Shown: one piece after another, positions 1-64,000 of the stretch | Layout of the letters: the number at the start of each line of letters is the position of its first letter | How positions within the stretch are numbered: the stretch's first letter is position 1 | Translations under genes and position numbers: made by a program | NCBI GenBank assembly: GCA_965112735.1 | Contig: OZ218955.1 | Span: 3,658,001 to 3,722,000 of the forward strand | DNA: 64,000 nt | Reading direction: 5' to 3' | Source of the DNA: Phaeosaccion multiseriatum | Lineage: Eukaryota > Protista > Ochrophyta, other classes | The notes under the pieces: generated by a model | What the model was told of the DNA's origin: nothing | Database searches by the model: none | Seen by the model: the letters and a program-made list of their open reading frames with translations, nothing else

Positions 1-734
1 GGTACCTCCCCAAGGACCGGCCCCGATTCCCTGGGAGGACCCCCTGGGGGGGCATGAGTGCAATTAAACCAGGATGGGAGCATGGCGATCCTCGACAGTC
101 CTCGACGGCTAGATGGTGCCGTCCAGCACTCGGGTCGTCAACGAGGCGTAGGTGCTGGCCTGGGAGGGGACCGAGGGGGGGCGCTGAGGAGGAAGGGGGG
201 GCAGAGAGAGGCCCCATCACCCAGCTACTCCGCCACTCGGGGTGAGGCAGGGAGGGACAAGCGCAATCACAGCAGTCAGCCGCTCGAGCGGCGCCCATCA
301 CTGCTTGCCTCCCACTCGTCGCGGTTTGTCTGAGATGCAGCGGGAACGAATGTCGAAAGAGAGGGGCTGAGGGGAGCGAGGGGCGCAAGGAATGGAGACT
401 TTCTTGTGGAGCAAAGGAGAGACACCCAGAGCTGCGCCTCTGCTGCTGTTGCTGCTTGCGGACGATTGTGTATGACTCGCTGCGAAGAGAGAGAGAGAGA
501 GAGGATGAGAGGAGATCTTTTTCTTTATCATGAATTGCAAACGATATATACTACACCCCCTCTCTCGGGGGGGCTGAGGGGAGATGAGCACTGCGGGCCA
601 GTAACTGGAGGAGCCAATACCCTTGTCATACCATGTAAACTCTAAACATGGCACTGGACAGGCCAGTGTCTTTCTAATAACGATCAAACTAATTACACTA
701 CTCGATTCCTTGCCTATATGCCCTATCACCTGTG

Positions 735-2306
735 CTATGCGCCAGGGACCCCCTCCTCAATCCCTCCTTCCGCACGGTCATAATCATGCCCGACAATGGG
801 AAACACGCTCCCGCACCTCAGCCCAGCAAGCTCCGCCTCCAGGCAGCGCAGCAAGGTCTCCCGAGTCTCCACCACGTAGTCCCATGTGGCCCCTTCCTCC
901 CCCCCTCGACTGGGAAACCCTTCTCCTCCTCCTCCCTCTAGTGGCCAGCCATGCCCGCTCCGCACGTCCCAGCAGAGGTGCCTCCCGCTTGGGAGCGTGA
1001 GGTCGAGGCGGCCCTGTCCCATGCGATAGAGGGCCTTGGCGCCATTGGCCCAGTCCACGGTGAAGTGTGGGAAGGGCTTGTTCTCCATCAGGCGACAAAT
1101 GGCCCTACAGGTAGTGGTGCGGCTTCCCCTGCTTCTCCTTCCATTGCCGCTGCTGTTGCTATCGGCACACTCCTCCTCCTCCTCCTCCTGCTGCTGCTGG
1201 AGCTGGTGCTGCTGCCTCGAGTGTATGTGGAGCGTGACCCGAGGGGTGCGTCTGCGCAGGGCCGTGACGATGCGCTGAAGAGACCGGTAGTGCGAGTGGT
1301 ACGCAGGGGGGAGCTCCGACAAACGGAACGATAAAGTCCCGGCGCTGGCTGACTGCCTGGCTGACTGGCTCATCGACTGCGTAGCTGACTGGGTAGCTGA
1401 CTGGGTAGCTGGCTGGGTAGCGGAGTGACTGGCTGACTGACTGGCAGTCTTGGTCGGTGCAGGGCGCTCGTGGCTCACCTGCACAGTGGACCCGTCGCCC
1501 CAAACGAAGAGGCTGAGGCCGCCGATGGTCAGGCGCGCTCCAACTTCTCCTCCTCCTCCTCCTCCTCCTCCTCCTCCTCCTCCTCCTCCTCCTCCTCCTC
1601 CTCCTGCTCCTCCTCCTCCTCCTCCTCCTCCTCCTCCTCCTGCTGCTGCTGCTGCTACTGCTGTGATGGAGAAAACAGCGGACCTTCCGTGGAGCGAAAC
1701 CCGCCGTGCCTGCACGGCAAGGCGAGCGGTGTGAATGGGTACCAGTGGACAGTCCGCGCTTCTGCTGCCGCTGCTGCTGCTACTACTGCCAAAGCCCCCT
1801 TCCCACCCTTCTGCTCTCGTGCCCTCGCCCACATGTGCTAGCTGTTGCTGCCCTCCCTCCTTCTCCCCCCCCCTCCCCCCTCTTGCTTCCCCCCCCGGTA
1901 GGTTGGCTTGCAGCCTCAGCTTCTGCAGCAACGGGTGGCACAGGGCCAGCGTGTGGTGCCCCAGGCGGGCAGCTTCAGCTTCGTCCACACCGGGGACAGG
2001 CCCTGCCCTGCAGCGGCGTCGTGAGGTGTGCCGAGAAGGAGAAACTGGGCCGCCCCCCTTACGTATGCAATGCGGCTCTGTACCCTGCCCAACGAAGGTA
2101 CTCTTGAGGAGAGTCGGGGCCTCATCTTCCCCCTCCTCGTCTTCCTTCACCGAACCGGCCTCACCCCCCTTACCACCCTCCCTCCTCATTGGCAATGAGG
2201 ACTCCCCTCTTGAGCCCCTCTGGACGAGCTTGTCCCTCTGTTCCTTGCCACCCCTAGCCTGCAGCTCGCCTCTGCGGCGCTCAAGCTTGGGGTTCAAGCG
2301 GCTGTC

Positions 2307-2343
<37 letters not shown>

Positions 2344-3830
2344 ATCACCAACTGCGCCCCCCACTCCTCCATGTGCTCGCCCTTGCCGGGAGGGCCCCTG
2401 CCCTTCAGCGGAGCAAAGCCCTTCCCTCTGGACCGTCTGTGACCGGAGCAGCGCCTCCCCTCCTCTGCGGAGGACATACAAGTGGCATCAATCACGACGG
2501 TGTTCGCCGTGCTCACAGACGTCGCCAGCGGTGATCTCTCCGCCTCCCCTTTGGAGGAGGCGCTGCGCTCATCCAGACGCTTACCCCCGCCATCAGGACC
2601 GCCGTTAATTGTCGCAGACTCCTTCTGCCCCGCACCATCACGCCGCCCCCCCGCGTCCTCACTAGCAGCAGCAGGCCTCCTCGGTAAGTGTGGTGGCAGT
2701 GGTGGAGGTGATGGTGATACTGGTTCCTCCACCTCTTCTTCCTCCTCCTCCTCCTCCTCCTCATCCTCCTCCTCCTCCCGCTCATAGCCCGGCATCTGCA
2801 GCTGCAGGAAGGGGTGGGCGGAAACCTCCTCCACCGCCAGCCTCTCTAACGGGTCCGTACAAAGCAGCCTGGACAGAAAGTCCGTGGCCAGGGCAGACAC
2901 TCCGAAGGCGGCGAGCCCCCCCGGGTCCTCATAGCGGGCCTCCCGCACGTTGCTCAACGTCTCCCCAAGGTGGGCGCCCTGGAAGGGAGGTCTGCCGGTG
3001 AGCATGGTATAACACAGACAGCCCATGGCCCACAGGTCCACTGGCAGCCCATAGGCCGCCTGAATGGTCACCTCTGGCGCCATGTAGTTTGGGGTGCCGC
3101 AGATGGAGTGGCGCTCCTCCTCCTCGTGCAGCAGTTGCACGGAGAGGCCAAAGTCGCTCAGCTTGACTCGGGTGCCGTCCTTGCTGAGCAGGAGGTTGGC
3201 GAGCTTCAGATCCCGATGCACGATGCCGCGCTGGTGGAGGTATGCCAGGCCCGAGAGGAGTTGCCCCATGTAGGCAGCGGCTTGCCTCTCGGGGAGCGGC
3301 CCACACAGCTTGAGGTGCCTGTAGAGGTCTCCCCCTGCGCACAGTTCCATCACCATGTACACAAAGCGCTCGTCCTCGAAGAAGTGCAGCAGCTCTACAA
3401 TGGCAGGGTGGTGCAGCTGCGAGTGGATACTCACTTCTCTCACGATCCGGGCTGCTGCTGCTGCTGCTGCCGCTACTGCGCCTGTATCACCATCTGCTAC
3501 TGCTGCATCTCCGCCCCCCGATGAAGGCTTGTCCCTTCTGGCGCGCTCTCCTCCTCCTCTCTCCCCACCCACGGGCGCGGCCGACGCCTGGGCCTGCGCA
3601 TCTCCCTGCACTCTCCCGGCCTCTCCCACTTTGTCCTTGTCAATGACCTTCACCGCCACCTCCTCCCCAGTTGCTCTCACGACGGCCCGGTAGACAATGG
3701 CGAAGCCGCCTTGCCCCATGACCTGCCCCACATCGAGGTCGTCGATGTTGCAGATGGGGTCTCTCCGCCTCCTCCTCCTGCTGCTGCTGCTGCTGCTGCT
3801 GCTTCTGCTTCTGCTTTCCCCACCCGCCAT
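735..3830 (-). CDS. PLK4: Polo-like kinase 4 (SAK)-type Ser/Thr kinase, intronless ORF with C-terminal cryptic polo-box-like region
   Basis: Kinase motifs GQGGFAIVY, VAVK, HRDLKLAN, DFG, ICGTPNYMAPE. The C-terminal YRSLQRIVTALRRRTPRVTL...CRLMENKPFPHFTVDW resembles the PLK4 cryptic polo box (FVxLVRSKxPKIT...CxLMENxP) as I recall it. Confidence 0.85.
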
Positions 3831-4665
3831 GGCTGAGGGAGGTCAGTCGCTACTGGCCTGCGGTATTGTTAATCCTGTTGAGATACTTTGCTCCACTGAT
3901 TGCGTCATTTGAAAACACCGTCGGACGCTCTGAGAGAGGGTGACCGTCAAGAAAGCAAGGAGAGGGGGCGCAAAGCAAAGGCTGAGAGGTTGGGCAAGAA
4001 GAGATATAAAAAGGGAGATGATCATGGGGCGCTTACCGATTAATGCCGCCGCCCTGCTACTCCCCTTCCTGCTCTTGATTGTACTGCGTCACCACTCGAA
4101 CCCCCTTTGTGCGATATGCGCAACCCCCCCAGTTAAAGTAGCAACTGGTCTGAAGAAGGAGGTGAATAATGAAGCTTTTCCATTACAGGTGGGCACATCA
4201 GACAGCTCGAAAGATACGCCTTCTCCCTGCCACTCCAGCTGATGTTGCTGCTGCCGTGCATCCGCGGTGGTGTGTATAATACAGGCAGGGCGGTGGAGGT
4301 CTTCCACGAGGGGGGGTGCAAGTCCCAGTTTCAGTTCCAGCTTCACGCCATCTTTGAATCCTGACTCCCCGAAGTTCGCCCGTGCCGTTCCATAGTATGT
4401 CAATGAAGATGTCCCTGCAAAGGACAGCGGACTGTTGAGGCAAGGTGTGTTGGGAAAAAAAAAAGAACAGTTCAGAGATGTCACTTTGAGCTTTGACATA
4501 TAGAAGAAATGGAGACTTCTCCGCCCTCCCCACTCAGTGCCCGTCGTATTACTCGGCATCTCAGGTGGGGCTGTTGTTTCTCGCGCACCCTCACCGTTCG
4601 CTACAAAAAGATGTCGTCCGCTAAAAAAATGATCTCGTGCTCTCTCTGTGTGTCCCTACTCGCAG

Positions 4666-6176
4666 TGCGTTGGAACTGAAGGAGGGGGAAGTCGTGTTGA
4701 GCGATGCAACTGCTGTTGCTGAGCTTTTGGAGAAGGTAGATGGAGAAAATGAAACGCTGGAGGACATTTTGGAGACACTGCCAGTCAAGGATGGCACGAC
4801 AGGAGGAGAAGATGTTGTGGATCGCCGACAGATGCTGAGGATGCCCAGCGTGGCAAGAGTCTCTGCTCGAGATGTCCTTCGCAACCATCAGCAAAGCAAA
4901 CGTGAAGGCAGGCGAATAACCTCAAGCCTTTACAACCTCGGCATGAAAAGGGGTAAGAGTGCGAAACGGAGTCACGGAGATCTTGTATTCGAGGCAAGGC
5001 AGTGAACTCGAATGCTTACTCGTCCTTCCCCCCCCCCTCCCTCCCCCCCGCTCCCACTCTTTTTAACCAGGTATCCTTGACGAACATGGCATGTACGAGG
5101 GGGACGCGATGAAGTGGGACGACCTCAACTACGTGACCTACCTCGCCCAGGGCGCAATGTGTAAGATTTACACGGCCTTTACGCCCAAGAAACAGAAGGT
5201 GGTGCTCAAGGTGCCGCGGGAGGACGGACCCCCTGAGGCGGTGAATGATCTCCGCGTTGAGGTGCTGATGCTGGCGAAGCTGGACCACGTCAATATCATC
5301 TCATTGGTCGGAGATGGCATGCTGCACAAGCAAGCAGCAACGCCCGGCGCTTCACGTCCCTTTGCGTGCTTTGAATTCCTGGGGGGTGGGACGCTGAATG
5401 ACCGGATATGTGGGTGCGCCGGTCGTAAGATACCGCTCCACGTTGCTCTGTCGCATGCCGGCCAGCTTGCCGATGCTCTGCTCTACCTGCACGAAGAGGC
5501 CCTCCCTGGGCGCGTCATCATTCACCGAGACCTCAAGCCGGACAACATAGGCTTCACGTACGAGGTATGTGGTAGTAGTGCTTCACATGCTGTCTCTCCC
5601 CCCACTCAGCCCCCTCCCTCTTCATGTCACAGTGTCGTAAATACAATGCTCTTCCTCTCTCATGCCTTTCGCTGTTGCCTGCTGCTGTCTCTGTGTGGCT
5701 CTCACTGTCATGTCTTCGTACAGGGGAAGCTGAAACTGTTCGACTTTGGGTTGGCCAAGGTGGTCAAGAGGAAGTACAGGTACTCCAGCGAAGTGTACGT
5801 CATGACCGCGGAGACGGGCAGCCCGCGCTTCATGGCACCTGAAGTAGCGATGGGGGAGGCTTACAACGAGAAGGTTGACGTGTTCAGCTGGTCGCTCATC
5901 TTATGGGCCATTGCCACCAAATCAATGCCCTTCACCCAGCACACTGACTATGAGTCGTTCCTGGAGCACGTGCTTGCGGGAGGCGAGCGCCCCCCCCTTC
6001 CCGACCATTGGCCTGCGGGCCTCCGCGAGCTCTTGACGCGCTCCTGGGACCCCGATGCAGAAAAGAGGCCAGCCATGTCTGCAATTGTTGAAGAGATGGC
6101 GAGCATGTCTGAGGAGGAGCGGGGTATTCACCGAGCCAACAGCGGTGCCTGCTCAGGGGACTGCACTGTCAGCTAA
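4666..6176 (+). CDS. Tyrosine-kinase-like (TKL) protein kinase, spliced; 5' end uncertain
   Basis: Exons about 4666-4952, 5071-5565 and 5724-6176 join in frame at GT-AG sites. Motifs VVLK, HRDLKPDN, DFG, TGSPRFMAPE, DVFSW, RP. The first listed exon starts in phase 2, so an unresolved upstream exon is needed. Confidence 0.8.
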
Positions 6177-7042
6177 GCTGCTGACCCCTGACCCCTGCGT
6201 GGGGTTTTAGAGATGAGTATCATTATCACTTTTATGTTAGATATACGAGTGAACAGGGGCGATGGCCAGGGACAACCAGGGCCACCAAATCTTTCCTTGC
6301 AATGATATCGTATATAGGGAGGGAGACAATGAATCCCTGCTGCGCTGCGTCCGCGGTGGGGGGGTGAATCCAGAGGGGAGGCGCCCATCTTGTTTCAGTT
6401 TCATACAGTAACTTAATGTAGAGATGCTTAGAGATGCTTGCAAAGAAGTGCGAGTCCCCGTCTGAAGGTGGCAGAGGATAGAGCTCTTCTTTCATCGAAT
6501 CCGAGAGGCGTCGCAGCTACGCGAGCTGGTGTTTTGCCAGAGCAGAACAGCCTGTTCTGCACCACCCCGAAAGGCGCAGACCCGTTGACCCGCCCCGCTG
6601 CCGGGACAGTCGAGGACGAGGAGGGGAAACAGGAGCAACGAGGTTTCCAGAGGACAGTGCGGTAAAAGTAATGCAAGGTCTTTTCAACCAACACGAGCTG
6701 TCTCTCGCCTGGTTCACCCCCGTCTGAGCAAAAATGTGTTTCATTCGTGTTCCATTCATGAAAAAGCCGCCGAGCAAAGCTCTAAAAGCAGCTACTCTAT
6801 GTGTAGAGGCACTTGTCAGCAGCCGAACCCTCGAGGGGAGGCCGCCCATAGACACCGCCAGCAGATGCCCGACGAGGGACTCGGAGGCATCGTGAACTCC
6901 AGCAGCGGCAGCGCTGTCCGGCTCCGCGATCCGCTGATGCTGTGCTGCTTTAGATGAGCTAAGGGCCGCTTGCCGATCTGGCTGATGATCTCGGGCGTGC
7001 GTGCGTGCGAGCGTGTGGCTCCGCTCGCTTGGCCATCCGGGC

Positions 7043-8583
7043 TCACAGGCACTCGTCGGCATAGCTTCCCTCGATACCTGACTCTGGGCACCTGCGCAGG
7101 CAGCGGCAGACCAGCAGCCCGAGACGAGAGGGAGGGGGGGAATAGACAGCAAATGGCGGTGAGTCCGGTTGAGAGGGATCTAGCTACTATAGACACTCGG
7201 CTGGCCACGGGTCTGCAGCAGCTGGACGTACCAGTAGATAGATGCGGGGGGCTCGCCTGTCCTAGCCAGCTCGAGCGTCGCGCCTTCACAGCTGGTGTGA
7301 CAGCCCCTGCAGTTCTGGCCAAGGCCGAGCATGTTGCTTGGGTGGGCACGAAGACGAGGGAGAACGGAAGATATTGCGTACACATCAACGACAAGAAGGC
7401 GTGTGGGGTGACGAAAGGAGGGTGGCTTCGAGAGACGGCGGGGGAAGGTACCCAAGTGGAGCGAGGAAACGCAAACTCACCAGTGCTGGGGAGCGTCTGG
7501 CTCGGAACAGGACAGATCACAAACGATTTCCTTCGAGAAGGTATCGAGGAAGTCCTGCTGTGAGACGCTCACATCGACGCAGGCGACACAGCTCTCGTCG
7601 TCTTCCGGGAGGGTGTCGAGCTCCACAGGCGCCGGGGTAGGGGCCATGGTCGGGGAGGGTGTCGGAGCTGCGGTGTCACCGTCGACGGGCGAGGGAGTCG
7701 GAGGTGCGGAGGGGGGCGAGGGCGAGGAAGTGGGCGAGGAAGTGGGCGCGGCGGTGGCGTCGGGGCACAGAATGAAGGCAGAGGCGTCCTCGCTGGGGGT
7801 GGAGAACTCCTCGACGTAGGCCTCCAGACCCTCCTAACGGGCAGGGGGGAGCAGGGGGGGGGGGGGGCAGGGTAGAAGGCCGCAGGAAGCGGTGGGCAGC
7901 GAGGTTAGAGTTGTGTTGAATGCAGAATGCAGAACGTCAGCTGAAAGCAGTATGAGCAAGAGGCGTGGAGGGTCATGAGCGAGAATCGCGCTCTGACGTC
8001 TGCGCGCACTCACTTGCGAGAGGAAGCAGCCCCTGCAGGCTTGGTCGAAGCCGCCATAGTTGCAGAGTAGTGCAGAAGGGGGGCTGCAGCCAGCCACGTC
8101 GCAGAAAATGTCCTTGCGGGGGTCGAGGACGAAAGAGGCGTCGGCTAGAGTGTCGCGGCAGTCTTGGTCGGTCTCGCAGGCAAAGGCCAGTCCTGTGCAT
8201 ATCAGCAGCGCGTGGGAGGCGACAGGAAGGGAGAGGGGAGGGCGGCGGTGCGTATGTGAGTGCGGAAGAGGTCCGGCCTGAAGTTCCCGCCAATGCTCGA
8301 GCCGACTCTCCGTAGGCCCCTCGAGCTCACGCGAGCGTCAGCGGCTATGCCACAGAGAGGCCGAGGCATCACTGGCCTCACACAAAAGCCCACACCCGCA
8401 TCTAGAGCAATGAATGCGCGCTAAAGCTGCTTGCTGCCCGGTTCTCTGGCCACGAGAAGAAGAAAGGCAAACCGCCATTCGGCAGGAGGCTGAAACAGCC
8501 AGAAACAGAGTCCTTTCAAGGAGAGACCACTTACCGAGAGCGGCCCAGAGGGCGAAAGCCAATGTGCGAGATGCAGGCGTCAT
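7043..8583 (-). CDS. Secreted Cys-rich protein A: signal peptide, two Cys-rich domains, Thr/Pro linker (about 244 aa)
   Basis: Phase-consistent exons 8583-8535, 8192-8014, 7833-7481, 7336-7232, 7091-7043 give MTPASRTLAFALWAALGLAFA-CETDQDC...KDIFCDVAGCS...CNYGGFDQACRGCFLSQ|EGLEAYVEE...FILCP...KEIVCDLSCS...CNMLGLGQNCRGC. The last exon is the least certain. Confidence 0.75.
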
Positions 8584-8808
8584 GGCAAGTGTCTGTAATG
8601 CGCTGTGTAGAGGATGGATGGGCGTTGGTCGAGTTGTGAGAGAGATTTTGATTGTGTTTTGAGTGTGAAAACCCCCCTCGGGAATGATGCACCCCGGGAG
8701 CGGAGGAGGGGAAGACACAGAGACAAACGAGAAGGAAGAAGAGAGGAGGGGTGGGCGGCACGAGGAGAGAGAGAGGAAACAAGAGGGAAAGAGAGGGATA
8801 GAGAGGGC
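8584..8808. promoter_or_regulatory. Putative bidirectional promoter between head-to-head paralogues A and B
   Basis: Only 225 bp separate the divergent ATGs at 8583 (-) and 8809 (+); the interval is GA-rich. Confidence 0.45.
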
Positions 8809-11800
8809 ATGATGCGCCGTGTGTGCGTTGCGTTTGCAGGGCTAGGTATGTGAATTTGTGAGGGAGAGAGTTGAGCGGAGCATGGGGTCGGCGGGAGTCT
8901 GAGCAAGCAGCCAAAGCACGCCGCAGGCGCTTGCTGGCTCTCTCAGAGTATCTCCTCTCGTGCTGTGCCTCTCATGGTCGCGTGCGCTGTTTGCTAAGTG
9001 TTCTCAGACTTACGGCTGCTCGTGAGTGCAGCTCGTGAGTTCCAACTGCTCATCTCTGTTCCCGCGCCGCACCTTTCCTCTCCTTTCTGCCCCGCAAACA
9101 GCCTCACTGACAGCCGCATGCGAGACGGATCAAGACTGCCTTGCCCTCCTGGCGGATGGGGCTAGTGATGCTGTCTTCGGCTTTCGCAAGACGGTGATAT
9201 GCGACATCCAAGGCTGCAGCCCTTCGCTTGGGGCGGGGGCCGGAGCGCACTGCAATTACGCGGGAGTTGACCAACTCTGCAGGGGCTGCTTCGTCTCACA
9301 GGTGAGCACCCTCCCCTTCCCCTTTGGGGCGGCTTTCTTGGGCTGGGCTTTGGCTTCGTGTCCTTGACTGCAGCGCTTTTTAGCTTATCGATACATGCAT
9401 GCTCCAACTCCGACTGCCCGCAGGCTGATCTGGAGGCCTACGTCGAAGAGAACGACACTTCCCCAGAGGACGCGGGCACATTCATCCTGTGCCCAGACAC
9501 TGCAGATACACCCGCACCCACGGCCCCTGTCACGCCATCCCCCGCTGGGGGAGGAGAAGGGGAGAGACCCTGCTTCGAATCACAAGTGAGTGCCCTCTCC
9601 TCCTCCCCTTTGACGCGCCTTCTACGCATGGGCTGCTGCCTCCTTTCCTTGGCAGCGAGGACGAGAGAGTGTTCATACACGGGGCAGCTTGTGTTTTTTT
9701 TTTTTTTTTTGCATCCACCTTACTGACTAAGCCCGAACCCTGCTCGACGGTTCCCACAGGCTGATCTGGAGGCCTACGTCGAGGAGAACTCCATCCCCCC
9801 CGAGGAGGCGAGCTCCTTCACCGTGTGCTCAGACTCTGCCGACACACCCGCGCCCACGGGGTCTGCCACGCCATCACCTGCTGGAGAAGAAGGGGAGCCT
9901 CCTTGCTTCGAATCGCAGGTGGGTGCCGTCCTCCCCTCTCCCTTGATGCGCTTTCCAGGTCTTGCTTTTGACTTGGCAGCTAAGGCACCAGAATCCCGAT
10001 AAAAGCATTCACTGACCAAGCGCAAACCCTGTGTCCCACTCCCACCCGACCGCCCGCAGACTGATCTGGAGGCCTATGTCGAGGACAACGCCACGCCCCC
10101 CGAGGAGGCGAGCACCTTCACCGTGTGCCCAGACGCTGACGACACACCCGCGCCCACGGTACCCGTGACAGCACCCCCCGCTGGGGGAGAGGGAGAAATC
10201 CCCTGCTTCGAATCACAAGTGAGTGCCTTCCCTCTCCTGAACCTCCCTTCATGCGGCTTCTACGCCTGGGCTGTGACTTCCTTTCCTTGGCAGCGAGGGC
10301 CAAACATTGTCCTCCCCCTTCTCCCCATTGACTTGGTTTCTTGGTCTGCGCTGTGACTGCGTGTACGCGCAAGCGAGGACACCACTAACTAAGCCCGACC
10401 CTGCTCCCGCCCCATAACGCAGGCGGATCTGGAGGCATATATCGAGGAGAACTCCATCCCCCCCGAGGAGGCGAGCTCCTTCACCGTGTGCCCAGACGAT
10501 CCCGTCACACCCGCACCCACAGGGTCTGCCACGCCATCACCTGCCGGAGAAGAAGGAGTTCCTTGCTTCGAATCTCAAGTTAGTGTGCCTCCAGGCCTGG
10601 GCTTTGACTGAGCCTTCCTGGCAGCGAGGGCCAAACCGCATTGGCAGAGGCATACACACAACCCTGAACCCTGTTCTCGAATCCCAACATCGTTCCTTCC
10701 CCTCCCTTTTGACGCGGCATTCTTGGTCTTCGCCTTGACTGCATACCCTTCATACCAACCACACACTGACTAAACCCAAACACTGTATTACACTCCCGCC
10801 CATTGCCGTCCAGGCCGATCTGGAGGCCTACGTCGAGGAGAATACCACGCCCCCCGAGGAGGCGAGCTCCTTCACCGTGTGCCCAGACGCCCCCGATACA
10901 CCTGCACCCACACGGTCAGCCACGCCAGCCCCCGTCGGAGAACAAGGGGAGCCTCCTTGCTTCGAATCACAGGTGGGTGCCTTCTCTCGTCTCCCTTGAT
11001 GCGCTTTCTGGGTCTTGCTTTTGACTTGGCAGCGAAGGCAAGAAACTTTACATATACGCATGCACTGACTAAGCGCGAACCCTGTCTCACCCTCCCACCC
11101 GGCCACCCGCAGGCTGATCTGGAGGCCTACGTCGAGGAGAATGCCACGCCCCCCGAGGAGGCGAGCTCCTTCACCGTGTGCCCAGAAGCCCCCGATACAC
11201 CTGCACCCACAGGGTCTGCCACGCCAGCCCCCGCCGGAGGAGAAGAAGGATTCCCCTGCTTCGAATCGCAAGTGAGTGCCTTCCCTCTGCTTTGACGTGG
11301 TTGGCTTGGCCTGGACTTTGTATGCGTGTAGGTGCAAGCGCAGGCCAGGCACTAATCAGACACTGACCAAGCCCGAATCCGGCTCCACGCTCCCGCCCAT
11401 TGCCGTGCAGGCCGATCTGGAGGCCTACGTCGAGGAGAATACCACGCCCCCCGAGGAGGGGAGCTCCTTCACCGTGTGCCCCGACGCCCCTGATACACCC
11501 GCACCCACAGGATCTGCCACGCCAGCCCCCGCCGGAGAAGAAGGAGAGCCTCCTTGCTTCGAATCACAGGTGGGTGCCTTCCTTTCGTCTCCCTTGATGC
11601 GCTTTCTGGGTCTTGGTTCTGACTTGGCAGCGAAGGCAAGAAAATTTACATATACGCATGCACTGACTAAGCGCGAACCTTGTCTCACCCTCCCACCCGG
11701 CCGCCCGCAGGCTGATCTGGAGGCCTACGTCGAGGAGAATGCCACGCCCCCCGAGGAGGCGAGCTCCTTCACCGTGTGCCCAGACGCCCCCGATACACCT

Positions 11801-14800
11801 ACACCCACAGGGTCTGCCACGCCATCTCCTGCTGGAGGAGAAGAAGAAGGGGTGCCTCCTTGCTTCGAATCCCAGGTGGGTGCCTTCCTCTCGTCTCCCT
11901 TGATGCGCTTTCTGGGTCTTGCTTTTGACTTGGCAGCGAAGGCAAGACAATCTACATATACGCATGCACTGACTAAGTGCGAACCCTGTTCTACACTCTC
12001 GCCCGTTGCCGTGCAGGCTGATCTGGAGGCCTACGTCGAGGAGAATGCCACCCCCCCTGAGGAGGCGAGCTCCTTCACCGTGTGCCCAGACGCCCCCGAC
12101 ACACCCGCACCCACGGGGTCTGCCACGCCATCACCAGCTGGAGGAGAAGAAGGATTCCCCTGCTTCGAATCACAAGTGAGTACCTTCCCTCTGCTTTGGC
12201 GTGGTTGGCATGACCTGGACTTTGTCTGCGTTTACTTTACCAACCACACACTGACTAAGCGCGAACCCTGTCCCACCCTCCCACCCGGCCGCCCGCAGGC
12301 TGATCTGGAGGCCTACGTGGAGGAGAATGCCACGCCCCCCGAGGAGGCGAGCTCCTTCACCGTGTGCCCAGACGCCCCCGATACACCTGCACCCACAGGG
12401 TCTGCCACGCCATCTCCTGCTGGAGAAGAAGAAGAAGGGGTGCCTCCTTGCTTCGAATCCCAGGTGGGTGCCTTCCTCTCGTCTCCATTGATGCGCTTTC
12501 TGGGTCTTGCTTTTGACTTGGCAGCGAAGGCAAGACAATCTACATATACACATACACTGACTAAGCGCGAACCCTGTACTACACTCTCGCCCGTTGCCGT
12601 GCAGGCTGATCTGGAGGCCTACGTCGAGGAGAATGCCACCCCCCCCGAGGAGGCGAGCTCCTTCACCGTGTGCCCAGACGCCCCCGACACACCCGCACCC
12701 ACGGGGTCTGCCACACCACCACCTGCAGGGGAAGAAGAAGAAGAAGAAGGGGAGCCTCCTTGCTTCGAATCACAGATGAGTGCCTTCCCTCTGCTTTGGC
12801 GTGGCTGGCTTCGCCTGGATTCTGTCTGCGTGTACGTGCAAGCGAAGGCCAGACACTAACCACACACTGACTAAGCCCGAACCCGGCTCCACGCTCTCGC
12901 CCATAACCCGCAGACGGACCTGGAGGCCTACATCGAGGAGAATGTCACGCCCCCCGAGGAGGCGAGCTCCTTCACCGTGTGCCCAGACGCCCCCGATACA
13001 CCCGCGCCCACGGGGTCTGCCACGCCATCACCAGCTGGAGAAGAAGAAGGGGGGCCTCCTTGCTTCGAATCCCAGGTGGGTGCCTTCCTCTCGTCTCCCT
13101 TGATGTGCTTCCTATTTCTAGGTATTGGTTTTGACTTGGCAGCGAAGGCAAGACAACCTACATATACACATGCACTGACAAAGCGCGAACCCTGTCCTAC
13201 ACTCTCGCCCATTGCCGTCCAGGCCGATCTGGAGGCCTACGTCGAGGAGAATACCACCCCCCCCGAGGAGGCGAGCTCCTTCACCGTGTGCCCAGACGCC
13301 CCCGATACACCTGCACCCACGGGGTCTGCCACGCCATCACCTGCTGGAGGAGAAGAAGGATTCCCCTGCTTCGAATCACAGGTGAGTACCTTCCCTCTCC
13401 TTTGGCGTGGTTGGTATGACTTGGACTTTGTATGCGTGTACGTGCAAGCGAAGCCCAGATACCAGCCACACACTGACTCAGCGCGAACCCTGTCTCACCC
13501 TCCCACCCGGCCGTCCGCAGGCTGATCTGGAGGCCTACGTCGAGGAGAATGCCACGCCCCCCGAGGAGGCGAGCTCCTTCACCGTGTGCCCAGACGCCCC
13601 CGATACACCTGCACCCACAGGGTCTGCCACGCCATCTCCTGCTGGAGAAGAAGAAGAAGGGGTGCCTCCTTGCTTCGAATCGCAGGTTGGTGCCTTCCTC
13701 TCGTCTCCCTTGATGCGCTTTCTGGGTCTTGCTTTTGACTTGGCAGCGAAGGCAAGACAATCTACATATACACATACACTGACTAAGCGCGAACCCTGTT
13801 CTACACTCTCGCCCGTTGCCGTGCAGGCTGATCTGGAGACATACGTCGAGGAGAATGCCACCCCTCCTGAGGAGGCGAGCTCCTTCACCGTGTGCCCAGA
13901 CGATCCCGTCACACCCGCACCCACGGGGTCTGCCACGCCAGCCCCCGCCGGAGGAGAAGAAGGGGAGCCTCCTTGCTTCGACTCGCAGGTGGGTGCCTTC
14001 CTCTCGTCTCCCTTGATGCGCTTTCCAGGTCTTGGTTCTGACTTGGCAGCGAAGGCAAGACAATCTACATATACACATACACTGACAAAGCGCGAACCCT
14101 GTTCTACACTCTCGCCCATTGCCGTGCAGGCCGATCTGGAGGCATACGTCGAGGAGAATGCCACGCCCCCCGAGGAGGGGAGCTCCTTCACCGTGTGCCC
14201 AGACGCCCCCGACACACCCGCGCCCACGGGGTCTGCCACGCCATCACCAGCTGGAGGAGAAGAAGGATTCCCCTGCTTCGAATCACAGGTGAGTACCTTC
14301 CCTCTCCTTTGGCGTGGTTGGTATGACTTGGACTTTGTATGCGTGTACGTGCAAGCGAAGCCCAGATACCAGCCACACACTGACTCAGCGCGAACCCTGT
14401 CTCACCCTCCCACCCGGCCGTCCGCAGGCTGATCTGGAGGCCTACGTCGAGGAGAATGCCACGCCCCCCGAGGAGGCGAGCTCCTTCACCGTGTGCCCAG
14501 ACGCCCCCGATACACCTGCACCCACAGGGTCTGCCACGCCATCTCCTGCTGGAGAAGAAGAAGAAGGGGTGCCTCCTTGCTTCGAATCGCAGGTTGGTGC
14601 CTTCCTCTCGTCTCCCTTGATGCGCTTTCTGGGTCTTGCTTTTGACTTGGCAGCGAAGGCAAGACAATCTACATATACACATACACTGACTAAGCGCGAA
14701 CCCTGTTCTACACTCTCGCCCGTTGCCGTGCAGGCTGATCTGGAGACATACGTCGAGGAGAATGCCACCCCTCCTGAGGAGGCGAGCTCCTTCACCGTGT

Positions 14801-16496
14801 GCCCAGACGATCCCGTCACACCCGCACCCACGGGGTCTGCCACGCCAGCCCCCGCCGGAGGAGAAGAAGGGGAGCCTCCTTGCTTCGACTCGCAGGTGGG
14901 TGCCTTCCTCTCGTCTCCCTTGATGCGCTTTCCAGGTCTTGGTTCTGACTTGGCAGCGAAGGCAAGACAATCTACATATACACATACACTGACTAAGCGC
15001 GAACCCTGTTCTACACTCCCGCCCATTGCCGTGCAGGCCGATCTGGAGGCATACGTCGAGGAGAATGCCACGCCCCCCGAGGAGGCGAGCTCCTTCACCG
15101 TGTGCCCAGACGCCCCCGACACACCCGCGCCCACGGGGTCTGCCACGCCATCACCAGCTGGAGAAGAAGGGGGGCCTCCTTGCTTCGACTCGCAGGTGGG
15201 TGCCTTCCTCTCGTCTCCCTTGATGTGCTTCCTTTTTCTAGGTATTAGTTTTGACTTGGCGGCGAAGGCAAGAGAACCTACATATACACATGCACTGACT
15301 AAGCGCGAACCCTGTTCTACACTCTCGCCCATTGCCGTGCAGGCTGATCTGGAGGCATACGTCGAGGAGAATGCCACGCCCCCCGAGGAGGCGAGCTCCT
15401 TCACCGTGTGCCCAGACGCCCCCGATACACCCGCACCCACAGGGTCTGCCACGCCAGCCCCCGCCGGAGGAGAAGAAGGATTCCCCTGCTTCGAATCACA
15501 GGTGAGTACCTTCCCTCTGCTTTGGCGTGGTTGGCTTGGCCTGGACTTTGTATGCTTATACGTGCAAGCGAAGGCAAGAGAATCTAGATACACGCATGCA
15601 CTGACTAAGCCCGAACCCTGTCTCACCCTCCCACCCGGCCGCCCGCAGGCTGATCTGGAGGCATACGTCGAGGAGAATGCCACGCCCCCCGAGGAGGCGA
15701 GCTCCTTCACCGTGTGCCCAGACGCCCCCGACACACCCGCACCCACAGGGTCTGCCACGCCAGCCCCCGCCGGAGGAGAAGAAGGAGAGCCTCCTTGCTT
15801 CGAATCCCAGGTGGGTGCCTTCTCTCGTCTCCCTTGACGTGCTTCCTATTTCTAGGTATTGGTTTTGACTTGGCAGCGAAGGCAAGAGAACCTACATATA
15901 CACATGCACTGACTAAGCGCGAACCCTGTTCTACACTCTCGCCCATTGCCGTGCAGGCTGATCTGGAGGCATACGTCGAGGAGAATGCCACGCCCCCCGA
16001 GGAGGCGAGCTCCTTCACCGTGTGCCCAGACGCCCCCGACACACCCGCACCCACGGGGTCTGCCACGCCACCACCTGCAGGGGAAGAAGAAGAAGAAGAA
16101 GAAGGGGAGCCTCCTTGCTTCGAATCACAGGTGGGTGCCTTCCCTCTGCTTTGACGTGGTTGGCTTGGCCTGGATGTTGTCTGCGTGTACGCGCAAGCGA
16201 GGGCCAGGCACTGCCCATACACTGACTAAGCCCGACCCTGCTCCCGCCCCATTGCCGTGCAGGCTGATCTGGAGGCATATATCGAGGAGAACTCCATCCC
16301 CCCCGAGGAGGCGAGCTCCTTCACCGTGTGCCCAGACGATCCCGTCACACCCGCACCCACTCGCTCCTTCCACCCGCCCACTCCCTCTGTCCGACGGACT
16401 CCCCCACCCACTTCTTGGCACTCTCCCTACTCTTCGTCCCCCTCCTCCTCCTCCTCTTCATCCTCATCCTCCTCTTACCAACCGCGCCACGGCTGA
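8809..16496 (+). CDS. Secreted Cys-rich mucin-like protein B with 23 tandem one-repeat-per-exon cassettes (roughly 1300 aa)
   Basis: Exon 1 8809-8845 (MMRRVCVAFAGL) and exon 2 9102-9301 (ASLTAACETDQDC...CRGCFVSQ). Phase-0 repeat exons start at 9424, 9760, 10060, 10423, 10814, 11113, 11411, 11711, 12017, 12299, 12605, 12914, 13223, 13521, 13827, 14130, 14428, 14734, 15037, 15343, 15649, 15957 and 16263. Each is preceded by CAG and a CTGAC/CTAA-type branch-like motif. Stop at 16496. Confidence 0.8.
9424..16361 (+). repeat. Tandem array of about 300-bp exon+intron units (23 copies) with a 907-bp higher-order duplication
   Basis: Each unit encodes ADLEAYVEENATPPEEASSFTVCPDAPDTPAPTGSATPxPAGxEEGxPCFESQ plus an intron. 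13223-14129 is near-identical to 14130-15036; the ORF track shows ORFs repeated at offset 907. Confidence 0.95.
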
Positions 16497-17169
16497 GGAG
16501 GCTATATGATGCTCATGACAGGCTCTTGACGCCATCGGACAAGTAGTGTGTGCTGGTTCCCATTTTTGCTTCAACTGTACATATATGATGAGAGGCTTTT
16601 TTGATCTGAAGGCCCCCAGCTTTACAAGCAAGGGGATAACAGTTCAGATGTAGCGGTATTGGTATTGCATTCTGCATGTGCTCTGTGTGCGCAATCCTAC
16701 TTGCCCTCCGCGCAGGCAGCCCATCGCTTACTCACACTCCTCTGCTGCCGACCAACTTCTATGCTTCCTCTGCCTCCCCTCCGATGGTCTCGCTTCCGTG
16801 AGTCCGACGGACGCTCCTTGACCTTCGTCATGCTGTGGGCGGTACCTTGAGGCCCGCACCTACTCGACGCTGCTGTCGCTGCTGCTGCTGCTGCTGTTGC
16901 TGTCGCTGCTAAAGAGGGATCGCATAGCCTTCGTTACGTTGGAATGTGGAGGAGCTGCGCCGCTTGTAGTGGTTTTTCGTGGGTGGTCGGGCCTCGGTCG
17001 CTGCTGTCTCTGCTGCTTCTGCTGCTGCTGCTGTAGCTGCTATTGAGGGACTGCTCAGCCTTCGTCGTGTTAAAAAGTGGCGGAGCTTGCACAACTTGCG
17101 GCGATATTTCGCTGTTTGTCGAGCCGTTGTCGCTGTTGTTGTTGCTGCTGTTGCTGCTGCTGAGTGGGC

Positions 17170-17873
17170 AGGTTGTAATAGGAGAAGGGCTCCGTGCTAC
17201 TGGTAGGTGTGGGCGTGACTCTTGCTTGCCGGTGGGCCTCGTCGATAGCTTTCCGCGAGTCCAGAAGTGCGGATCATGAGTCCGATCCAATGCTTTGCCT
17301 CTCAACCCCCGGCCGGGAGGCGGCCTCCAGCGCTCAGTGACCACCGTGACAAGGAGCCTCTTACTCTCTCCTTGACTTGGCCTTGGCTCTGGCTTTACTC
17401 GACCTGGCCTGACTTGGTTCGGACTAGACTTGACCTTTGCTCTGGGCCGCTTGCCGCTCTCCCTCCCCGCCAGCGATGACCGGTGCGTGTTCTTCGAGGA
17501 CTGCTGCTCGGACTTCGACGCCCTGTGCGATGATGTCGTTCCCTCCTTGACCCCAGACGGTGAGGATCCGGCACCCACCCCCATACCAGCCGCTTAGACC
17601 CCTGATAGCGCCAGCGAAGCTCCGGGCTGCTCATGGTACATGTGGTGAGAAGCAAGTCAAACGCGCTGGAGGGGCTTAGACGTAGACCTCTCATGTGCAT
17701 GCCTATTTGACATCCTCCTGCGTATGTGTGTGCATGTGTGTGTATGCGTTGTATGTGTGTATGTGTGTGTGTGCATGTGTATGTGCCGCTCTCTCTCTCT
17801 CCGGCCTCCTAGCGCTGAGCCATGCACCGAGCTGGACGACTGCTGCGAGGACTACGACACTCTGTGCATCTGA
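17170..17873 (+). pseudogene. Somatomedin-B-like Cys-rich repeat gene remnant
   Basis: Splicing TG|C at 17202/17474 and 17635/17813 yields CYC-DDRC-VFFEDCCSDFDALC and CSC-AEPC-TELDDCCEDYDTLC, matching the SMB pattern CxCDxxCxxxxDCCxDYxxxC. There is an in-frame TAG at 17595-17597. Confidence 0.55.
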
Positions 17874-18231
17874 ACGTCTTCACATTAGAGATTGGCATAC
17901 ACTACATGATCTACGCACCCAAGTAGGGCACACGGTAGAGCGAACTTGGCAGAAGAAGTCCCTTAGCTACTTCTCTTCGCTCTAGCCGATATATAGACTC
18001 CCACAGGCTTCAGCGCTTTCGCAAACAAGCCAGCGCCGCCACCGCCTTGTCAGTTCTCTTGCCTGAATGATTAGGCGCCGAAAGATCGACCAACAAGGGC
18101 ATTCTACATGCAAAAGCCCACGTCTCTACTGTGTTGGTCGCATAGCACAGGTTTGAATGAAAGAGAAGGGACACCCCCGGGGATTCGCTGACAGGCTGAG
18201 ACTACCAGCTAGTTTGCTTTGTCTTCTCTCA

Positions 18232-20272
18232 ATGCTCTGCCCGGGGCATTCGTCTCGTGAGAGGCTTCTTGGGTGGGGCGCATCGTTGACTGCTCTTGCA
18301 TGGCTCTGTCCTATCTTTATCGGGGGTACCTTCGACACACCGGCCGGTGCCGATTGCGGCTACACGCTCGACTACAGCAAGTCCGTGATCTGGTGAGGCA
18401 GTGGGGAAAGAGCGGGAGAGCTAGAATATCAAGAAGGTAACGATTCCTGTATCTTCTTCTCGATGGCCTCGCTGCAGTGACTCAGAGGGATGCTCTGTCA
18501 GCCGGACTTTGCACGCATTGATGTGTACCTACCCGGCGTCTCCTTTGGGAGGAAACGAAGAGACCGGCACAGCCAAGTGTAAGAGATGCACTCTCGAAGG
18601 CGAGGTGCGTAAACACAGTAGGCAGAGTGAACCACGCTGGCCTTGCGATATGTTATGCCCCGAGCGGAGGGCCATGGAGGGGCTATTAATCGAGCGTTCC
18701 AAGAGCACTAAGCAGCTTAAACAAGCATGCGGTGACGAGGGCTCCTTTCTCTTCCCTTCAGCCTCCCTCGAGGACAATACATCCATCCGCTCATGCGAAG
18801 AAGAGCGACCTCGTACCGTGCACTCCCTGACTCCCTTCCCCCTACTCCCTATCAACCGACCCAAAACGCAGACGATCATTGCCGACTTCATGGCCCAGCA
18901 GAGCCTTGACCCCGAGTGGTCACGAGGGCCTCTCGGTGAGGATGGCGCCGGCTCTTTCCCTTGCTCAGATACAGACATGCCTTGGTCGACCCAAGCCTCG
19001 GACGACAGCGCAGCAGGCGACTCCGTTCACCTGCATCGTCGAGCTCCGCTCCAGCCGCCATCCTCCGGCTCTGATGCTGATGCCGACGCGAGCGGCACAG
19101 TGGCAACTACTTGGTCGGCGGAGGGCGAAAAGGGGGGGGCTGATGAGCCAGCAGCAGCGTATGATGGGCCTTTGACGTGTCCGAAAACCGGCAGTAGCCA
19201 TCCTGGTGATGAGGCCACTCCGACGAAAGCGCGAGGAGCAGGCGAAGAACACCGTCTCCTTCCCTTTCTGTTTCCTCTTCTCCTTCCCCTGTTGGTACAA
19301 GGGCACGCCGGCAATAGCAGCATTGAAGGGAAGAGCCAGGCCGGTGGCAGTGGAGAGAGGAAGAATGCCAGCCGCAGCGCGATGGAGGAGCCGTACAGCA
19401 GGTTTCGCTTCGACGCGGGCAGCGAGGCGCCCCCCGACAAGACTATCGCGACTCGAACTTCGTCCGCGAGTCCCCTCCCGTGGGCCGTGGGGGAGGGGGA
19501 AGTGGTGCTCTGGCCAAGCTCCCGTCCGCGCGACTCTCCCCACCCAAGCGTTGGTTCTTCAGCAGGCAGCAGTTTGACAACTGCGAGACACGTGGGTGGA
19601 CGACCACTGTGGGCGCCAGAGGAGCTCTTCACCAACCACACTCAGCACACGCTGCTGTCCGCTGAGACGACTGAGACCACAGACACGGCTGAGACCACTG
19701 AGACGGCTGAGACCACTGAGACGGCTGAGACCACTGAGACGGCTGAGACCACTGAGACGGCTGACACCACTGAGACGGCTGAGACCACTGAGACGGCTGA
19801 GACCACTGAGACGGCTGAGACCACTGAGACGGCTGAGACCACTGAGACGGCTGAGACCACTGAGACGGCTAAGACCACTGAGACGGCTGAGACCACTGAG
19901 ACGGCTGAGACCACTGAGACGGCTGAGACCACTGAGACGGCTGAGACCACTGAGACGGCTGAGACCACTGAGACGGCTGAGACCACTGAGACGGCTGAGA
20001 CCACTGAGACGGCTGAGACCACTGAGACGGCTGAGACCACTGAGACGGCTGAGACCACTGAGACGGCTGAGACCACTGAGACGGCTGAGACCACTAGGAC
20101 GGCTGAGACCACTGACACGGAGGGCTCGGGGTGGAGCGGCTCGTCGCTTGGGGCCACGGACGGACAATGGGACTCTCTCCGCGTCATAGCGGCGGCGGCG
20201 GGGCTGGCAGGGGTGGTGGCGGTGTGTAGGGCGGCGGCTGGGAGGTGCGGCAGAGTCCCTGCTGACTGTTGA
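18232..20272 (+). CDS. Cys-rich head + (ETTETA)n stalk + C-terminal hydrophobic segment: surface protein C
   Basis: Exons 18232 (or 18157)-18392, 18478-18604 and 18872-20272 join in frame: hydrophobic N-terminus, LDYSKSVICDSEGCS...LMCTY...KCKRCTLEGE|TIIADF...FPC, mucin repeat, then VIAAAAGLAGVVAVC. Confidence 0.65.
19662..20117 (+). repeat. 18-bp coding minisatellite GAGACCACTGAGACGGCT (about 25 units)
   Basis: Directly visible; encodes ETTETA; built from two 9-bp subunits. Confidence 0.95.
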
Positions 20273-22116
20273 GTGATTCCATTTCAGTACACTGCGCGTG
20301 TGGAGGACTTGGGAGGAGTGATTGATTGCTGTGCGTACGTGCTTCCGTATCTACCCTTCCTAAGGCAGCGATTCCTAAAGGGTAGTTGCGTGTTGCTTTA
20401 CATACGTAGTGTTGTCTACTTTGCATACATACAGTGGTGTGCTGCCGAACTACACCCCCATGCACATGCGCGAGGTGGAGCCCTTCACACGCTCCACTCC
20501 GCTCAGTGATTGCCCGGCTGGCAGACAGAGGAAATCCTTATCGGTCTCCCTCCCTACACGCCAACCCCTGCACTTAGCTGAGCTTAGCATAGGGTTAGGT
20601 AGGTAGGCAGCTTAGCTTCGCTAGAAACAGACGCGCACATGGACTCCGCTACCATGTCAAGCTGTGCGCGTCGTCACCTCCACTTCACATCTACCCCGCC
20701 GCTTGTCGGTCTCACTTTCACGCCGCAGCACGAGGGACTCCGAGTCGACACGACGGGATTGCCGAGGGTGCTCTGCCGTTCGCTCACTCCGGCACAGCGT
20801 TACGGAATGACTGAGACGGCCCTCCTCTGGCCCTGGCTGCTGGCCCCGCCCCCACCGCGAATAACGGTTTCGAACCCCGCGCCCGGGCCCCCATCCAGGT
20901 CGTCGCTCGACTCGCCCCACCTGCCGCTGCGGTGCCTTTCCATGATCACGGGACGAAGACGGTCCAAGCTCTCCTTTCCTCCAAGCCCTCCCAACCGCGC
21001 ACGCACCCACACCCGACGCCTCGGGCCCGCAGACGTCAACTCTGTTGTGACTCACAGGGGCCCGCATGTCGACGCCTTGGAGGTTGACCATGCCACCCCA
21101 TTCGCTCGTGCAGCCCTCACTCACGAGCACCACCGGCAGGCAGGCAGGCAGGCAGGAAGCTAAGCTCTCCTCTACCCCCCCGCCCCCTCCTGCTGCTCTC
21201 TCTCTCTGACCATTGACCTGATGCCCAGCGCCTTCTTCCTGACCCTCCTGAGTCCTGTCCCGGCCATGTCCGCAACACTACTCAGCCGCTGCTGCTGCTG
21301 CTCCCTTGCAGCGGGCACAGGAGAAGGGAGAGAAGGGTGGAAGGGAGGGCGGTGCGGTGCTAGGGATAGAGCAATGACACTCAGCACCACGCGCACCATG
21401 TCCAAGACATTGAATGGCCGTCCGTGTGTCCTTTTTCCCCTTCATGGTGAGGAAAAGCGCATGGAAGGAGGGAGGGAGGGAGGGAGGAGGAGGAGGACAC
21501 GATGGCAGTCGAAGGCAGTAAGGCAGCCTACCCGAGGAGTGACACCCGACACCTGACACCTCGCTCCCCCAGGGGTTGTTCCACTTTACAAAAACAAGGC
21601 ACGGGGCTTCAATAGCGGCAAACTTCAATTGACTTGCTCTATGTAACGCCATACATTTTGTGGCTATTCTTGTGCTACTTGCCGCTGACACGAGATGCGT
21701 GTGGTGCGTGTGTACGCTGAGCGCTGAGCACCGAATGAGTGACTGAGTGTGCGTGTGTTCTGCATGTGCGTGTGAGGTAACGGCCAAGGCGTGCTGCGCC
21801 TGCCTGTCCCCCTCCTCTCTCGTGATACACACAAAAAATACCCCACCAAAACTGTTGAGCCCTTTTCCCCCCCCCCCCACTATAAAACTAAAACTTCCCT
21901 CCCCCCTACATACATCTAAATGTACTAACGACAAAAGTTGGCGTGCCAGCGACCGTGAAATGCAGATAGAGACATCACAGCCTTCGTCACTGCCGAGAGA
22001 CGAGAACAACGTCATCGCCCCTCCGCCCCTTCTCCCTCCCTCTCCCTCCCTCCCTCCCTCCCTCCTCCTCCTCCTCCTCCTCCTCCTCCTCCTCCTCCTC
22101 CTCCTCCTCCTCCTCC

Positions 22117-22735
22117 TGTTGCGATATCCCTCCCGCGTTATGATACGTAAGCTGGCGTGTGTGTCAACTAATATATATTGTCCTTAACAGAGCCATAAAC
22201 GTAGTCCGGGGCCCAGAGCCCCAGAGTTGAAGATCCCAAGTGTGGACGTTATCAATATTGGGCATCCCACAGACCCCAATAATGATCATATCACAACACC
22301 CCCCTTGGATCGAAACTCACTCTCTCCTAAACAGTCAGCACACCTAAGATAGCAAGTAAAACACATGTAAAACCTCGCTACCTCAGTACCTAATCGCTAA
22401 TCACTAACCCAAGCTATCCCAAGACTAACCCAAGCTAAACTAAAACCCAAACTACTTCAGCATCTTCGAAACCAAGTACTTGTGCACTTGGGGAGAAAGC
22501 CTTTGTCATAATGTCCCCAAACTTCCTTCGTGTTCAGATACTGAAAACTAACGTGCCCGTGCTCAACGTGATACTGCAGAAAATGATACCGAATGTCAAT
22601 GTGACGCGTGCGTTTGGAGCTCGCGTTGCCATTTGCCAGATGAATGCACCCCTGATTGTTCTCAGACATCATCGTCTCCTCCAGAATCGTCCCCGGAAAT
22701 AGAAACTCCAAAAGACCTCGATGAAAGAGCACCTC
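22117..22735 (-). mobile_element. 3' remnant of a Ty1/Copia LTR retrotransposon (RNase H tail, PPT, 182-bp LTR)
   Basis: The minus strand encodes ENNQGCIHLA...SKRTRHIDIRYHFL, followed by a frameshifted DIMTKAF. PPT AAGGGGGG at 22306-22299 abuts an LTR (22298-22117) with terminal inverted repeats TGTTGTGATAT...ATATCGCAACA. Confidence 0.85.
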
Positions 22736-22835
22736 CTTCGTACTTGCTCTTGCTCTTGCTGCTGGTGTTGGTACTTCTCGGCGTCGCCGGTCTGCAGCCT
22801 CTCCTTCTCGTCTTCCTCCTCATCTCCCTCTACCA

Positions 22836-23793
22836 CTCCTCCTCCTCCTCCTCCTCCTCCTCCTCCTCCTCCTCCTCCTCCTCCTCCTCCTCCTCCTCCT
22901 CCTCCTCCTCCTCCTCCTCCTCCTCCTCCTCCTCCTCCTCCTCCTCCTCCTCCTCCTCCTCCTCCTCCTCCTCCTCCTCCTCCTCCTCCTCCTCCTCCTC
23001 CTCCTCCTCCTCCTCCTCCTCCTCCTCCTCCTCCCCCTCCTCCTGCACCTCCTCCTCCTCCTGCACCTCCTCCTCCTGCACCTCCTCCTCCTCCTCCCCC
23101 TCCTCCTCCTGCTCCTCCTCCTCCTCCTCCTCCTCCTCCTCCTCCTCCTCCTCCTCCTCCTCCTCCTCCTCCTCCTCCTCCTCCTCCTCCTCCTCCTCCT
23201 CCTCCTCCTCCTCCTCCTCCTCCTCCTCCTCCTCCTCCTCCTCCTCCTCCTCCTCCTCCTCCTCCTCCTCCTCCTCCTCCTCCTCCTCCTCCTCCTCCTC
23301 CTCCTCCTCCTCCTCCTCCTCCTCCTCCTCCTCCTCCTCCTCCTCCTCCTCCTCCTCCTCCTCCTCCTCCTCCTCCTCCTCCTCCTCCTCCTCCTCCTCC
23401 TCCTCCTCCTCCTCCTCCTCCTCCTCCTCCTCCTCCTCCTCCTCCTCCTCCTCCTCCTCCTCCTCCTCCTCCTCCTCCTCCTCCTCCTCCTTCTTCTTCT
23501 TCTTCTTCTTCTTCTTCTTCTTCTTCTTCTTCTTCTTCTTCTTCTTCTTCTTCTTCTTCTTCTTCTTCTCCACCTCCTTCTCCTCCTCCTCCTCCTCCTC
23601 CTCCTTCTTCTTCTTCTTCTTCTTCTTCTTCTTCTTCTTCTTCTTCTTCTTCTTCTTCTTCTTCTTCTCCTCCTCCTTCTCCTCCTCCTCCTCCTCCTTC
23701 TTCTTCTTCGTCTTCTTCTTCTTCTTCGTCTTCTTCTCCTCCTCCTCCTTCTCCTCCTCCCCCTCCCCCTCCTCCTCCTCCTCCTCCTCCTCC
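22836..23793 (+). repeat. Compound (CCT)n/(TTC)n microsatellite, about 960 bp
   Basis: Directly visible. Confidence 0.95.
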
Positions 23794-26700
23794 TTACGTA
23801 GAATGTTTTTGTTCCATCCAATCTGAAAGTCAAAGGCCCTGTCCTCGGCGGCGTGAGAGAATCGTATACGTCCCGTAGTATCGAGTAGTAGTGATTCCAA
23901 GTAAAATAGAAGCAGAGGACAAGAGCACGGGGCGAGGAGGGAGGAAAGAGCGGTCAGAAAGTTAGAGAGGGGCAACGCAGGCACAAAGGGGTGCATCACG
24001 GCGTCGAGGACAGCAAGAGCCGGAAGGTGGGAAAGAACACCCACAGCTGCTGGAGGGGCACGGCGGCAGGCAAGTGTCGCCTGTTAGAAGTCACTCTGTT
24101 GGACCAGACTAATCCCTCTCACATGTCGGTCCTGTTAGAAGTCACTCGGCTGGAGCAGACTAAGGCAAGGAAGCCCTCTCACATGTCAATCTGGTCCAAA
24201 AGAGTGACTTCGAACGTCAGCAAAGGCAACGTGCGGTTACTCACATGTTCGTAAGGGCGCCAGCAAGTTTGTATACTGCGCCCCCCCCCCCCCCGGTTCC
24301 AGGTCAGAGTAGTCCTCTTCAGTGTGCCTCGGCTCCTCCTGTGCCTCTTTAAGCTTGCTGTGAATCTGAAGTGGGAAGAACCGAGCGGTGGTCGCCAAGG
24401 ACGGGGCCCCCAAGTAGACACACAAGAGCATCAAGTGACGTCATCATCGCGTGAGAGGAGTCGAGTAGAGGAAAGTGGGAGGGGATACTCCACGCTGAGC
24501 GTCAGCCACGCACCAGCCACAGCAGACTAGCTAACACACGCAAGAATTGAATGAATGGAGGCATCGGGCTCATCGTCGTGGACCACCAGTTCAGGCCAGG
24601 CACACAGACAGGCCGGTAGCAAGGAGGAGAGATGAGGTTCGTAACCCTCTGCCCTCTGTTTGTACTTGTCCTTGTGCTTCGGCAGCAGCATCTTACCTTA
24701 GGGCCCAGGCTTTGGAGCTCCACAAAGATGCGCTGGTGGAGTAGCGTCGAAAGCTTCGAGCTCAACGCCTTGACACCGAGCTTGGCGCCCTTGCCCATCA
24801 GCTTCTTGAAGTCGTCATGTCCATTGAAAAACTTCATCTCCTTCTCCTCGCTCTTGCTGGAATACACGAATACCCACCCGTCTTGGAGCCAGTATTTGCT
24901 GCCTTTGCTGTTCGTGTGGAGAAGGAGTTCTTTGGCAGACGCCATCGACATGCACCCTTGTTTTCCCACCATGTCGGCCTTGGTCACTACGCCAATGGCA
25001 CGACTGCGCCACTTCATGTCCTTGACGAACCCGAAGGTTTCATCGTTCTTTTGCCGCCCAACCATCCAATGCAGCAGGAGAAGGAGACGACCAGCCCACA
25101 AAAAACATGGAGCGAAAAGGGCAAGAGGGGTGGGGGGGGGGGTGAGTCGAGGGCGTCACGTCACGCATAGCTCCGCGCTTCTTCTCATCGGTGACGACGC
25201 AACGCACACCATCACTCGTCTAACACCATGCCGCGGGACACAAGCGTGCACCGGTATTGTAGCTATGTCCTCATGCGAGTCCTTGGGCCCTCTTTCCGAC
25301 TCACAGCAATGTCTAAGATGCCTTCCGCGAGGACGAGAATGATGGTGTTGTGGGGTTCGGCGTACTTCTCCACGACCTTCCTGGGATCGTGCATGAGAGT
25401 TCCCTCTCCCGCTTTCGTCTCCTCCTCCCCCTCCTGGGCTGAGGCGGCCACAGCCCCAGACGAGAAGCTGCTGCTGGAGTCGCTGGTGACGATCAAGCCG
25501 GGCAAGTCGATGACCGTAAGGTTGGCTGAATCCTTGTTCTCGATCCTTATCTTCATGCCGTGTGCAGAGAAGACCTTCTCGGTGCCTGACCTCATTTCCT
25601 GCTTTCGGATTGTCGTCAGCTCTTTGATTGCCTCGGTCAACTTGAGACACAGCCAGCACACGCACACGCAGCGAAGCCAAGAAACAGAAACAAAGAGGTG
25701 AAATCAGAGCGACACTTGCCGTGAGGGAAATGGCGGGCAAGCAAGCGCGGATGATTCTGCTCTTTGTCTTGCTTTGGTGTTCTTTCGAATACAAACAGAG
25801 GCATGATGATGAAGTACAACGTCGGTTTTGCCCTTCCCTCCTGCTTGGGCTGCCTAGTCTGCAACAGCCAGCAGGGCGGGCCGCGCCACCAGGGTCCCTG
25901 CCTGCCCCCTCACCTCTTGTAGGGAAGTCAGCTCCCTTTCTTCGCGGCGTTGCTCGTCGCGGCCGTTGAGGGCGTCCAACCAAACGGAGGCTGAGAAGCC
26001 ATCCCCCTCCTTGTAACGCATCTGAACCTCCGTGGGGAAAACAGTCGTCGTGCCCTTCCCCTTCGGGAAGTGGACGCCGGAGAGTCTAGCCGTGGTTGGG
26101 GGGGGGGGGAGGAGGCATGGAGGCATGGGCATGCATTCAAAAGGGCGAAGGGAAACGAGCGCGCGAGGGGTCAGACGCAGGGTGGAGGACGAGCCAAGCA
26201 AGGGCCAAAAGCCAACAAGCAAGGTAAAGGGGAGGAGAGTGGGGAGGGAAGTTCAAACACAACGAGAAGGGCATTGAGAGTAGGGCGGGCTGATAGAGTC
26301 TCGCTGAGCCAGCTGCTTCGCACCTTTCGAGAAGAGAAGACTTGCCGGACGACTGCTCACCTGATGGAAAGGGAAGAAGAAGGGACAGAGAGCAGGCAGG
26401 TGGGTGGGGGGAGCGAGAAAAGGAGGGCGGGTGGCGCGGGGGGGGTGGGACGCCAGCGAGGAGGGGCTGTGTGTGAGTGGTTAGGACGAGCCATCTGCCT
26501 GGACTGCGGCCTGGGGCAAATAGGGAGAGCAAGACGCGGGAGGCAGAGAGGATCCAACCCCACAGTGAAGATCGAAGAGCCACAGCGAACTACGCACCGA
26601 CCACCACGATGCGGGGGAGATCCAATCCATCCTCGCCGCCACCAAGGTCATCTATGCCTTCCCGCTGGATCTGGGTCGGTAGTGCGTAGAGATGCGAGGA

Positions 26701-27093
26701 TCAGCCCCCGATGGCAGCCATGACGAGGAGTGACGAGCGAGGCCGAGTATCGGAAAAGGAGGAATGAAGAAAAAAGGGAGAGAAGGAGGGTGCCGGGCAT
26801 CGCTAAAACGCAGGTGCATAGCTAGCTGGCAGATGTACTCGCAGCTGCTGCTACCACCCGCCCGCAGGCTCGCTCGTCTCGGCGTGTGCGTCCTCGCCAA
26901 GGAAGCAAGGCAACATGACCCAAGAGCCCCAGCTACTATGTAATACGCTACGCACCTCGGCGCGCAGGTTGTCGACGTGGTTAAAGAGCTCGGCCACTTC
27001 TTTCATTGTGCGGGTGGGGGTGGGGGGAGACGAAGGCGTCGTGACACTGGCCACGGGTGCACGCATGATCGCTTGTGCTTCTTGAGTCGGCAT
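23794..27093 (-). pseudogene. Truncated paralogue of the Mx/dynamin-like GTPase
   Basis: Same exon structure as 51166-56001 (GEQSSGKSS, DLPG, TKAD). Exon 7 has a frameshifting deletion of about 270 nt, and the gene breaks off in exon 8 at the (GGA)n tract, with no GED. Confidence 0.8.
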
Positions 27094-27145
27094 GGTGCTG
27101 AAGTGAGTTGCTTTCGCAGCAGGAAGGGGGACGCTGCTGCTGTGC

Positions 27146-27185
<40 letters not shown>

Positions 27186-27904
27186 TTTTTTTCAATGCTT
27201 CTTTTCTTCTTTTCTTCTTCCCGCCCCCCCCCTTTGCCCCGCCCTGCCTTTGCTTCTTTTCTTCTTTTTCCCGCCTTTGCTTCTTTTCTTCCATCAATGA
27301 AAAAAATAAACCGCACCATTATTTATAGCCCCTTTTTTTCTCCGGTTTTTTTTTCTCTCTCTCTCTAGTTAGGCACTTTTCCATACATAAATCAATAGCA
27401 GCTAGTTAGCAACAAGACAGTCAGCGGCAGCAGCAGCTGCAGCAGGGGGCTGCACTAATGAATTTTTGGCGCGCACCCAGCCATTAACCCCCACCCCCCC
27501 TCCCTTTCTCCTTTCTCCCCCTAAAGAGCAGCTCCGCAGCGTAGACGCAGACGCCACCTCATCGTGCTTGCGGAGACGCACAGAACTTTTCGCGGTTGAG
27601 ACATGGAGGACATGGAGGAAGCAACAACCGTGGCATTGGGGGAGATGGATGATGGCATTGCAAGAATTTTTTCTTCTGCCATGGGTGGACTTCCAGACAA
27701 GTGGGTCGTTCCATTAAATGATTTCTCCCCTGCGGTGGCGCAACGGCAAAGACTATTGATGATTTGTGGTGTCTCTACCCGAGCAGGGACGAGCATGAGC
27801 GCCCAAGCAAGTGTAGGAACAATCGCAACGGGAGGACGAGGAGGAGGACATGATGGTGGAGTCGCTCCTTTTAGCACTACGGTACAAGAACCAGCAGGCC
27901 GAGG

Positions 27905-28178
27905 GAGGAGGAGGAGGAGGAGGAGGAGGAGGAGGAGGAGGAGGAGGAGGAGGAGGAGGAGGAGGAGGAGGAGGAGGAGGAGGAGGAGGAGGAGGAGGAG
28001 GAGGAGGAGGAGGAGGAGGAGGAGGAGGAGGAGGAGGAGGAGGAGGAGGAGGAGGAGGAGGAGGAGGAGGAGGAGGAGGAGGAGGAGGAGGAGGAGGAGG
28101 AGGAGGAGGAGGAGGAGGAGGAGGAGGAGGTGGAGGAGGTGGAGGAGGAGGAGGTGGAGGAGGAGGAGGAGGAGGAGG
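27905..28178 (+). repeat. (GGA)n microsatellite, about 90 units
   Basis: Directly visible; corresponds to a much shorter (CCT)n at about 50257-50310. Confidence 0.95.
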
Positions 28179-28245
28179 GAAGAACTGCTCTTCTTCAGTA
28201 GAGCCCCGAAGGCGCTCTCCTTCTTCATGTCTTGGACCAGCAGAT

Positions 28246-31200
28246 CTTTGCCTCTCAACCCCCGGCCGGGAGGCGGCCTCCAGCACTCAGTGACCACCGT
28301 GACAAGGAGCCTCTTACCCTCTCCTTGACTTGACCTTGGCTCTGGCTTTACTCGACCTGGCCTGACTTGGTTCGGACTAGACTTGACCTTTGCTCTGGGC
28401 CGCTTGCCGCTCTCCCTCCCCGCCAGCGATGACCGGTGTGTGTTCTTCGAGGACTGCTGCTCGGACTTCGACGCCCTGTGCGATGATGTCGTTCCCTCCT
28501 TGACCTCAGACGGTGAGGATCCGGCGCCCACCCCCATACCAGCCGCTTAGGCCCCTGATAGCGCCAGCGAAGCTCCGGGCTGCTCTTGGTACATGTGGTG
28601 AGAAGCAAGTCAAACGCGCTGGAGGGGCTTAGACGTAGACCTCTCATGTGCATGCCTATTTGACATCCTCCTGCGTATGTGTGTGCATGTGTGTGTATGC
28701 GTTGTATGTGTGTATGTGTGTGTGTGCATGTGTATGTGCCGCTCTCTCTCTCCGGCCTCCTAGCGCTGAGCCATGCACCGAGCTGGAAGACTGCTGCGAG
28801 GACTACGACACTCTGTGCATCTGAACGTCTTCACATTAGAGATTGACATACACTACATGATCTACGCACCCAAGTAGGGCACACGGTAGAGCGAACTTGG
28901 CAGAAGAAGTCCCTTAGCTACTTCTCTTCGCTCTAGCCGATGTATAGACTCCCACAGGCTTCAGGGCTTTCGCAAACAAGCCAGCGCCGCCACCGCCTCG
29001 TCAGTTCTCTTGCCTGAATGATTAGGCGCCGAAAGATCGACCAACAAGGGCATTCTACATGCAAAAGCCCACGTCTCTACATGTGTTGGTCGCATAATGG
29101 GAGCAGGTTTGAATGAAAGAGAAGGGACACCCCCGGGGATTCGCTGACAGGCTGAGACTACCAGCTAGTTGCGATTTCTCTCAAATGCTCCGCCCGGGGC
29201 ATTCGCCTCGTGAGAGGCTTCTTGGGTGGGGCGCATCGCTGACTGCTCTTGCATGGCTCTGTCCTATCTTTATCGGGGGTACTTTCGACACACCGGCCGG
29301 TGCCGATTGCGGCTACACGCTCGACTACAGCAAGTCCGTGATCTGGTGAGGCAGTGGGGAAAGAGCGGGAGAGCTAGAATATCAAGAAGGTAACGATTCC
29401 TGTATCTTCTTCTCGATGGCCTCGCTGCAGTGACTCAGAGGGATGCTCTGTCAGCCGGACTTTGCACGCATTGATGTGTACCTACCCCGCGTCTCCTTTG
29501 GGAGGAAACGAAGAGACCGGCACAGCCAAGTGTAAGAGATGCACTCTCGAAGACGAGGTGCGTAAACACAGTAGGCAGAGTGAACCATGCTGGCCTTGTG
29601 ATATGTTATGCCCCGAGCGGAGGGCCATGGAGGGGCTATTAATCGAGCGTTCCAAGAGCACTAAGCAGCTTAAACAAGCATGCGGTGACGAGGGCTCCTT
29701 TCTCTTCCCTTCAGCCTCCCTCGAGGTCAATACATCTATCCGCTCATGCGAAGAAGAGCGACCTCGCACCGTGCACTCCCTGACTCCCTTCCCCCTACTC
29801 CCTATCAACCGACCCAAAACGCAGACGATCATTGCCGACTTCATGGCCCAGCAGAGCCTTGACCCCGAGTGGTCAGGAGGGCCTCTCGGTGAGGATGGCG
29901 CCGGCTCTTTCCCTTGCTCAGATATGGACATGCCTTGGTCGACGCAAGCCTCGGACGACAGCGCAGCAGGCGACTCCGTTCACCTGCATCGTCGGGCTCC
30001 GCTCCAGCCGCCATCCTCCGGCTCTGATGCTGATACCGACGTGAGCGGCACAGTGGCAACTACTTGGTCGGCGGAGGGCGAAGAGGGGGGGGCTGATGAG
30101 CCAGCAGCAGCGTATGATGGGCCTTTGACGTGTCCAAACCGGCAGTAGCCATCCTGGTGATGAGGCCACTCCGACGAAAGTGCGAGGAGCAGGCGAAGAA
30201 CACCGTCTCCTTCCCTTTCTGTTTCCTCTTCTCCTTCCCCTGTTGGTACAAGGGCACGCCGGCAATAGCAGCACTGAAGGGAAGAGCCAGGCCGGTGGCA
30301 GTGGAGAGAGGAAGAATGCCAGCCGCAGCGCGATGGAGGAGCCGTACAGCAGGTTTCGCTTCGACGCGGGCAGCGAGGCGCCCCCCGACAAGACTTATCG
30401 CGACTCGAACTTCGTCCGCGAGTCCCCTCCCGTGGGCCGTGGGGGAGGGGGAAGTGGTGCTCTGGCCAAGCTCCCGTCCGCGCGACTCTCCCCACCCAAG
30501 CGTTGGTTCTTCAGCAGGCAGCAGTTTGACAACTGCGAGACACGTGGGTGGACGACCACTGTGGGCGCCAGAGGAGCTCTTCACCAACCACACTCAGCAC
30601 ACGCTGCTGTCCGCTGAGACGACTGAGACCACAGACACGGCTGAGACCACTGAGACGGCTGAGACCACTGAGACGGCTGAGACCACTGAGACGGCTGAGA
30701 CCACTGAGACGGCTGAGACCACTGAGACGGCTGAGACCACTGAGACGGCTGAGACCACTGAGACGGCTGAGACCACTGAGACGGCTGAGACCACTAAGAC
30801 GGCTGAGACCACTGAGACGGCTGAGACCACTGAGACGGCTGAGACCACTGAGACGGCTGAGACCACTGAGACGGCTGAGACCACTGAGACGGCTGAGACC
30901 ACTGAGACGGCTGAGACCACTGAGACGGCTGAGACCACTGAGACGGCTGAGACCACTGAGACGGCTGAGACCACTGAGACGGCTGAGACCACTGAGACGG
31001 CTGAGACCACTGACACGGAGGGTTCGGGGTGGAGCGGCTCGTCGCTTGGGGCCACGGACGGACAATGGGACTCTCTCCGCGTCATAGCGGCGGCGGCGGG
31101 GCTGGCAGGGGTGGTGGCGGTGTGTAGGGCGGCGGCTGGGAGGTGCGGCAGAGCCCCTGTTGACTGTTGAGTGATTCCATTTCAGTACACTGCGCGTGTG

Positions 31201-32043
31201 GAGGAACTTGGGAGGAGTGATTGATTGCTGTGCGTACGTGCTTCCGTATCTACCCTTCCTAAGGCAGCGATTCCTAAAGGGTAGTTGCGTGTTGCCTACT
31301 CGCTTTACATACGTAGTGTTGTCTACTTTGCATACATACAGTAGTGTGCTGCCGAACTACACCCCCATGCACATGCGCGAGGTGGAGCCCTTCACACGCT
31401 CCACTCCGCTCAGTGATTGCCCGGCTGGCAGACAGAGGAAATCCTTATCGGTCTCCCTCCCTACACGCCAACCCCTGCACTTAGCTGAGCTTAGCATAGG
31501 GTTAGGTAAGTAGGCAGCTTAGCTTCGCTAGAAACAGACGCGCACATGGACTCCGCTACCATGTCAAGCTGTGCGCGTCGTCACCTCCACTTCACATCTA
31601 CCCCGCTGCTTGTCGGTCTCACTTTCACGCCGCAGCACGAGGGACTCCGAGTCGACACGACGGGATTGCCGAGGGTGCTCTGCCGTTCGCTCACTCCGGC
31701 ACAGCGTTACGGAATGACTGAGACGGCCCTCCTCTGGCCCTGGCTGCTGGCCCCGCCCCCACCGCGAATAACGGATTCGAACCCTCGCCTGGGCCCACAT
31801 CCAGGTCGTCGCTCGACTCGCCCCACCTGCCGCTGCGGTGCCTTTTCATGATCACGGGACGAAGACGGTCCAAGCTCTCCTTTCCTCCGAGCCCTCCCAA
31901 CCGCACACGCGCCCACACCCGACACCTCGGGCCCGCAGACGTCAACTCTGTGGTGACTCACAGGGGCCCGCAAGTCGACGCCTTGGAGGTTGACCATGCC
32001 ACCCCATTCGCTCGTGCAGCCCTCACTCACGAGCACCACCGGC
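28246..32043 (+). repeat. Segmental duplication block X, copy 2
   Basis: Direct near-identical copy of 17290-21135. Confidence 0.95.
29185..31170 (+). pseudogene. Frameshifted copy of surface protein C
   Basis: Relative to copy 1 there is a 2-nt deletion near 30135 (ccaaacc vs ccgaaaacc) and a 1-nt insertion near 30395 (gacttatc vs gactatc). The ETTETA array is 3 units shorter. Confidence 0.7.
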
Positions 32044-34147
32044 CAGCGACGGATCTGCTGCTTGTCCTTCCGCCGCTGCACCTCAGCCCGCGAGGGCCGC
32101 CGAAGCACAACGAAAGGACGAGTATGAGCTACCGCTACTCCAATTCGTTCCATTCCTTCATCTCCATGGCGCTCCCCATGTTGCCCCCCTTGGTGCTTCT
32201 GCCCCTTGTCCGGCTTCCGTCTGGTGCCATCCTCTCTCCTGGGGCTCGCCGTGGACGGTGCCGTGAAGGGCCTGCGGGGCGTGGCCTTGCTACTCTGTGG
32301 GCCCTGTGGGGTGGGTGGGGCATATGGGATGAATGCCCCTCTCCAACCATCTTGCGTTCCGTGTCGCATCACTTGGGCGGTGGTATCCCCGACTCCATTC
32401 TTCCCCTCCTCCCTACTTGCTCCTCCCTTCTCCTCTTCCTCCTGCTCTTCCTCCTGCTCCTCCTCCTCCTCCTCCTCCTTCTCCTCCTCCTCCTCCTCCT
32501 CCTCCTTCTCCTCCTCCTCCTCCTCCTTCCCCTCCTCCTCCTCCTCCTCCTCCTGCTCCTTCTCCTCCTCCTCGGTGCCCTGGGGCTGGGTCTGCAGCTG
32601 TAGCTGCGGCTGTAGCACCGACGCGTCTGCGAAGACGGGCCCCCCGGGAGACCGAGGGGCCCAATTCCCACGTCCCAAATAGTCCCTCTCGCCGCTGTCG
32701 TAGGCTGCCGGCCCGGGGGATTCTGCGCGCTCCAAAACAAAGGCGCTCTTTGCAGTAACGCGAGCCGTGCCAGGCCGCCGGAACTGAGACAGCAGGGCGA
32801 GGGCGTCGCCTCTGTCTCTCCTATCCAGCTCCATCCGTCGTCCTCCGCCCCCCCCTTCGGCCCCTGCTGCCGTCTGAGGTCTCACTCTCAGCTGCCTCGT
32901 CCTCCTGCGGCTTGCGCCTTCCCTCGGTGGCGGTGGTCTCTTGGATCCGTCTCTATAATACTCCCTTCGATACGCCTCTGAGGCTGATAAGGGCCCCGTC
33001 TGGGTGGGTAAGGCCTCTTTTGAGCACGCTGTCGTTTCAGGGACAGAGAGCGTGCCTGCTGTTGTTCCTTTGCCGTCTACGCCCTTGGAGGGACACACAG
33101 GAAGAGGTGGAGGCACCAAGCTGTAGTGGGCAGGCCCAGGCTAAAAGGGGGGGGGGGGGGGCGAGGGAAAAGCAACCAGTGGGCCATTCGACGAGTGGGG
33201 TGCAGGCCATATGCTTGCTGTTGGGCTCTACGGAGCTGGTGCGCTGTGGGAGCACTCCTTGGCGTGTTGAATGCCTCCCTCCTCTTTGAGAAAGTGATAG
33301 GAAGAACCAAGGAGGAGGAGGAGGAGGAGGAGGAGGAGGAGGAGGAGGAGGAGGAGGAGGAGGAGGAGGAGGAGGAGGAGGAGGAGGAGGAGGAGGAGGA
33401 GGAGGAGGAGGAGGAGGAGGAGGAGGAGGAGGAGGAGGAGGAGGAGGAGGAGGAGGAGGAGGAGGAGGAGGAGGAGGAGGAGGAGGAGGAGGAGGAGGAG
33501 GAGGAGGAGGAGGAGGAGGAGGAGGAGGAGGAGGAGGAGGAGGAGGAGGAGGAGGAGGAGGAGGAGGAGGAGGAGGAGGAGGAGGAGGAGGAGGAGGAGG
33601 AGGAGGAGGAGGAGGAGGAGGAGGAGGAGGAGGAGGAGGAGGAAGAGACACCGGAGGGAAACAGAACGTCGAGTCAGACAAGCCTTTCTTACCGAGATGG
33701 CGCCTCTGCTGAGCCGCGTGTACTGGCTGTTCAGAAAGCGCTTCTTGGAGAAGCGTGTCTCTTTTGTCAGGGTCCCCCCGCAGGCTGCAGTCCGCACACC
33801 CCGGTGCCCCGAAGAGGAGGCTTGCCCCGACCCCATACATACTGTAGAGCAAGGAGGGTAGCACGCAGGACCCACGGAGTCACATTTGGCGGCCGCAAAT
33901 CGGTCGGTGGACAAGCCACATGCCCGGAGGCGGAGCCACTGCGCCCTTCCAGAGCAGAACTCTTGGTGCGCTTTCTGCTGCGGATTGGCGGCCCCGGCTG
34001 CAACAGAGGACGGCGCGGAGTGTGGCTTTGGTGGGCTGCGAGGCTGGGACAGGAAGCGATGGTGTTGAAAGCGGTGCTGCTGCTGGCGGTGGGGCTGCTG
34101 CCTCTCTCGGTAGATGGTCAGGGTGCTCTTGTCCACAGCATGGACGT
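31707..34147 (-). CDS. Hypothetical protein with a sperm-tail PG-rich (SHIPPO-like) motif; 5' end unresolved
   Basis: 470-aa ORF 33119-31707 contains SPGPAAYD and a poly-Glu tract. A probable upstream exon 34147-33692 ends at a GTAAG donor. Confidence 0.4.
33310..33643 (+). repeat. (GGA)n microsatellite, about 110 units, probably intronic
   Basis: Directly visible. Confidence 0.95.
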
Positions 34148-35256
34148 CTGACGGGAGGACGGGCAGTGGTGGGTGGGATAGAGAGGGGCAGTCCAGTCAG
34201 GAGTGTGGTGTCAGAGAACGGAGAGAGGAGGTAGGGACAAAGGACACGAAGCGAGAAAAAGAGGGGGCGGAGCAGAGGGAGAGGGGGGAAGAGAGTGTGC
34301 ACGAGAAAGGGAGAGAGAGAGCGTCCGAGAGCAGGGGGGGAAGGGCATATAAAGGCAGAGAGATAGCAGAGGGAGAGAGCTGGAGGGAGAGAGAGGCAGA
34401 GCGAGCGAAAGAAAAGGAGAGAGGCAGAGAGGGCGTATGTGTGTGTGGGAGCGTGTGTGAGAGAGATAGAGAGCACGAGAAAAAGCCAGAGAGAAGACAG
34501 AGAGGGAGAGGGAGACAAACTCCTCCACAAAATGTGACCTCCCTTTGGTTTTAAACCACACCTTTTCTCGGAGAAGGGAAGCGGTGGGCCTCTGAGGTAC
34601 ATCCAAAGACGACCATCACAGAGCTTCTACGCAGGGGAGTTTATAAGGGGATATCATAAGGGAGGAAAAAAGGAGAAAACGAGGAGGAACAAGGAATGCC
34701 ATCTGTGAGTTCGAAACAGTCCGCAGCAAATTGAAACTCCAACAGTCTGCTCCTTTTGACCCGGCTCAACCTGGGCGACCCTGTGTTGTGAGGCCAGAGC
34801 CATTCAGTCTTCTTTGGGCTGGTTCGCAATCTATCTAAGTATCCATCTGTCTACCTATCACCTGAGTCCACCCACGTACAACAAAAATGGCTGTGCTGGT
34901 GTGTGCGTCCGTCCGACCCTCGTCCCCTCGCCTCTCTGCCGGCCTCGCCTGGAGCGGTTACATAGCTACATGTTGCTCATCAGTCACACTGAGACTTCCC
35001 TCCCACCAAAGTCTCCCTCACAGTGGGCCTTCCTCGGTCCTCGCAGTCAGTCCTGCGCGTCCCTTCCATGTGCCTGCCTGTTCACCTCGCAGTAAGCTCA
35101 CTGCAGCTGAACTCCTGGCCCTTGGCCTCTGCACCCACCCTACAGCCTACAGCCTCACTAAAGCTAAGCTCTAGTCCTTAGACCTAGCGGCCGCCAAACA
35201 GCCTCTGACTGAAGCCAAGCTCTGGCCCTGAGCCCTTAGCCCTGAGCCCTGAGCCC

Positions 35257-40301
<5,045 letters not shown>

Positions 40302-40553
40302 GCCCTTTTTAGAAGACTCGCGGTAGGAGAATGTGGGAAAAAAAAAATAAGAGTTTCAACTTTCCCATTCCCCCTCTCGCGGAAAATCGGAAAATCAACT
40401 GTTAATTCTCATCGGCGGTGATGATGGCATTGTAGACACAGGAGAGCAGAGAGCACTGTGTGCTCTCGCCACGTGCAGACGAACAGAGCCCCATGGGCGT
40501 AACGGTAGGGTGGGAGGGGGGAAGAGCAATGGACAAGGGGAGTTGAACAGAGG

Positions 40554-41533
40554 ATGAAGGGAAGGGAAGGAGAGATGGACGAGCCCCTTCAAGCCGAGAG
40601 TTCGTCTGCTGCTGATATGGATATTGGCATCTCAGATCTAGTGCAAGAACTGGAGCACTGCGGGATTGACGAGAGAGTCCTGAGTCCTTCCAAGTCTTGC
40701 CGGGAAATGCCCAACTATCCCCAGCAGCAATTGGCCAACACCCTCAGCAGGAGAAGCAGCAAAGGCTCCTCCTCCCCCGCCAGAGAGTCGTGCTTCTTCC
40801 CGCCGCCCCGCTCTTCCCCAAAAGCCAAACGAAGGGGGCAAAGGGGGGGGCAGAGGAGCAGCAGTTACGAGGGGATGCCGGGAAGGGCCCCCCGCGTGCC
40901 TCCTACGTCCAGACGCTGTCCGGGGGGCTTGGCCAAGAAGCACCTCAGGAGTCCGTTAGGCGGAGTGTATCTGGCTCCGGTCAAGCGGAAGAAGAGATCC
41001 CTGTCAGCGGCTGGCTCACCTGCTGCATCGGCAGCAGCTGGAGGGGGGCGGGGAGCAAGAGGAGGTGGGGGGTGTAGTCCCACACGAGTGGGACGTGGTA
41101 GCTGGGAGCATAGGGCAGCAGCCGAAGGGGTGGGGAAGAGGCCCAGCAGCGGTGGCAATCAACGGCCGGAGGAGGAGGAGTGGGATGAAGATGTGGAGGA
41201 GGAAGACCTCCCGTCTCCGTGCGGCTTCCCCACCACAGCCGCAGGGTCGCCCGGCCCGGCTCCGTCCCCCACGCGCAGGCTCAGAGGGGGAGGGGGGGTC
41301 AAGAAGGGCAGAGGCTTTGGCATCCCGACCTTCTCCCAAACCGACACCACAGTCTCTCACCTCAACATGCTCTCGTACGCGCAGCTCTCGGACCTGTGGA
41401 ACCACCACGAATCGGTGAGTGAGCGTGTATCACCAACTTCTCCTGCTGGTGCTGATGTATCACCAACTGCTGCTGCTACTCATGCCTGACAGCGGACGAG
41501 CGCCGACCGACCTCGAAGTTTGGCCCGTCTTGC

Positions 41534-41565
<32 letters not shown>

Positions 41566-43755
41566 CCTACCGCAAACCCTCCCTCCCCCTCCTCCATCCA
41601 CTGCCATCCCCCTGCCCACCTGCCCCTCCCCAGCACAAGACCAGCGTAGACAGTGCCAAGCCATGTGTGGATTCTCACCTCGACCCCATGCTCGCCCACC
41701 GCCGCGAGCATATGGCGAAGCAGAAACTCTCTCAACGGGCCGCAGGCATCCGCATTGCCAAGCAAGGGGTGGGGATGGCAGCAGAGGGGCACGGGCATGG
41801 GAGGAGAGGGGAAGTCAACCCACACACAAGGTACGCCTGGACTGGGGATGGATGGTAGGGGATGGCAGGGGGGAGGGGGGGCGTATAGAGGGCTCGATCG
41901 TTTATCCTCTGAGGTTCTCGATGGAGGGAGAGAGAGGAGGAGGAGGAGGAGGAGGAGGAGGAGGAGAAGGAGGGGGAGGAGAGAGGAGAGAGGAGAGAGG
42001 AGAGAGGAAAGAGCCGAGAGAGAAGGAAGAGTATGGCAGGGGTAGAGAGAGTGGGCCGTGGAAGAGGGATGAGCATGGGTAGTAGACAGGCGTGCCTCTC
42101 ACCTCTGAGTGGGCAGAGCGGGCGAAGCTCTCAGGGCTCTCTCCCTCTCTTCTGTTGCATGTTTGTCTCTGTCTAACCTTGTGCCTCTTTTTGTCTCTCT
42201 CCCTCTCTTCTGTTGCATGTTTGTCTCTGTCTAACCTTGTGCCTCTTTTTGTCTCTCTCCCTCTCTCCCTTTTCTTGTCTTGCGAAGGGACTTGGTGGAG
42301 AGCGACTGTGACAGCGATAGCAGCGGCTCTGTCTCACTCGTCGGTGACGACGAGGATGGCAGTGAGGAGGAGGAGGAGGAGGAGGAGGAGGAGGAGGAGG
42401 AGGAGGAGGAGGAGGAGGAGGAGGAGGAAATGGACCAACGCGCATCCCGCGGCTGGACACACGGTGAGACGCACGACTACCACACCACGCAGGCCAGCTC
42501 CGGTCGTGGGCCCCCCGCAGGGGCAGGGGCAGGGCAGACGAGCTTCTCTCGGCCGTCCTCCTCCCCGCCCTGTCATAGGCAATACAAGCACTTCTCGTCG
42601 AGGCACTCTGGCCTGACGAGTAAGGGGCAGCACCAGGAGCAGCGGGAGGAGGAGGAGGAGGAGCGGCGGTATGGCATGGGTCAAGGCCGGCACGCGAGGA
42701 AGGGTTTGAGGGGCGGGAAGGGCAAGTGGGAGGCTAATGTCAGCAGCAGCAGTGACAGGGGCAGCGAGGAGAGGGGTGGCGCGGCGAAAGGCGGGGGCGG
42801 GGGTAGGCCTCCCTTCTGCACCGGAGGGAGGGGGGACATGGAGGAGAAGATGGCGGAGATGACCACAGCAGGAGGTAAGGGAAGCGCTGCCTCTCCCTCC
42901 TCCCCAGCAGGGGCCTTCTATGCCCTCCCCGAGAGAAGCAAGGGTCGAGGGGGCATGGATGATGACCTTCCGCAGGCACTGACCAACCACAGCACATTGA
43001 GTCGCCTTATTATGTGGCAGAAGGAAGCGGTCTGTCACTCTTCGAGGCTCAGTGAGGCGGGGACGGTGTGCGATACGGCGTTTCCCGAGCACTGCAAGAG
43101 GTACAAGAGCTTCCGGGATGGTCAGAGGGAGAGCGCACTGAGAGGGGTCCGAGCCAGCTCCATACTGGGACGACGAGCCGGGGGGAGAGGACGAGGACGA
43201 GGACGAGGACGAGGAGGACGAGGACGAGGACGAGGAGGAGGAGGAGGAGGAGGAGGAGGAGGAGGAGGAGGAGGAGGAGGGCGGCGCTTCGTTGATGACT
43301 ATGCTGATAGCGATGACGGAGTGGTAGAGGGAGATGAGGAGGAAGACGAGGAGGAGAGGCTGCAGACCGGCGACGCCGAGAAGTACCAACACCAGCAGCA
43401 AGAGCAAGAGCAAGAGCAGCACCATGGCCAATATTCATCCATCGGGGGCCTCCAGCCTCCAGGTGCTAGCTGGATGGGGAGAGGAGGGAGGGGGGGGTGG
43501 GGGGGGCAGGAGTGGGGAAGGGGAGGTCCTCAGCAAAGCGCTTTTGGGGGTCGGCCAAACACTTTCGGAGGGCCCTCGCCCCATTATCGAGGGGCAGACG
43601 CAAGCGCCACCCTAGGTGAGGGAATGGGTAGGGGGAGGGAGGGAGCTGCCCCTCGCCCTGCATTCCGGGAGAGTGGGGGGGAGGTGAGGAGGCAGCAGCA
43701 GCAGGGGGGAGAGGGGAGGGCGAGGCCACGCTACTGCACAGATCGCACGCTGTAG
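40554..43755 (+). CDS. Hypothetical low-complexity protein, spliced
   Basis: Long ORFs 40554-41415 (GTGAGT donor) and about 42288-43755, with a probable middle exon at about 41640-41830. No domain recognised. Confidence 0.5.
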
Positions 43756-44748
43756 GAGGATGGAGGGAGAGGGCGAGAGAGAGGAGAGAGGAAGAGGAGG
43801 AGGAGGAGGAGGAGGAGGAGGAGGGGGGAGGGAGGGAGGGAGGGAGAGGGAGGGAGAAGGGGCGGAGGGGCGATGACGTTGGTCTCGTTTCTCGGCAGCG
43901 ACGAAGGCTGTGGTATCTCTATCTGCATCTCATGGTCGCTGGCACGCCAACTTTTGTCGTTAGTACATAAATGGATGGATGGATGGGAAGCGGAAGGAGG
44001 GTTTTGAAACAGGGGAGGGAGGGGGGGGGTTGACTGTGGAAGTATAGATGTATGTAGGGGGGAGGGAAGTTTTAGTTTTAGTGGGGGGAAAGGGCTCAAC
44101 AGTTTTGGTGGGGTATTTTTTGTGTGTATCACGAGAGAGGAGGGGGACAGGCAGGCGCAGCACGCCTTGGCCGATACCTCACACGCACATGCAGAACACA
44201 CGCACACTCAGTCACTCACTCGGTGCTCAGCGCTCAGCGTACATGCACCACACGCACCTCGTGTCAGCGGCAAGCAGCACAAGAACAAGAATAACAAAAT
44301 GTATGGCGTTACATAGAGCAAGTCAATTGAAGTTACCTCGTGTCAGCGGCAAGCAGCACGAGAATAACAAAATGTACCACGTTACATAGAGCAAGTCAAT
44401 TGAAGTTTGCCGCTATTGAAGCCCCGTGCCTTGTTTTTGTAAAGTGGAACAACCCCTGGGGGAGCGAGGTGTCAGGTGTCGGGTGTCACTCCTCGGGTAG
44501 GCTGCCTTACTGCCTTCAATTGCCATCGTGTCCTGCTCCTCCTCCCTCCCTCCCTCCTTCCATGCGCTTTTCCTCACCATGAAGGGGAAAAAGGACGCAT
44601 GGACGGCCTCTCCATTTCTTTGACATAGTGCGCGTGGTGCTGAGTGTCATTGCTCTATCCCTAGCACCGCACCGCCCTCCCTTCCACCCTTCTTTCCCTT
44701 CTCCTGTGCCCGCTGCTGCCACGTCCTCGCGCCCCCAAAGGGGCCTCC

Positions 44749-47163
44749 TCATCCTCGTCCCGGTCCAACGTCCTCTTCCTCCTCCTCCTCCTCCTCCGCG
44801 TCGTCGCCGTCGTCGTGGAGCTGCTTTCTCCCCTGTATGCAGAGCAGGTACTTGTTCTGGAAGAAGAAACGCTCCTCCGGGCAGGGGGGGTGCGGGTCGA
44901 TGTAAGGTACCTGAGGGAGGGAGAGGGAGAAAGGGGGGGGAGAGAGAGAGACAGAGAGAGGAGGGAGGAAAAGGGAGAGAGATAGAGAACGAGCGAGAGA
45001 GAGAGAGAGGGAGAGAGAGAGAAGCGTATGGGCAGGCACAGAGAGGCACTTCAGAGAGGAGAGCAAAAGGTGTAGTACTCGAGTCCTTCGCCAACCCACC
45101 TCTCCCTCCCTCCTTCATCCCGACCCCCACCCACCAGTGATTGGTACGGATTGAGCTTGGCCCCTTGCGTGACTCTTGCCCCGAACTCCTCGAGCGCCTT
45201 CTGATCAGCGCTAATCTCCTGCTCGCTCCATGCCGTGAAGCACAAGGGAGTCTCATCGTCCAACAGCCCGGCCACGGCGCTACTCCAGGAGGCAATTAGG
45301 CTAGACGGGTGAGGATGACCGAGGAGAAGATGGTCCAGCTCATCCCCATCAGCAGCAGTTGGCGATACAGAGGAAGGTTTCCCGCGCGGTAACGCCTTGT
45401 TGGCGTCGTGTATGCCCGAGTTGAAGACGAGAGCGAGGTGTGGCTTGACGTAGGATGGGTCTGAAGCCACGTACTCTTCGTACCTCATGCCGCGCATAAA
45501 CACTCTGCGTTGCCTGCCCGCCGCGCGGCAGTGGGGGCATGTCTGCATGACGATGGCACGGGCGCCACAGGCACAGCGAGACGGCGAGACATACCCTGCC
45601 ACATCCGGTCCTACAAAGACGATGTCTATGTTAGCGAGCCCCTCGCACTCGGGCAGCACTAAGTGCAGCACCTCCTCCCACACGGCGCTCACTGATAGCT
45701 CGAAGGTGGGGCCTGCCCCAATCACATGCAAGACGAGGGTGGGCCCCAGGCTCGCCAAGGTGCGTCCAGAGACCGTGCCCGTATCACCAACTGCTTGGCC
45801 GTAAAAGTGCCTGAGGGCGATTACGGCAGTCAGTGCCTGGCCCAGCATCTTGGTCAGCAGCAGAGGGAGCTCCCAAGGCAGCCGATTCAGCTCAAGGGAT
45901 GGGTCCCTCCAGCGTAGGTACTCCCCCCAGCCAGCCACGGGGAGGTCGCAGATGGAGTGCTTGGGTCTACCGTCGGGGCCCAAGTACATGTCCGGCTGCC
46001 AGCTGAACTCCTCGCCCTCCGTCTTGAAGAAATTATCGGCGAAGAGGTTGATGCCTAAGTGCCTCTGGTAGGTGTTGCAGTCTTGCTCGGAGTGTTCGTG
46101 TTCACGGCCTGGAAGGTGGGCCTCACAGCGCCAGTCCCTGGGGCGGGAAGGAAGGAGGAAGGGAGGGAGGCCGCTTCATTGAAACGAGGCGGGGGAGGGC
46201 ACAGAGTCGCCCTGCCCTGCTGCTCACCGAACTGCATTGTCACCCGCTTCGTTGCCTCGCCCATCCAGTAGAAGTAGCCCCCCCCCCCCAACATTTTCCT
46301 CCATGGCATCGCTCAACCCTCTCTCCGTCTGTGTCACTCACTCACCAGTGGCACTTTGGACACGGCTTCAAAGTTGTGGGGCAAGAGACGCGCGTGGCCA
46401 GGCAGCACACGCAGTGCGCTTCCAATGTGATCATATTGGACTCCTCCTTGCTCAGGTGGCCAGCCCCACCCCTGCTGTGGGTGTGGAGGGAGGCGACCTC
46501 GAGCAGACGAGTCATTCTATCTTGCCACCGCTGAGAGTTTACGGCCATGTGGGCCACAATGACCTCTTTCACCCCGCTGTGGGCAGGAGGCGCTGAAGTG
46601 GCGGCATGCTCTTGCAACCACTGTGGAGAGCTGTTCAGCGTGCGAAAGAGTTTGCAGCTGCTCTTGTGCGCTCGCTGGACCGCCTTCTGGCCTGAGGTGG
46701 GGGAAGGGGGTACAGAAGTTTAGGTTTGGGGGAGGAGGGCAGCCATCATCCCCTTTCAATCAGAGGATCCCCACTCACATCTGATATTGCAGAACCACGC
46801 TCTCTCGCATCCCCCGCACTTCTTGAGCGGATCCTCACCCGCTGGCGGTACTCGGTAGCAGTTGAAGCAGGCGGCTCCTGTGTACGCCTCTGCCAAGGTT
46901 CTCGCAGCCATAGGACACACGGGATGGGGGAATGATGGGCGAGATTTTTATTTATTGACATACATTGTAATAGTAGAAGGAGTGTTGGTGCTCCAAGGCT
47001 TGGCTTACAAATGGCCCTTCCGGACTGCTCTCCCTCCTCTCTTCCCCTCCTTAAACTCTCCTTCCCTCCCCCTCCACTCCCGCCAGGCTTCTATAGCTTT
47101 CCCTCTTTGTCTCAGCTTCCATTTTTGCCGCATATTCCTCTTTGCAGCCCCTCTCCTGCTCAT
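44749..47163 (-). CDS. MYND zinc-finger protein with MSS51/ZMYND15-like C-terminal domain
   Basis: Spliced CFNC...LKKCGGCERAWFCNIRC|QKAVQRAHKSSCK is a MYND finger. Downstream LHVIGA...DIVFVGPD...PHLALVFNSGIH...SWS...FTAWSEQE...NPYQSL is MSS51-like. The start at 47163 is inferred. Confidence 0.75.
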
Positions 47164-47539
47164 CTTCGACAACCCAAGACCTGTCCCTCTTTGCCGAAGT
47201 CAAGCAGCTTCCGCCCGGCCTGGCCGCCCTGTCCTCTCCCCTACACCTTCGCATGGACCTGAGTCCCATGAAGGCAGTGGCAGGCTTCGCGCAGGCAGGT
47301 GGGCTACCAGGTCGTCAGACGAGTCGTCTCGCCGCGGTCTGGGGAGGAGGAGCGAGGCGCACTCTATACGTTCACGAAAGCGCCCATAAGCTCCTCTACA
47401 CTCGCCGTCTTCAACTCGGGACACTCAAGGTGGTCCCGTACCACTTTGGCTGTGAGGTTAGCGGCCAGCAGGGAAAGCTCCATCGCTCGCTCGCTGGGCT
47501 GTGCTGGGCTGTGCTGGGCTGTGCTGGGCTGTGCTGGAC

Positions 47540-48444
47540 AGCTTTGAGTGTCCAGGACTTGATTGAAGGAGACACCTTGCCAGACAGGTGCTTGACCTAC
47601 CCTACCGCATTCACAATGGACAGGAACCTCGCCAGCACCACGCGGGACGCCGCCTCCTTCGGCAAGATGTCCTGCATCAAGTCCTTCTTCTCAAGCAAGA
47701 AAGCAAGGTGGGTGGGTGGGTGGGTGGGTGGATAAGTGAGCTGTTGGGTGGGTGGGTGGGTGGGCGGGTGGGTGGATAAGTGGGCGGGTGGGTGGATGGG
47801 GGGGTGGGTGGGTAGGTGAGCGGGTGGGCGGGTGGCTGGGTGGGTGGGTATTTGGGCGGGTGGCTGGCTTGGTGGGTGTATAATTGACCAACATACATGT
47901 GGCACATGCACCTTGTGTGGGGGCGTGTGTCTGTCGGTCGGTCGGAACACAGAGCGTGTGAGAATGAAGCACCACCCCCTCCATCCTTCCTCCGCTTCCT
48001 CAGAGTTAAGCAAGCCCAACACAGCAACCTGCCGTGTGTGAGTGCGTTCCTTCCCCCGACGCGCCCCGGCTTGAACCCAAACTGACGGACCTTCCCCTCC
48101 CCTCCTCTGCTCCCTTCTGAGCCCCTCGCCCCGCCTCTCTCTCCCGCCTCTCTCTCTCACCCCTGCTCTCTCTCTCTCTCCCGCCCCTCTCTCCCACCCC
48201 TGCTCTCTCTCTCCCGCTGGCTTTCTCGCCCTCCCCCCTTCCCCCCACAAAACTTTGGTTTTCCCTGGGTCTCTCGGTCTCTGTGTGTCCGTCGTCGCCA
48301 GGCTGTGTATAGGCTGGAGTACAGCATGTACATCAAACGTGGAGCTGGCCCTGTACCGGCGCCGCCCCCCAGTGGAGGCCGAGAGCGTGCTCTTGCAGGC
48401 CAGCCCCCCCCGTTGTGTACAGGGCAGTCGAGATGTACATCAAG
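47540..48444 (+). pseudogene. IFT80: Degenerate IFT80-like fragments
   Basis: YPTAFTMDRNL...DAASFGKMSCIKSFFSSK and ELALYRRRP..AESVLLQASPP..YRAVEMYIK resemble the IFT80 C-terminal half as I recall it. The last exon is spread over three frames. Confidence 0.5.
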
Positions 48445-48551
48445 GTACGTCATGCTATGTACCGTGCAGAGCGCCGAGAGGAGAGCTCTCTCGGCCTGTC
48501 TCTCTCTCTCTTGCTCTCTCTCTCTTGCTCTCTCTCTCCCTCTCTCTCTGT

Positions 48552-48595
<44 letters not shown>

Positions 48596-49037
48596 CTCTC
48601 GCTCTCTCGCTCCGTCTTTCGCTCGCGCTCTCTCCACCTCTCTCTCTCTCTTCTCTATCTCTCTCATGTCTCTGTCTCTCGCCCCCTCTCTCTGTCTCTT
48701 GCTCTCTCTCTTGCCTCTCCGACCCACTGCCTACTGTTGGCTCTTCCTCTCTCTCTCTCACTCGTGCTCTGTGTCCGTCTCTCTTTCCCTCTCTCTCTCT
48801 CGTTTGGCCTCCTCTCCCTCTCCCCCCTCTTATTCAGCGTGACAGCATCAGCGCTGACGGCTGCAGGTGTGCGCAAGCAGGAGGAGCAACAAAAGGGAGC
48901 AGCAGCAGCGGCTGAGTTGTGTTGCGGACATGGCCCGGACAGGGCTCAGGAGGGTCAGGAAGAAGGCGCTGGGCATCGTCAATGGTCAGAGAGAGAGAGC
49001 AGCAGGAGGGGGCGGGGGGGTAGAGGAGAGCTTAGCT

Positions 49038-49086
<49 letters not shown>

Positions 49087-50065
49087 CCCATAGCATCCTT
49101 CCCGTGTTGCATGCGTCAAGGCTCAGTGGTGGACAGAGGAGCCGGGCGAGTGCGGGGTCTTCACGGTGTGGCTGGGCGGGGAGGGTGAGGGAGAAGGGAG
49201 GTGAGCAAGCTGTACGCCCGCAAGACTGGAGCAGAGCAGCAGCAGCGGCAGCAGCACGAGGAGGAGGGCTATGGTACAGAGGTACTCTAACCGTCCTCAC
49301 CTCCCGCAGCACCCGCGACGAGGCAGGAGCGGCAGGTGCGTGTCAAGGAGCGGCTGTGAGGCTGTGAGGCGGTGGGGTCCATGCAGGGCGGAGGGCTTGG
49401 GAGGGTGTCAGCAGCTCCTCTGTCATGCCGGGCTTCTCGATCTATCACTTCCCTCACACCCATGTTCGGGCAGGGGGGTGGCGACGATGAGGGGGGGGCA
49501 TGTGACTACCATGAGGAAGGCGAGTAAGAGGAGAAGGAGGAGGGGGAGGCAGGGGGGGCTGTCCATGCTCAAAGGGCCAACAGAGAGACCCAGGCAAACG
49601 CACCTACGGACCCTGACAGGAACAGTTCCTCCAGCGCCAGCTGCTGTGGATGGTTATCAACCTTCCCTCTCTCAACCCCCCCCCCCCCCCCCCTACATCC
49701 TACGTCACCATATGTCGTGCTTTTCGGGTTTCTGTAGTCGGGAGGCGCTCGAATGATGAAAAATTGACATCAACGCACGCCCAGCCACAGAGATCCCACA
49801 ACAAAAAACATAAGTTGCAACTCTATTTCTTTCTTCAAATTTATCTACAGAGCAGCCCAAAAGCTACGTCGTCCCTACCACCAAAAGCTGTCAAAAACGG
49901 TCGCTGCCCCCCTCAGCCCCTGCTGTTAACACCTGCCGCCCAGGCTGATGTGTACTCCCCTGCTTCTCGAGTACCTGCCTGGTGCCTCTGCGTGCTGAGC
50001 TTGATTCTGCTCGTGCTTTGCTCGCCTTGCATCATAACTCAGCTAGCTCTCCTCGTTCCGATGTG

Positions 50066-50763
50066 TCAGCTCAATGTGCACAGCAGCTTGGAGGAGCAAC
50101 ACGAGGAGCAACACCGAGAGTTCGGCTTCGAGGGACCCGGCGTCTCGGTCTTCATCGCTCCGTCACCAGCGCTCCGTCCCCCAGAAGGGTCTGCTGGTCC
50201 AGGACCTGAAGAAGGAGAGCGCCTTCGGGGCTCTACTGAAGAAGAGCAGCTCTTCCCTCCTCCTCCTCCTCCTCCTCCTCCTCCTCCTCCTCCTCCTCCT
50301 CCTCCTCCTCCTATTACTACACTTCTTGGTGGCACTACTTGTGGAGGCTTCACAGTGCCACCACTATCAGGGCGTGCTGGTGGTACCACCGGCCGTAGTG
50401 TGCTAAAAGGAGCGACTTCACCATCATGTCCTCCTCCTCCTCCCGTTGCGATTGTTCCTACACTTGGGCGCTCATGCTCGTCCCTCCTGCTCTGGCGCTG
50501 GTAGAGACACCACAAACCATCAATAGTCTTTCCCGTTGCATAACCGTCGGGGAGACGCCATTTAATGGAACGACCCACTTGTCTGGAAGTCCACCCATGG
50601 TTCTTCAGCGCTCTCTCGAAAACATTTCTTGCAATGCCATCATCCATCTCCCCCAACAATGCCACGGTTGTTGCTTCCTCCATGTCTCAACAACCGCGAA
50701 AAGTTCTGTGCGTCTCCGCAAGCACGATGAGGTGGCGTCTGCGTCTACGCTGCGGAGCTGCTC
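50066..50763 (-). CDS. Possible hypothetical protein divergent from the GTPase gene
   Basis: 205-aa ORF with a globular-looking first 70 aa; the duplicated copy at about 27520-28240 is disrupted by indels. Confidence 0.3.
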
Positions 50764-51165
50764 TTAAGGGGGAGAAAGGGAGGAGGGGGGGGGGGGGGTT
50801 AGCTAATGGCCGGGTGCGCGCCAAAAATTCATTAGTGCGGCCCCCTGCTGCAGCAGCTGCTGCCGCTGACTGGCTGCTATTGATGAATGTATGGAAAAGC
50901 AAGTGCCTTGGTAGATGAGAGAGATCGTGCTGAAAAAAAAGGAGAAGGAAAGGGGTTAAATGGTGCGGTTTGTTTTTTTCATGATTGATAGAAGCAACGC
51001 GGCGCGGGAAAAAGAAGAAAAGAAGGAAAGGGCGAAAAGAAGAAAAGAAGCAATTTTGAAGATCGTGCTAAGCATGCTGCACACAGCAGCAGCAGCAGCA
51101 GCAGCAGCAGCAAGCACAGCAGCAGCGTCCCCCTTCCTGCTGCGAGAGCAACTCACTTCAGCATC

Positions 51166-54100
51166 ATGACGACTCAAGAGCGTGCACCCGTGGCCAGTGT
51201 CACGACGCCTTCGTCTCCCCCCACCCCCACCCGCACAATGAAAGAAGTGGCCGAGCTCTTTAACCACGTCGACAACCTGCGCGCCGAGGTGCGTAGCGTA
51301 TTACATAGTAGCTGGGGTTCTTGGGTCATGTTGCCTTGCTTCCTTGGCGAGGACGCACACGCCGAGACGAGCGAGCCTGCGGGCGGGCGGGTGGTAGCAG
51401 CAGCTGCGAGTACATCTGCCAGCTATGCACCTGCGTTTTAGCGATGCCCGGCACCCTCCTTCTCTCCCTTTTTTCTTCATTCCTCCTTTTCCGATACTCG
51501 GCCTCGCTCGTCACTCCTCGTCATGGCTGCCATCGGGGGCTGATCCTCGCATCTCTACGCACTACCGACCCAGATCCAGCGTGAAGGCATAGATGACCTA
51601 GGTGGCGGCGAGCATGGATTGGATCTTCCCCGCATCGTGGTGGTCGGTGCGTAGTTCGCTGTGGCTCTTCGATCCTCAGTGTGGGGTTGGATCCTCTCTG
51701 CCTCCCGCGTCTTGCTCTCCCTGTTTGCCCCAGCCCGCAGTCCAGGCAGATGGCTCGTCCTAACTACCACTCACACACAGCCCCTCCTCGATGGCGTCCC
51801 ACCCCCCCCCGCGCCACCCGCCCTCCTTTTCTCGCTCCCCCCACCCACCTGCCTGCTCTCCGTCCCTTCTCCTTCCCTTTCCATCAGGTGAGCAGTCGTC
51901 CGGCAAGTCTTCTCTTCTCGAAAGGTGCGAAGCAGCTGGCTCCGCGAGACTCTATCAGCCCGCCCTACTCTCAATGCCCTTCTCGTTGTGTTTGAACTTC
52001 CCTCCCCACTCTCCTCCCCTTTACCTTGCTTGTTGGCTTTTGGCCCTTGCTTGGCTCGTCCTCCACCCTGCGTCTGACCCCTCGCGCGCTCGTTTCCCTT
52101 CACCCTTTTAAATGCATGCCCATGATGCCTCCATGCCTCCTCCCCCCCCCCCCAACCACGGCTAGACTCTCCGGCGTCCACTTCCCGGAGGGGACGGGCA
52201 CGACGACTGTTTTCCCCACGGAGGTTCAGATGCGGTACAAGGAGGGGGATGGCTTCTCAGCCTCCGTTTGGTTGGACGCCCTCAACGGCGGCAACGAGCA
52301 ACGCCGCAACGAAAGGACGCTAACTTCCCCACAAGAGGTGAGGGGGCAGGCAGGGACCCTGGTGACGCGGCCCGCCCTGCTGGCTGTTGCAGACTAGGAA
52401 GCCCAAGCAAGCAGGAGGGAAGGGCAAAACCGACGTTGTACTTCATCATCATGCCTCTGTTTGTATTCGAAAGAACACCAAAGCAAGCCAAAGAGCAGAA
52501 TCATCCGCGCTTGCTTGCACGCCATTTCCCTCACCGCAAGTGTCGCTCTGTCTCCTGCTTGATATTGCAATCTTACATGTCATGGAGTTGCAAGAACTAA
52601 TGTGTGATTTCGTCGATTTTGCCTCTTTGTTTCTGTTTCTTGGCTTCGCTGCGTGTGCGTGTGCTGGCTGTGTCTCAAGTTGACCGAGGCAATCAAAGAC
52701 CTGACGACAATCCGAAAGCAGGAAATGGGGATAGTAGGCGAATCCCCCGAGAAGGTCTTCTCTGCATACGGCATGAAGATAAGGATCGAGAACAAGGATT
52801 CAGCCAACCTTACGGTCATCGACTTGCCCGGCTTGATCGTCACCAGCGGCTCCAGCAGCAGCTTCTCGTCTGGGGCTGTGGCCCCCTCAGCCCAGGAGGG
52901 GGAGGAGGAGACGAAAGCGGGAGAGGAAACTCTCATGCACGATCCCAGGAAGCTCGTGGAGAAGTACGCCGAACCCCACAACACCATCATTCTCGTCCTC
53001 GCGGAAGGCACCCAAGACATTGATGTGAGTCGGAAAGAGGGCCCAAGGACTCGCATGAGGACATAGCTACAATACCGGTGCACGCTTGTGTCCCGCGGCA
53101 TGGTGGCTGATGGTGTTAGACGAGTGATGGTGTGCGTTGCGTCGTCACCGATGAGAAGAAGCTCGGAGCTATGCGTGACGTGACGCCCTCGACTCACCCC
53201 CCCCCCCACCCCTCTTGTGCCCTTCTCGCTCCATGCTTTCGTGGGCTGGTCGTCTCCTTCTCCTGCTGCATTGGATGGTTGGGCGGCAAAAGAACGCTAA
53301 AGCCTTCGGGTTCGTCAAGGACATGAACTGGCGCAATCGTGCCATTGGCGTAGTGACCAAGGCCGACTTGGTGGGAAAACAAGGGTGCATGTCGACGGCG
53401 TCTGCCAAAGAACTCCTTCTCCACACGAACAGCGAAGACAGCAAATACTGGCTCCAAGACGGGTGGGTAGCCGTGGATTCCAGCAAGAGCGAGGAGAAGG
53501 AGATGGAGTTTTTCAATGGAGACGACTACTTCAACGAGCTGCTGGGCGAGGGCGCCAACCTCGGTGTCAAGGCGTTGGGCTCGAAGCTTTCGACGCTACT
53601 CGACCGGCGCATCCGTGTTGAGCTCAAAAGGCTGGGCCCTAAGGTAAGATGCTACTGCCGAAGCACGAGGACAAGTACAAACAGAGGGCAGAGAGTCATC
53701 TCTCCTCGTTCTTTCCCTCTCTCATTCAATTCGTGCGTGTGTGAAGTCTGCTGTGGTGGCCGACGCTCAGCGTGGAGCATCCCCTCCCCCTCTCGTACTC
53801 GACTCCTCACGCCCGCTGCTGTGCTTCCCACTTGCTCTTGTGTGTCTACTTGTGGGCCCCGTCCTTGGCGACCATCGCTCGGTTCTTCCCACTTCAGATT
53901 CACAGCACGCTTAAAGAGGCACAGGAGGGGCTGAGGCAGACTGAAGAGGACTACTCTGACCTGGAACCGGCCGCGCAGTATACAAAGGTGGCCGAATTCA
54001 AGTCGAAGTTTGGTAGAAAAATGAGTGAATCACTCCTAAAGAGAGCAGGACGCGCTGACCACAATCTCATGATCGCGGCGAACAAGGCTCATCCCCACGT

Positions 54101-56001
54101 AGCTGGAACTTTCAACGGCCTGCAGCAAGCATTCCGGCAAAGTATTCTTGATACGCACCCATTGGGGAATGAAGCCGTGAGTTCGAGTGATAGCGCTGCG
54201 AAGGAAACAGCGCTGCTTGAATCTGTCCAGAAGGCCCTGTCCCACTCCGAGCTTTTTCTTGCTGGCGTCCTCTCGAACACGTGAGTAACCGCACGTTGTC
54301 TTTGCTGACGTTCGAAGTCACTCTTTTGGACCAGACATACATTTGAGAGGGCTTAGTCTAGTCCAACAGAGTGACTTCCAAACAGGCGACACTTGCCTGG
54401 CTGCCGCCTTCCCCCTCTAGCAGCAGCGTTGGGCGTTACTTCCGGCCGGCTCTGGCTGTTCTGGATACTGTGATGCATCCATCTGTGCCTGCTTTGCCCC
54501 TCTCTAACTTTCTGACCGCTCTTTCCTCCCTCCTCGCGATTCTACTTGGTCTCACTACTACTCGATACTACGGGACATACACGATTCTCTCACGCCGCCG
54601 AGGACAGCAACTATGACTTTCAGACTGAATGGAACACTAACATCCTATCCAAATGGGAGGACCCGCTGAAGCGGATGACCGAGGACTTGGAAGAAGCCAT
54701 ATTACTGTACGCCGATGTCCTTCTCGATCTACCCCTCTTCTTCCATGGCAAAAAGCTTCCTCATCTCCAGAAGGAGCTACTCGGCGGTTTTCAGAAGGTA
54801 AGATGACCGGACGATGTGCTTGCATGGCGTCGCTCTGCTGCTTCCCTTGCTTCGTGGGGCGGAGGAGCAATGCTGTAGCAAGTAGTGGACTGGATGCTGG
54901 TTGGTTTGTCTTGAACGCCTTTCCCTTGAGAAGGAGGGAATAGAGGATAGAGGATGACCTGTAGAGGAAGGAGGGCGGAGGAGAAGAAAGCTCCTCATGG
55001 TTGTGATCGTGCAAGTATGACGTGAAGCAAACGACTGCGGCCTAAGTCTCCGCTCCAGGAGAGACGACCATCGTGGAAGGAAGACAGCCGATTTTCTCAC
55101 TCTATTTCCTTTTCCCCTTATCGCTCACTCTGTTTCCTTTTCTGCCCTATCGCCCCCGTTGCCCCGGCGAACGCGCCTCTCCCCCCGACTCTATTGTTCC
55201 TTGCTCAACGCCTCAACGCTCTACCTATGCTTAATTAGGTGTTGAAGATGAAGCGTAAAGACCTCAAGTCGCACCTCGATCTCATGCTAGATCGTGAATC
55301 CAATCCGATCACAGTGTGGGAAGCACAGGATATAGGCGAGAAGCGGTTGCAGGTAAGATAGACAAGTCTGCCCTCACTTTGATCACGAGTGAGCGAGACA
55401 AACGGCGGCTCCCAACACACGAGCCCACACACATGTCACTCCCCCCGCTTCTCCTTCGGAGCAGAGACTCCTCGCTCCAGTAGCTAGCTCGAAGCAAGGG
55501 GGGGAATCACAGCACATGCTGTTCTGGGCTCGAGGATCACTACTTGCCGCGTCGCTGCAAGCCCCCTTCTGTTTGGCTAACCACCAACTTCCACCTTTCC
55601 CCTCTGCTGCGTACCTCTCCCTCCCTTGTTTCCTCGCCGCGACGACTCGGTGATGGTCACCAATGCAGGAGCTTGAAATCCTACAAAAATCCTCGAGAGT
55701 GAGCTTGGATGCTATGAATCTCGTCAGAAAAATCGTACAATACTTCAACATCGCGGCAGCTCGCTTCGTAGATGTCTCAGTGCAGTTTTTGCAGCAGTTT
55801 CTCATCGACCAAACACTCCAAATTCTCACAGAGGAAGGCCTGTTTCTCAAAGGCTACACAAACCTCAACAATGACACAAGAGTGGAGGAGTGCTTAAAGG
55901 AGGGTGGAGAAAGCAGACAAGCCCGCGATAAGTTGAAGAAAAGGGTCAATGCCCTCCAGAGCATGGAGGACAAGGTCGCCAACGCGAATGCCGAATACTG
56001 A
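51166..56001 (+). CDS. Mx-like dynamin-family GTPase (G domain, middle domain, GED; no PH domain), 10 exons
   Basis: Exons about 51166-51288, 51574-51646, 51888-51924, 52166-52337, 52680-53024, 53292-53643, 53898-54280, 54608-54797, 55239-55352, 55669-56001. Motifs LPRIVVVGEQSSGKSSLLE, LTVIDLPG, GVVTKAD, and GED-like YFNIAAARFVD...LKE...RDKLKKRVNAL. Confidence 0.88.
54314..54379. repeat. Intronic inverted repeat (23-bp arms, 21/23 match)
   Basis: gaagtcactcttttggaccagac ... gtctagtccaacagagtgacttc. Confidence 0.75.
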
Positions 56002-56731
56002 GCGGACAAGAGCGCAGCTGAAAACAGCGCAGCAAACGAAGCAGGCAGGCAGGACGGGGCCCAGGGGGGGGGGGGGCTGAGGTGAAGAGGAGAGAACGCG
56101 GGGCGGCGGAAGGGGAGGGGGGGCATGGGATGATCAGTACAGCGACAAGCAGTGGCCTCGCCTTTATTGAGCGGCCGCGGTTTTGTCGGGTTATCGCTCG
56201 TGGTCGTGGCGCATTTGTTATTCATGAAAGGAAAGAGGAAAGGAAGGACAGGGGTGCGCGCAGCGAAACTGGCACGAGCAAAGCAAACGGCGCCTTCTTG
56301 GCAGGGCAGGCAATGGTGCCTGCCTCTCACCAAGCGAAGCGTCCTTTCAGTAGTAGGCACCAGGACAGTAGGCAGGAACAGAGCGGCGCCTTCTTGGTAG
56401 GGCAGGCAACGGTGCCGGCCTCTCACTAAACGAAGCGTCCTACAGTATCAAGTCAAGCGATCAATGAAGTTAGGTTACACTTGTGGTCCTTCACGACTCT
56501 TGGTCTTCATTCCCCAACCCTCTCTTCCTCTCTCCCACCGATCGCCATGGAGTGGGCCCCAGGCTCGCCAAGGTGCGTCCAGAGACCGTGCCCGTATCAC
56601 CAACTGCTTGGCCGTAAAAGTGCCGGAGGGAGAGCACGATATGATGATGATGATGACAATGATGATGGTGATGCTGCTGATGGTATAATGATGATACTGC
56701 TGCTGATGATGATGATGATGAGGACGACGAC

Positions 56732-58015
56732 GAGGAGGAGGAGGAGGAGGAGGAGGAGGAGGAGGAGGAGGAGGAGGAGGAGGAGGAGGAGGAGGAGGAG
56801 GAGGAGGAGGAGGAGGAGGAGGAGGAGGAGGAGGAGGAGGAGGAGGAGGAGGAGGAGGAGGAGGAGGAGGAGGAGGAGGAGGAGGAGGAGGAGGAGGAGG
56901 AGGAGGAGGAGGAGGAGGAGGAGGAGGAGGAGGAGGAGGAGGAGGAGGAGGAGGAGGAGGAGGAGGAGGAGGAGGAGGAGGAGGAGGAGGAGGAGGAGGA
57001 GGAGGAGGAGGAGGAGGAGGAGGAGGAGGAGGAGGAGGAGGAGGAGGAGGAGGAGGAGGAGGAGGAGGAGGAGGAGGAGGAGGAGGAGGAGGAGGAGGAG
57101 GAGGAGGAGGAGGAGGAGGAGGAGGAGGAGGAGGAGGAGGAGGAGGAGGAGGAGGAGGAGGAGGAGGAGGAGGAGGAGGAGGAGGAGGAGGAGGAGGAGG
57201 AGGAGGAGGAGGAGGAGGAGGAGGAGGAGGAGGAGGAGGAGGAGGAGGAGGAGGAGGAGGAGGAGGAGGAGGAGGAGGAGGAGGAGGAGGAGGAGGAGGA
57301 GGAGGAGGAGGAGGAGGAGGAGGAGGAGGAGGAGGAGGAGGAGGAGGAGGAGGAGGAGGAGGAGGAGGAGGAGGAGGAGGAGGAGGAGGAGGAGGAGGAG
57401 GAGGAGGAGGAGGAGGAGGAGGAGGAGGAGGAGGAGGAGGAGGAGGAGGAGGAGGAGGAGGAGGAGGAGGAGGAGGAGGAGGAGGAGGAGGAGGAGGAGG
57501 AGGAGGAGGAGGAGGAGGAGGAGGAGGAGGAGGAGGAGGAGGAGGAGGAGGAGGAGGAGGAGGAGGAGGAGGAGGAGGAGGAGGAGGAGGAGGAGGAGGA
57601 GGAGGAGGAGGAGGAGGAGGAGGAGGAGGAGGAGGAGGAGGAGGAGGAGGAGGAGGAGGAGGAGGAGGAGGAGGAGGAGGAGGAGGAGGAGGAGGAGGAG
57701 GAGGAGGAGGAGGAGGAGGAGGAGGAGGAGGAGGAGGAGGAGGAGGAGGAGGAGGAGGAGGAGGAGGAGGAGGAGGAGGAGGAGGAGGAGGAGGAGGAGG
57801 AGGAGGAGGAGGAGGAGGAGGAGGAGGAGGAGGAGGAGGAGGAGGAGGAGGAGGAGGAGGAGGAGGAGGAGGAGGAGGAGGAGGAGGAGGAGGAGGAGGA
57901 GGAGGAGGAGGAGGAGGAGGAGGAGGAGGAGGAGGAGGAGGAGGAGGAGGAGGAGGAGGAGGAGGAGGAGGAGGAGGAGGAGGAGGAGGAGGAGGAGGAG
58001 GAGGAGGAGGAGGAG
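56732..58015 (+). repeat. Perfect (GGA)n tract, about 1.28 kb
   Basis: Directly visible; preceded by a (GAT)n to (GAC)n to (GAG)n gradient. Confidence 0.95.
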
Positions 58016-58486
58016 AGAGTGAGAAGCAGGACATGCATGGATTGTATAGAGGGACTTGGGCCAGTAGAGAGTAGCGCGCAGAGTCGAAAGTGAGGGAATC
58101 AATTCGCGTTTTAGACACTTCTGTCCCCACTCGAGGTGGCACTCAAGGTGGAGAGACGCGAAATGTTTATTAATTAAATTGATTGACCCCCAGCATGGGG
58201 CAGTCTACCTACATGTGTAGGCTTGTATGGAGCTTTGGCTTGACTTCATCGTCTCACCAAGTTGTCTTTGTCTCTGGAGAGGAAGGGGAGAGCTCGCTGC
58301 CACAGAAACCAAAGCCAATTCGATTCCTGGGCGGGAGGGGACGGTCGAGTCAACCCACATACCCGTCCCTACCTTCACTAGTACAGGAGCACGGTAGAGT
58401 CAACTCAGACAGTCATACCACTGGACTGGAGAGGGGCGTCAAACGCTGGCTTGACCAGCGCAGGAGCAGAGCCATCTCAAACTGTA

Positions 58487-59866
58487 TTAGGCGACCCCCG
58501 GTTTTTGAGCTTCGGGGCCCGTGGACCTTATCTCTCCAGTGCGCTCCAGCTCTCCCCTAAAGTAGTCGATGGTGTGTTTGATGCCCTCCCTCACCTCCAC
58601 CCGCGGCTCCCAATTGAGTTGTCCTTTGGCCACCTCAATGTCCGGTCTACGCTGGCTGGGGTCGTCTTCGGTGGCAGGCAGGTACACAATCTCGCTCTCG
58701 GAGCCCGTCAATTCCTTAACGAGCTCGGCGAAGGCACTAACGGTGTACTCCTCGGGGTTGCCGATGTTGACGGGCTGTGAGTAGTCGCCATTCATCAAAG
58801 ACACTAGACCCTCCACTAGGTCATCCACGTATTGGAACGATCTTGTCTGCTCGCCGGTCCCATAGATGGTAATGTCCTTCCCCTGCAGGGCCTGGATGAT
58901 GAAGTTGCTCACCACCCGACCGTCGTTGGGGTGCATGCGGGGCCCAAAAGTGTTGAAGATGCGAGCCACTCTGACCTCCAAGTGCTCCTTGCGTTCGTAC
59001 GCATACATCATCTGTTGGGTGGGGGGGTAGGTCGGTTGGTTGACAGAGGGAAGTGAAAGAGTGAGTGGATGGGTGGTGAATGAGTGAGTGGGTTATTCAT
59101 GGGTGAGTGAGGGAGGGAGTGGGCACAGAGCACTGACACACACACGCACATATATATATATACGGCTTACCGTCTCTGCCACCCTCTTCCCTTCATCGTA
59201 GCACGCCCTGGGCCCGATTGGGTTCACGTTACCCCAATACGTCTCCTTCTGGGGGTGCTGCTCTGGGTCGCCATAGACCTCGCTCGTGGAGGTGAGTAGC
59301 ATTCGGGCCCGTGTCCGCTTGGCGAGGCCCAGCATGTTGAGCGTCCCTTGCGTGTTTGTCTTGATAGTCTTGATGGGGTTGAATTGATAATGGGGGGGGG
59401 AAGCGGGGCATGCCAGGTGGTAGATTTGGTCGATCTCCAGCATGACGGGATTGACGACATCATGCACGATGAGTTGGAAGTTTGGATGTCCCACCCACTT
59501 GTGCACGTTTTGCTTCCTGCCCGTGAACATGTTGTCCACCACGATGACATCGTGCCCCTGCTTCATCAGCTTGTCCACCAAATTGCTCCCCACAAACCCA
59601 CAACCACCCGTTATAAGGATGCGCTTCCTCTCCTTCTCGGACAGGGTGATTGTGGGCGGGGCTGGCGGGCACACGACCGAGGCGCCTCTGGCCGCGTCGT
59701 CTCCACCCCCCTCAGGTTCCACCACGGCATGAGCCTTCCCCAAAAGCTTTGCTAGATCCTCCAACCTCTCTCCCTGGGCAGCGACTGTCTCGGACAACCC
59801 CTGCACCGCATGGGCCACCGCCTGGGAAACGAGAGCTGAGATCTGTTCCTGTTCTCCTGGACCCAT
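58487..59866 (-). CDS. UXS1: UDP-glucuronate decarboxylase (UDP-xylose synthase)
   Basis: Motifs [43 protein letters not shown]|[30 protein letters not shown]. Intron about 59170-59012. An extra 5' exon is possible. Confidence 0.95.
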
Positions 59867-60259
59867 GATATCTACATCGGACGGATCTTCCCAAACTGAA
59901 ATTTTTACTCTTAGCCACAGTTACATCTCCGAAGGCGGCTGCTACATTCCTCCCTGTTTGGGTTGAACGCGGCCTTGATCATGCACGGCAGCGAAAGACT
60001 ACGCCGTGACTGAGGAGGTACGCTCACCATGCTGGGCTGCCCGAACGAGAGAATTGTAAGGCGTGCGCAGGAGCGCTTCGCCATCGTCCGACTGGAGAGG
60101 CTGAGGCCCTACCTCACGGACCTCTCACTCTTTCCACCTCGCCTGGTGAGTGGTGTGCGTGGGGAAGGCCAGGCTGTCTAGGGTGGATCCTCCCTCTCAA
60201 GCCGCCCTACCTCCTCCTTGCGGGCTCTCGAATCTATTGACTGCTAACGTGGGAGGAAA

Positions 60260-63200
60260 ATGCCGTCCAAAGTCTCCCTCTCCATAGAGGGTCGCCGCTT
60301 TCCTCCTTCCGCCAACCGGAAAGAAGGAAGGAAGGCCGGTCGGCGGAAGGCGGAGGATCCCCACTTGTGTCCTTCAGACCTTCAAAGTTTCAAAGCCAGC
60401 CATGGTGTTCTCGCGCCCCCTAAGCCTGCATCCCCTCCCTCACAGGACCCTCAACATGCGCCCATCCGCATGGCCGAGCTCAGAGCGCTAATGCGCGTGT
60501 GGAACCTCCGTGACCGCCGCCCGGGGCGGGGCAAGCACCAGGGGGCGCACTCTGTCGACGCCGTTGCCACTCTGTGCTACCAACACGCAAGGCTGCAGCA
60601 GAAGAAGGAAGCCTCCCTGCGGAGGAGCAGGTAGGTCATATTCTAAAAGAAGTGCATGTATCGCCTGTACTTGCCAATTCACTGACTCTGCCCCTTTCCC
60701 TCTCCCTCTCGCTCCCTCTCTGGCCCCACATTTCCCTTCCCCCCCTCCCCTTCCCTGTCTCTCTCTTCTACCCTGTGTGCGTGCGTGCGTGGTTAGACTG
60801 GAGGAGAAGCTGCTGAAGCAGGAGAAGCTGCGGCAAAGCGAGGCGGACAGAGCCGAGGCACAAGCGAGGGCTAATGAGAAGCTCGAGCTCAGGCACATGG
60901 AGGAAGAAAAGCATAGGCAGAGGACAAGGCCCGGGGGGGGCGGAGTGAGGAGCAACCATTCCCCTCCCTGTGGAGGAAAGGGCTCTGACGTGGCGGAGGA
61001 TGGCAAGCAGGGGAAGAATCAGGGAGGCAATCCGGCCACCCAGGGGACGGCAGAAGATGGTGCTGACACTGGTGGGGGGGAGAGAGGCAGTGACGAGGGT
61101 GGGGAGGACCAAGGAGGAGGAGGAGGAGGAGGGGGGGGGAGGAGGAGGAGGAGGAGGAGAAGGGGAAAGAGCGCTGCTGGAGCTGGGGCAGCTGGCAAAC
61201 ATGCTCAAGCGCTCGGCAGAGATCCAGGCAGAGTCCCACACAGGGGAGAGGGAGGGCAGTCCTGCGCGCTTCGAAGCGGCACAGCAGTTGGTGATACAGC
61301 GCAAGGCCCAGCAGCAATTTGAGACAAGAATGGTGAAGATGGCCAGACTCACAAATGGCGGCCACAAAGTTTCGGATGGGGACAGCGTGCACATGTTCGG
61401 CTCTGCTCTGCCCCGACTCGGAGCCCCTTCTGTCCCAGGGGGGGGCAGCCTGGGGGGGGGGGGAGTGGTCCTGGGGGGGGACGGGAAGGGAGTGCGGCTG
61501 AGGAGGAGCAGCGTGAATGGGGGAGGAGGAGGGAGGAACAGCAGGGGCAAGGGGTCGCCCTGCCTCAAGCGAGCGAGGGGGGGCGGGGGGGCGAGCAATG
61601 GTAAGCTGTTGGTGACCTGGGACGAGGGACAGCGACAGAGGGGGGGGATCACAAATGGCAGAGCGCTGGGGACACCTGGGGGGGGAGGGCGTCTTTCACG
61701 TAACGGAGCGGGGCGGAGAGGAAACGACTCGCGCAGGAGCAGCAGGGAGGGAGGAGGCCGGGCCAGTAGGAGCCGAAGTCGGGGAGGGAGGAGGGGCAGC
61801 AGCAGGGGCACCAGCAGCAGCAGCAAGCGACGGCGGAGGAGCGGCAGCGGTAGTCTTGATGCGATGGCACTGGATGGAGAGGCTTTGGAAGCCGCCAAGC
61901 GTCGCCAAAGGAGCCTGCTGAGGAAGGCTGCCCGCCGCCGGAGTGCTCAGGAGAAGAGCTCGTTGTTGCTGCTGAACCTCACTCTGCGCCAGGGCAGCTC
62001 GGCGGCCTTCATTGACGAGCGCAACTTGCTCCCTGCGCTGCTCAAGCTCATGCATTCTTCCATAGACACGCAGGTGTGTGAAGGATGGAGGGAGGGGGGG
62101 GAAGGGAAGGGAGGGGAAGAGAAGGGAAGGGAAGGGAAGGGAAGGGAAGGGAAGGGAAGGGAAGGGAAGGGAAGGGAAGGGAAGGGAAGGGAAGGGAAGG
62201 GAAGGGAAGGGAAGGGAAGGGAAGGGAAGGGAAGGGAAGGGAAGGGAAGGGAAGGGAAGGGAAGGGAAGGGAAGGGAAGGGAAGGGAAGGGAAGGGAAGG
62301 GAAGGGAAGGGAAGGGAAGAGAAGAGAAGAGAAGGGAAGGGAAGGGAAGGGAAGGGAAGGGAAGGGAAGGGAAGGGAAGGGAAGGGAAGGGAAGGGAAGG
62401 GAAGGGAAGGGAAGGGAAGGGAAGAGAAGGGAAGGGAAGAGAAGGGAAGAGAAGGGAAGGGAAGGAGACCACCTCTTTGCGTCCCCCCCAGGCTCCCCCT
62501 TCCCTTTTCCTCCCTCTCCTCCCTCTCTCCCTTGTGCTCACGAACACACAATGTCCACCACGAACTTCCATCTCACACCCCGTGCACTACCATCCCTGTG
62601 CCCATCCCATCGACTGCCATCCCCCCACCCACGGCCATCCCATCCACCAGGTGCTGAGCAACTCCACTGCTTGCTTGGCCAATCTCTTCGTGGACGGCTA
62701 CCCCCCCGAGCTCCTCATGGAGAAGGGCGCTGTCGCTGCGCTGCTCAAGATGGCCCGCCTGGGAGCCTCCTCCTCCTCCTCTTCCCAGGCACAGCAGTTG
62801 GTGCTCCACTCGCAGCACTCGCACCACTCACAGCGGGAGAATCACAATCCGCATCCGAATCAACAGAGTCAACAGCCTCATCAGCAGCAGTTGGTGATGC
62901 ACCCCCGCATCTTGCTGAGTGCGGTAATGGGGTTGTTCGTGGCGAGCGAAGGATGGTGTCTGGAGGGGTGGCTTGTACAGCACGAAGGGGGACGGGCGGT
63001 ACACACACTCATGGCCCTCGCTAGGAAGGGGGTGGACAGGGCAGCAGCGGCAGGCACGGCAGGGGGGGGGAGCGGGGGTCGCGAGGAGGGAGGGGGGCCC
63101 GGAGGGGAGGAGAGGGGGGAGGGGGGCGAGGCTGGTACAGGTGCTGTGCTAATGCCGGACGTTCCTGCCACAGGAGTTGGTGATACAGAATCAGCAGCAG

Positions 63201-64000
63201 CAGCAGCAGCAGGAGGAGGAGGAAGAGGAGGAGGAGGAGGAGGAGGGATGGCAGTGGATGGAAGAGGGGCGGCCTGGGGGGTGAGTGTCGAGCAGCTGGA
63301 GGAGTGGGAGAGAATGACCGTAAGCTTGGCCACAATGGCGCTCGTCAATGTTTCCGTGGTGTTGACGGGGGTGCAGGCAGATGCAGTGCAGAGACTGGTG
63401 GTGGAGGTGATGGGCGATATGCTTGACGACATGGTGCTACAGCGGCAGAGGAGGGGGGGGAGGGGGGCGGGCAGGAAGGAAGTGGGGGTGGGGGGGGGGA
63501 AGGAGGGAGAGGAGAAGGGGGGCGAGGAGAAGGAGAACAAGGGGAAGAAAGAGGAGGAGGCAAAGGATGGGGAAGTGGATACCCCGCTCTCGCTGGAGAC
63601 GCCTTGCACGGATCGCCAAGTGGCGCAAGAATTCAGAGAAGGCGCGGCAGCAGCAGCAGCAGCAGCAGCAGCGGAGGATGGCAGTGGACGAGGGCAGGAC
63701 GGGGTAGGCCCGAGGCCTTTGAGTACGGCGAGGAGCGTTGCCAGCACGGCCTATGGGAGCGATTTCGAAGCGAGCGAGGGGGAGGAGGAGAAGGAGGGGC
63801 ACTGCGTTGCTGCGCCAGTTGGTGATACGGCTACAGAAGAAGCCGCCCCTGCCAGTGAGGAAATGTTGGAGACGCCGCTCATAGTGAAGATTGCAGGCGA
63901 TGGAACCGCAGCAGCGATCATAAAAGTAGCGCCACTGGTACCAGCAGGAGGAGGAGGAGCAGGAGGAGGCGGAGGAGGAGGAGGAGCAGGAGGGGGGATG
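60260..64000 (+). CDS. Large spliced protein with armadillo-like helical repeats, running off the window
   Basis: LLPALLKLMHSSIDTQ|VLSNSTACLANLF...EKGAVAALLKMA spans intron 62074-62650. An apparent frameshift lies in the G-run near 61130, possibly a sequencing error. Confidence 0.55.
62100..62466 (+). repeat. (GGAAG)n pentanucleotide microsatellite, intronic
   Basis: Directly visible. Confidence 0.95.

Follow-up and report, generated by a model that had tools for sequence, protein, structure and literature searches.

Organization of the locus

The window, a 64,000-nucleotide stretch of the Phaeosaccion multiseriatum genome, carries three genes designated A, B and C, along with two somatomedin-B-like (SMB) half modules and a direct duplicate of the region bearing gene C (Table 1). 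The original prediction described a hidden family of surface proteins in which a single unnamed cysteine-rich head is mounted on three different stalks, and quoted four strings for this head (A1, A2, B and C), all of which are present in the sequence.

Table 1. Coordinates of genes and modules within the window
Feature	Position	Strand	Remarks
Gene A exon 1	8535..8583	-	ATG and 16 codons of a putative signal peptide; phase-1 GTAAGT donor at end
Gene A exon 2	8014..8192	-	N-type head A1 (7 Cys); profile E 1e-24
Gene A exon 3	7481..7833	-	C-terminal extension of A1 (to Cys-Pro-Asp), TPSP linker, first two-thirds of A2
A2 intron	7337..7480	-	GT-AG, 144 nt, phase 2; splits a Cys codon
Gene A exon 4	7180..7336	-	Last third of A2, tail and stop; first base completes the Cys codon
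Gene B head exon	9102..9301	+	N-type head (7 Cys); phase-1 acceptor, phase-0 donor; profile E 1e-25
Gene B, 23 tandem exon cassettes	9424..16496	+	All phase 0; last reaches the stop
Two SMB-like half modules	17474..17872	+	17474-17559 and 17813-17872
Gene C	18157..20272	+	Exon 1 at 18157-18392, proposed 85-nt intron, then 587-codon open frame
Gene C, ETTETA array	19662..20120	+	18 bp x 25.5
Gene C, hydrophobic tail	about 20183..20224	+	
Direct duplicate of 17293-21137	28246..32043	+	98% identical; second SMB-like exons and gene C copy

A single gene encodes both A1 and A2, which are separate domains of its product and do not represent two genes; the order is putative signal peptide, head A1, TPSP linker and second head A2. 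Exon 1 of gene A is the sole ATG-to-donor candidate with both a hydrophobic core and a phase fitting the head exon; it is kept in the duplicate gene L002, and its splicing yields a predicted cleavage context of A-F-A directly before the first Cys. The head exon is bordered by a cag acceptor (8193-8195) and a gtgagt donor (from 8013). Splicing of the intron that divides A2 is supported by comparison with the paralogues L006, L009 and L015, each of which carries the domain uninterrupted. Gene A and L002 share 94-99% identity, and since exons and introns are alike in this respect, the comparison is silent on selection; the stalk length of these near-identical duplicates differs by 180 nt.

A search for an ATG-bearing signal exon of gene B gave no convincing candidate, the region upstream of the head exon presenting a phase-1 GTGAGT donor after base 9021 with no in-frame ATG. 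The 23 cassettes downstream of the head consist of exons of 156-174 nt separated by introns of mostly 123-147 nt, and 20 of them contain an N-x-T sequon; the donor of cassette 11 is ATGAGT. Initially regarded as a stalk, these cassettes each include a piece of the head itself: the C-terminal extension comes first, a Pro/Thr linker follows, and the cassette closes with a Pro-Cys-Phe-Glu-Ser-Gln element. A profile of the extension by itself does not detect the cassettes; the link is drawn from the resemblance of the 5' part of gene A exon 3 to a gene B cassette (E 3e-5), together with motif alignment. The SMB-like half modules are possibly 3' exons of gene B. They score 19.3 and 21.9 bits against Somatomedin B (PF01033), for which the cutoff is 23.1, and align to positions 20-38 only. 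A pair of half modules also lies downstream of the head gene at the paralogous locus L008, where the full split eight-Cys SMB signature is readable.

Gene C is of less certain kinship. When compared exon by exon with the head profile described below, its second and first exons reach 2.0 and -0.6 bits, respectively, and none of the genome-wide matches to this profile falls on the gene. No bridging paralogues or homologues were found, the sole relative being its duplicate 11 kb away, in which the long frame is broken; the two copies differ by 15 substitutions, distributed 4/4/7 over the three codon positions, which are too few to show constraint. A loose, post hoc motif pattern matches only B, A1, C and the duplicate of C within the window, with no matches in 200 shuffled windows. 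The likeness of the gene C head to the family is one of motifs only, and membership of gene C is possible but unproven. The phase-0 intron placed after the CxxC in A1, B and C stands for A1 and B, but is not required in gene C, where the frame is open for 587 codons. The TPSP linker, the 23 cassettes and the ETTETA repeat with its hydrophobic tail are all as described, although the proposal of three stalks for one head now draws on two.

Word-index protein searches returned no match for the C-type head of L015, for the A1 head in its open frame or for gene C outside its repeat, and hence no transcript-derived protein confirms the splicing; every junction, 8534/8193, 8013/7834, 7480/7337 and 9302/9423 included, is a predicted one, with the exon structure drawn from paralogue comparison.

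The head domain

A profile of 62 positions was built from 19 copies of the head in the P. multiseriatum genome, and all searches were confined to individual exons and single-exon paralogues. The profile features an invariant Lys, four invariant Cys residues, including those of a Cys-Arg-x-Cys core, and a Gly. It recovers the B and A1 heads within single exons (Table 1), and A2 as complementary halves in two exons, spanning profile positions 6-44 (E 4.8e-6) and 47-62 (E 1e-5). By this comparison, A1, A2 and B share one real cysteine-rich head, in keeping with the original prediction, which does not extend to gene C on the same measure.

The head is, however, longer than it was first defined. 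The N-type head contains seven Cys residues in a single exon, and an eighth is found in a Cys-Pro approximately 25 residues into the next. A phase-0 GT donor is located directly after the CxxC and four further codons in A1, in B and in all eight paralogous N-type heads examined, and the exon that follows each of these donors bears a Leu-x-x-Tyr ... Cys-Pro element, which is present without interruption in the single-exon members and in P0002. These features indicate that the domain spans a conserved phase-0 intron, and with the eighth Cys on its far side, one disulfide would have to bridge the intron. The predicted pairs are the first with the third Cys and the eighth with the tenth, with one bond across the intron. 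The putative disulfide pairing can be considered alongside the covariation of the Cys residues: wherever the Cys is missing from the Ile-Cys-Asp motif, one of the N-terminal Cys residues is missing too, and those copies in which the eighth Cys is replaced by Gln also lack the tenth.

With the domains of the window, 19 paralogues and 10 homologues, no Pfam family approached its gathering cutoff, the sole real matches being to kinase domains elsewhere in the homologues P0033 and P0065. A sequence search against solved structures in the PDB likewise gave no match for the head. Modelling of just the head exon gave a low-quality structure (pLDDT 60.7), which was left out of the fold search; a confident model was obtained for the head domain (pLDDT 86.8, pTM 0.76). 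With this model, Foldseek searches of BFVD and the PDB returned noise only, VIA-align found nothing at Z >= 2 among 48,161 chains, and the ESM Atlas offered no usable match. A search of the literature found no description of the domain. The head is accordingly an undescribed domain with no Pfam name and no detectable fold match, as had been supposed of its lack of a name.

Distribution of the family

The family had been viewed as a local cluster, a view that does not survive inspection of the whole genome. At least 115 matches to the head profile are dispersed over many contigs of the 67-Mb P. multiseriatum genome, with tandem arrays on three of them (C2, C3 and C12). The tandem genes on contig C3 encode putatively secreted proteins of 160-200 aa made up of only two related cysteine-rich modules. 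Beyond this species, 70 cluster representatives were matched in a search of 1.84 billion proteins (E 2.5e-57 to 1e-8 for named examples), originating from Ectocarpus, Pylaiella, Ascophyllum, Phaeothamnion, the MMETSP and Tara collections, and dinoflagellate sources. Judged from these sequences, the head appears to be restricted to the brown algae and their golden-brown relatives (ochrophytes).

The homologues display considerable variety in architecture. One Ectocarpus protein of 1356 aa bears six heads with Pro/Thr linkers between them, and P0033 and P0065 are each composed of a short head variant, a hydrophobic helix and a protein kinase, an order that would place the short variant outside the membrane. 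Putative signal peptides directly precede the domain in L018, L019, P0004, P0018, P0026, P0032 and P0043, in line with the signal-like exon of gene A and the signal-like N-termini seen among paralogues and homologues more generally. These signals, the Pro/Thr-rich linkers, the N-x-T sequons and the position of the head in the two kinase-bearing homologues suggest that proteins of the A and B type are probably extracellular.

Proposed function and alternatives

The reading that we favour, with a measure of reserve, is that the products of genes A and B are secreted, stalked glycoproteins, and that the head is an extracellular, disulfide-bonded binding module. A disulfide-rich domain of about 85-100 residues would be carried on Pro/Thr/Ser-rich and probably O-glycosylated stalks. 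The gene A protein would present two heads on a linker of variable length, while that of gene B would present one head whose last loop is then repeated another 22 times, the repeats being spaced by linkers as beads on a string. The head may bind a wall or matrix polymer, or another surface protein, such that a chain with several heads would serve to tether or cross-link the matrix, at a reach determined by the stalk. A role in adhesion or recognition, as originally proposed, is likewise putative.

The head could instead serve mainly in sensing, whether of self, gametes or microbes, as an algal counterpart of the ectodomains of plant cysteine-rich receptor kinases, with the soluble and stalked forms acting as decoys or co-receptors. 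The kinase-bearing homologues speak for this alternative, as do the size and tandem expansion of the family, the variation in stalk length among recent duplicates and a core spacing of C-x8-C-x2-C, which is that of DUF26. We nonetheless regard it as unlikely, considering that neither gene A nor gene B encodes a kinase or a clear membrane anchor, that the head matches no DUF26 protein in sequence or fold, and that near identity throughout gene A and its duplicate leaves no signal of diversifying selection to be read. Lower still is the probability that the small members are secreted, defensin-like defence or toxin peptides, and that genes A and B, with their stalks, arose secondarily as carriers of this active module. 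Tandem arrays of small, disulfide-rich secreted proteins, of which the two-module proteins of contig C3 are an example, are typical of defence, but a structural or binding role better fits the conservation of the domain across brown algae, its presence in kinase-bearing proteins and the multi-head proteins whose linkers are long, and no similarity to a known toxin or antimicrobial family was found.

It is very improbable that the Cys residues bind metal in the manner of a zinc ribbon, instead of forming disulfides in proteins of the cell surface. The core does combine an invariant CxxC with a second Cys pair and draws weak matches to zinc-finger models, but these fall far under threshold, and signal peptides, Pro/Thr linkers, sequons and the extracellular place of the head in kinase-bearing homologues argue against it, as does the loss of Cys residues in pairs. 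The secreted, stalked glycoprotein remains our preferred reading. A bolder extension of it, which we offer speculatively and consider doubtful, is that the head is a new fold and a general extracellular ligand-binding module of brown and golden-brown algae, deployed in cross-linkers, small secreted proteins and, as the short variant, receptor kinases, and that stalk length in B is set by skipping among its 23 cassettes, each neutral with respect to frame and cysteine parity.

Brown algae and their relatives are major marine primary producers, and Ectocarpus is a genetic model; to our knowledge, little is known of the proteins of their cell surfaces. The head family is new to description, and is abundant in P. 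multiseriatum and shared with Ectocarpus; a single protein can contain as many as six copies. Naming the head would provide annotation for many database entries, and finding its ligand as well would open a way into the study of how the matrix is assembled, how cells adhere or how their surface senses. The intron-split disulfide domain, with its last loop amplified to 23 cassettes, is also a clear case of exon duplication building repeat proteins.

Comparison with known systems

The closest counterparts are true homologues of the head, such as those in CAM9211322.1 (Ectocarpus sp. 12), CAB1118868.1 (Ectocarpus CCAP 1310/34), CAN0326318.1 (Pylaiella) and CAM9829305.1 (Phaeothamnion). Like the proteins described here, those of brown algae have a putative signal peptide and heads spaced by Pro/Thr-rich linkers, but the Leu-x-x-Tyr ... 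Cys-Pro extension is replaced by a Cys-Gly-x-Cys-x-x-Cys-x-Pro-Cys-Pro tail and the cassette array is absent. They have neither a name nor a described function, the proteins of Ectocarpus, Pylaiella, Ascophyllum and Phaeothamnion all being labelled "unnamed protein product".

The DUF26, or Gnk2, domain (PF01657) of plant cysteine-rich receptor-like kinases shares the core spacing and, as is predicted for the head, is extracellular, being found in secreted proteins as well as on the outer side of the membrane in proteins with a kinase. The likeness is confined to motif and domain architecture. Membership in this family (DUF26/Stress-antifung) was rejected, given no Pfam match even at an E-value of 10, no match to the Gnk2-like alpha/beta fold at Z >= 2 and no sequence match between the head and solved DUF26 structures.

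Brown and green algae have chimeric arabinogalactan-protein (AGP)-like and hydroxyproline-rich glycoproteins in which, as is the case here, globular domains are combined with linkers rich in Ala, Pro, Thr and Ser, and we know of no description of the head among those domains. Brown algae have been reported to express chimeric AGPs (Herve et al. 2016, as cited in PMC11468063). A related design is seen in yeast sensors of the Wsc1 type, where Wsc1 bears a cysteine-rich head on a Ser/Thr-rich, O-glycosylated stalk (PMC9024836), and in mucins, which combine repeat arrays with Cys domains (PMC11344006). No homology to these proteins was found, and gene A is devoid of a membrane anchor, but the principle of a compact, disulfide-bonded head that an extended stalk with glycans keeps at a distance from the cell appears to be shared. 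The stalk of gene B is built differently, being no plain Ser/Thr repeat inside one exon but an assembly of exon cassettes, each of which contributes a putative disulfide loop of its own.

Head domain and exon structure of genes A and B

The window (G000:C6:3658001-3722000) is about 60% G+C, with GT-AG introns, and all four motifs quoted in the original prediction, which proposed surface proteins sharing a cysteine-rich head on different stalks, were found in its sequence. A profile of this head was made from 19 domain copies in the same genome (67 Mb, 22 contigs), and its use on the six frames of the window bore out the shared head for B (E 1e-25), A1 (1e-24) and A2, where one exon matches profile positions 6-44 (4.8e-6) and the other the complementary positions 47-62 (1e-5). 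The A2 splice is backed by comparison, because the paralogous loci L006, L009 and L015 carry this type of domain without an intron. The same search gave no head copies in the window beyond these three.

Features of the window, and the copy of gene A that precedes it
Feature	Position	Strand	Detail
A2 intron	7337-7480	minus	144 nt, phase 2, interrupts a Cys codon
A1 head	8014-8192	minus	single exon
Gene A upstream exon	8535-8583	minus	Met and hydrophobic stretch, phase-1 GTAAGT donor at end
B head	9102-9301	plus	single exon
Cassette 4 donor	10579	plus	GTTAGT
Cassette 11 donor	12776	plus	ATGAGT (not GT)
Cassette 14 donor	13686	plus	GTTGGT
Cassette 17 donor	14593	plus	GTTGGT
Direct segmental duplication	17293-21137 to 28246-32043		3.8 kb, 98% identity; carries SMB-like exons and gene C
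SMB-like module	17474-17559	plus	short Cys module, second half of somatomedin B (PF01033)
SMB-like module	17813-17872	plus	short Cys module, second half of somatomedin B (PF01033)
Proposed gene C intron	18393-18477	plus	85 nt, phase 2, interrupts a Cys codon
L002	G000:C6:3639992-3643165	opposite to gene A	near-identical gene A copy

A1 and A2 are parts of a single minus-strand gene. The donor of its upstream exon is compatible with the head-exon acceptor, which is also phase 1, and splicing the two would place a predicted Ala-Phe-Ala cleavage context directly before the first Cys. Gene A is duplicated at L002, 16.5 kb ahead of the window; the duplicate retains the four exons, and its linker, with three additional 20-residue repeats, exceeds that of gene A by 180 nt. 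Just upstream of the gene A 3' end lies a protein-kinase-like open frame (5091-6176, plus strand).

The intron placed after the CxxC in A1 and B holds across the N-type heads, in which seven Cys lie in one exon: a GT donor occupies this position in all eight paralogues. Each N-type head is followed by an exon in which an initial Glu-x-Leu-x-x-Tyr ... Cys-Pro element gives way to a Pro/Thr linker, and in single-exon members (the contig C3 subfamily and the foreign homologues P0010, P0016, P0018, P0026, P0060 and P0002) the matching element stands immediately behind Cys-Arg-Gly-Cys. The domain thus reaches further than originally defined, into the next exon, and since this extension supplies an eighth Cys to the seven of the head exon, one disulfide would span the intron.

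Gene B consists, as claimed, of a head exon and 23 cassettes, every one in phase 0; 22 finish with Cys-x-x-Ser-Gln and a donor, the final one reads to a stop at 16496, and 20 of the 23 contain an N-x-T sequon. Each combines the extension with a linker and a repeat of the residues that close the head exon. The cassette is similar to the start of gene A exon 3 (E 3e-5); its equation with the extension is one that we infer in part, because an extension-only profile had no significant match on the cassettes. Because the cassettes are neutral in reading frame and cysteine parity, exon skipping could change the length of the stalk, and the four cassettes with odd donors may be subject to skipping or read-through. 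On the 5' side of the B head, base 9021 is followed by a phase-1 GTGAGT donor whose frame contains no ATG. At the CTC-rich end of the last cassette (about 16380-16546), an alternative plus-strand frame (ORF 16328-16546) encodes a 23-residue Leu-rich stretch resembling a membrane helix, with a basic tail and a stop, which may be a chance product of low-complexity DNA or else an anchor to which an unseen splice leads.

The two SMB-like modules downstream score 19.3 and 21.9 bits against PF01033 (cutoff 23.1 bits) and may be true 3' exons of gene B. Only three copies exist in the genome; the third lies at the paralogous locus L008 (about 2455-2570), with an N-type head some 770 nt upstream, and a phase-2 donor at this locus would yield the whole split SMB signature.

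Gene C

The stalk proposed for gene C, an ETTETA array (18 bp x 25.5 copies) with a hydrophobic tail, was confirmed, and the intron after its CxxC proved unnecessary, the frame being open through 587 codons. The evidence on its place in the family is divided. Its exons, scored singly against the profile, reach 2.0 and -0.6 bits, and C is not among the 115 genome-wide profile matches; yet its strings Lys-Ser-Val-Ile-Cys-Asp-x-x-Gly-Cys-Ser and Ala-Leu-Met-Cys-Thr-Tyr lie near the family consensus and favour membership, and a loose pattern built from features invariant in the family, composed after C had been seen, recovered only B, A1, C and the C copy in the window and nothing in 200 shuffles. 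The sole relative of C anywhere is the 98% identical copy within the direct duplication, in which a 2-bp deletion and a 1-bp insertion disrupt the long frame and the signal-like core is also changed; no other paralogue in the genome and no homologue was found. The chances that C is a true but divergent homologue appear about even.

Distribution and architectures of the family

At least 115 profile matches (E 0.01 or better) are spread over many contigs of this genome, with tandem arrays on C2, C3 and C12. Architectures include head-linker-head proteins of the gene A type, small secreted two-module proteins on C3, and L019, in which the head lies right behind the signal peptide and is followed by poly-Ser. 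When the profile was run exhaustively against 1.84 billion cluster representatives, only 70 matched (E 0.001 or better), the best from Ectocarpus and Phaeothamnion. Matches with a named source come from Ectocarpus species, Pylaiella, Ascophyllum and Phaeothamnion and are all annotated as "unnamed protein product"; the others derive from MMETSP, Tara, a dinoflagellate transcriptome and uncultured material. Pro/Thr linkers separate the six heads of one Ectocarpus protein. In the homologues P0033 and P0065 a shorter variant precedes a hydrophobic helix and then a protein kinase, and is therefore extracellular in those proteins. At L015 (G000:C16:1902502-1905606), a different Cys-rich unit occurs in three repeats ahead of a C-type head in one open frame; the unit ends in the same Asn-Cys-Arg-Ala-Cys core, and this locus joins the long and short variants inside a single protein.

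Proposed role and relation to known domains

The family would comprise extracellular, disulfide-bonded binding modules on extended stalks, probably O-glycosylated. Cysteines vanish pairwise across its members, first and third together and likewise eighth and tenth, which fits disulfides, and metal binding by the head cysteines seems very improbable. Because chains carry multiple heads, two in A and six in the Ectocarpus protein, they are suggested to cross-link or tether a polymer of the wall or matrix. The kinase-bearing relatives suggest that the same module may also serve in sensing; that the head is mainly for recognition or signalling is unlikely, and that family members are defence peptides is less likely still. 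Cross-linking or tethering is the role preferred here.

No description of the head domain turned up in the literature searched. The window domains, 19 paralogues and 10 homologues had nothing near threshold in Pfam, and profile searches gave no sequence match among solved structures. A complete single-exon paralogue, folded with a 58-sequence alignment, yielded a confident model (pLDDT 86.8, pTM 0.76) ordered helix-strand-helix-strand-helix. Foldseek against PDB and BFVD returned only noise, and none of 48,161 chains compared in a complete structural scan matched at Z 2 or more, which is no proof of a new fold. Sequence and fold tests were both negative for membership in the plant DUF26 family, despite a core spacing, C-x8-C-x2-C, that is the same in DUF26 and in the head.

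Follow-up and report, generated by a model that had tools for sequence, protein, structure and literature searches.

At 8809–16496 of the window (the entire 64,000-nucleotide stretch that was analyzed), the plus strand carries a gene whose product would contain a long run of small cysteine-bearing repeats, each with a predicted disulfide loop that is split across a splice junction. The question raised by this locus is how such an arrangement arose, and whether the split is a special design or a by-product of the way in which the repeats multiplied. The overall explanation that we consider probable is tandem exon duplication of the tail of an N-terminal head domain, yielding a secreted chain of beads whose length is changed by recombination.

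Gene layout and splice signals

Exon 1 (8809–8845), which ends in a phase-1 donor, supplies the start codon together with the greater part of a likely signal peptide. It is followed by exon 2 (9102–9301), encoding a nameless Cys-rich head domain with 7 Cys that ends in C-F-V-S-Q at a phase-0 donor. The next intron (I0; 9302–9423) lies inside the tail of the head domain and appears to be the founding intron, and the introns of the array are homologous to it. The array itself (9424–16130) comprises 22 internal repeat exons, or cassettes, with 21 homologous introns in between, and the terminal exon (16263–16496) encodes the last half bead, a hydrophilic, Pro/Ser-rich tail, and the stop; all these features are on the plus strand.

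The internal exons are 156, 159, 162, 165, 171, or 174 nt long, all multiples of 3, and all 22 are symmetric, with phase 0 at both ends. Each encodes exactly two Cys in the same order: the helix part of a bead with its Cys, a Thr/Pro linker, a Glu run, and a Cys followed by four residues. The sequence-only reading had counted 23 interchangeable cassettes with two Cys apiece; there are 22 such full cassettes, but the 23rd unit is the terminal exon, which has a single Cys and lacks a donor. The 23 acceptors that start a repeat, spanning 9424–16263, invariably read CAG, and phase 0 is maintained as that reading had stated, but the GT that it placed behind every cassette is AT after cassette 11.

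The introns measure 122 to 235 nt, with lengths of 0, 1, or 2 modulo 3. Their GT..CAG ends are near-invariant, and 22 of the 23 possess a branch-point-like CT(A/G)A(C/T) located 37 to 48 nt 5′ of the acceptor; the donors vary across the array (GTGAG, GTGGG, GTTGG, GTTAG, and the one AT). The spliced model gives an open frame of 1,343 codons that ends in TGA at 16494–16496, and no exon in it contains a stop or a frameshift. Differences between the repeat exons are concentrated at the third codon position (1460, versus 510 and 341 at the other two), and pN/pS is 0.20 over the repeats, ranging by region from 0.04 to 0.30, with 0.04 in the five codons before the donor. The exon/intron anatomy and the enrichment of differences at third codon positions show that the array is real and not a product of chance, and the repeats are under purifying selection. 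Removal of the introns is predicted from the splice signals together with pN/pS; splicing is most likely constitutive, and exon skipping would be tolerated.

The noncanonical AT donor lies at 12776–12777 (plus strand), behind cassette 11 (12605–12775). Its use as a U12-type donor was rejected, given the AG acceptor and the absence of a U12 consensus. Keeping this intron would stop the frame at 697 aa, and omitting cassette 11 would preserve it; the product may be broken or shortened.

Origin of the repeat from the head domain

Next to the array gene, on the minus strand, lies a head-to-head paralog (7186–8583) with a signal exon (8583–8535), a head exon (8192–8014), a single tail, and a Thr/Pro linker, as well as another Cys domain belonging to the family of its head. 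The core pattern C..C...[IV]xCD..C...CN..G..Q.CRxC is present in both head exons, which are 58% identical. The paralog has an intron at the same phase-0 site as the head of the array gene, so the intron in the head tail appears to be ancestral and to have been copied along with the tail. Comparison of I0 with the array introns gave z of 4 or more for 19 of 22 (up to 13), with control introns at 2 or less, and DNA similarity between the head and the repeats sets in at the Cys codon.

An HMM search with the head exon retrieved P0001 (E 4e-12) and P0003 (E 1.5e-4); the homologue E-values are modest. P0003, from the Logan assembly of run SRR16343718, is a 294-aa protein with a signal-like N-terminus and two intact 8-Cys domains on Thr/Pro linkers. 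Directly after the core, it has an uninterrupted helical tail that ends in the 8th Cys (C-F-x-x-Q, a helix with Tyr, and I-I-C) and is 17 to 21% identical to the array when aligned by exon piece, with the Tyr and Cys invariant. The uninterrupted tail bears out the earlier claim that the repeat is the head tail amplified anew; the unit that spans the junction appears to be this tail, which in P0003 is not repeated on its own.

Nameless homologues were also found in Ectocarpus and Laminaria (CAM9211322.1, which is P0001; CAM9158045.1; and P0009). Like the array gene, these proteins have a Cys-rich core on Thr/Pro linkers, intron-split copies with the linker within the exon, and symmetric exons (phase 1-1, with the same layout, in the Ectocarpus homologue), and their recent copies have homologous introns. 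In contrast, they repeat a whole 10-Cys domain six times, with a phase-1 intron at another site and exons of 447 to 981 nt, whereas the array gene repeats the two-Cys tail alone, 23 times. The occurrence of a split layout in Ectocarpus at a different intron argues against a special design in the array gene.

Beyond these homologues, no exon had a Pfam match (including the EsV-1-7 motif, PF19114), and NCBIfam and PDB sequence searches returned no match. The ESM Atlas gave no features, and fold searches peaked at Z 3.2, with other hits at TM below 0.5, Z 2.0, or E above 3. A word-index search found nothing with the head exon, and P0003 retrieved itself only. P0002 was rejected as an unrelated repetitive ORF, and a possible third family member at 18257–20272 resembles the family in Cys spacing by eye, not significantly.

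The proposed origin starts from a head that would be an 8-Cys domain without a name, found in brown algae too, in which an old phase-0 intron sits five codons past the 7th Cys. As the DNA sequence shows, a segment that begins at this Cys codon and takes in the intron and helix, the 8th Cys, and a Thr/Pro linker was duplicated in tandem; unequal crossing-over or gene conversion then amplified and homogenized the copies, now and then with loss of a cassette. Because the duplicated segment contains a whole intron, each exon is symmetric and carries the closing part of one bead and the opening part of the next, separated by the linker, and the loop straddles the junction. The split had previously been taken for a special design that provides interchangeability and splice-tuned length; this is not supported, since the split follows from duplication of a segment with an older intron and appears to be a by-product. 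The outcome is a new mini-repeat without a name, produced by ordinary tandem exon duplication.

Traces of this process are visible in the DNA. Units in the center of the array are up to 100% identical, and the first four are 58 to 84% identical to the rest. A 907-bp, three-cassette higher-order duplication occupies 13343–14993 (plus strand), with 744 bp exactly identical (13343–14086 versus 14250–14993). Intron I4 (10579–10813; 235 nt) consists of two fused introns and the remnant of a cassette 3′ end with a dead donor (~10669–10708): each half resembles other introns, cassettes 8 and 9 match the remnant in their exon end and donor (z 4.5 to 4.9), and the whole appears to be the scar of a deleted cassette. 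Intron I3 (10219–10422; 204 nt) contains two intron 5′ parts in tandem, the first 95 nt matching I1 (z 20) and the remainder I6 (z 16), and would reflect the loss of a cassette or, alternatively, a duplication within the intron. The homologous introns and higher-order repeats indicate clonal amplification of the exon-plus-intron unit, and the 907-bp duplication and the I4 scar show turnover at the DNA level, in support of the suggestion that recombination changes copy number. Selection would hold the bead constant, and recombination would vary the length between lineages.

Predicted protein and alternative explanations

Length, stop, Cys, and composition were counted on the joined protein; homology searches were done exon by exon. 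The joined model is 17% P, 15% E, and 19% T+S, with a net charge of −272. At its N-terminus, two Arg precede a hydrophobic segment (hydropathy over 10 residues up to 2.2), judged by eye to be a likely, short signal peptide. Neither a C-terminal transmembrane helix nor a GPI signal was found (peak hydropathy over 19 residues within the final 60, −0.16), so that a surface stalk, as once envisaged, is not borne out by the predicted protein. The product is probably a long, acidic, Pro/Thr protein that is secreted without a membrane anchor, in effect a mucin-like extracellular protein of what would be, by inferred lineage, a stramenopile alga. Its Thr/Pro linkers are probably O-glycosylated and extended, and the polyanionic beads-on-a-string chain, very roughly 200 nm long, might present the head in the wall or mucilage. 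Composition, as the sole basis, suggests a role as a spacer, in mucilage or in adhesion. Animal mucin CysD arrays, diatom frustulins, and pleuralins are likewise extracellular and carry small disulfide domains along Pro/Thr/Ser linkers; the comparison concerns only how such mucin-like or wall glycoproteins work, and Pfam, PDB, and fold searches matched none of them by sequence, profile, or fold.

The bead (~29 aa) probably adopts a strand-helix-strand fold that a single disulfide closes. Even pairing of the 52 mature Cys in the joined model is obtained only across junctions; with pairing inside exons, 7 head Cys and 1 terminal Cys would be left over. AlphaFold folded the isolated tail of P0003 confidently (pLDDT 88). 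The only strands in this model are two short ones, one at the initial Cys and the other immediately ahead of the final Cys, and both recur in the model of the whole P0003 domain. These models are of the homologue and not of the array repeats, and derive from shallow alignments, and the strands at both Cys are consistent with a disulfide without being proof of one. Cys parity and the modeled tail make cross-junction pairing, as initially proposed, the better prediction. The alternative, in which the two Cys of a repeat bond to each other inside the exon, tie separate chains together in a gel, or remain unpaired and the repeat is mainly a low-complexity acidic stalk, draws on the differing, three-Cys tail of the Ectocarpus homologues and on the absence from the bead of six of the domain's eight Cys. 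It is nevertheless unlikely given the parity, the conserved hydrophobic residues around both bead Cys, the strongest constraint in the five codons 5′ of the donor, and the predicted folding of the homologue tail.

The symmetric exons, whose skipping preserves the frame and rebuilds a bead, and the differing donors could also mean that a varying number of cassettes is skipped in a regulated manner to set protein length, and the one-repeat exons of brown-algal ROCO genes are reported to be alternatively spliced (PMC11378527). However, the frame survives skipping in any array of symmetric exons and comes automatically with duplicated intron-containing units; the introns are short and their branch and acceptor signals strong and nearly identical, as suits constitutive splicing; and skipping would alter the length but hardly the sequence (11 distinct beads, 9 of 23 identical). 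Such regulation is doubtful, and its combination with an autonomous one-disulfide mini-fold derived from the domain tail is rather improbable. Translation of many retained central introns, which would make the true repeat ~100 aa, is suggested by the 11 of 23 introns that are in frame and stop-free and by two genomic ORFs, 527 and 507 aa long, that traverse them. The open introns, however, derive from few recent copies, and homologous introns freely acquire stops and indels of 1 or 2 nt, show lower conservation (73%) than exons (88%), and preserve branch, donor, and acceptor motifs, making retention extremely improbable. Finally, the allele might be damaged, with the AT donor and the in-frame stop within that intron truncating the protein at ~697 aa, or the 907-bp block and the AT base might be long-read assembly errors, as the exact 744-bp identity and the recent duplications and very long runs of triplets in the window could indicate. 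Against this, canonical signals are present at the remaining 22 donors and at every one of the 23 acceptors, every exon is free of stops and frameshifts, the 907-bp copies differ at few sites (97 to 100% per unit), and skipping of cassette 11 leaves the frame intact; damage or misassembly is quite unlikely.

Relation to known one-repeat-per-exon systems

The brown-algal ROCO-LRR and NB-ARC-TPR genes encode intracellular, receptor-like proteins, with LRR exons fixed at 72 nt and in phase 2 and positively selected sites, and inverted intronic exons and splice variants have been reported for them (PMC3341825, PMC11378527). They share with the array gene one repeat per symmetric exon, DNA-level gain and loss of exons, and inactivated exon remnants; the array gene differs in its predicted secretion, variable exon length, purifying selection, and lack of inverted copies. 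A diversifying recognition system of this kind would be in line with the one-repeat exons, the exon turnover, and the one dead cassette remnant. It is largely refuted and retains very little probability: positively selected hypervariable positions are absent, no minus-strand repeat copies exist except the paralog, intronic exon remnants are confined to I4, and no exon has a Pfam match to LRR or TPR repeats or to a ROC-COR or NB-ARC domain, leaving neither a solenoid repeat nor a signaling domain. The ROCO/NB-ARC analogy drawn in the sequence-only reading thus fails on diversifying selection and inverted intronic exons. The 90-bp-exon LRR arrays of Tetrahymena, found in thousands of genes, in phase 2, and linked to a retrotransposon (PMC6564038), are similar in that an exon-plus-intron unit expanded clonally by unequal crossing-over, with a single phase, homologous introns, and neighboring exons that share the coding of one repeat. 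Conversely, the array described here is a single gene, in phase 0, with a disulfide mini-module.

In Ectocarpus, one-repeat-per-exon arrays were reported to be confined to LRR/TPR genes when an equal-exon-length filter was used (PMC3341825); the present gene extends such arrays in the lineage beyond LRR/TPR genes. Tandem duplication of an exon with its intron is a well-known mechanism, and the array does not amount to a genetic system of a new kind. The product would be a rare tunable matrix protein if its length is indeed set by splicing, and the 29-aa bead would be a small, testable disulfide scaffold if it folds alone. The locus provides an unusually clear record of a new repeat born from a domain fragment, with the adjacent paralog keeping the single-tail ancestral state, and points to a stramenopile-algal family of extracellular Cys-rich domains without a Pfam entry or fold match.

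Structure and coding potential of the array gene

The gene begins with a short exon (8809-8845, + strand) encoding a short N-terminus that is basic and then hydrophobic, followed by exon 2 (9102-9301, +), which encodes a Cys-rich head domain with seven Cys and ends in a phase-0 donor. Between exon 2 and the terminal exon lie 22 internal exons on the same strand, 156 to 174 nt long, every length a multiple of three. The terminal exon (16263-16496, +) contains one Cys and lacks a donor, so that the array consists of 22 cassettes and an end piece. The 23 interchangeable phase-0 cassettes proposed in the sequence-only reading thus hold as to symmetry and phase but not as to number, and one donor also departs from the scheme: CAG is found at all 23 acceptors and GT at 22 donors, but the donor after cassette 11 (12776) is AT. 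Should the AT be genuine, splicing probably either omits cassette 11 or turns to a cryptic in-frame site close by; retention of the intron would end the protein at 697 amino acids.

The spliced frame comprises 1,343 open codons with 53 Cys, one of them in the signal region. Differences among the array exons are biased to third codon positions (pN/pS = 0.20), exon lengths change by whole codons only, introns accept indels of any size, and a branch-point-like motif lies 37 to 48 nt upstream of nearly every acceptor; these patterns in the DNA support the prediction of genuine introns between protein-coding array exons. The introns of Chrysoparadoxa are described as short and C/T-rich (bioRxiv 10.1101/2024.02.19.579948).

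Relatives of the head domain and origin of the split module

Database searches were run exon by exon; those covering Pfam, NCBIfam, PDB sequences, the Atlas and folds returned no match, which does not establish that the fold is new. When 1.8 billion proteins were searched with a profile built from the head exon and its paralog, two genuine relatives emerged, an unnamed Ectocarpus protein (CAM9211322.1) and a 294-amino-acid protein from a Logan assembly of run SRR16343718 (P0003), and a broader profile brought in Ectocarpus and Laminaria fragments. These relatives suggest that the array gene comes from a photosynthetic stramenopile close to the brown algae. Common to all relatives is a Cys core on Thr/Pro linkers. 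In P0003, which carries two uninterrupted copies of the domain, the core is followed by C-F-x-T-Q, a helix containing Tyr, and I-I-C; this stretch aligns with the last part of exon 2 joined to the first part of each repeat exon. The repeat is therefore the tail of the head, re-amplified, as had been proposed.

The paralog (7186-8583, -; ATG at 8583) is oriented head to head with the array gene; its head exon is 58% identical, its phase-0 intron occupies the corresponding site, and only one tail follows. The intron thus predates the array. Intron 9302-9423, next to the head exon, shares homology with those of the array (z of at least 4 against 19 of the 22; control introns, z of at most 2), and DNA similarity of the head exon to the repeat exons starts at the Cys codon. 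Together, these observations define what was duplicated: the Cys with the four codons that follow it, the intron, then the helix with its second Cys, and finally the linker. Because such a unit holds a whole intron, repeating it inevitably makes the exons symmetric and divides the module at each junction. The same outcome was reached independently in the Ectocarpus homolog, where each of six Cys domains (locus L001, 6787-13690) is split by a phase-1 intron and the Thr/Pro linker lies inside multiple-of-three exons; the introns of recent copies are homologous, two being near-identical over most of their length, which indicates a recent unit duplication. The split of the loop is a by-product of duplicating an intron-containing unit and does not point to a design for interchange.

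The second Cys domain of the paralog (7186-7602, -) resembles the Ectocarpus type, with a CxxC start, and is interrupted by a phase-2 intron within the codon of the Cys that precedes Asn, the third intron position in this family. A possible third member, very diverged and with similar Cys spacing, lies at 18257-20272 (+), with a second copy at about 29200-31170. This candidate has an apparent phase-0 intron (18605-18871) directly after CxxC, one helix-Cys tail and, downstream, a stalk of 18-bp Thr/Glu tandem repeats before a hydrophobic C-terminus; profile comparisons did not reach significance.

Turnover of the cassettes and other features of the window

Units in the center of the array reach 100% identity, and the first four share only 58 to 84% identity with the others. 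A three-cassette block of 907 bp is duplicated (744 bp exact), 5' and 3' intron halves, in rough classes, are combined in mixed ways, and two array introns (10219-10422 and 10579-10813) are fused double introns. The latter carries a remnant of a cassette end and a dead donor, the scar of a deleted cassette. The suggestion that recombination alters cassette number is borne out by these features, which are typical of unequal crossing-over and conversion and are also known from the 90-bp-exon LRR arrays of Tetrahymena (PMC6564038).

The proposed analogy with brown algal ROCO genes did not survive as one of diversifying systems. In ROCO genes, the LRR exons include sites under positive selection, have inverted copies inside introns and are spliced in variant forms (PMC3341825, PMC11378527), whereas pN/pS in the array gene is 0.04 to 0.30 in all regions and there are no inverted copies of the repeat. 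The beads, the two-Cys modules read across exon junctions, are near-identical (9 of 23 identical); together with the low pN/pS and the absence of inverted copies, this argues strongly against a diversifying ROCO-type receptor. Joining any donor to any acceptor could give only 23 near-identical bead sequences, and cassette skipping would alter length alone. Regulated splice-tuning of a chain made of a new mini-fold is improbable.

Elsewhere, two versions of a 3.8-kb segment, 96% identical, lie at 17293-21137 and 28246-32043; they have 25.5 and 22.5 copies of the 18-bp stalk repeat, and both contain short somatomedin-B-like Cys motifs, C-x3-x-DCC-x-D-[FY]-x2-LC (17470-17870, +, and 28420-28820), in apparent exon fragments (motif level). 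Pure triplet or pentamer tracts of great length (22836-23794, 27904-28178, 33310-33647, 56720-58015 and 62099-62465; GAG up to 432 copies) are either real microsatellites or long-read assembly inflation. A 1,031-amino-acid intronless ORF (735-3830, -), absent from the protein collection, has at its N-terminus a Ser/Thr kinase that looks Polo-like by eye. Also by eye, an inverted, diverged gene pair (24500-26200, -, and 52000-54300, +) has dynamin-like GTPase motifs, and a gene at 58487-59866 (-) resembles UDP-glucuronate decarboxylase.

Cysteine pairing and the predicted product

The 52 Cys of the mature protein can all be paired only if pairing crosses the junction (7 + 1 in the head, then 22 pairs); pairing inside exons would leave the head with seven Cys and the terminal piece with one. 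The whole P0003 domain was modeled at a pLDDT of 74, and its 33-amino-acid tail, folded alone, at 88, with a strand at the first Cys, a helix and a strand just before the last Cys. Since this model has only two strands, they must bridge each other, bringing the two Cys close. Cys parity and the homolog model thus favor the cross-junction pairing suggested earlier, as support for, not proof of, the bond itself.

The predicted product is rich in Pro (17%), Glu (15%) and Thr plus Ser (19%), with a net charge of -272, and hydropathy of the 1,343-codon model reveals no hydrophobic C-terminal segment. In most beads, N-x-T precedes Pro, an unfavorable setting for N-glycosylation. The array consists of a genuine repeat that had not been named before, formed by an already known mechanism. 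Its product would be a secreted, unanchored, polyanionic chain of small disulfide beads carrying one head domain, probably O-glycosylated and, by a rough estimate from residue counts, about 200 nm long if extended. Such a chain would most likely be a wall or mucilage component, serving as a spacer, a Ca2+-binding polyanion or an adhesive.

Follow-up and report, generated by a model that had tools for sequence, protein, structure and literature searches.

The genome of the alga Phaeosaccion multiseriatum carries two copies of a dynamin-like GTPase gene whose coding exons, over part of their length, differ more from each other than the introns between them. What kind of GTPase do these copies encode, and does the pattern reflect selection on the protein or the history of the DNA? 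Within the window, the 64-kb stretch of DNA that was analysed as a whole, the full-length gene A lies 23 kb from a truncated, inverted copy B. We put at about one half the probability of a joint reading in which gene A encodes a GTPase of Mx/DRP4 build, copy B is its partial duplicate, gene conversion made the mosaic of similarity between them, and the exons evolve fast.

The predicted model of gene A (Table 1) is based on the A/B alignment and a reading of the sequence, and the summed length of its exons is divisible by three. Its putative splice sites were placed by sequence logic; among public sequencing runs, the stretch was found in four DNA runs and in no RNA run. For exon 8, the nearer AG (54622-23) leads to a stop codon and was discarded in favour of the listed acceptor. 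Exon 2 has an in-frame alternative acceptor 6 nt downstream. By its position, exon 1 probably encodes the N-terminal helix of the bundle signalling element (BSE).

Table 1. Features of gene A, copy B and the associated tracts, in window coordinates.
Feature	Position	Strand	Remarks
Gene A	51166-56001	+	10 exons, 2121 coding nt (706 codons + stop); introns all GT-AG
A exon 1	51166-51288	+	41 codons; ATG at 51166; donor GTGCGT
A exon 2	51574-51646	+	LDLPRIVVV at end, then split Gly codon
A exon 3	51888-51924	+	37 nt; G1 / P-loop GEQSSGKSSLLE, same in B
A exon 4	52166-52337	+	Switch I (P-x-G-x-G, TTT) and variable loop
A exon 5	52680-53024	+	G3 (DLPG), then low-complexity insert and loop around dynamin D180 equivalent
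A exon 6	53293-53643	+	G4 (TKAD), end of G domain, start of middle region
A exon 7	53898-54280	+	Stalk
A exon 8	54608-54797	+	Stalk; acceptor 54606-07
A exon 9	55239-55352	+	38 codons
A exon 10	55669-56001	+	GED and stop codon
(GAG)n tract	56700-58020	+	0.7 kb beyond gene A stop codon
Homogenised zone	51085-53295	.	Exon 1 to intron 5, 2.2 kb; B side 27175-25045
Copy B	23799-28244	-	Inverted partial duplicate; upstream region and exons 1-8
B exon 1	26956-27093	-	15-nt in-frame insertion
B exon 2	26598-26670	-	
B exon 3	26324-26360	-	G1, same as A
B exon 4	25914-26085	-	
B exon 5	25305-25640	-	9-nt in-frame deletion
B exon 6	24697-25047	-	
B exon 7 remnant	24245-24365	-	271-nt deletion and G-run insertion
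B exon 8 stub and (GAG/GAA)n tract	22830-23838	-	~14 codons joined to ~1-kb tract

Gene A appears to encode a very divergent large GTPase of the dynamin superfamily with the build of Mx/DRP4 proteins, and presumably has their biochemical activity; an antiviral role is conceivable. The sequence-only reading had described a dynamin-superfamily protein without a PH domain, a description that agrees with the G domain, putative stalk and GED recognised here and the absence of PH. All four motifs of the large GTPase domain occur in both copies (GEQSSGKS, a Thr run after P-x-G-x-G, DLPG and TKAD), and G1, G3 and G4 are the same in A and B, as had been stated. Exon 5 alone matches Pfam Dynamin_N at 25.8 bits in A (1.2e-5) and 29.1 bits in B, and its surrounding ORF at 27.4 bits, relative to a cut-off of 27 bits that is defined on whole proteins and was here applied to a single exon. 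Exon 10 of gene A matches GED (29.2 bits, 1.1e-6; cut-off 21.4), and its atlas neighbours are GED clusters. Exon 6 scores below the Dynamin_M cut-off of 28.5 bits (15.3 in A, 20.2 in B), and its atlas neighbours are Dynamin_M fragments. Exons 7-9 gave no Pfam match, PH included; they total 228 codons, the length taken up by the stalk helices.

Distance from known dynamins is evident in comparisons with solved structures (Drp1, Vps1 and DRP1A among them), which single exons match at E ~0.04-1 at best. The best true solved-structure matches of exon 6 are Mx1 and Mx2, at a marginal E of 0.02-0.5; an exon 6 profile finds them at 0.02-0.4, and one Dnm1-type dynamin at 0.045; exon 5 matches plant DRP1A and Drp1, also marginally (E 0.04-0.2). 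An exhaustive HMMER search of 1.8 billion representatives with the exon 5 ORF, a poor query that included 22 non-exon residues and the low-complexity insert, returned 0 matches at 1e-3, and a word-indexed search with exon 6, under a length filter that leaves out full-length proteins, gave no match. No related loci were found in metagenome contigs with the exon 6 and exon 5 queries, nor any relatives in the viral contigs searched, and NCBIfam returned nothing useful. The earlier expectation that the gene would fall outside the housekeeping Vps1/Dnm1 orthologues is upheld by these results, and a Vps1/Dnm1/DRP3 orthologue was rejected: gene A is far too divergent, and a dN/dS ratio (omega) between the copies of 0.6 or less is rejected (p 0.005). 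Vps1, Dnm1/Drp1 and plant DRP1/DRP3 have the same domain families and no PH, but they are strongly conserved, whereas gene A barely matches them and tolerates an omega near 1 or above.

Copy B was delineated by self-BLAST, in which 50190-54647 matches 28244-23799 in inverted orientation, the arrangement already claimed. Exons 9-10 and most of the stalk are missing from it; it lacks the GED because exon 8 runs into the (GAG/GAA)n tract, and the (GAG)n tract downstream of gene A likely formed the other side of the junction at which B was truncated. The frame of the exon 7 remnant hinges on the length of its G-run (14 G in the window, 18 G in the contig of one sequencing run), and copy B may be a pseudogene. 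It sits in a 7.1-kb composite whose pieces are permuted and inverted, one junction showing microhomology, and is bracketed by a 3.8-kb direct repeat.

How far the two copies differ depends on the region. From 51166 to 53643, exons differ at 60 of 1092 positions (5.5%) and introns 1-5 at 22 of 1285 (1.7%; Fisher 4e-7, circular-shift p 0.002), and here the claim of the sequence-only reading that exons diverge faster than introns stands. It fails for the whole shared gene (exons 70/1204, introns 88/1858; p 0.21, circular-shift p 0.36) and is reversed in the 3ʹ part, where introns 6-7 differ at 11.5% and exons at 8.4%. The particulars given with the claim are accurate: intron 3 (51925-52165) is nearly identical, its 241 nt differing by 3 substitutions and a single indel of 3 nt; in exon 4, 11 nt and 7 of 57 residues differ (for example PEGTG/PKGKG), and in exon 6, 29 nt and 25 of 117 residues; and the 15-nt indel of exon 1 and the 9-nt indel of exon 5 are in frame.

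Under a stricter alignment, introns 1-5 differ at 19/1135 positions (1.7%), and the other non-coding parts at 5.0% (upstream), 7.0% (intron 6), 9.2% (intron 7) and 4.4% (other pieces of the duplication). Introns 1-5 fall below the pooled non-coding background of the duplication, 5.3% (p 2e-7), and the 5.9% of exons 4-6 is indistinguishable from it (p 0.52). Because the exons are at background divergence and introns 1-5 are the outliers, the exon-intron contrast is mainly regional. A search of the introns against Rfam found no known RNA to account for their conservation. CpG or strand-biased hypermutation of the exons was rejected, transitions being about as frequent as transversions in exons and introns alike.

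The low divergence is confined to the homogenised zone, which holds all of the longest identity runs (259, 158, 148 and 129 nt). None of 5000 shuffles produced a run as long as 259 nt (their maxima averaged 94.5), and a two-state model beats a single rate by far (lnL -798 vs -872). That the similarity of this segment far exceeds that of its flanks, and that its runs of identity are over-long, fits conversion between inverted paralogues, and conversion would be the cause of the mosaic, as judged from two sequences of one genome. Within the zone, exons differ at 31/741 positions and introns at 22/1285, a 2.4-fold excess (Fisher 0.0013, circular-shift 0.014). Random tract ends do not predict such an excess, which speaks against conversion, as does a synonymous deficit at the codon level. 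The exon differences in the zone are not enriched for amino-acid changes, since the maximum-likelihood (ML) omega of exons 1-5 is 1.02.

Conservation of the reading frame is evident in the distribution of indels. Exons 1-6 carry two in 1101 nt, as compared with ten in 1377 nt of introns 1-5; the rate of introns 1-5 predicts about 8 (P 0.014), and the overall non-coding rate predicts about 15 (P 4e-5). Because the two are each in frame, both reading frames were kept. Exons 1-6 of copy B contain no stops and all seven of its splice-site pairs are intact, which agrees, as regards the reading frame, with the earlier inference that the broken copy was functional while it diverged. Furthermore, the B exons score at least as high as the A exons against Pfam dynamin models, and B is therefore not simply a decayed copy. 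When human MxA was used to polarise the changes in exon 6, about 5 sites came out ancestral in A and 2 in B; Pfam scores point the opposite way, and the approach was judged too weak for placing changes on a lineage.

Overall dN/dS is 1.5-1.8 (interval ~0.76-3.1), not significantly above 1; NG86 gives 1.76 (p 0.10) and ML 1.47 (p 0.26 against 1). The highest ML estimate is 2.28, for exons 4-6 (p 0.057), omega of exons 5 and 6 is about 3.8, and values of 4 or more are rejected (p 0.011). Only 7 of the 60 changed codons are synonymous, vs 26% expected (p 0.005, or p 0.05 when adjacent changed codons are merged into events). The replacement differences adjoin conserved G-interface residues, the roles of which are known from dynamin (PMC5084822, PMC3561337). 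Rapid protein evolution is plausible, and positive selection is suggested as the reason for faster exon evolution; the sequence-only reading had gone further and inferred an arms race, for example with giant viruses, but these omega values establish neither such selection nor an arms race.

Under the joint reading, an inverted partial duplication would have given B its promoter-side DNA and an open G-domain frame (exons 1-6), and the copies would have reached ~5% divergence at non-coding sites. Later conversion between the inverted repeats would then have largely re-homogenised 51085-53295, leaving introns 1-5 at 1.7% and a few short substitution clusters in exons 4 and 5, with exon 6 outside the homogenised stretch. 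Amino-acid changes have accumulated in the exons at roughly the neutral rate or somewhat above it (omega ~1.5), frame and splice sites being kept in both copies, and protein evolution would be fast, weakly constrained or diversifying, and concentrated beside the conserved G-interface residues.

A tentative but possible alternative is that the pair is young, the 1.7% of introns 1-5 being its true age, and that recurrent positive selection, such as a host-virus arms race, acted on the G-domain exons of A, B or both at a time when the two were functional. Turnover of Mx-like genes has been taken as a sign of conflict (PMC11789081). The excess of non-synonymous over synonymous change (NG86, ML for exons 4-6, and codon counts), the frame kept in both copies and the position of the differences beside G-interface residues all agree with this alternative. 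Additionally, the flanking direct repeat, part of the same rearrangement, is likewise 1.4-1.5% diverged, so that a single young event with local hyper-divergence deserves consideration. However, overall omega is not significantly above 1 and is 1.02 in exons 1-5, and the codon test weakens to p 0.05 once clustered changes are merged; Venkat, Hahn and Thornton reportedly found in 2018 that clustered multi-nucleotide changes inflate omega. Moreover, young age fails to explain why introns 6-7, the upstream DNA and the other pieces of the duplication have diverged at least as much as the exons.

It is doubtful that the pattern is wholly neutral, with B dead since birth and patchy conversion and multi-nucleotide mutations striking exons by chance. 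Such a history would suit an omega not different from 1, the loss of stalk and GED from B, and the mismatch pattern, which consists of a ~2.3% baseline with short dense clusters everywhere but the zone; the clusters within the zone, 3 in exons and 1 in introns, are not significantly unequal. It would not suit the scarcity of indels in exons 1-6, the absence of stops and lost splice sites in B, the match of B to dynamin models, or the exon enrichment (circular-shift 0.014 to 0.002), and an omega of 0.6 or less, the expectation if A were constrained and B neutral, is rejected.

An origin of the clusters by import, through template switching or ectopic conversion from Mx-like paralogues or cDNA that would share homology in exons only, or by error-prone synthesis at the rearrangement, is improbable. 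While the permuted composite around B with its junction microhomology and the cluster edges within a few nt of both intron 5 ends are what such an origin might leave, clusters imported from functional paralogues should be rich in synonymous changes, and those observed are almost all replacements. The exon 2 mismatch island also extends into intron 2, and no third copy was found in the 64-kb window and no third variant among the contigs of four DNA runs at 95%. An assembly artefact, in which B would be an allele or haplotype of A joined in the wrong place, is scarcely credible: the four public DNA runs whose contigs contain both copies share a single sample, which probably also yielded the assembly, but the B-specific joints (a 65-nt deletion joint in 4/4 runs) and variants lie on separate contigs, word depth in shared stretches is ~1.3 to 2.4 times that of A-only stretches, and the flanks and 3ʹ end of B differ from A.

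The primate red and green opsin genes have introns more alike than exons, with conversion homogenising the copies and selection keeping the exon differences. Introns 1-5 are likewise more alike here than the interleaved exons 4 and 5. Unlike the opsins, the in-zone contrast comes down to 3 or 4 short clusters, omega is ~1 and one copy is truncated. Conversion in mammalian MxA/MxB and Mx1/Mx2 is local to the 5ʹ part encoding the BSE and GTPase domain, with tracts reaching into introns (PMC4687636). Here too, a 5ʹ segment covering the first BSE helix and the first half of the G domain is homogenised, introns included, and the 3ʹ part is more diverged; unlike the mammalian case, conversion is read from two sequences of one genome.

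The Mx/MxF/DRP4C lineage of dynamin-superfamily proteins has green-algal members, and the Mx/MxF/DRP4 clade is delimited by grouping with Mx-like proteins in a G-domain phylogeny (PMC11789081). Gene A resembles this lineage in combining G domain, putative stalk and GED without PH in ~700 residues, and in its copy-number turnover. Its matches to Mx1/Mx2 are marginal, and exon 5 prefers DRP1A/Drp1 equally weakly. Short plant DRP4A genes go back to partial duplication of DRP4C, and gene conversion has been proposed for them (PMC11789081). Similarly, B stems from a full-length gene in its own genome, has a G domain with a shortened stalk, keeps the G-domain frame and shows evident homogenisation with its parent; unlike DRP4A, B may carry a frameshift in exon 7 and finishes in a (GAG/GAA)n tract of ~1 kb.

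It is rather unlikely, if conceivable, that B is a short paralogue of the DRP4A type, in which the G-interface loops (two variable P-x-G-x-G positions of switch I and the residues around the D180 equivalent) diverged under selection and conversion kept the rest alike. If this were true, B would be a regulator, decoy or antagonist-escape variant of a full-length algal Mx-like GTPase. Published precedents exist for Mx-like genes in algae, for short partial duplicates and for gene conversion of Mx. When exons of young paralogues appear more diverged than introns, the other non-coding parts of the duplication should be compared first, since the introns were the unusual part in this pair. Mx-like dynamins outside animals have been described only recently, and gene A together with a frame-preserved, G-domain-only B, in which changes at or above the neutral rate lie beside the dimer interface, would provide a concrete test pair. 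It bears on two questions: whether such genes respond to viruses, and whether short copies modulate long ones.

The duplication relating gene A, a ten-exon dynamin-family GTPase gene, to copy B, its truncated inverted partial duplicate, is evident by self-comparison of the window: 50190-54647 is repeated in inverted orientation at 28244-23799, as three main blocks whose identity, gaps counted, is 78-88%. The nine introns of gene A all follow the GT-AG rule, their donors being GTGCGT, GTGAGT or GTAAGA in type, and its coding exons total 2121 nt, or 706 codons and a stop. Because the public runs containing the A/B stretch are DNA rather than RNA (four data sets only, from one sample), the gene model is based on reading frame, splice signals and A/B conservation.

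Exons of gene A and (GAG/GAA)n tracts in the window
Feature	Position	Strand	Basis or remark
Gene A exon 1	51166-51288	+	A/B alignment and sequence
Gene A exon 2	51574-51646	+	A/B alignment and sequence
Gene A exon 3	51888-51924	+	A/B alignment and sequence
Gene A exon 4	52166-52337	+	A/B alignment and sequence
Gene A exon 5	52680-53024	+	A/B alignment and sequence
Gene A exon 6	53293-53643	+	A/B alignment and sequence
Gene A exon 7	53898-54280	+	A/B alignment and sequence
Gene A exon 8	54608-54797	+	A/B alignment and sequence
Gene A exon 9	55239-55352	+	A/B alignment and sequence
Gene A exon 10	55669-56001	+	A/B alignment and sequence
(GAG/GAA)n tract, kilobase-long	22830-23800	-	
(GAG/GAA)n tract, kilobase-long	56700-58020	+	0.7 kb beyond A stop
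Further (GAG/GAA)n tract	near 42.3-43.1 kb		

Exons 1-6 of copy B remain open: exon 1 carries an insertion of 15 nt and exon 5 a deletion of 9 nt, neither of which disturbs the frame, and the donors and acceptors of introns 1-7 are all retained. In exon 7 of copy B, 271 nt are deleted and a run of G is inserted; the G homopolymer (about 24290-24305) is 14 G long in the window and 18 G in the Logan contig of one of the four runs, and since these lengths give different reading frames, the exon 7 frame of copy B is ambiguous. Homology to gene A stops about 14 codons into exon 8, which is joined via a GGAGGA microhomology to a (GAG/GAA)n tract of about 1 kb, and exons 9-10 have no counterpart elsewhere in the window. 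An assembly artefact is ruled out, since contigs from each of the four runs contain joints and variants specific to B and word depth is higher in the shared stretches.

Copy B is located in a 7.1-kb composite (21135-28245) of permuted inverted pieces from 43.2-54.6 kb, which in the orientation of gene A are ordered 50190-54647, GAG tract, 43168-43414, 43781-44716 and 48898-49060. The composite is flanked by direct copies of a 3.8-kb segment (17293-21137 and 28246-32043), 1.4-1.5% diverged. An 87-nt piece at 45739-45825, inside an ORF (45051-45989, minus strand) that encodes an MSS51 C-terminal domain, recurs with 95-98% identity at 56552-56638, immediately ahead of the GAG tract that follows gene A. 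Units of ~300 bp that are 70-87% alike form a long tandem array at 9400-16360, and nearby ORFs (735-3830, minus; 5091-6176, plus; 59093-59866, minus) have protein kinase and NAD-dependent epimerase/dehydratase domains. The surroundings of the dynamin genes are ordinary nuclear gene content, and the domains of the neighbouring ORFs give no sign of a viral insertion.

In an exon-by-exon Pfam search, exon 5 matched Dynamin_N (1.2e-5 in A, 1.2e-6 in B), exon 6 weakly matched the start of Dynamin_M, and exon 10 of gene A matched GED at 29.2 bits, above the cut-off of 21.4; the search gave no match for exons 7-9 and no PH domain in gene A. In a language-model atlas, exon 6 falls with Dynamin_M fragments and exon 10 with GED clusters. 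The G motifs are present, namely G1 (GEQSSGKS), switch I (P-x-G-x-G and a Thr run), G3 (DLPG) and G4 (TKAD). Directly after DLPG in exon 5 (52833-52910 in gene A), both copies have a Ser-/Gly-/Glu-rich low-complexity insert of ~20-25 residues, in the place of the short switch II of other dynamins. The encoded dynamin is very divergent: the exon 5 ORF had zero matches at E 1e-3 among 1.8 billion representatives, and single exons matched solved dynamins at E 0.02-1 at best. Mx1 and Mx2 are the first true relatives in the exon 6 profile, and exon 5 is closest to plant DRP1A and Drp1. These weak matches, together with the domain make-up, point to a PH-less dynamin of Mx/DRP4 build, clearly not a conserved Vps1/Dnm1 orthologue, the housekeeping assignment that the sequence-only reading, which proposed Mx-like paralogues in an arms race, had named as incompatible with it.

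That reading also held that exons diverge faster than introns. Its component observations are borne out: over the 241 nt of intron 3 the copies differ by 3 substitutions and a single 3-nt indel, 7 of 57 residues differ in exon 4 and 25 of 117 in exon 6, the exon indels preserve the frame, and the G motifs are kept. In a comparison of the two copies alone, the source of all A/B divergence and omega figures, the generalization holds for 51166-53643 (exons 60/1092, 5.5%; introns 22/1285, 1.7%; Fisher p 4e-7; p 0.002 by a circular-shift test that preserves mismatch clustering), but not over the whole shared gene (70/1204, 5.8%, vs 88/1858, 4.7%; Fisher p 0.21, circular-shift p 0.36) or in its 3ʹ part (exons 8.4%, introns 6-7 11.5%; Fisher p 0.12). 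In a stricter pairwise alignment, with class divergence counted only at sites at least 5 nt from gaps, upstream DNA is 5.0% diverged, intron 6 7.0%, intron 7 9.2% and further pieces from this composite duplication 4.4%, a pooled background of 109/2068 (5.3%). Exons 4-6 (48/813, 5.9%) match this background (p 0.52) while introns 1-5 (19/1135, 1.7%) fall below it (p 2e-7); the unusual part is therefore a zone at about 51085-53295, from exon 1 to intron 5, that also takes in exon 1, exon 3 and the central part of exon 5.

The longest A/B identity run is 259 nt, a length reached in 0 of 5000 shuffles, where the maximum averages 94.5 nt. The A/B mismatches are fitted far better by a two-state model than by a single rate, with a baseline of ~2.3% and, on top of it, short and dense clusters of 10-75 bp with a mismatch level of about 29%, whose frequency is 1.9 per kb within the zone and 12-17 per kb beyond it. 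A homogenised 5ʹ segment that includes introns is what gene conversion between paralogues leaves, and conversion has been described as leaving such a segment at the corresponding place in the Mx genes of mammals (PMC4687636).

Two observations are unexplained by this account: inside the zone the divergence of exons is still 2.4 times that of introns (p 0.0013; 0.014 by circular shift), and the direct repeat bracketing copy B is as young as introns 1-5. Both keep alive two other readings, positive selection on the A/B exons and dense clusters made or imported at the rearrangement. As the arms-race proposal called for, dN exceeds dS (0.066 vs 0.038; Nei-Gojobori, 395 aligned codons), but the resulting omega of 1.76 is not significantly above 1 (Fisher p 0.10); it is about 3.8 in exon 5 and in exon 6 separately. 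Pairwise codon likelihood (F3x4) gives 1.47 (p 0.26 against 1), with 2.28 in exons 4-6 (p 0.057), 1.02 in exons 1-5 and 2.19 in exons 6-7 (p 0.12), and its profile rejects omega at or below 0.6 (p 0.005) and at or above 4 (p 0.011). Clustered multi-nucleotide changes are a known source of inflated omega values. By codon counts, 7 of 60 changed codons are purely synonymous against 26% expected (p 0.005), and p weakens to 0.05 when neighbouring changed codons are merged into 32 events. Since omega is not significantly above 1, yet values up to 0.6 are rejected, positive selection is not demonstrated, and the pair is not evolving under ordinary purifying selection.

The A/B exons are unlike dead DNA. 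Two indel events fall in exons 1-6 (1101 nt), each a multiple of three in length, against 10 in introns 1-5 (1377 nt), 2 of them multiples of three, and 37 in all non-coding aligned DNA (2724 nt). Given the intron 1-5 rate, an exon count of two or fewer has a probability of 0.014; given the overall rate, the probability is 4e-5. Stops are absent from the shared exons, which alone is weak evidence (P 0.13-0.40). Against the Pfam dynamin models, copy B scores slightly better than gene A in each of the three exons that can be compared, so decay of B does not by itself account for the changes.

Judged by motif alignment, two of the densest clusters would flank the equivalents of G-domain dimer-interface residues of dynamin. 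PEGTG in A and PKGKG in B differ at both x positions of P-x-G-x-G, a motif that in dynamin binds the catalytic cation through its glycines (PMC5084822), and the TQDID-NAKA/ILDIA-NDET difference would surround the equivalent of D180, which in dynamin acts in trans on the P-loop (PMC3561337). The predicted catalytic residues are the same in both copies, and B has about nine more lysines than A.

Most likely, an Mx/DRP4-type gene would have been partially duplicated in inverted orientation, with gene conversion afterwards re-homogenising exon 1 to intron 5, fast G-domain evolution under weak constraint or diversifying selection while frames were kept in both copies, and loss of the B stalk and GED by deletion into a GAG tract. 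Such a pair resembles the DRP4C/DRP4A pairs of plants (PMC11789081), and since Mx-like genes of green algae are reported in the same paper, the class to which gene A would belong is already known.
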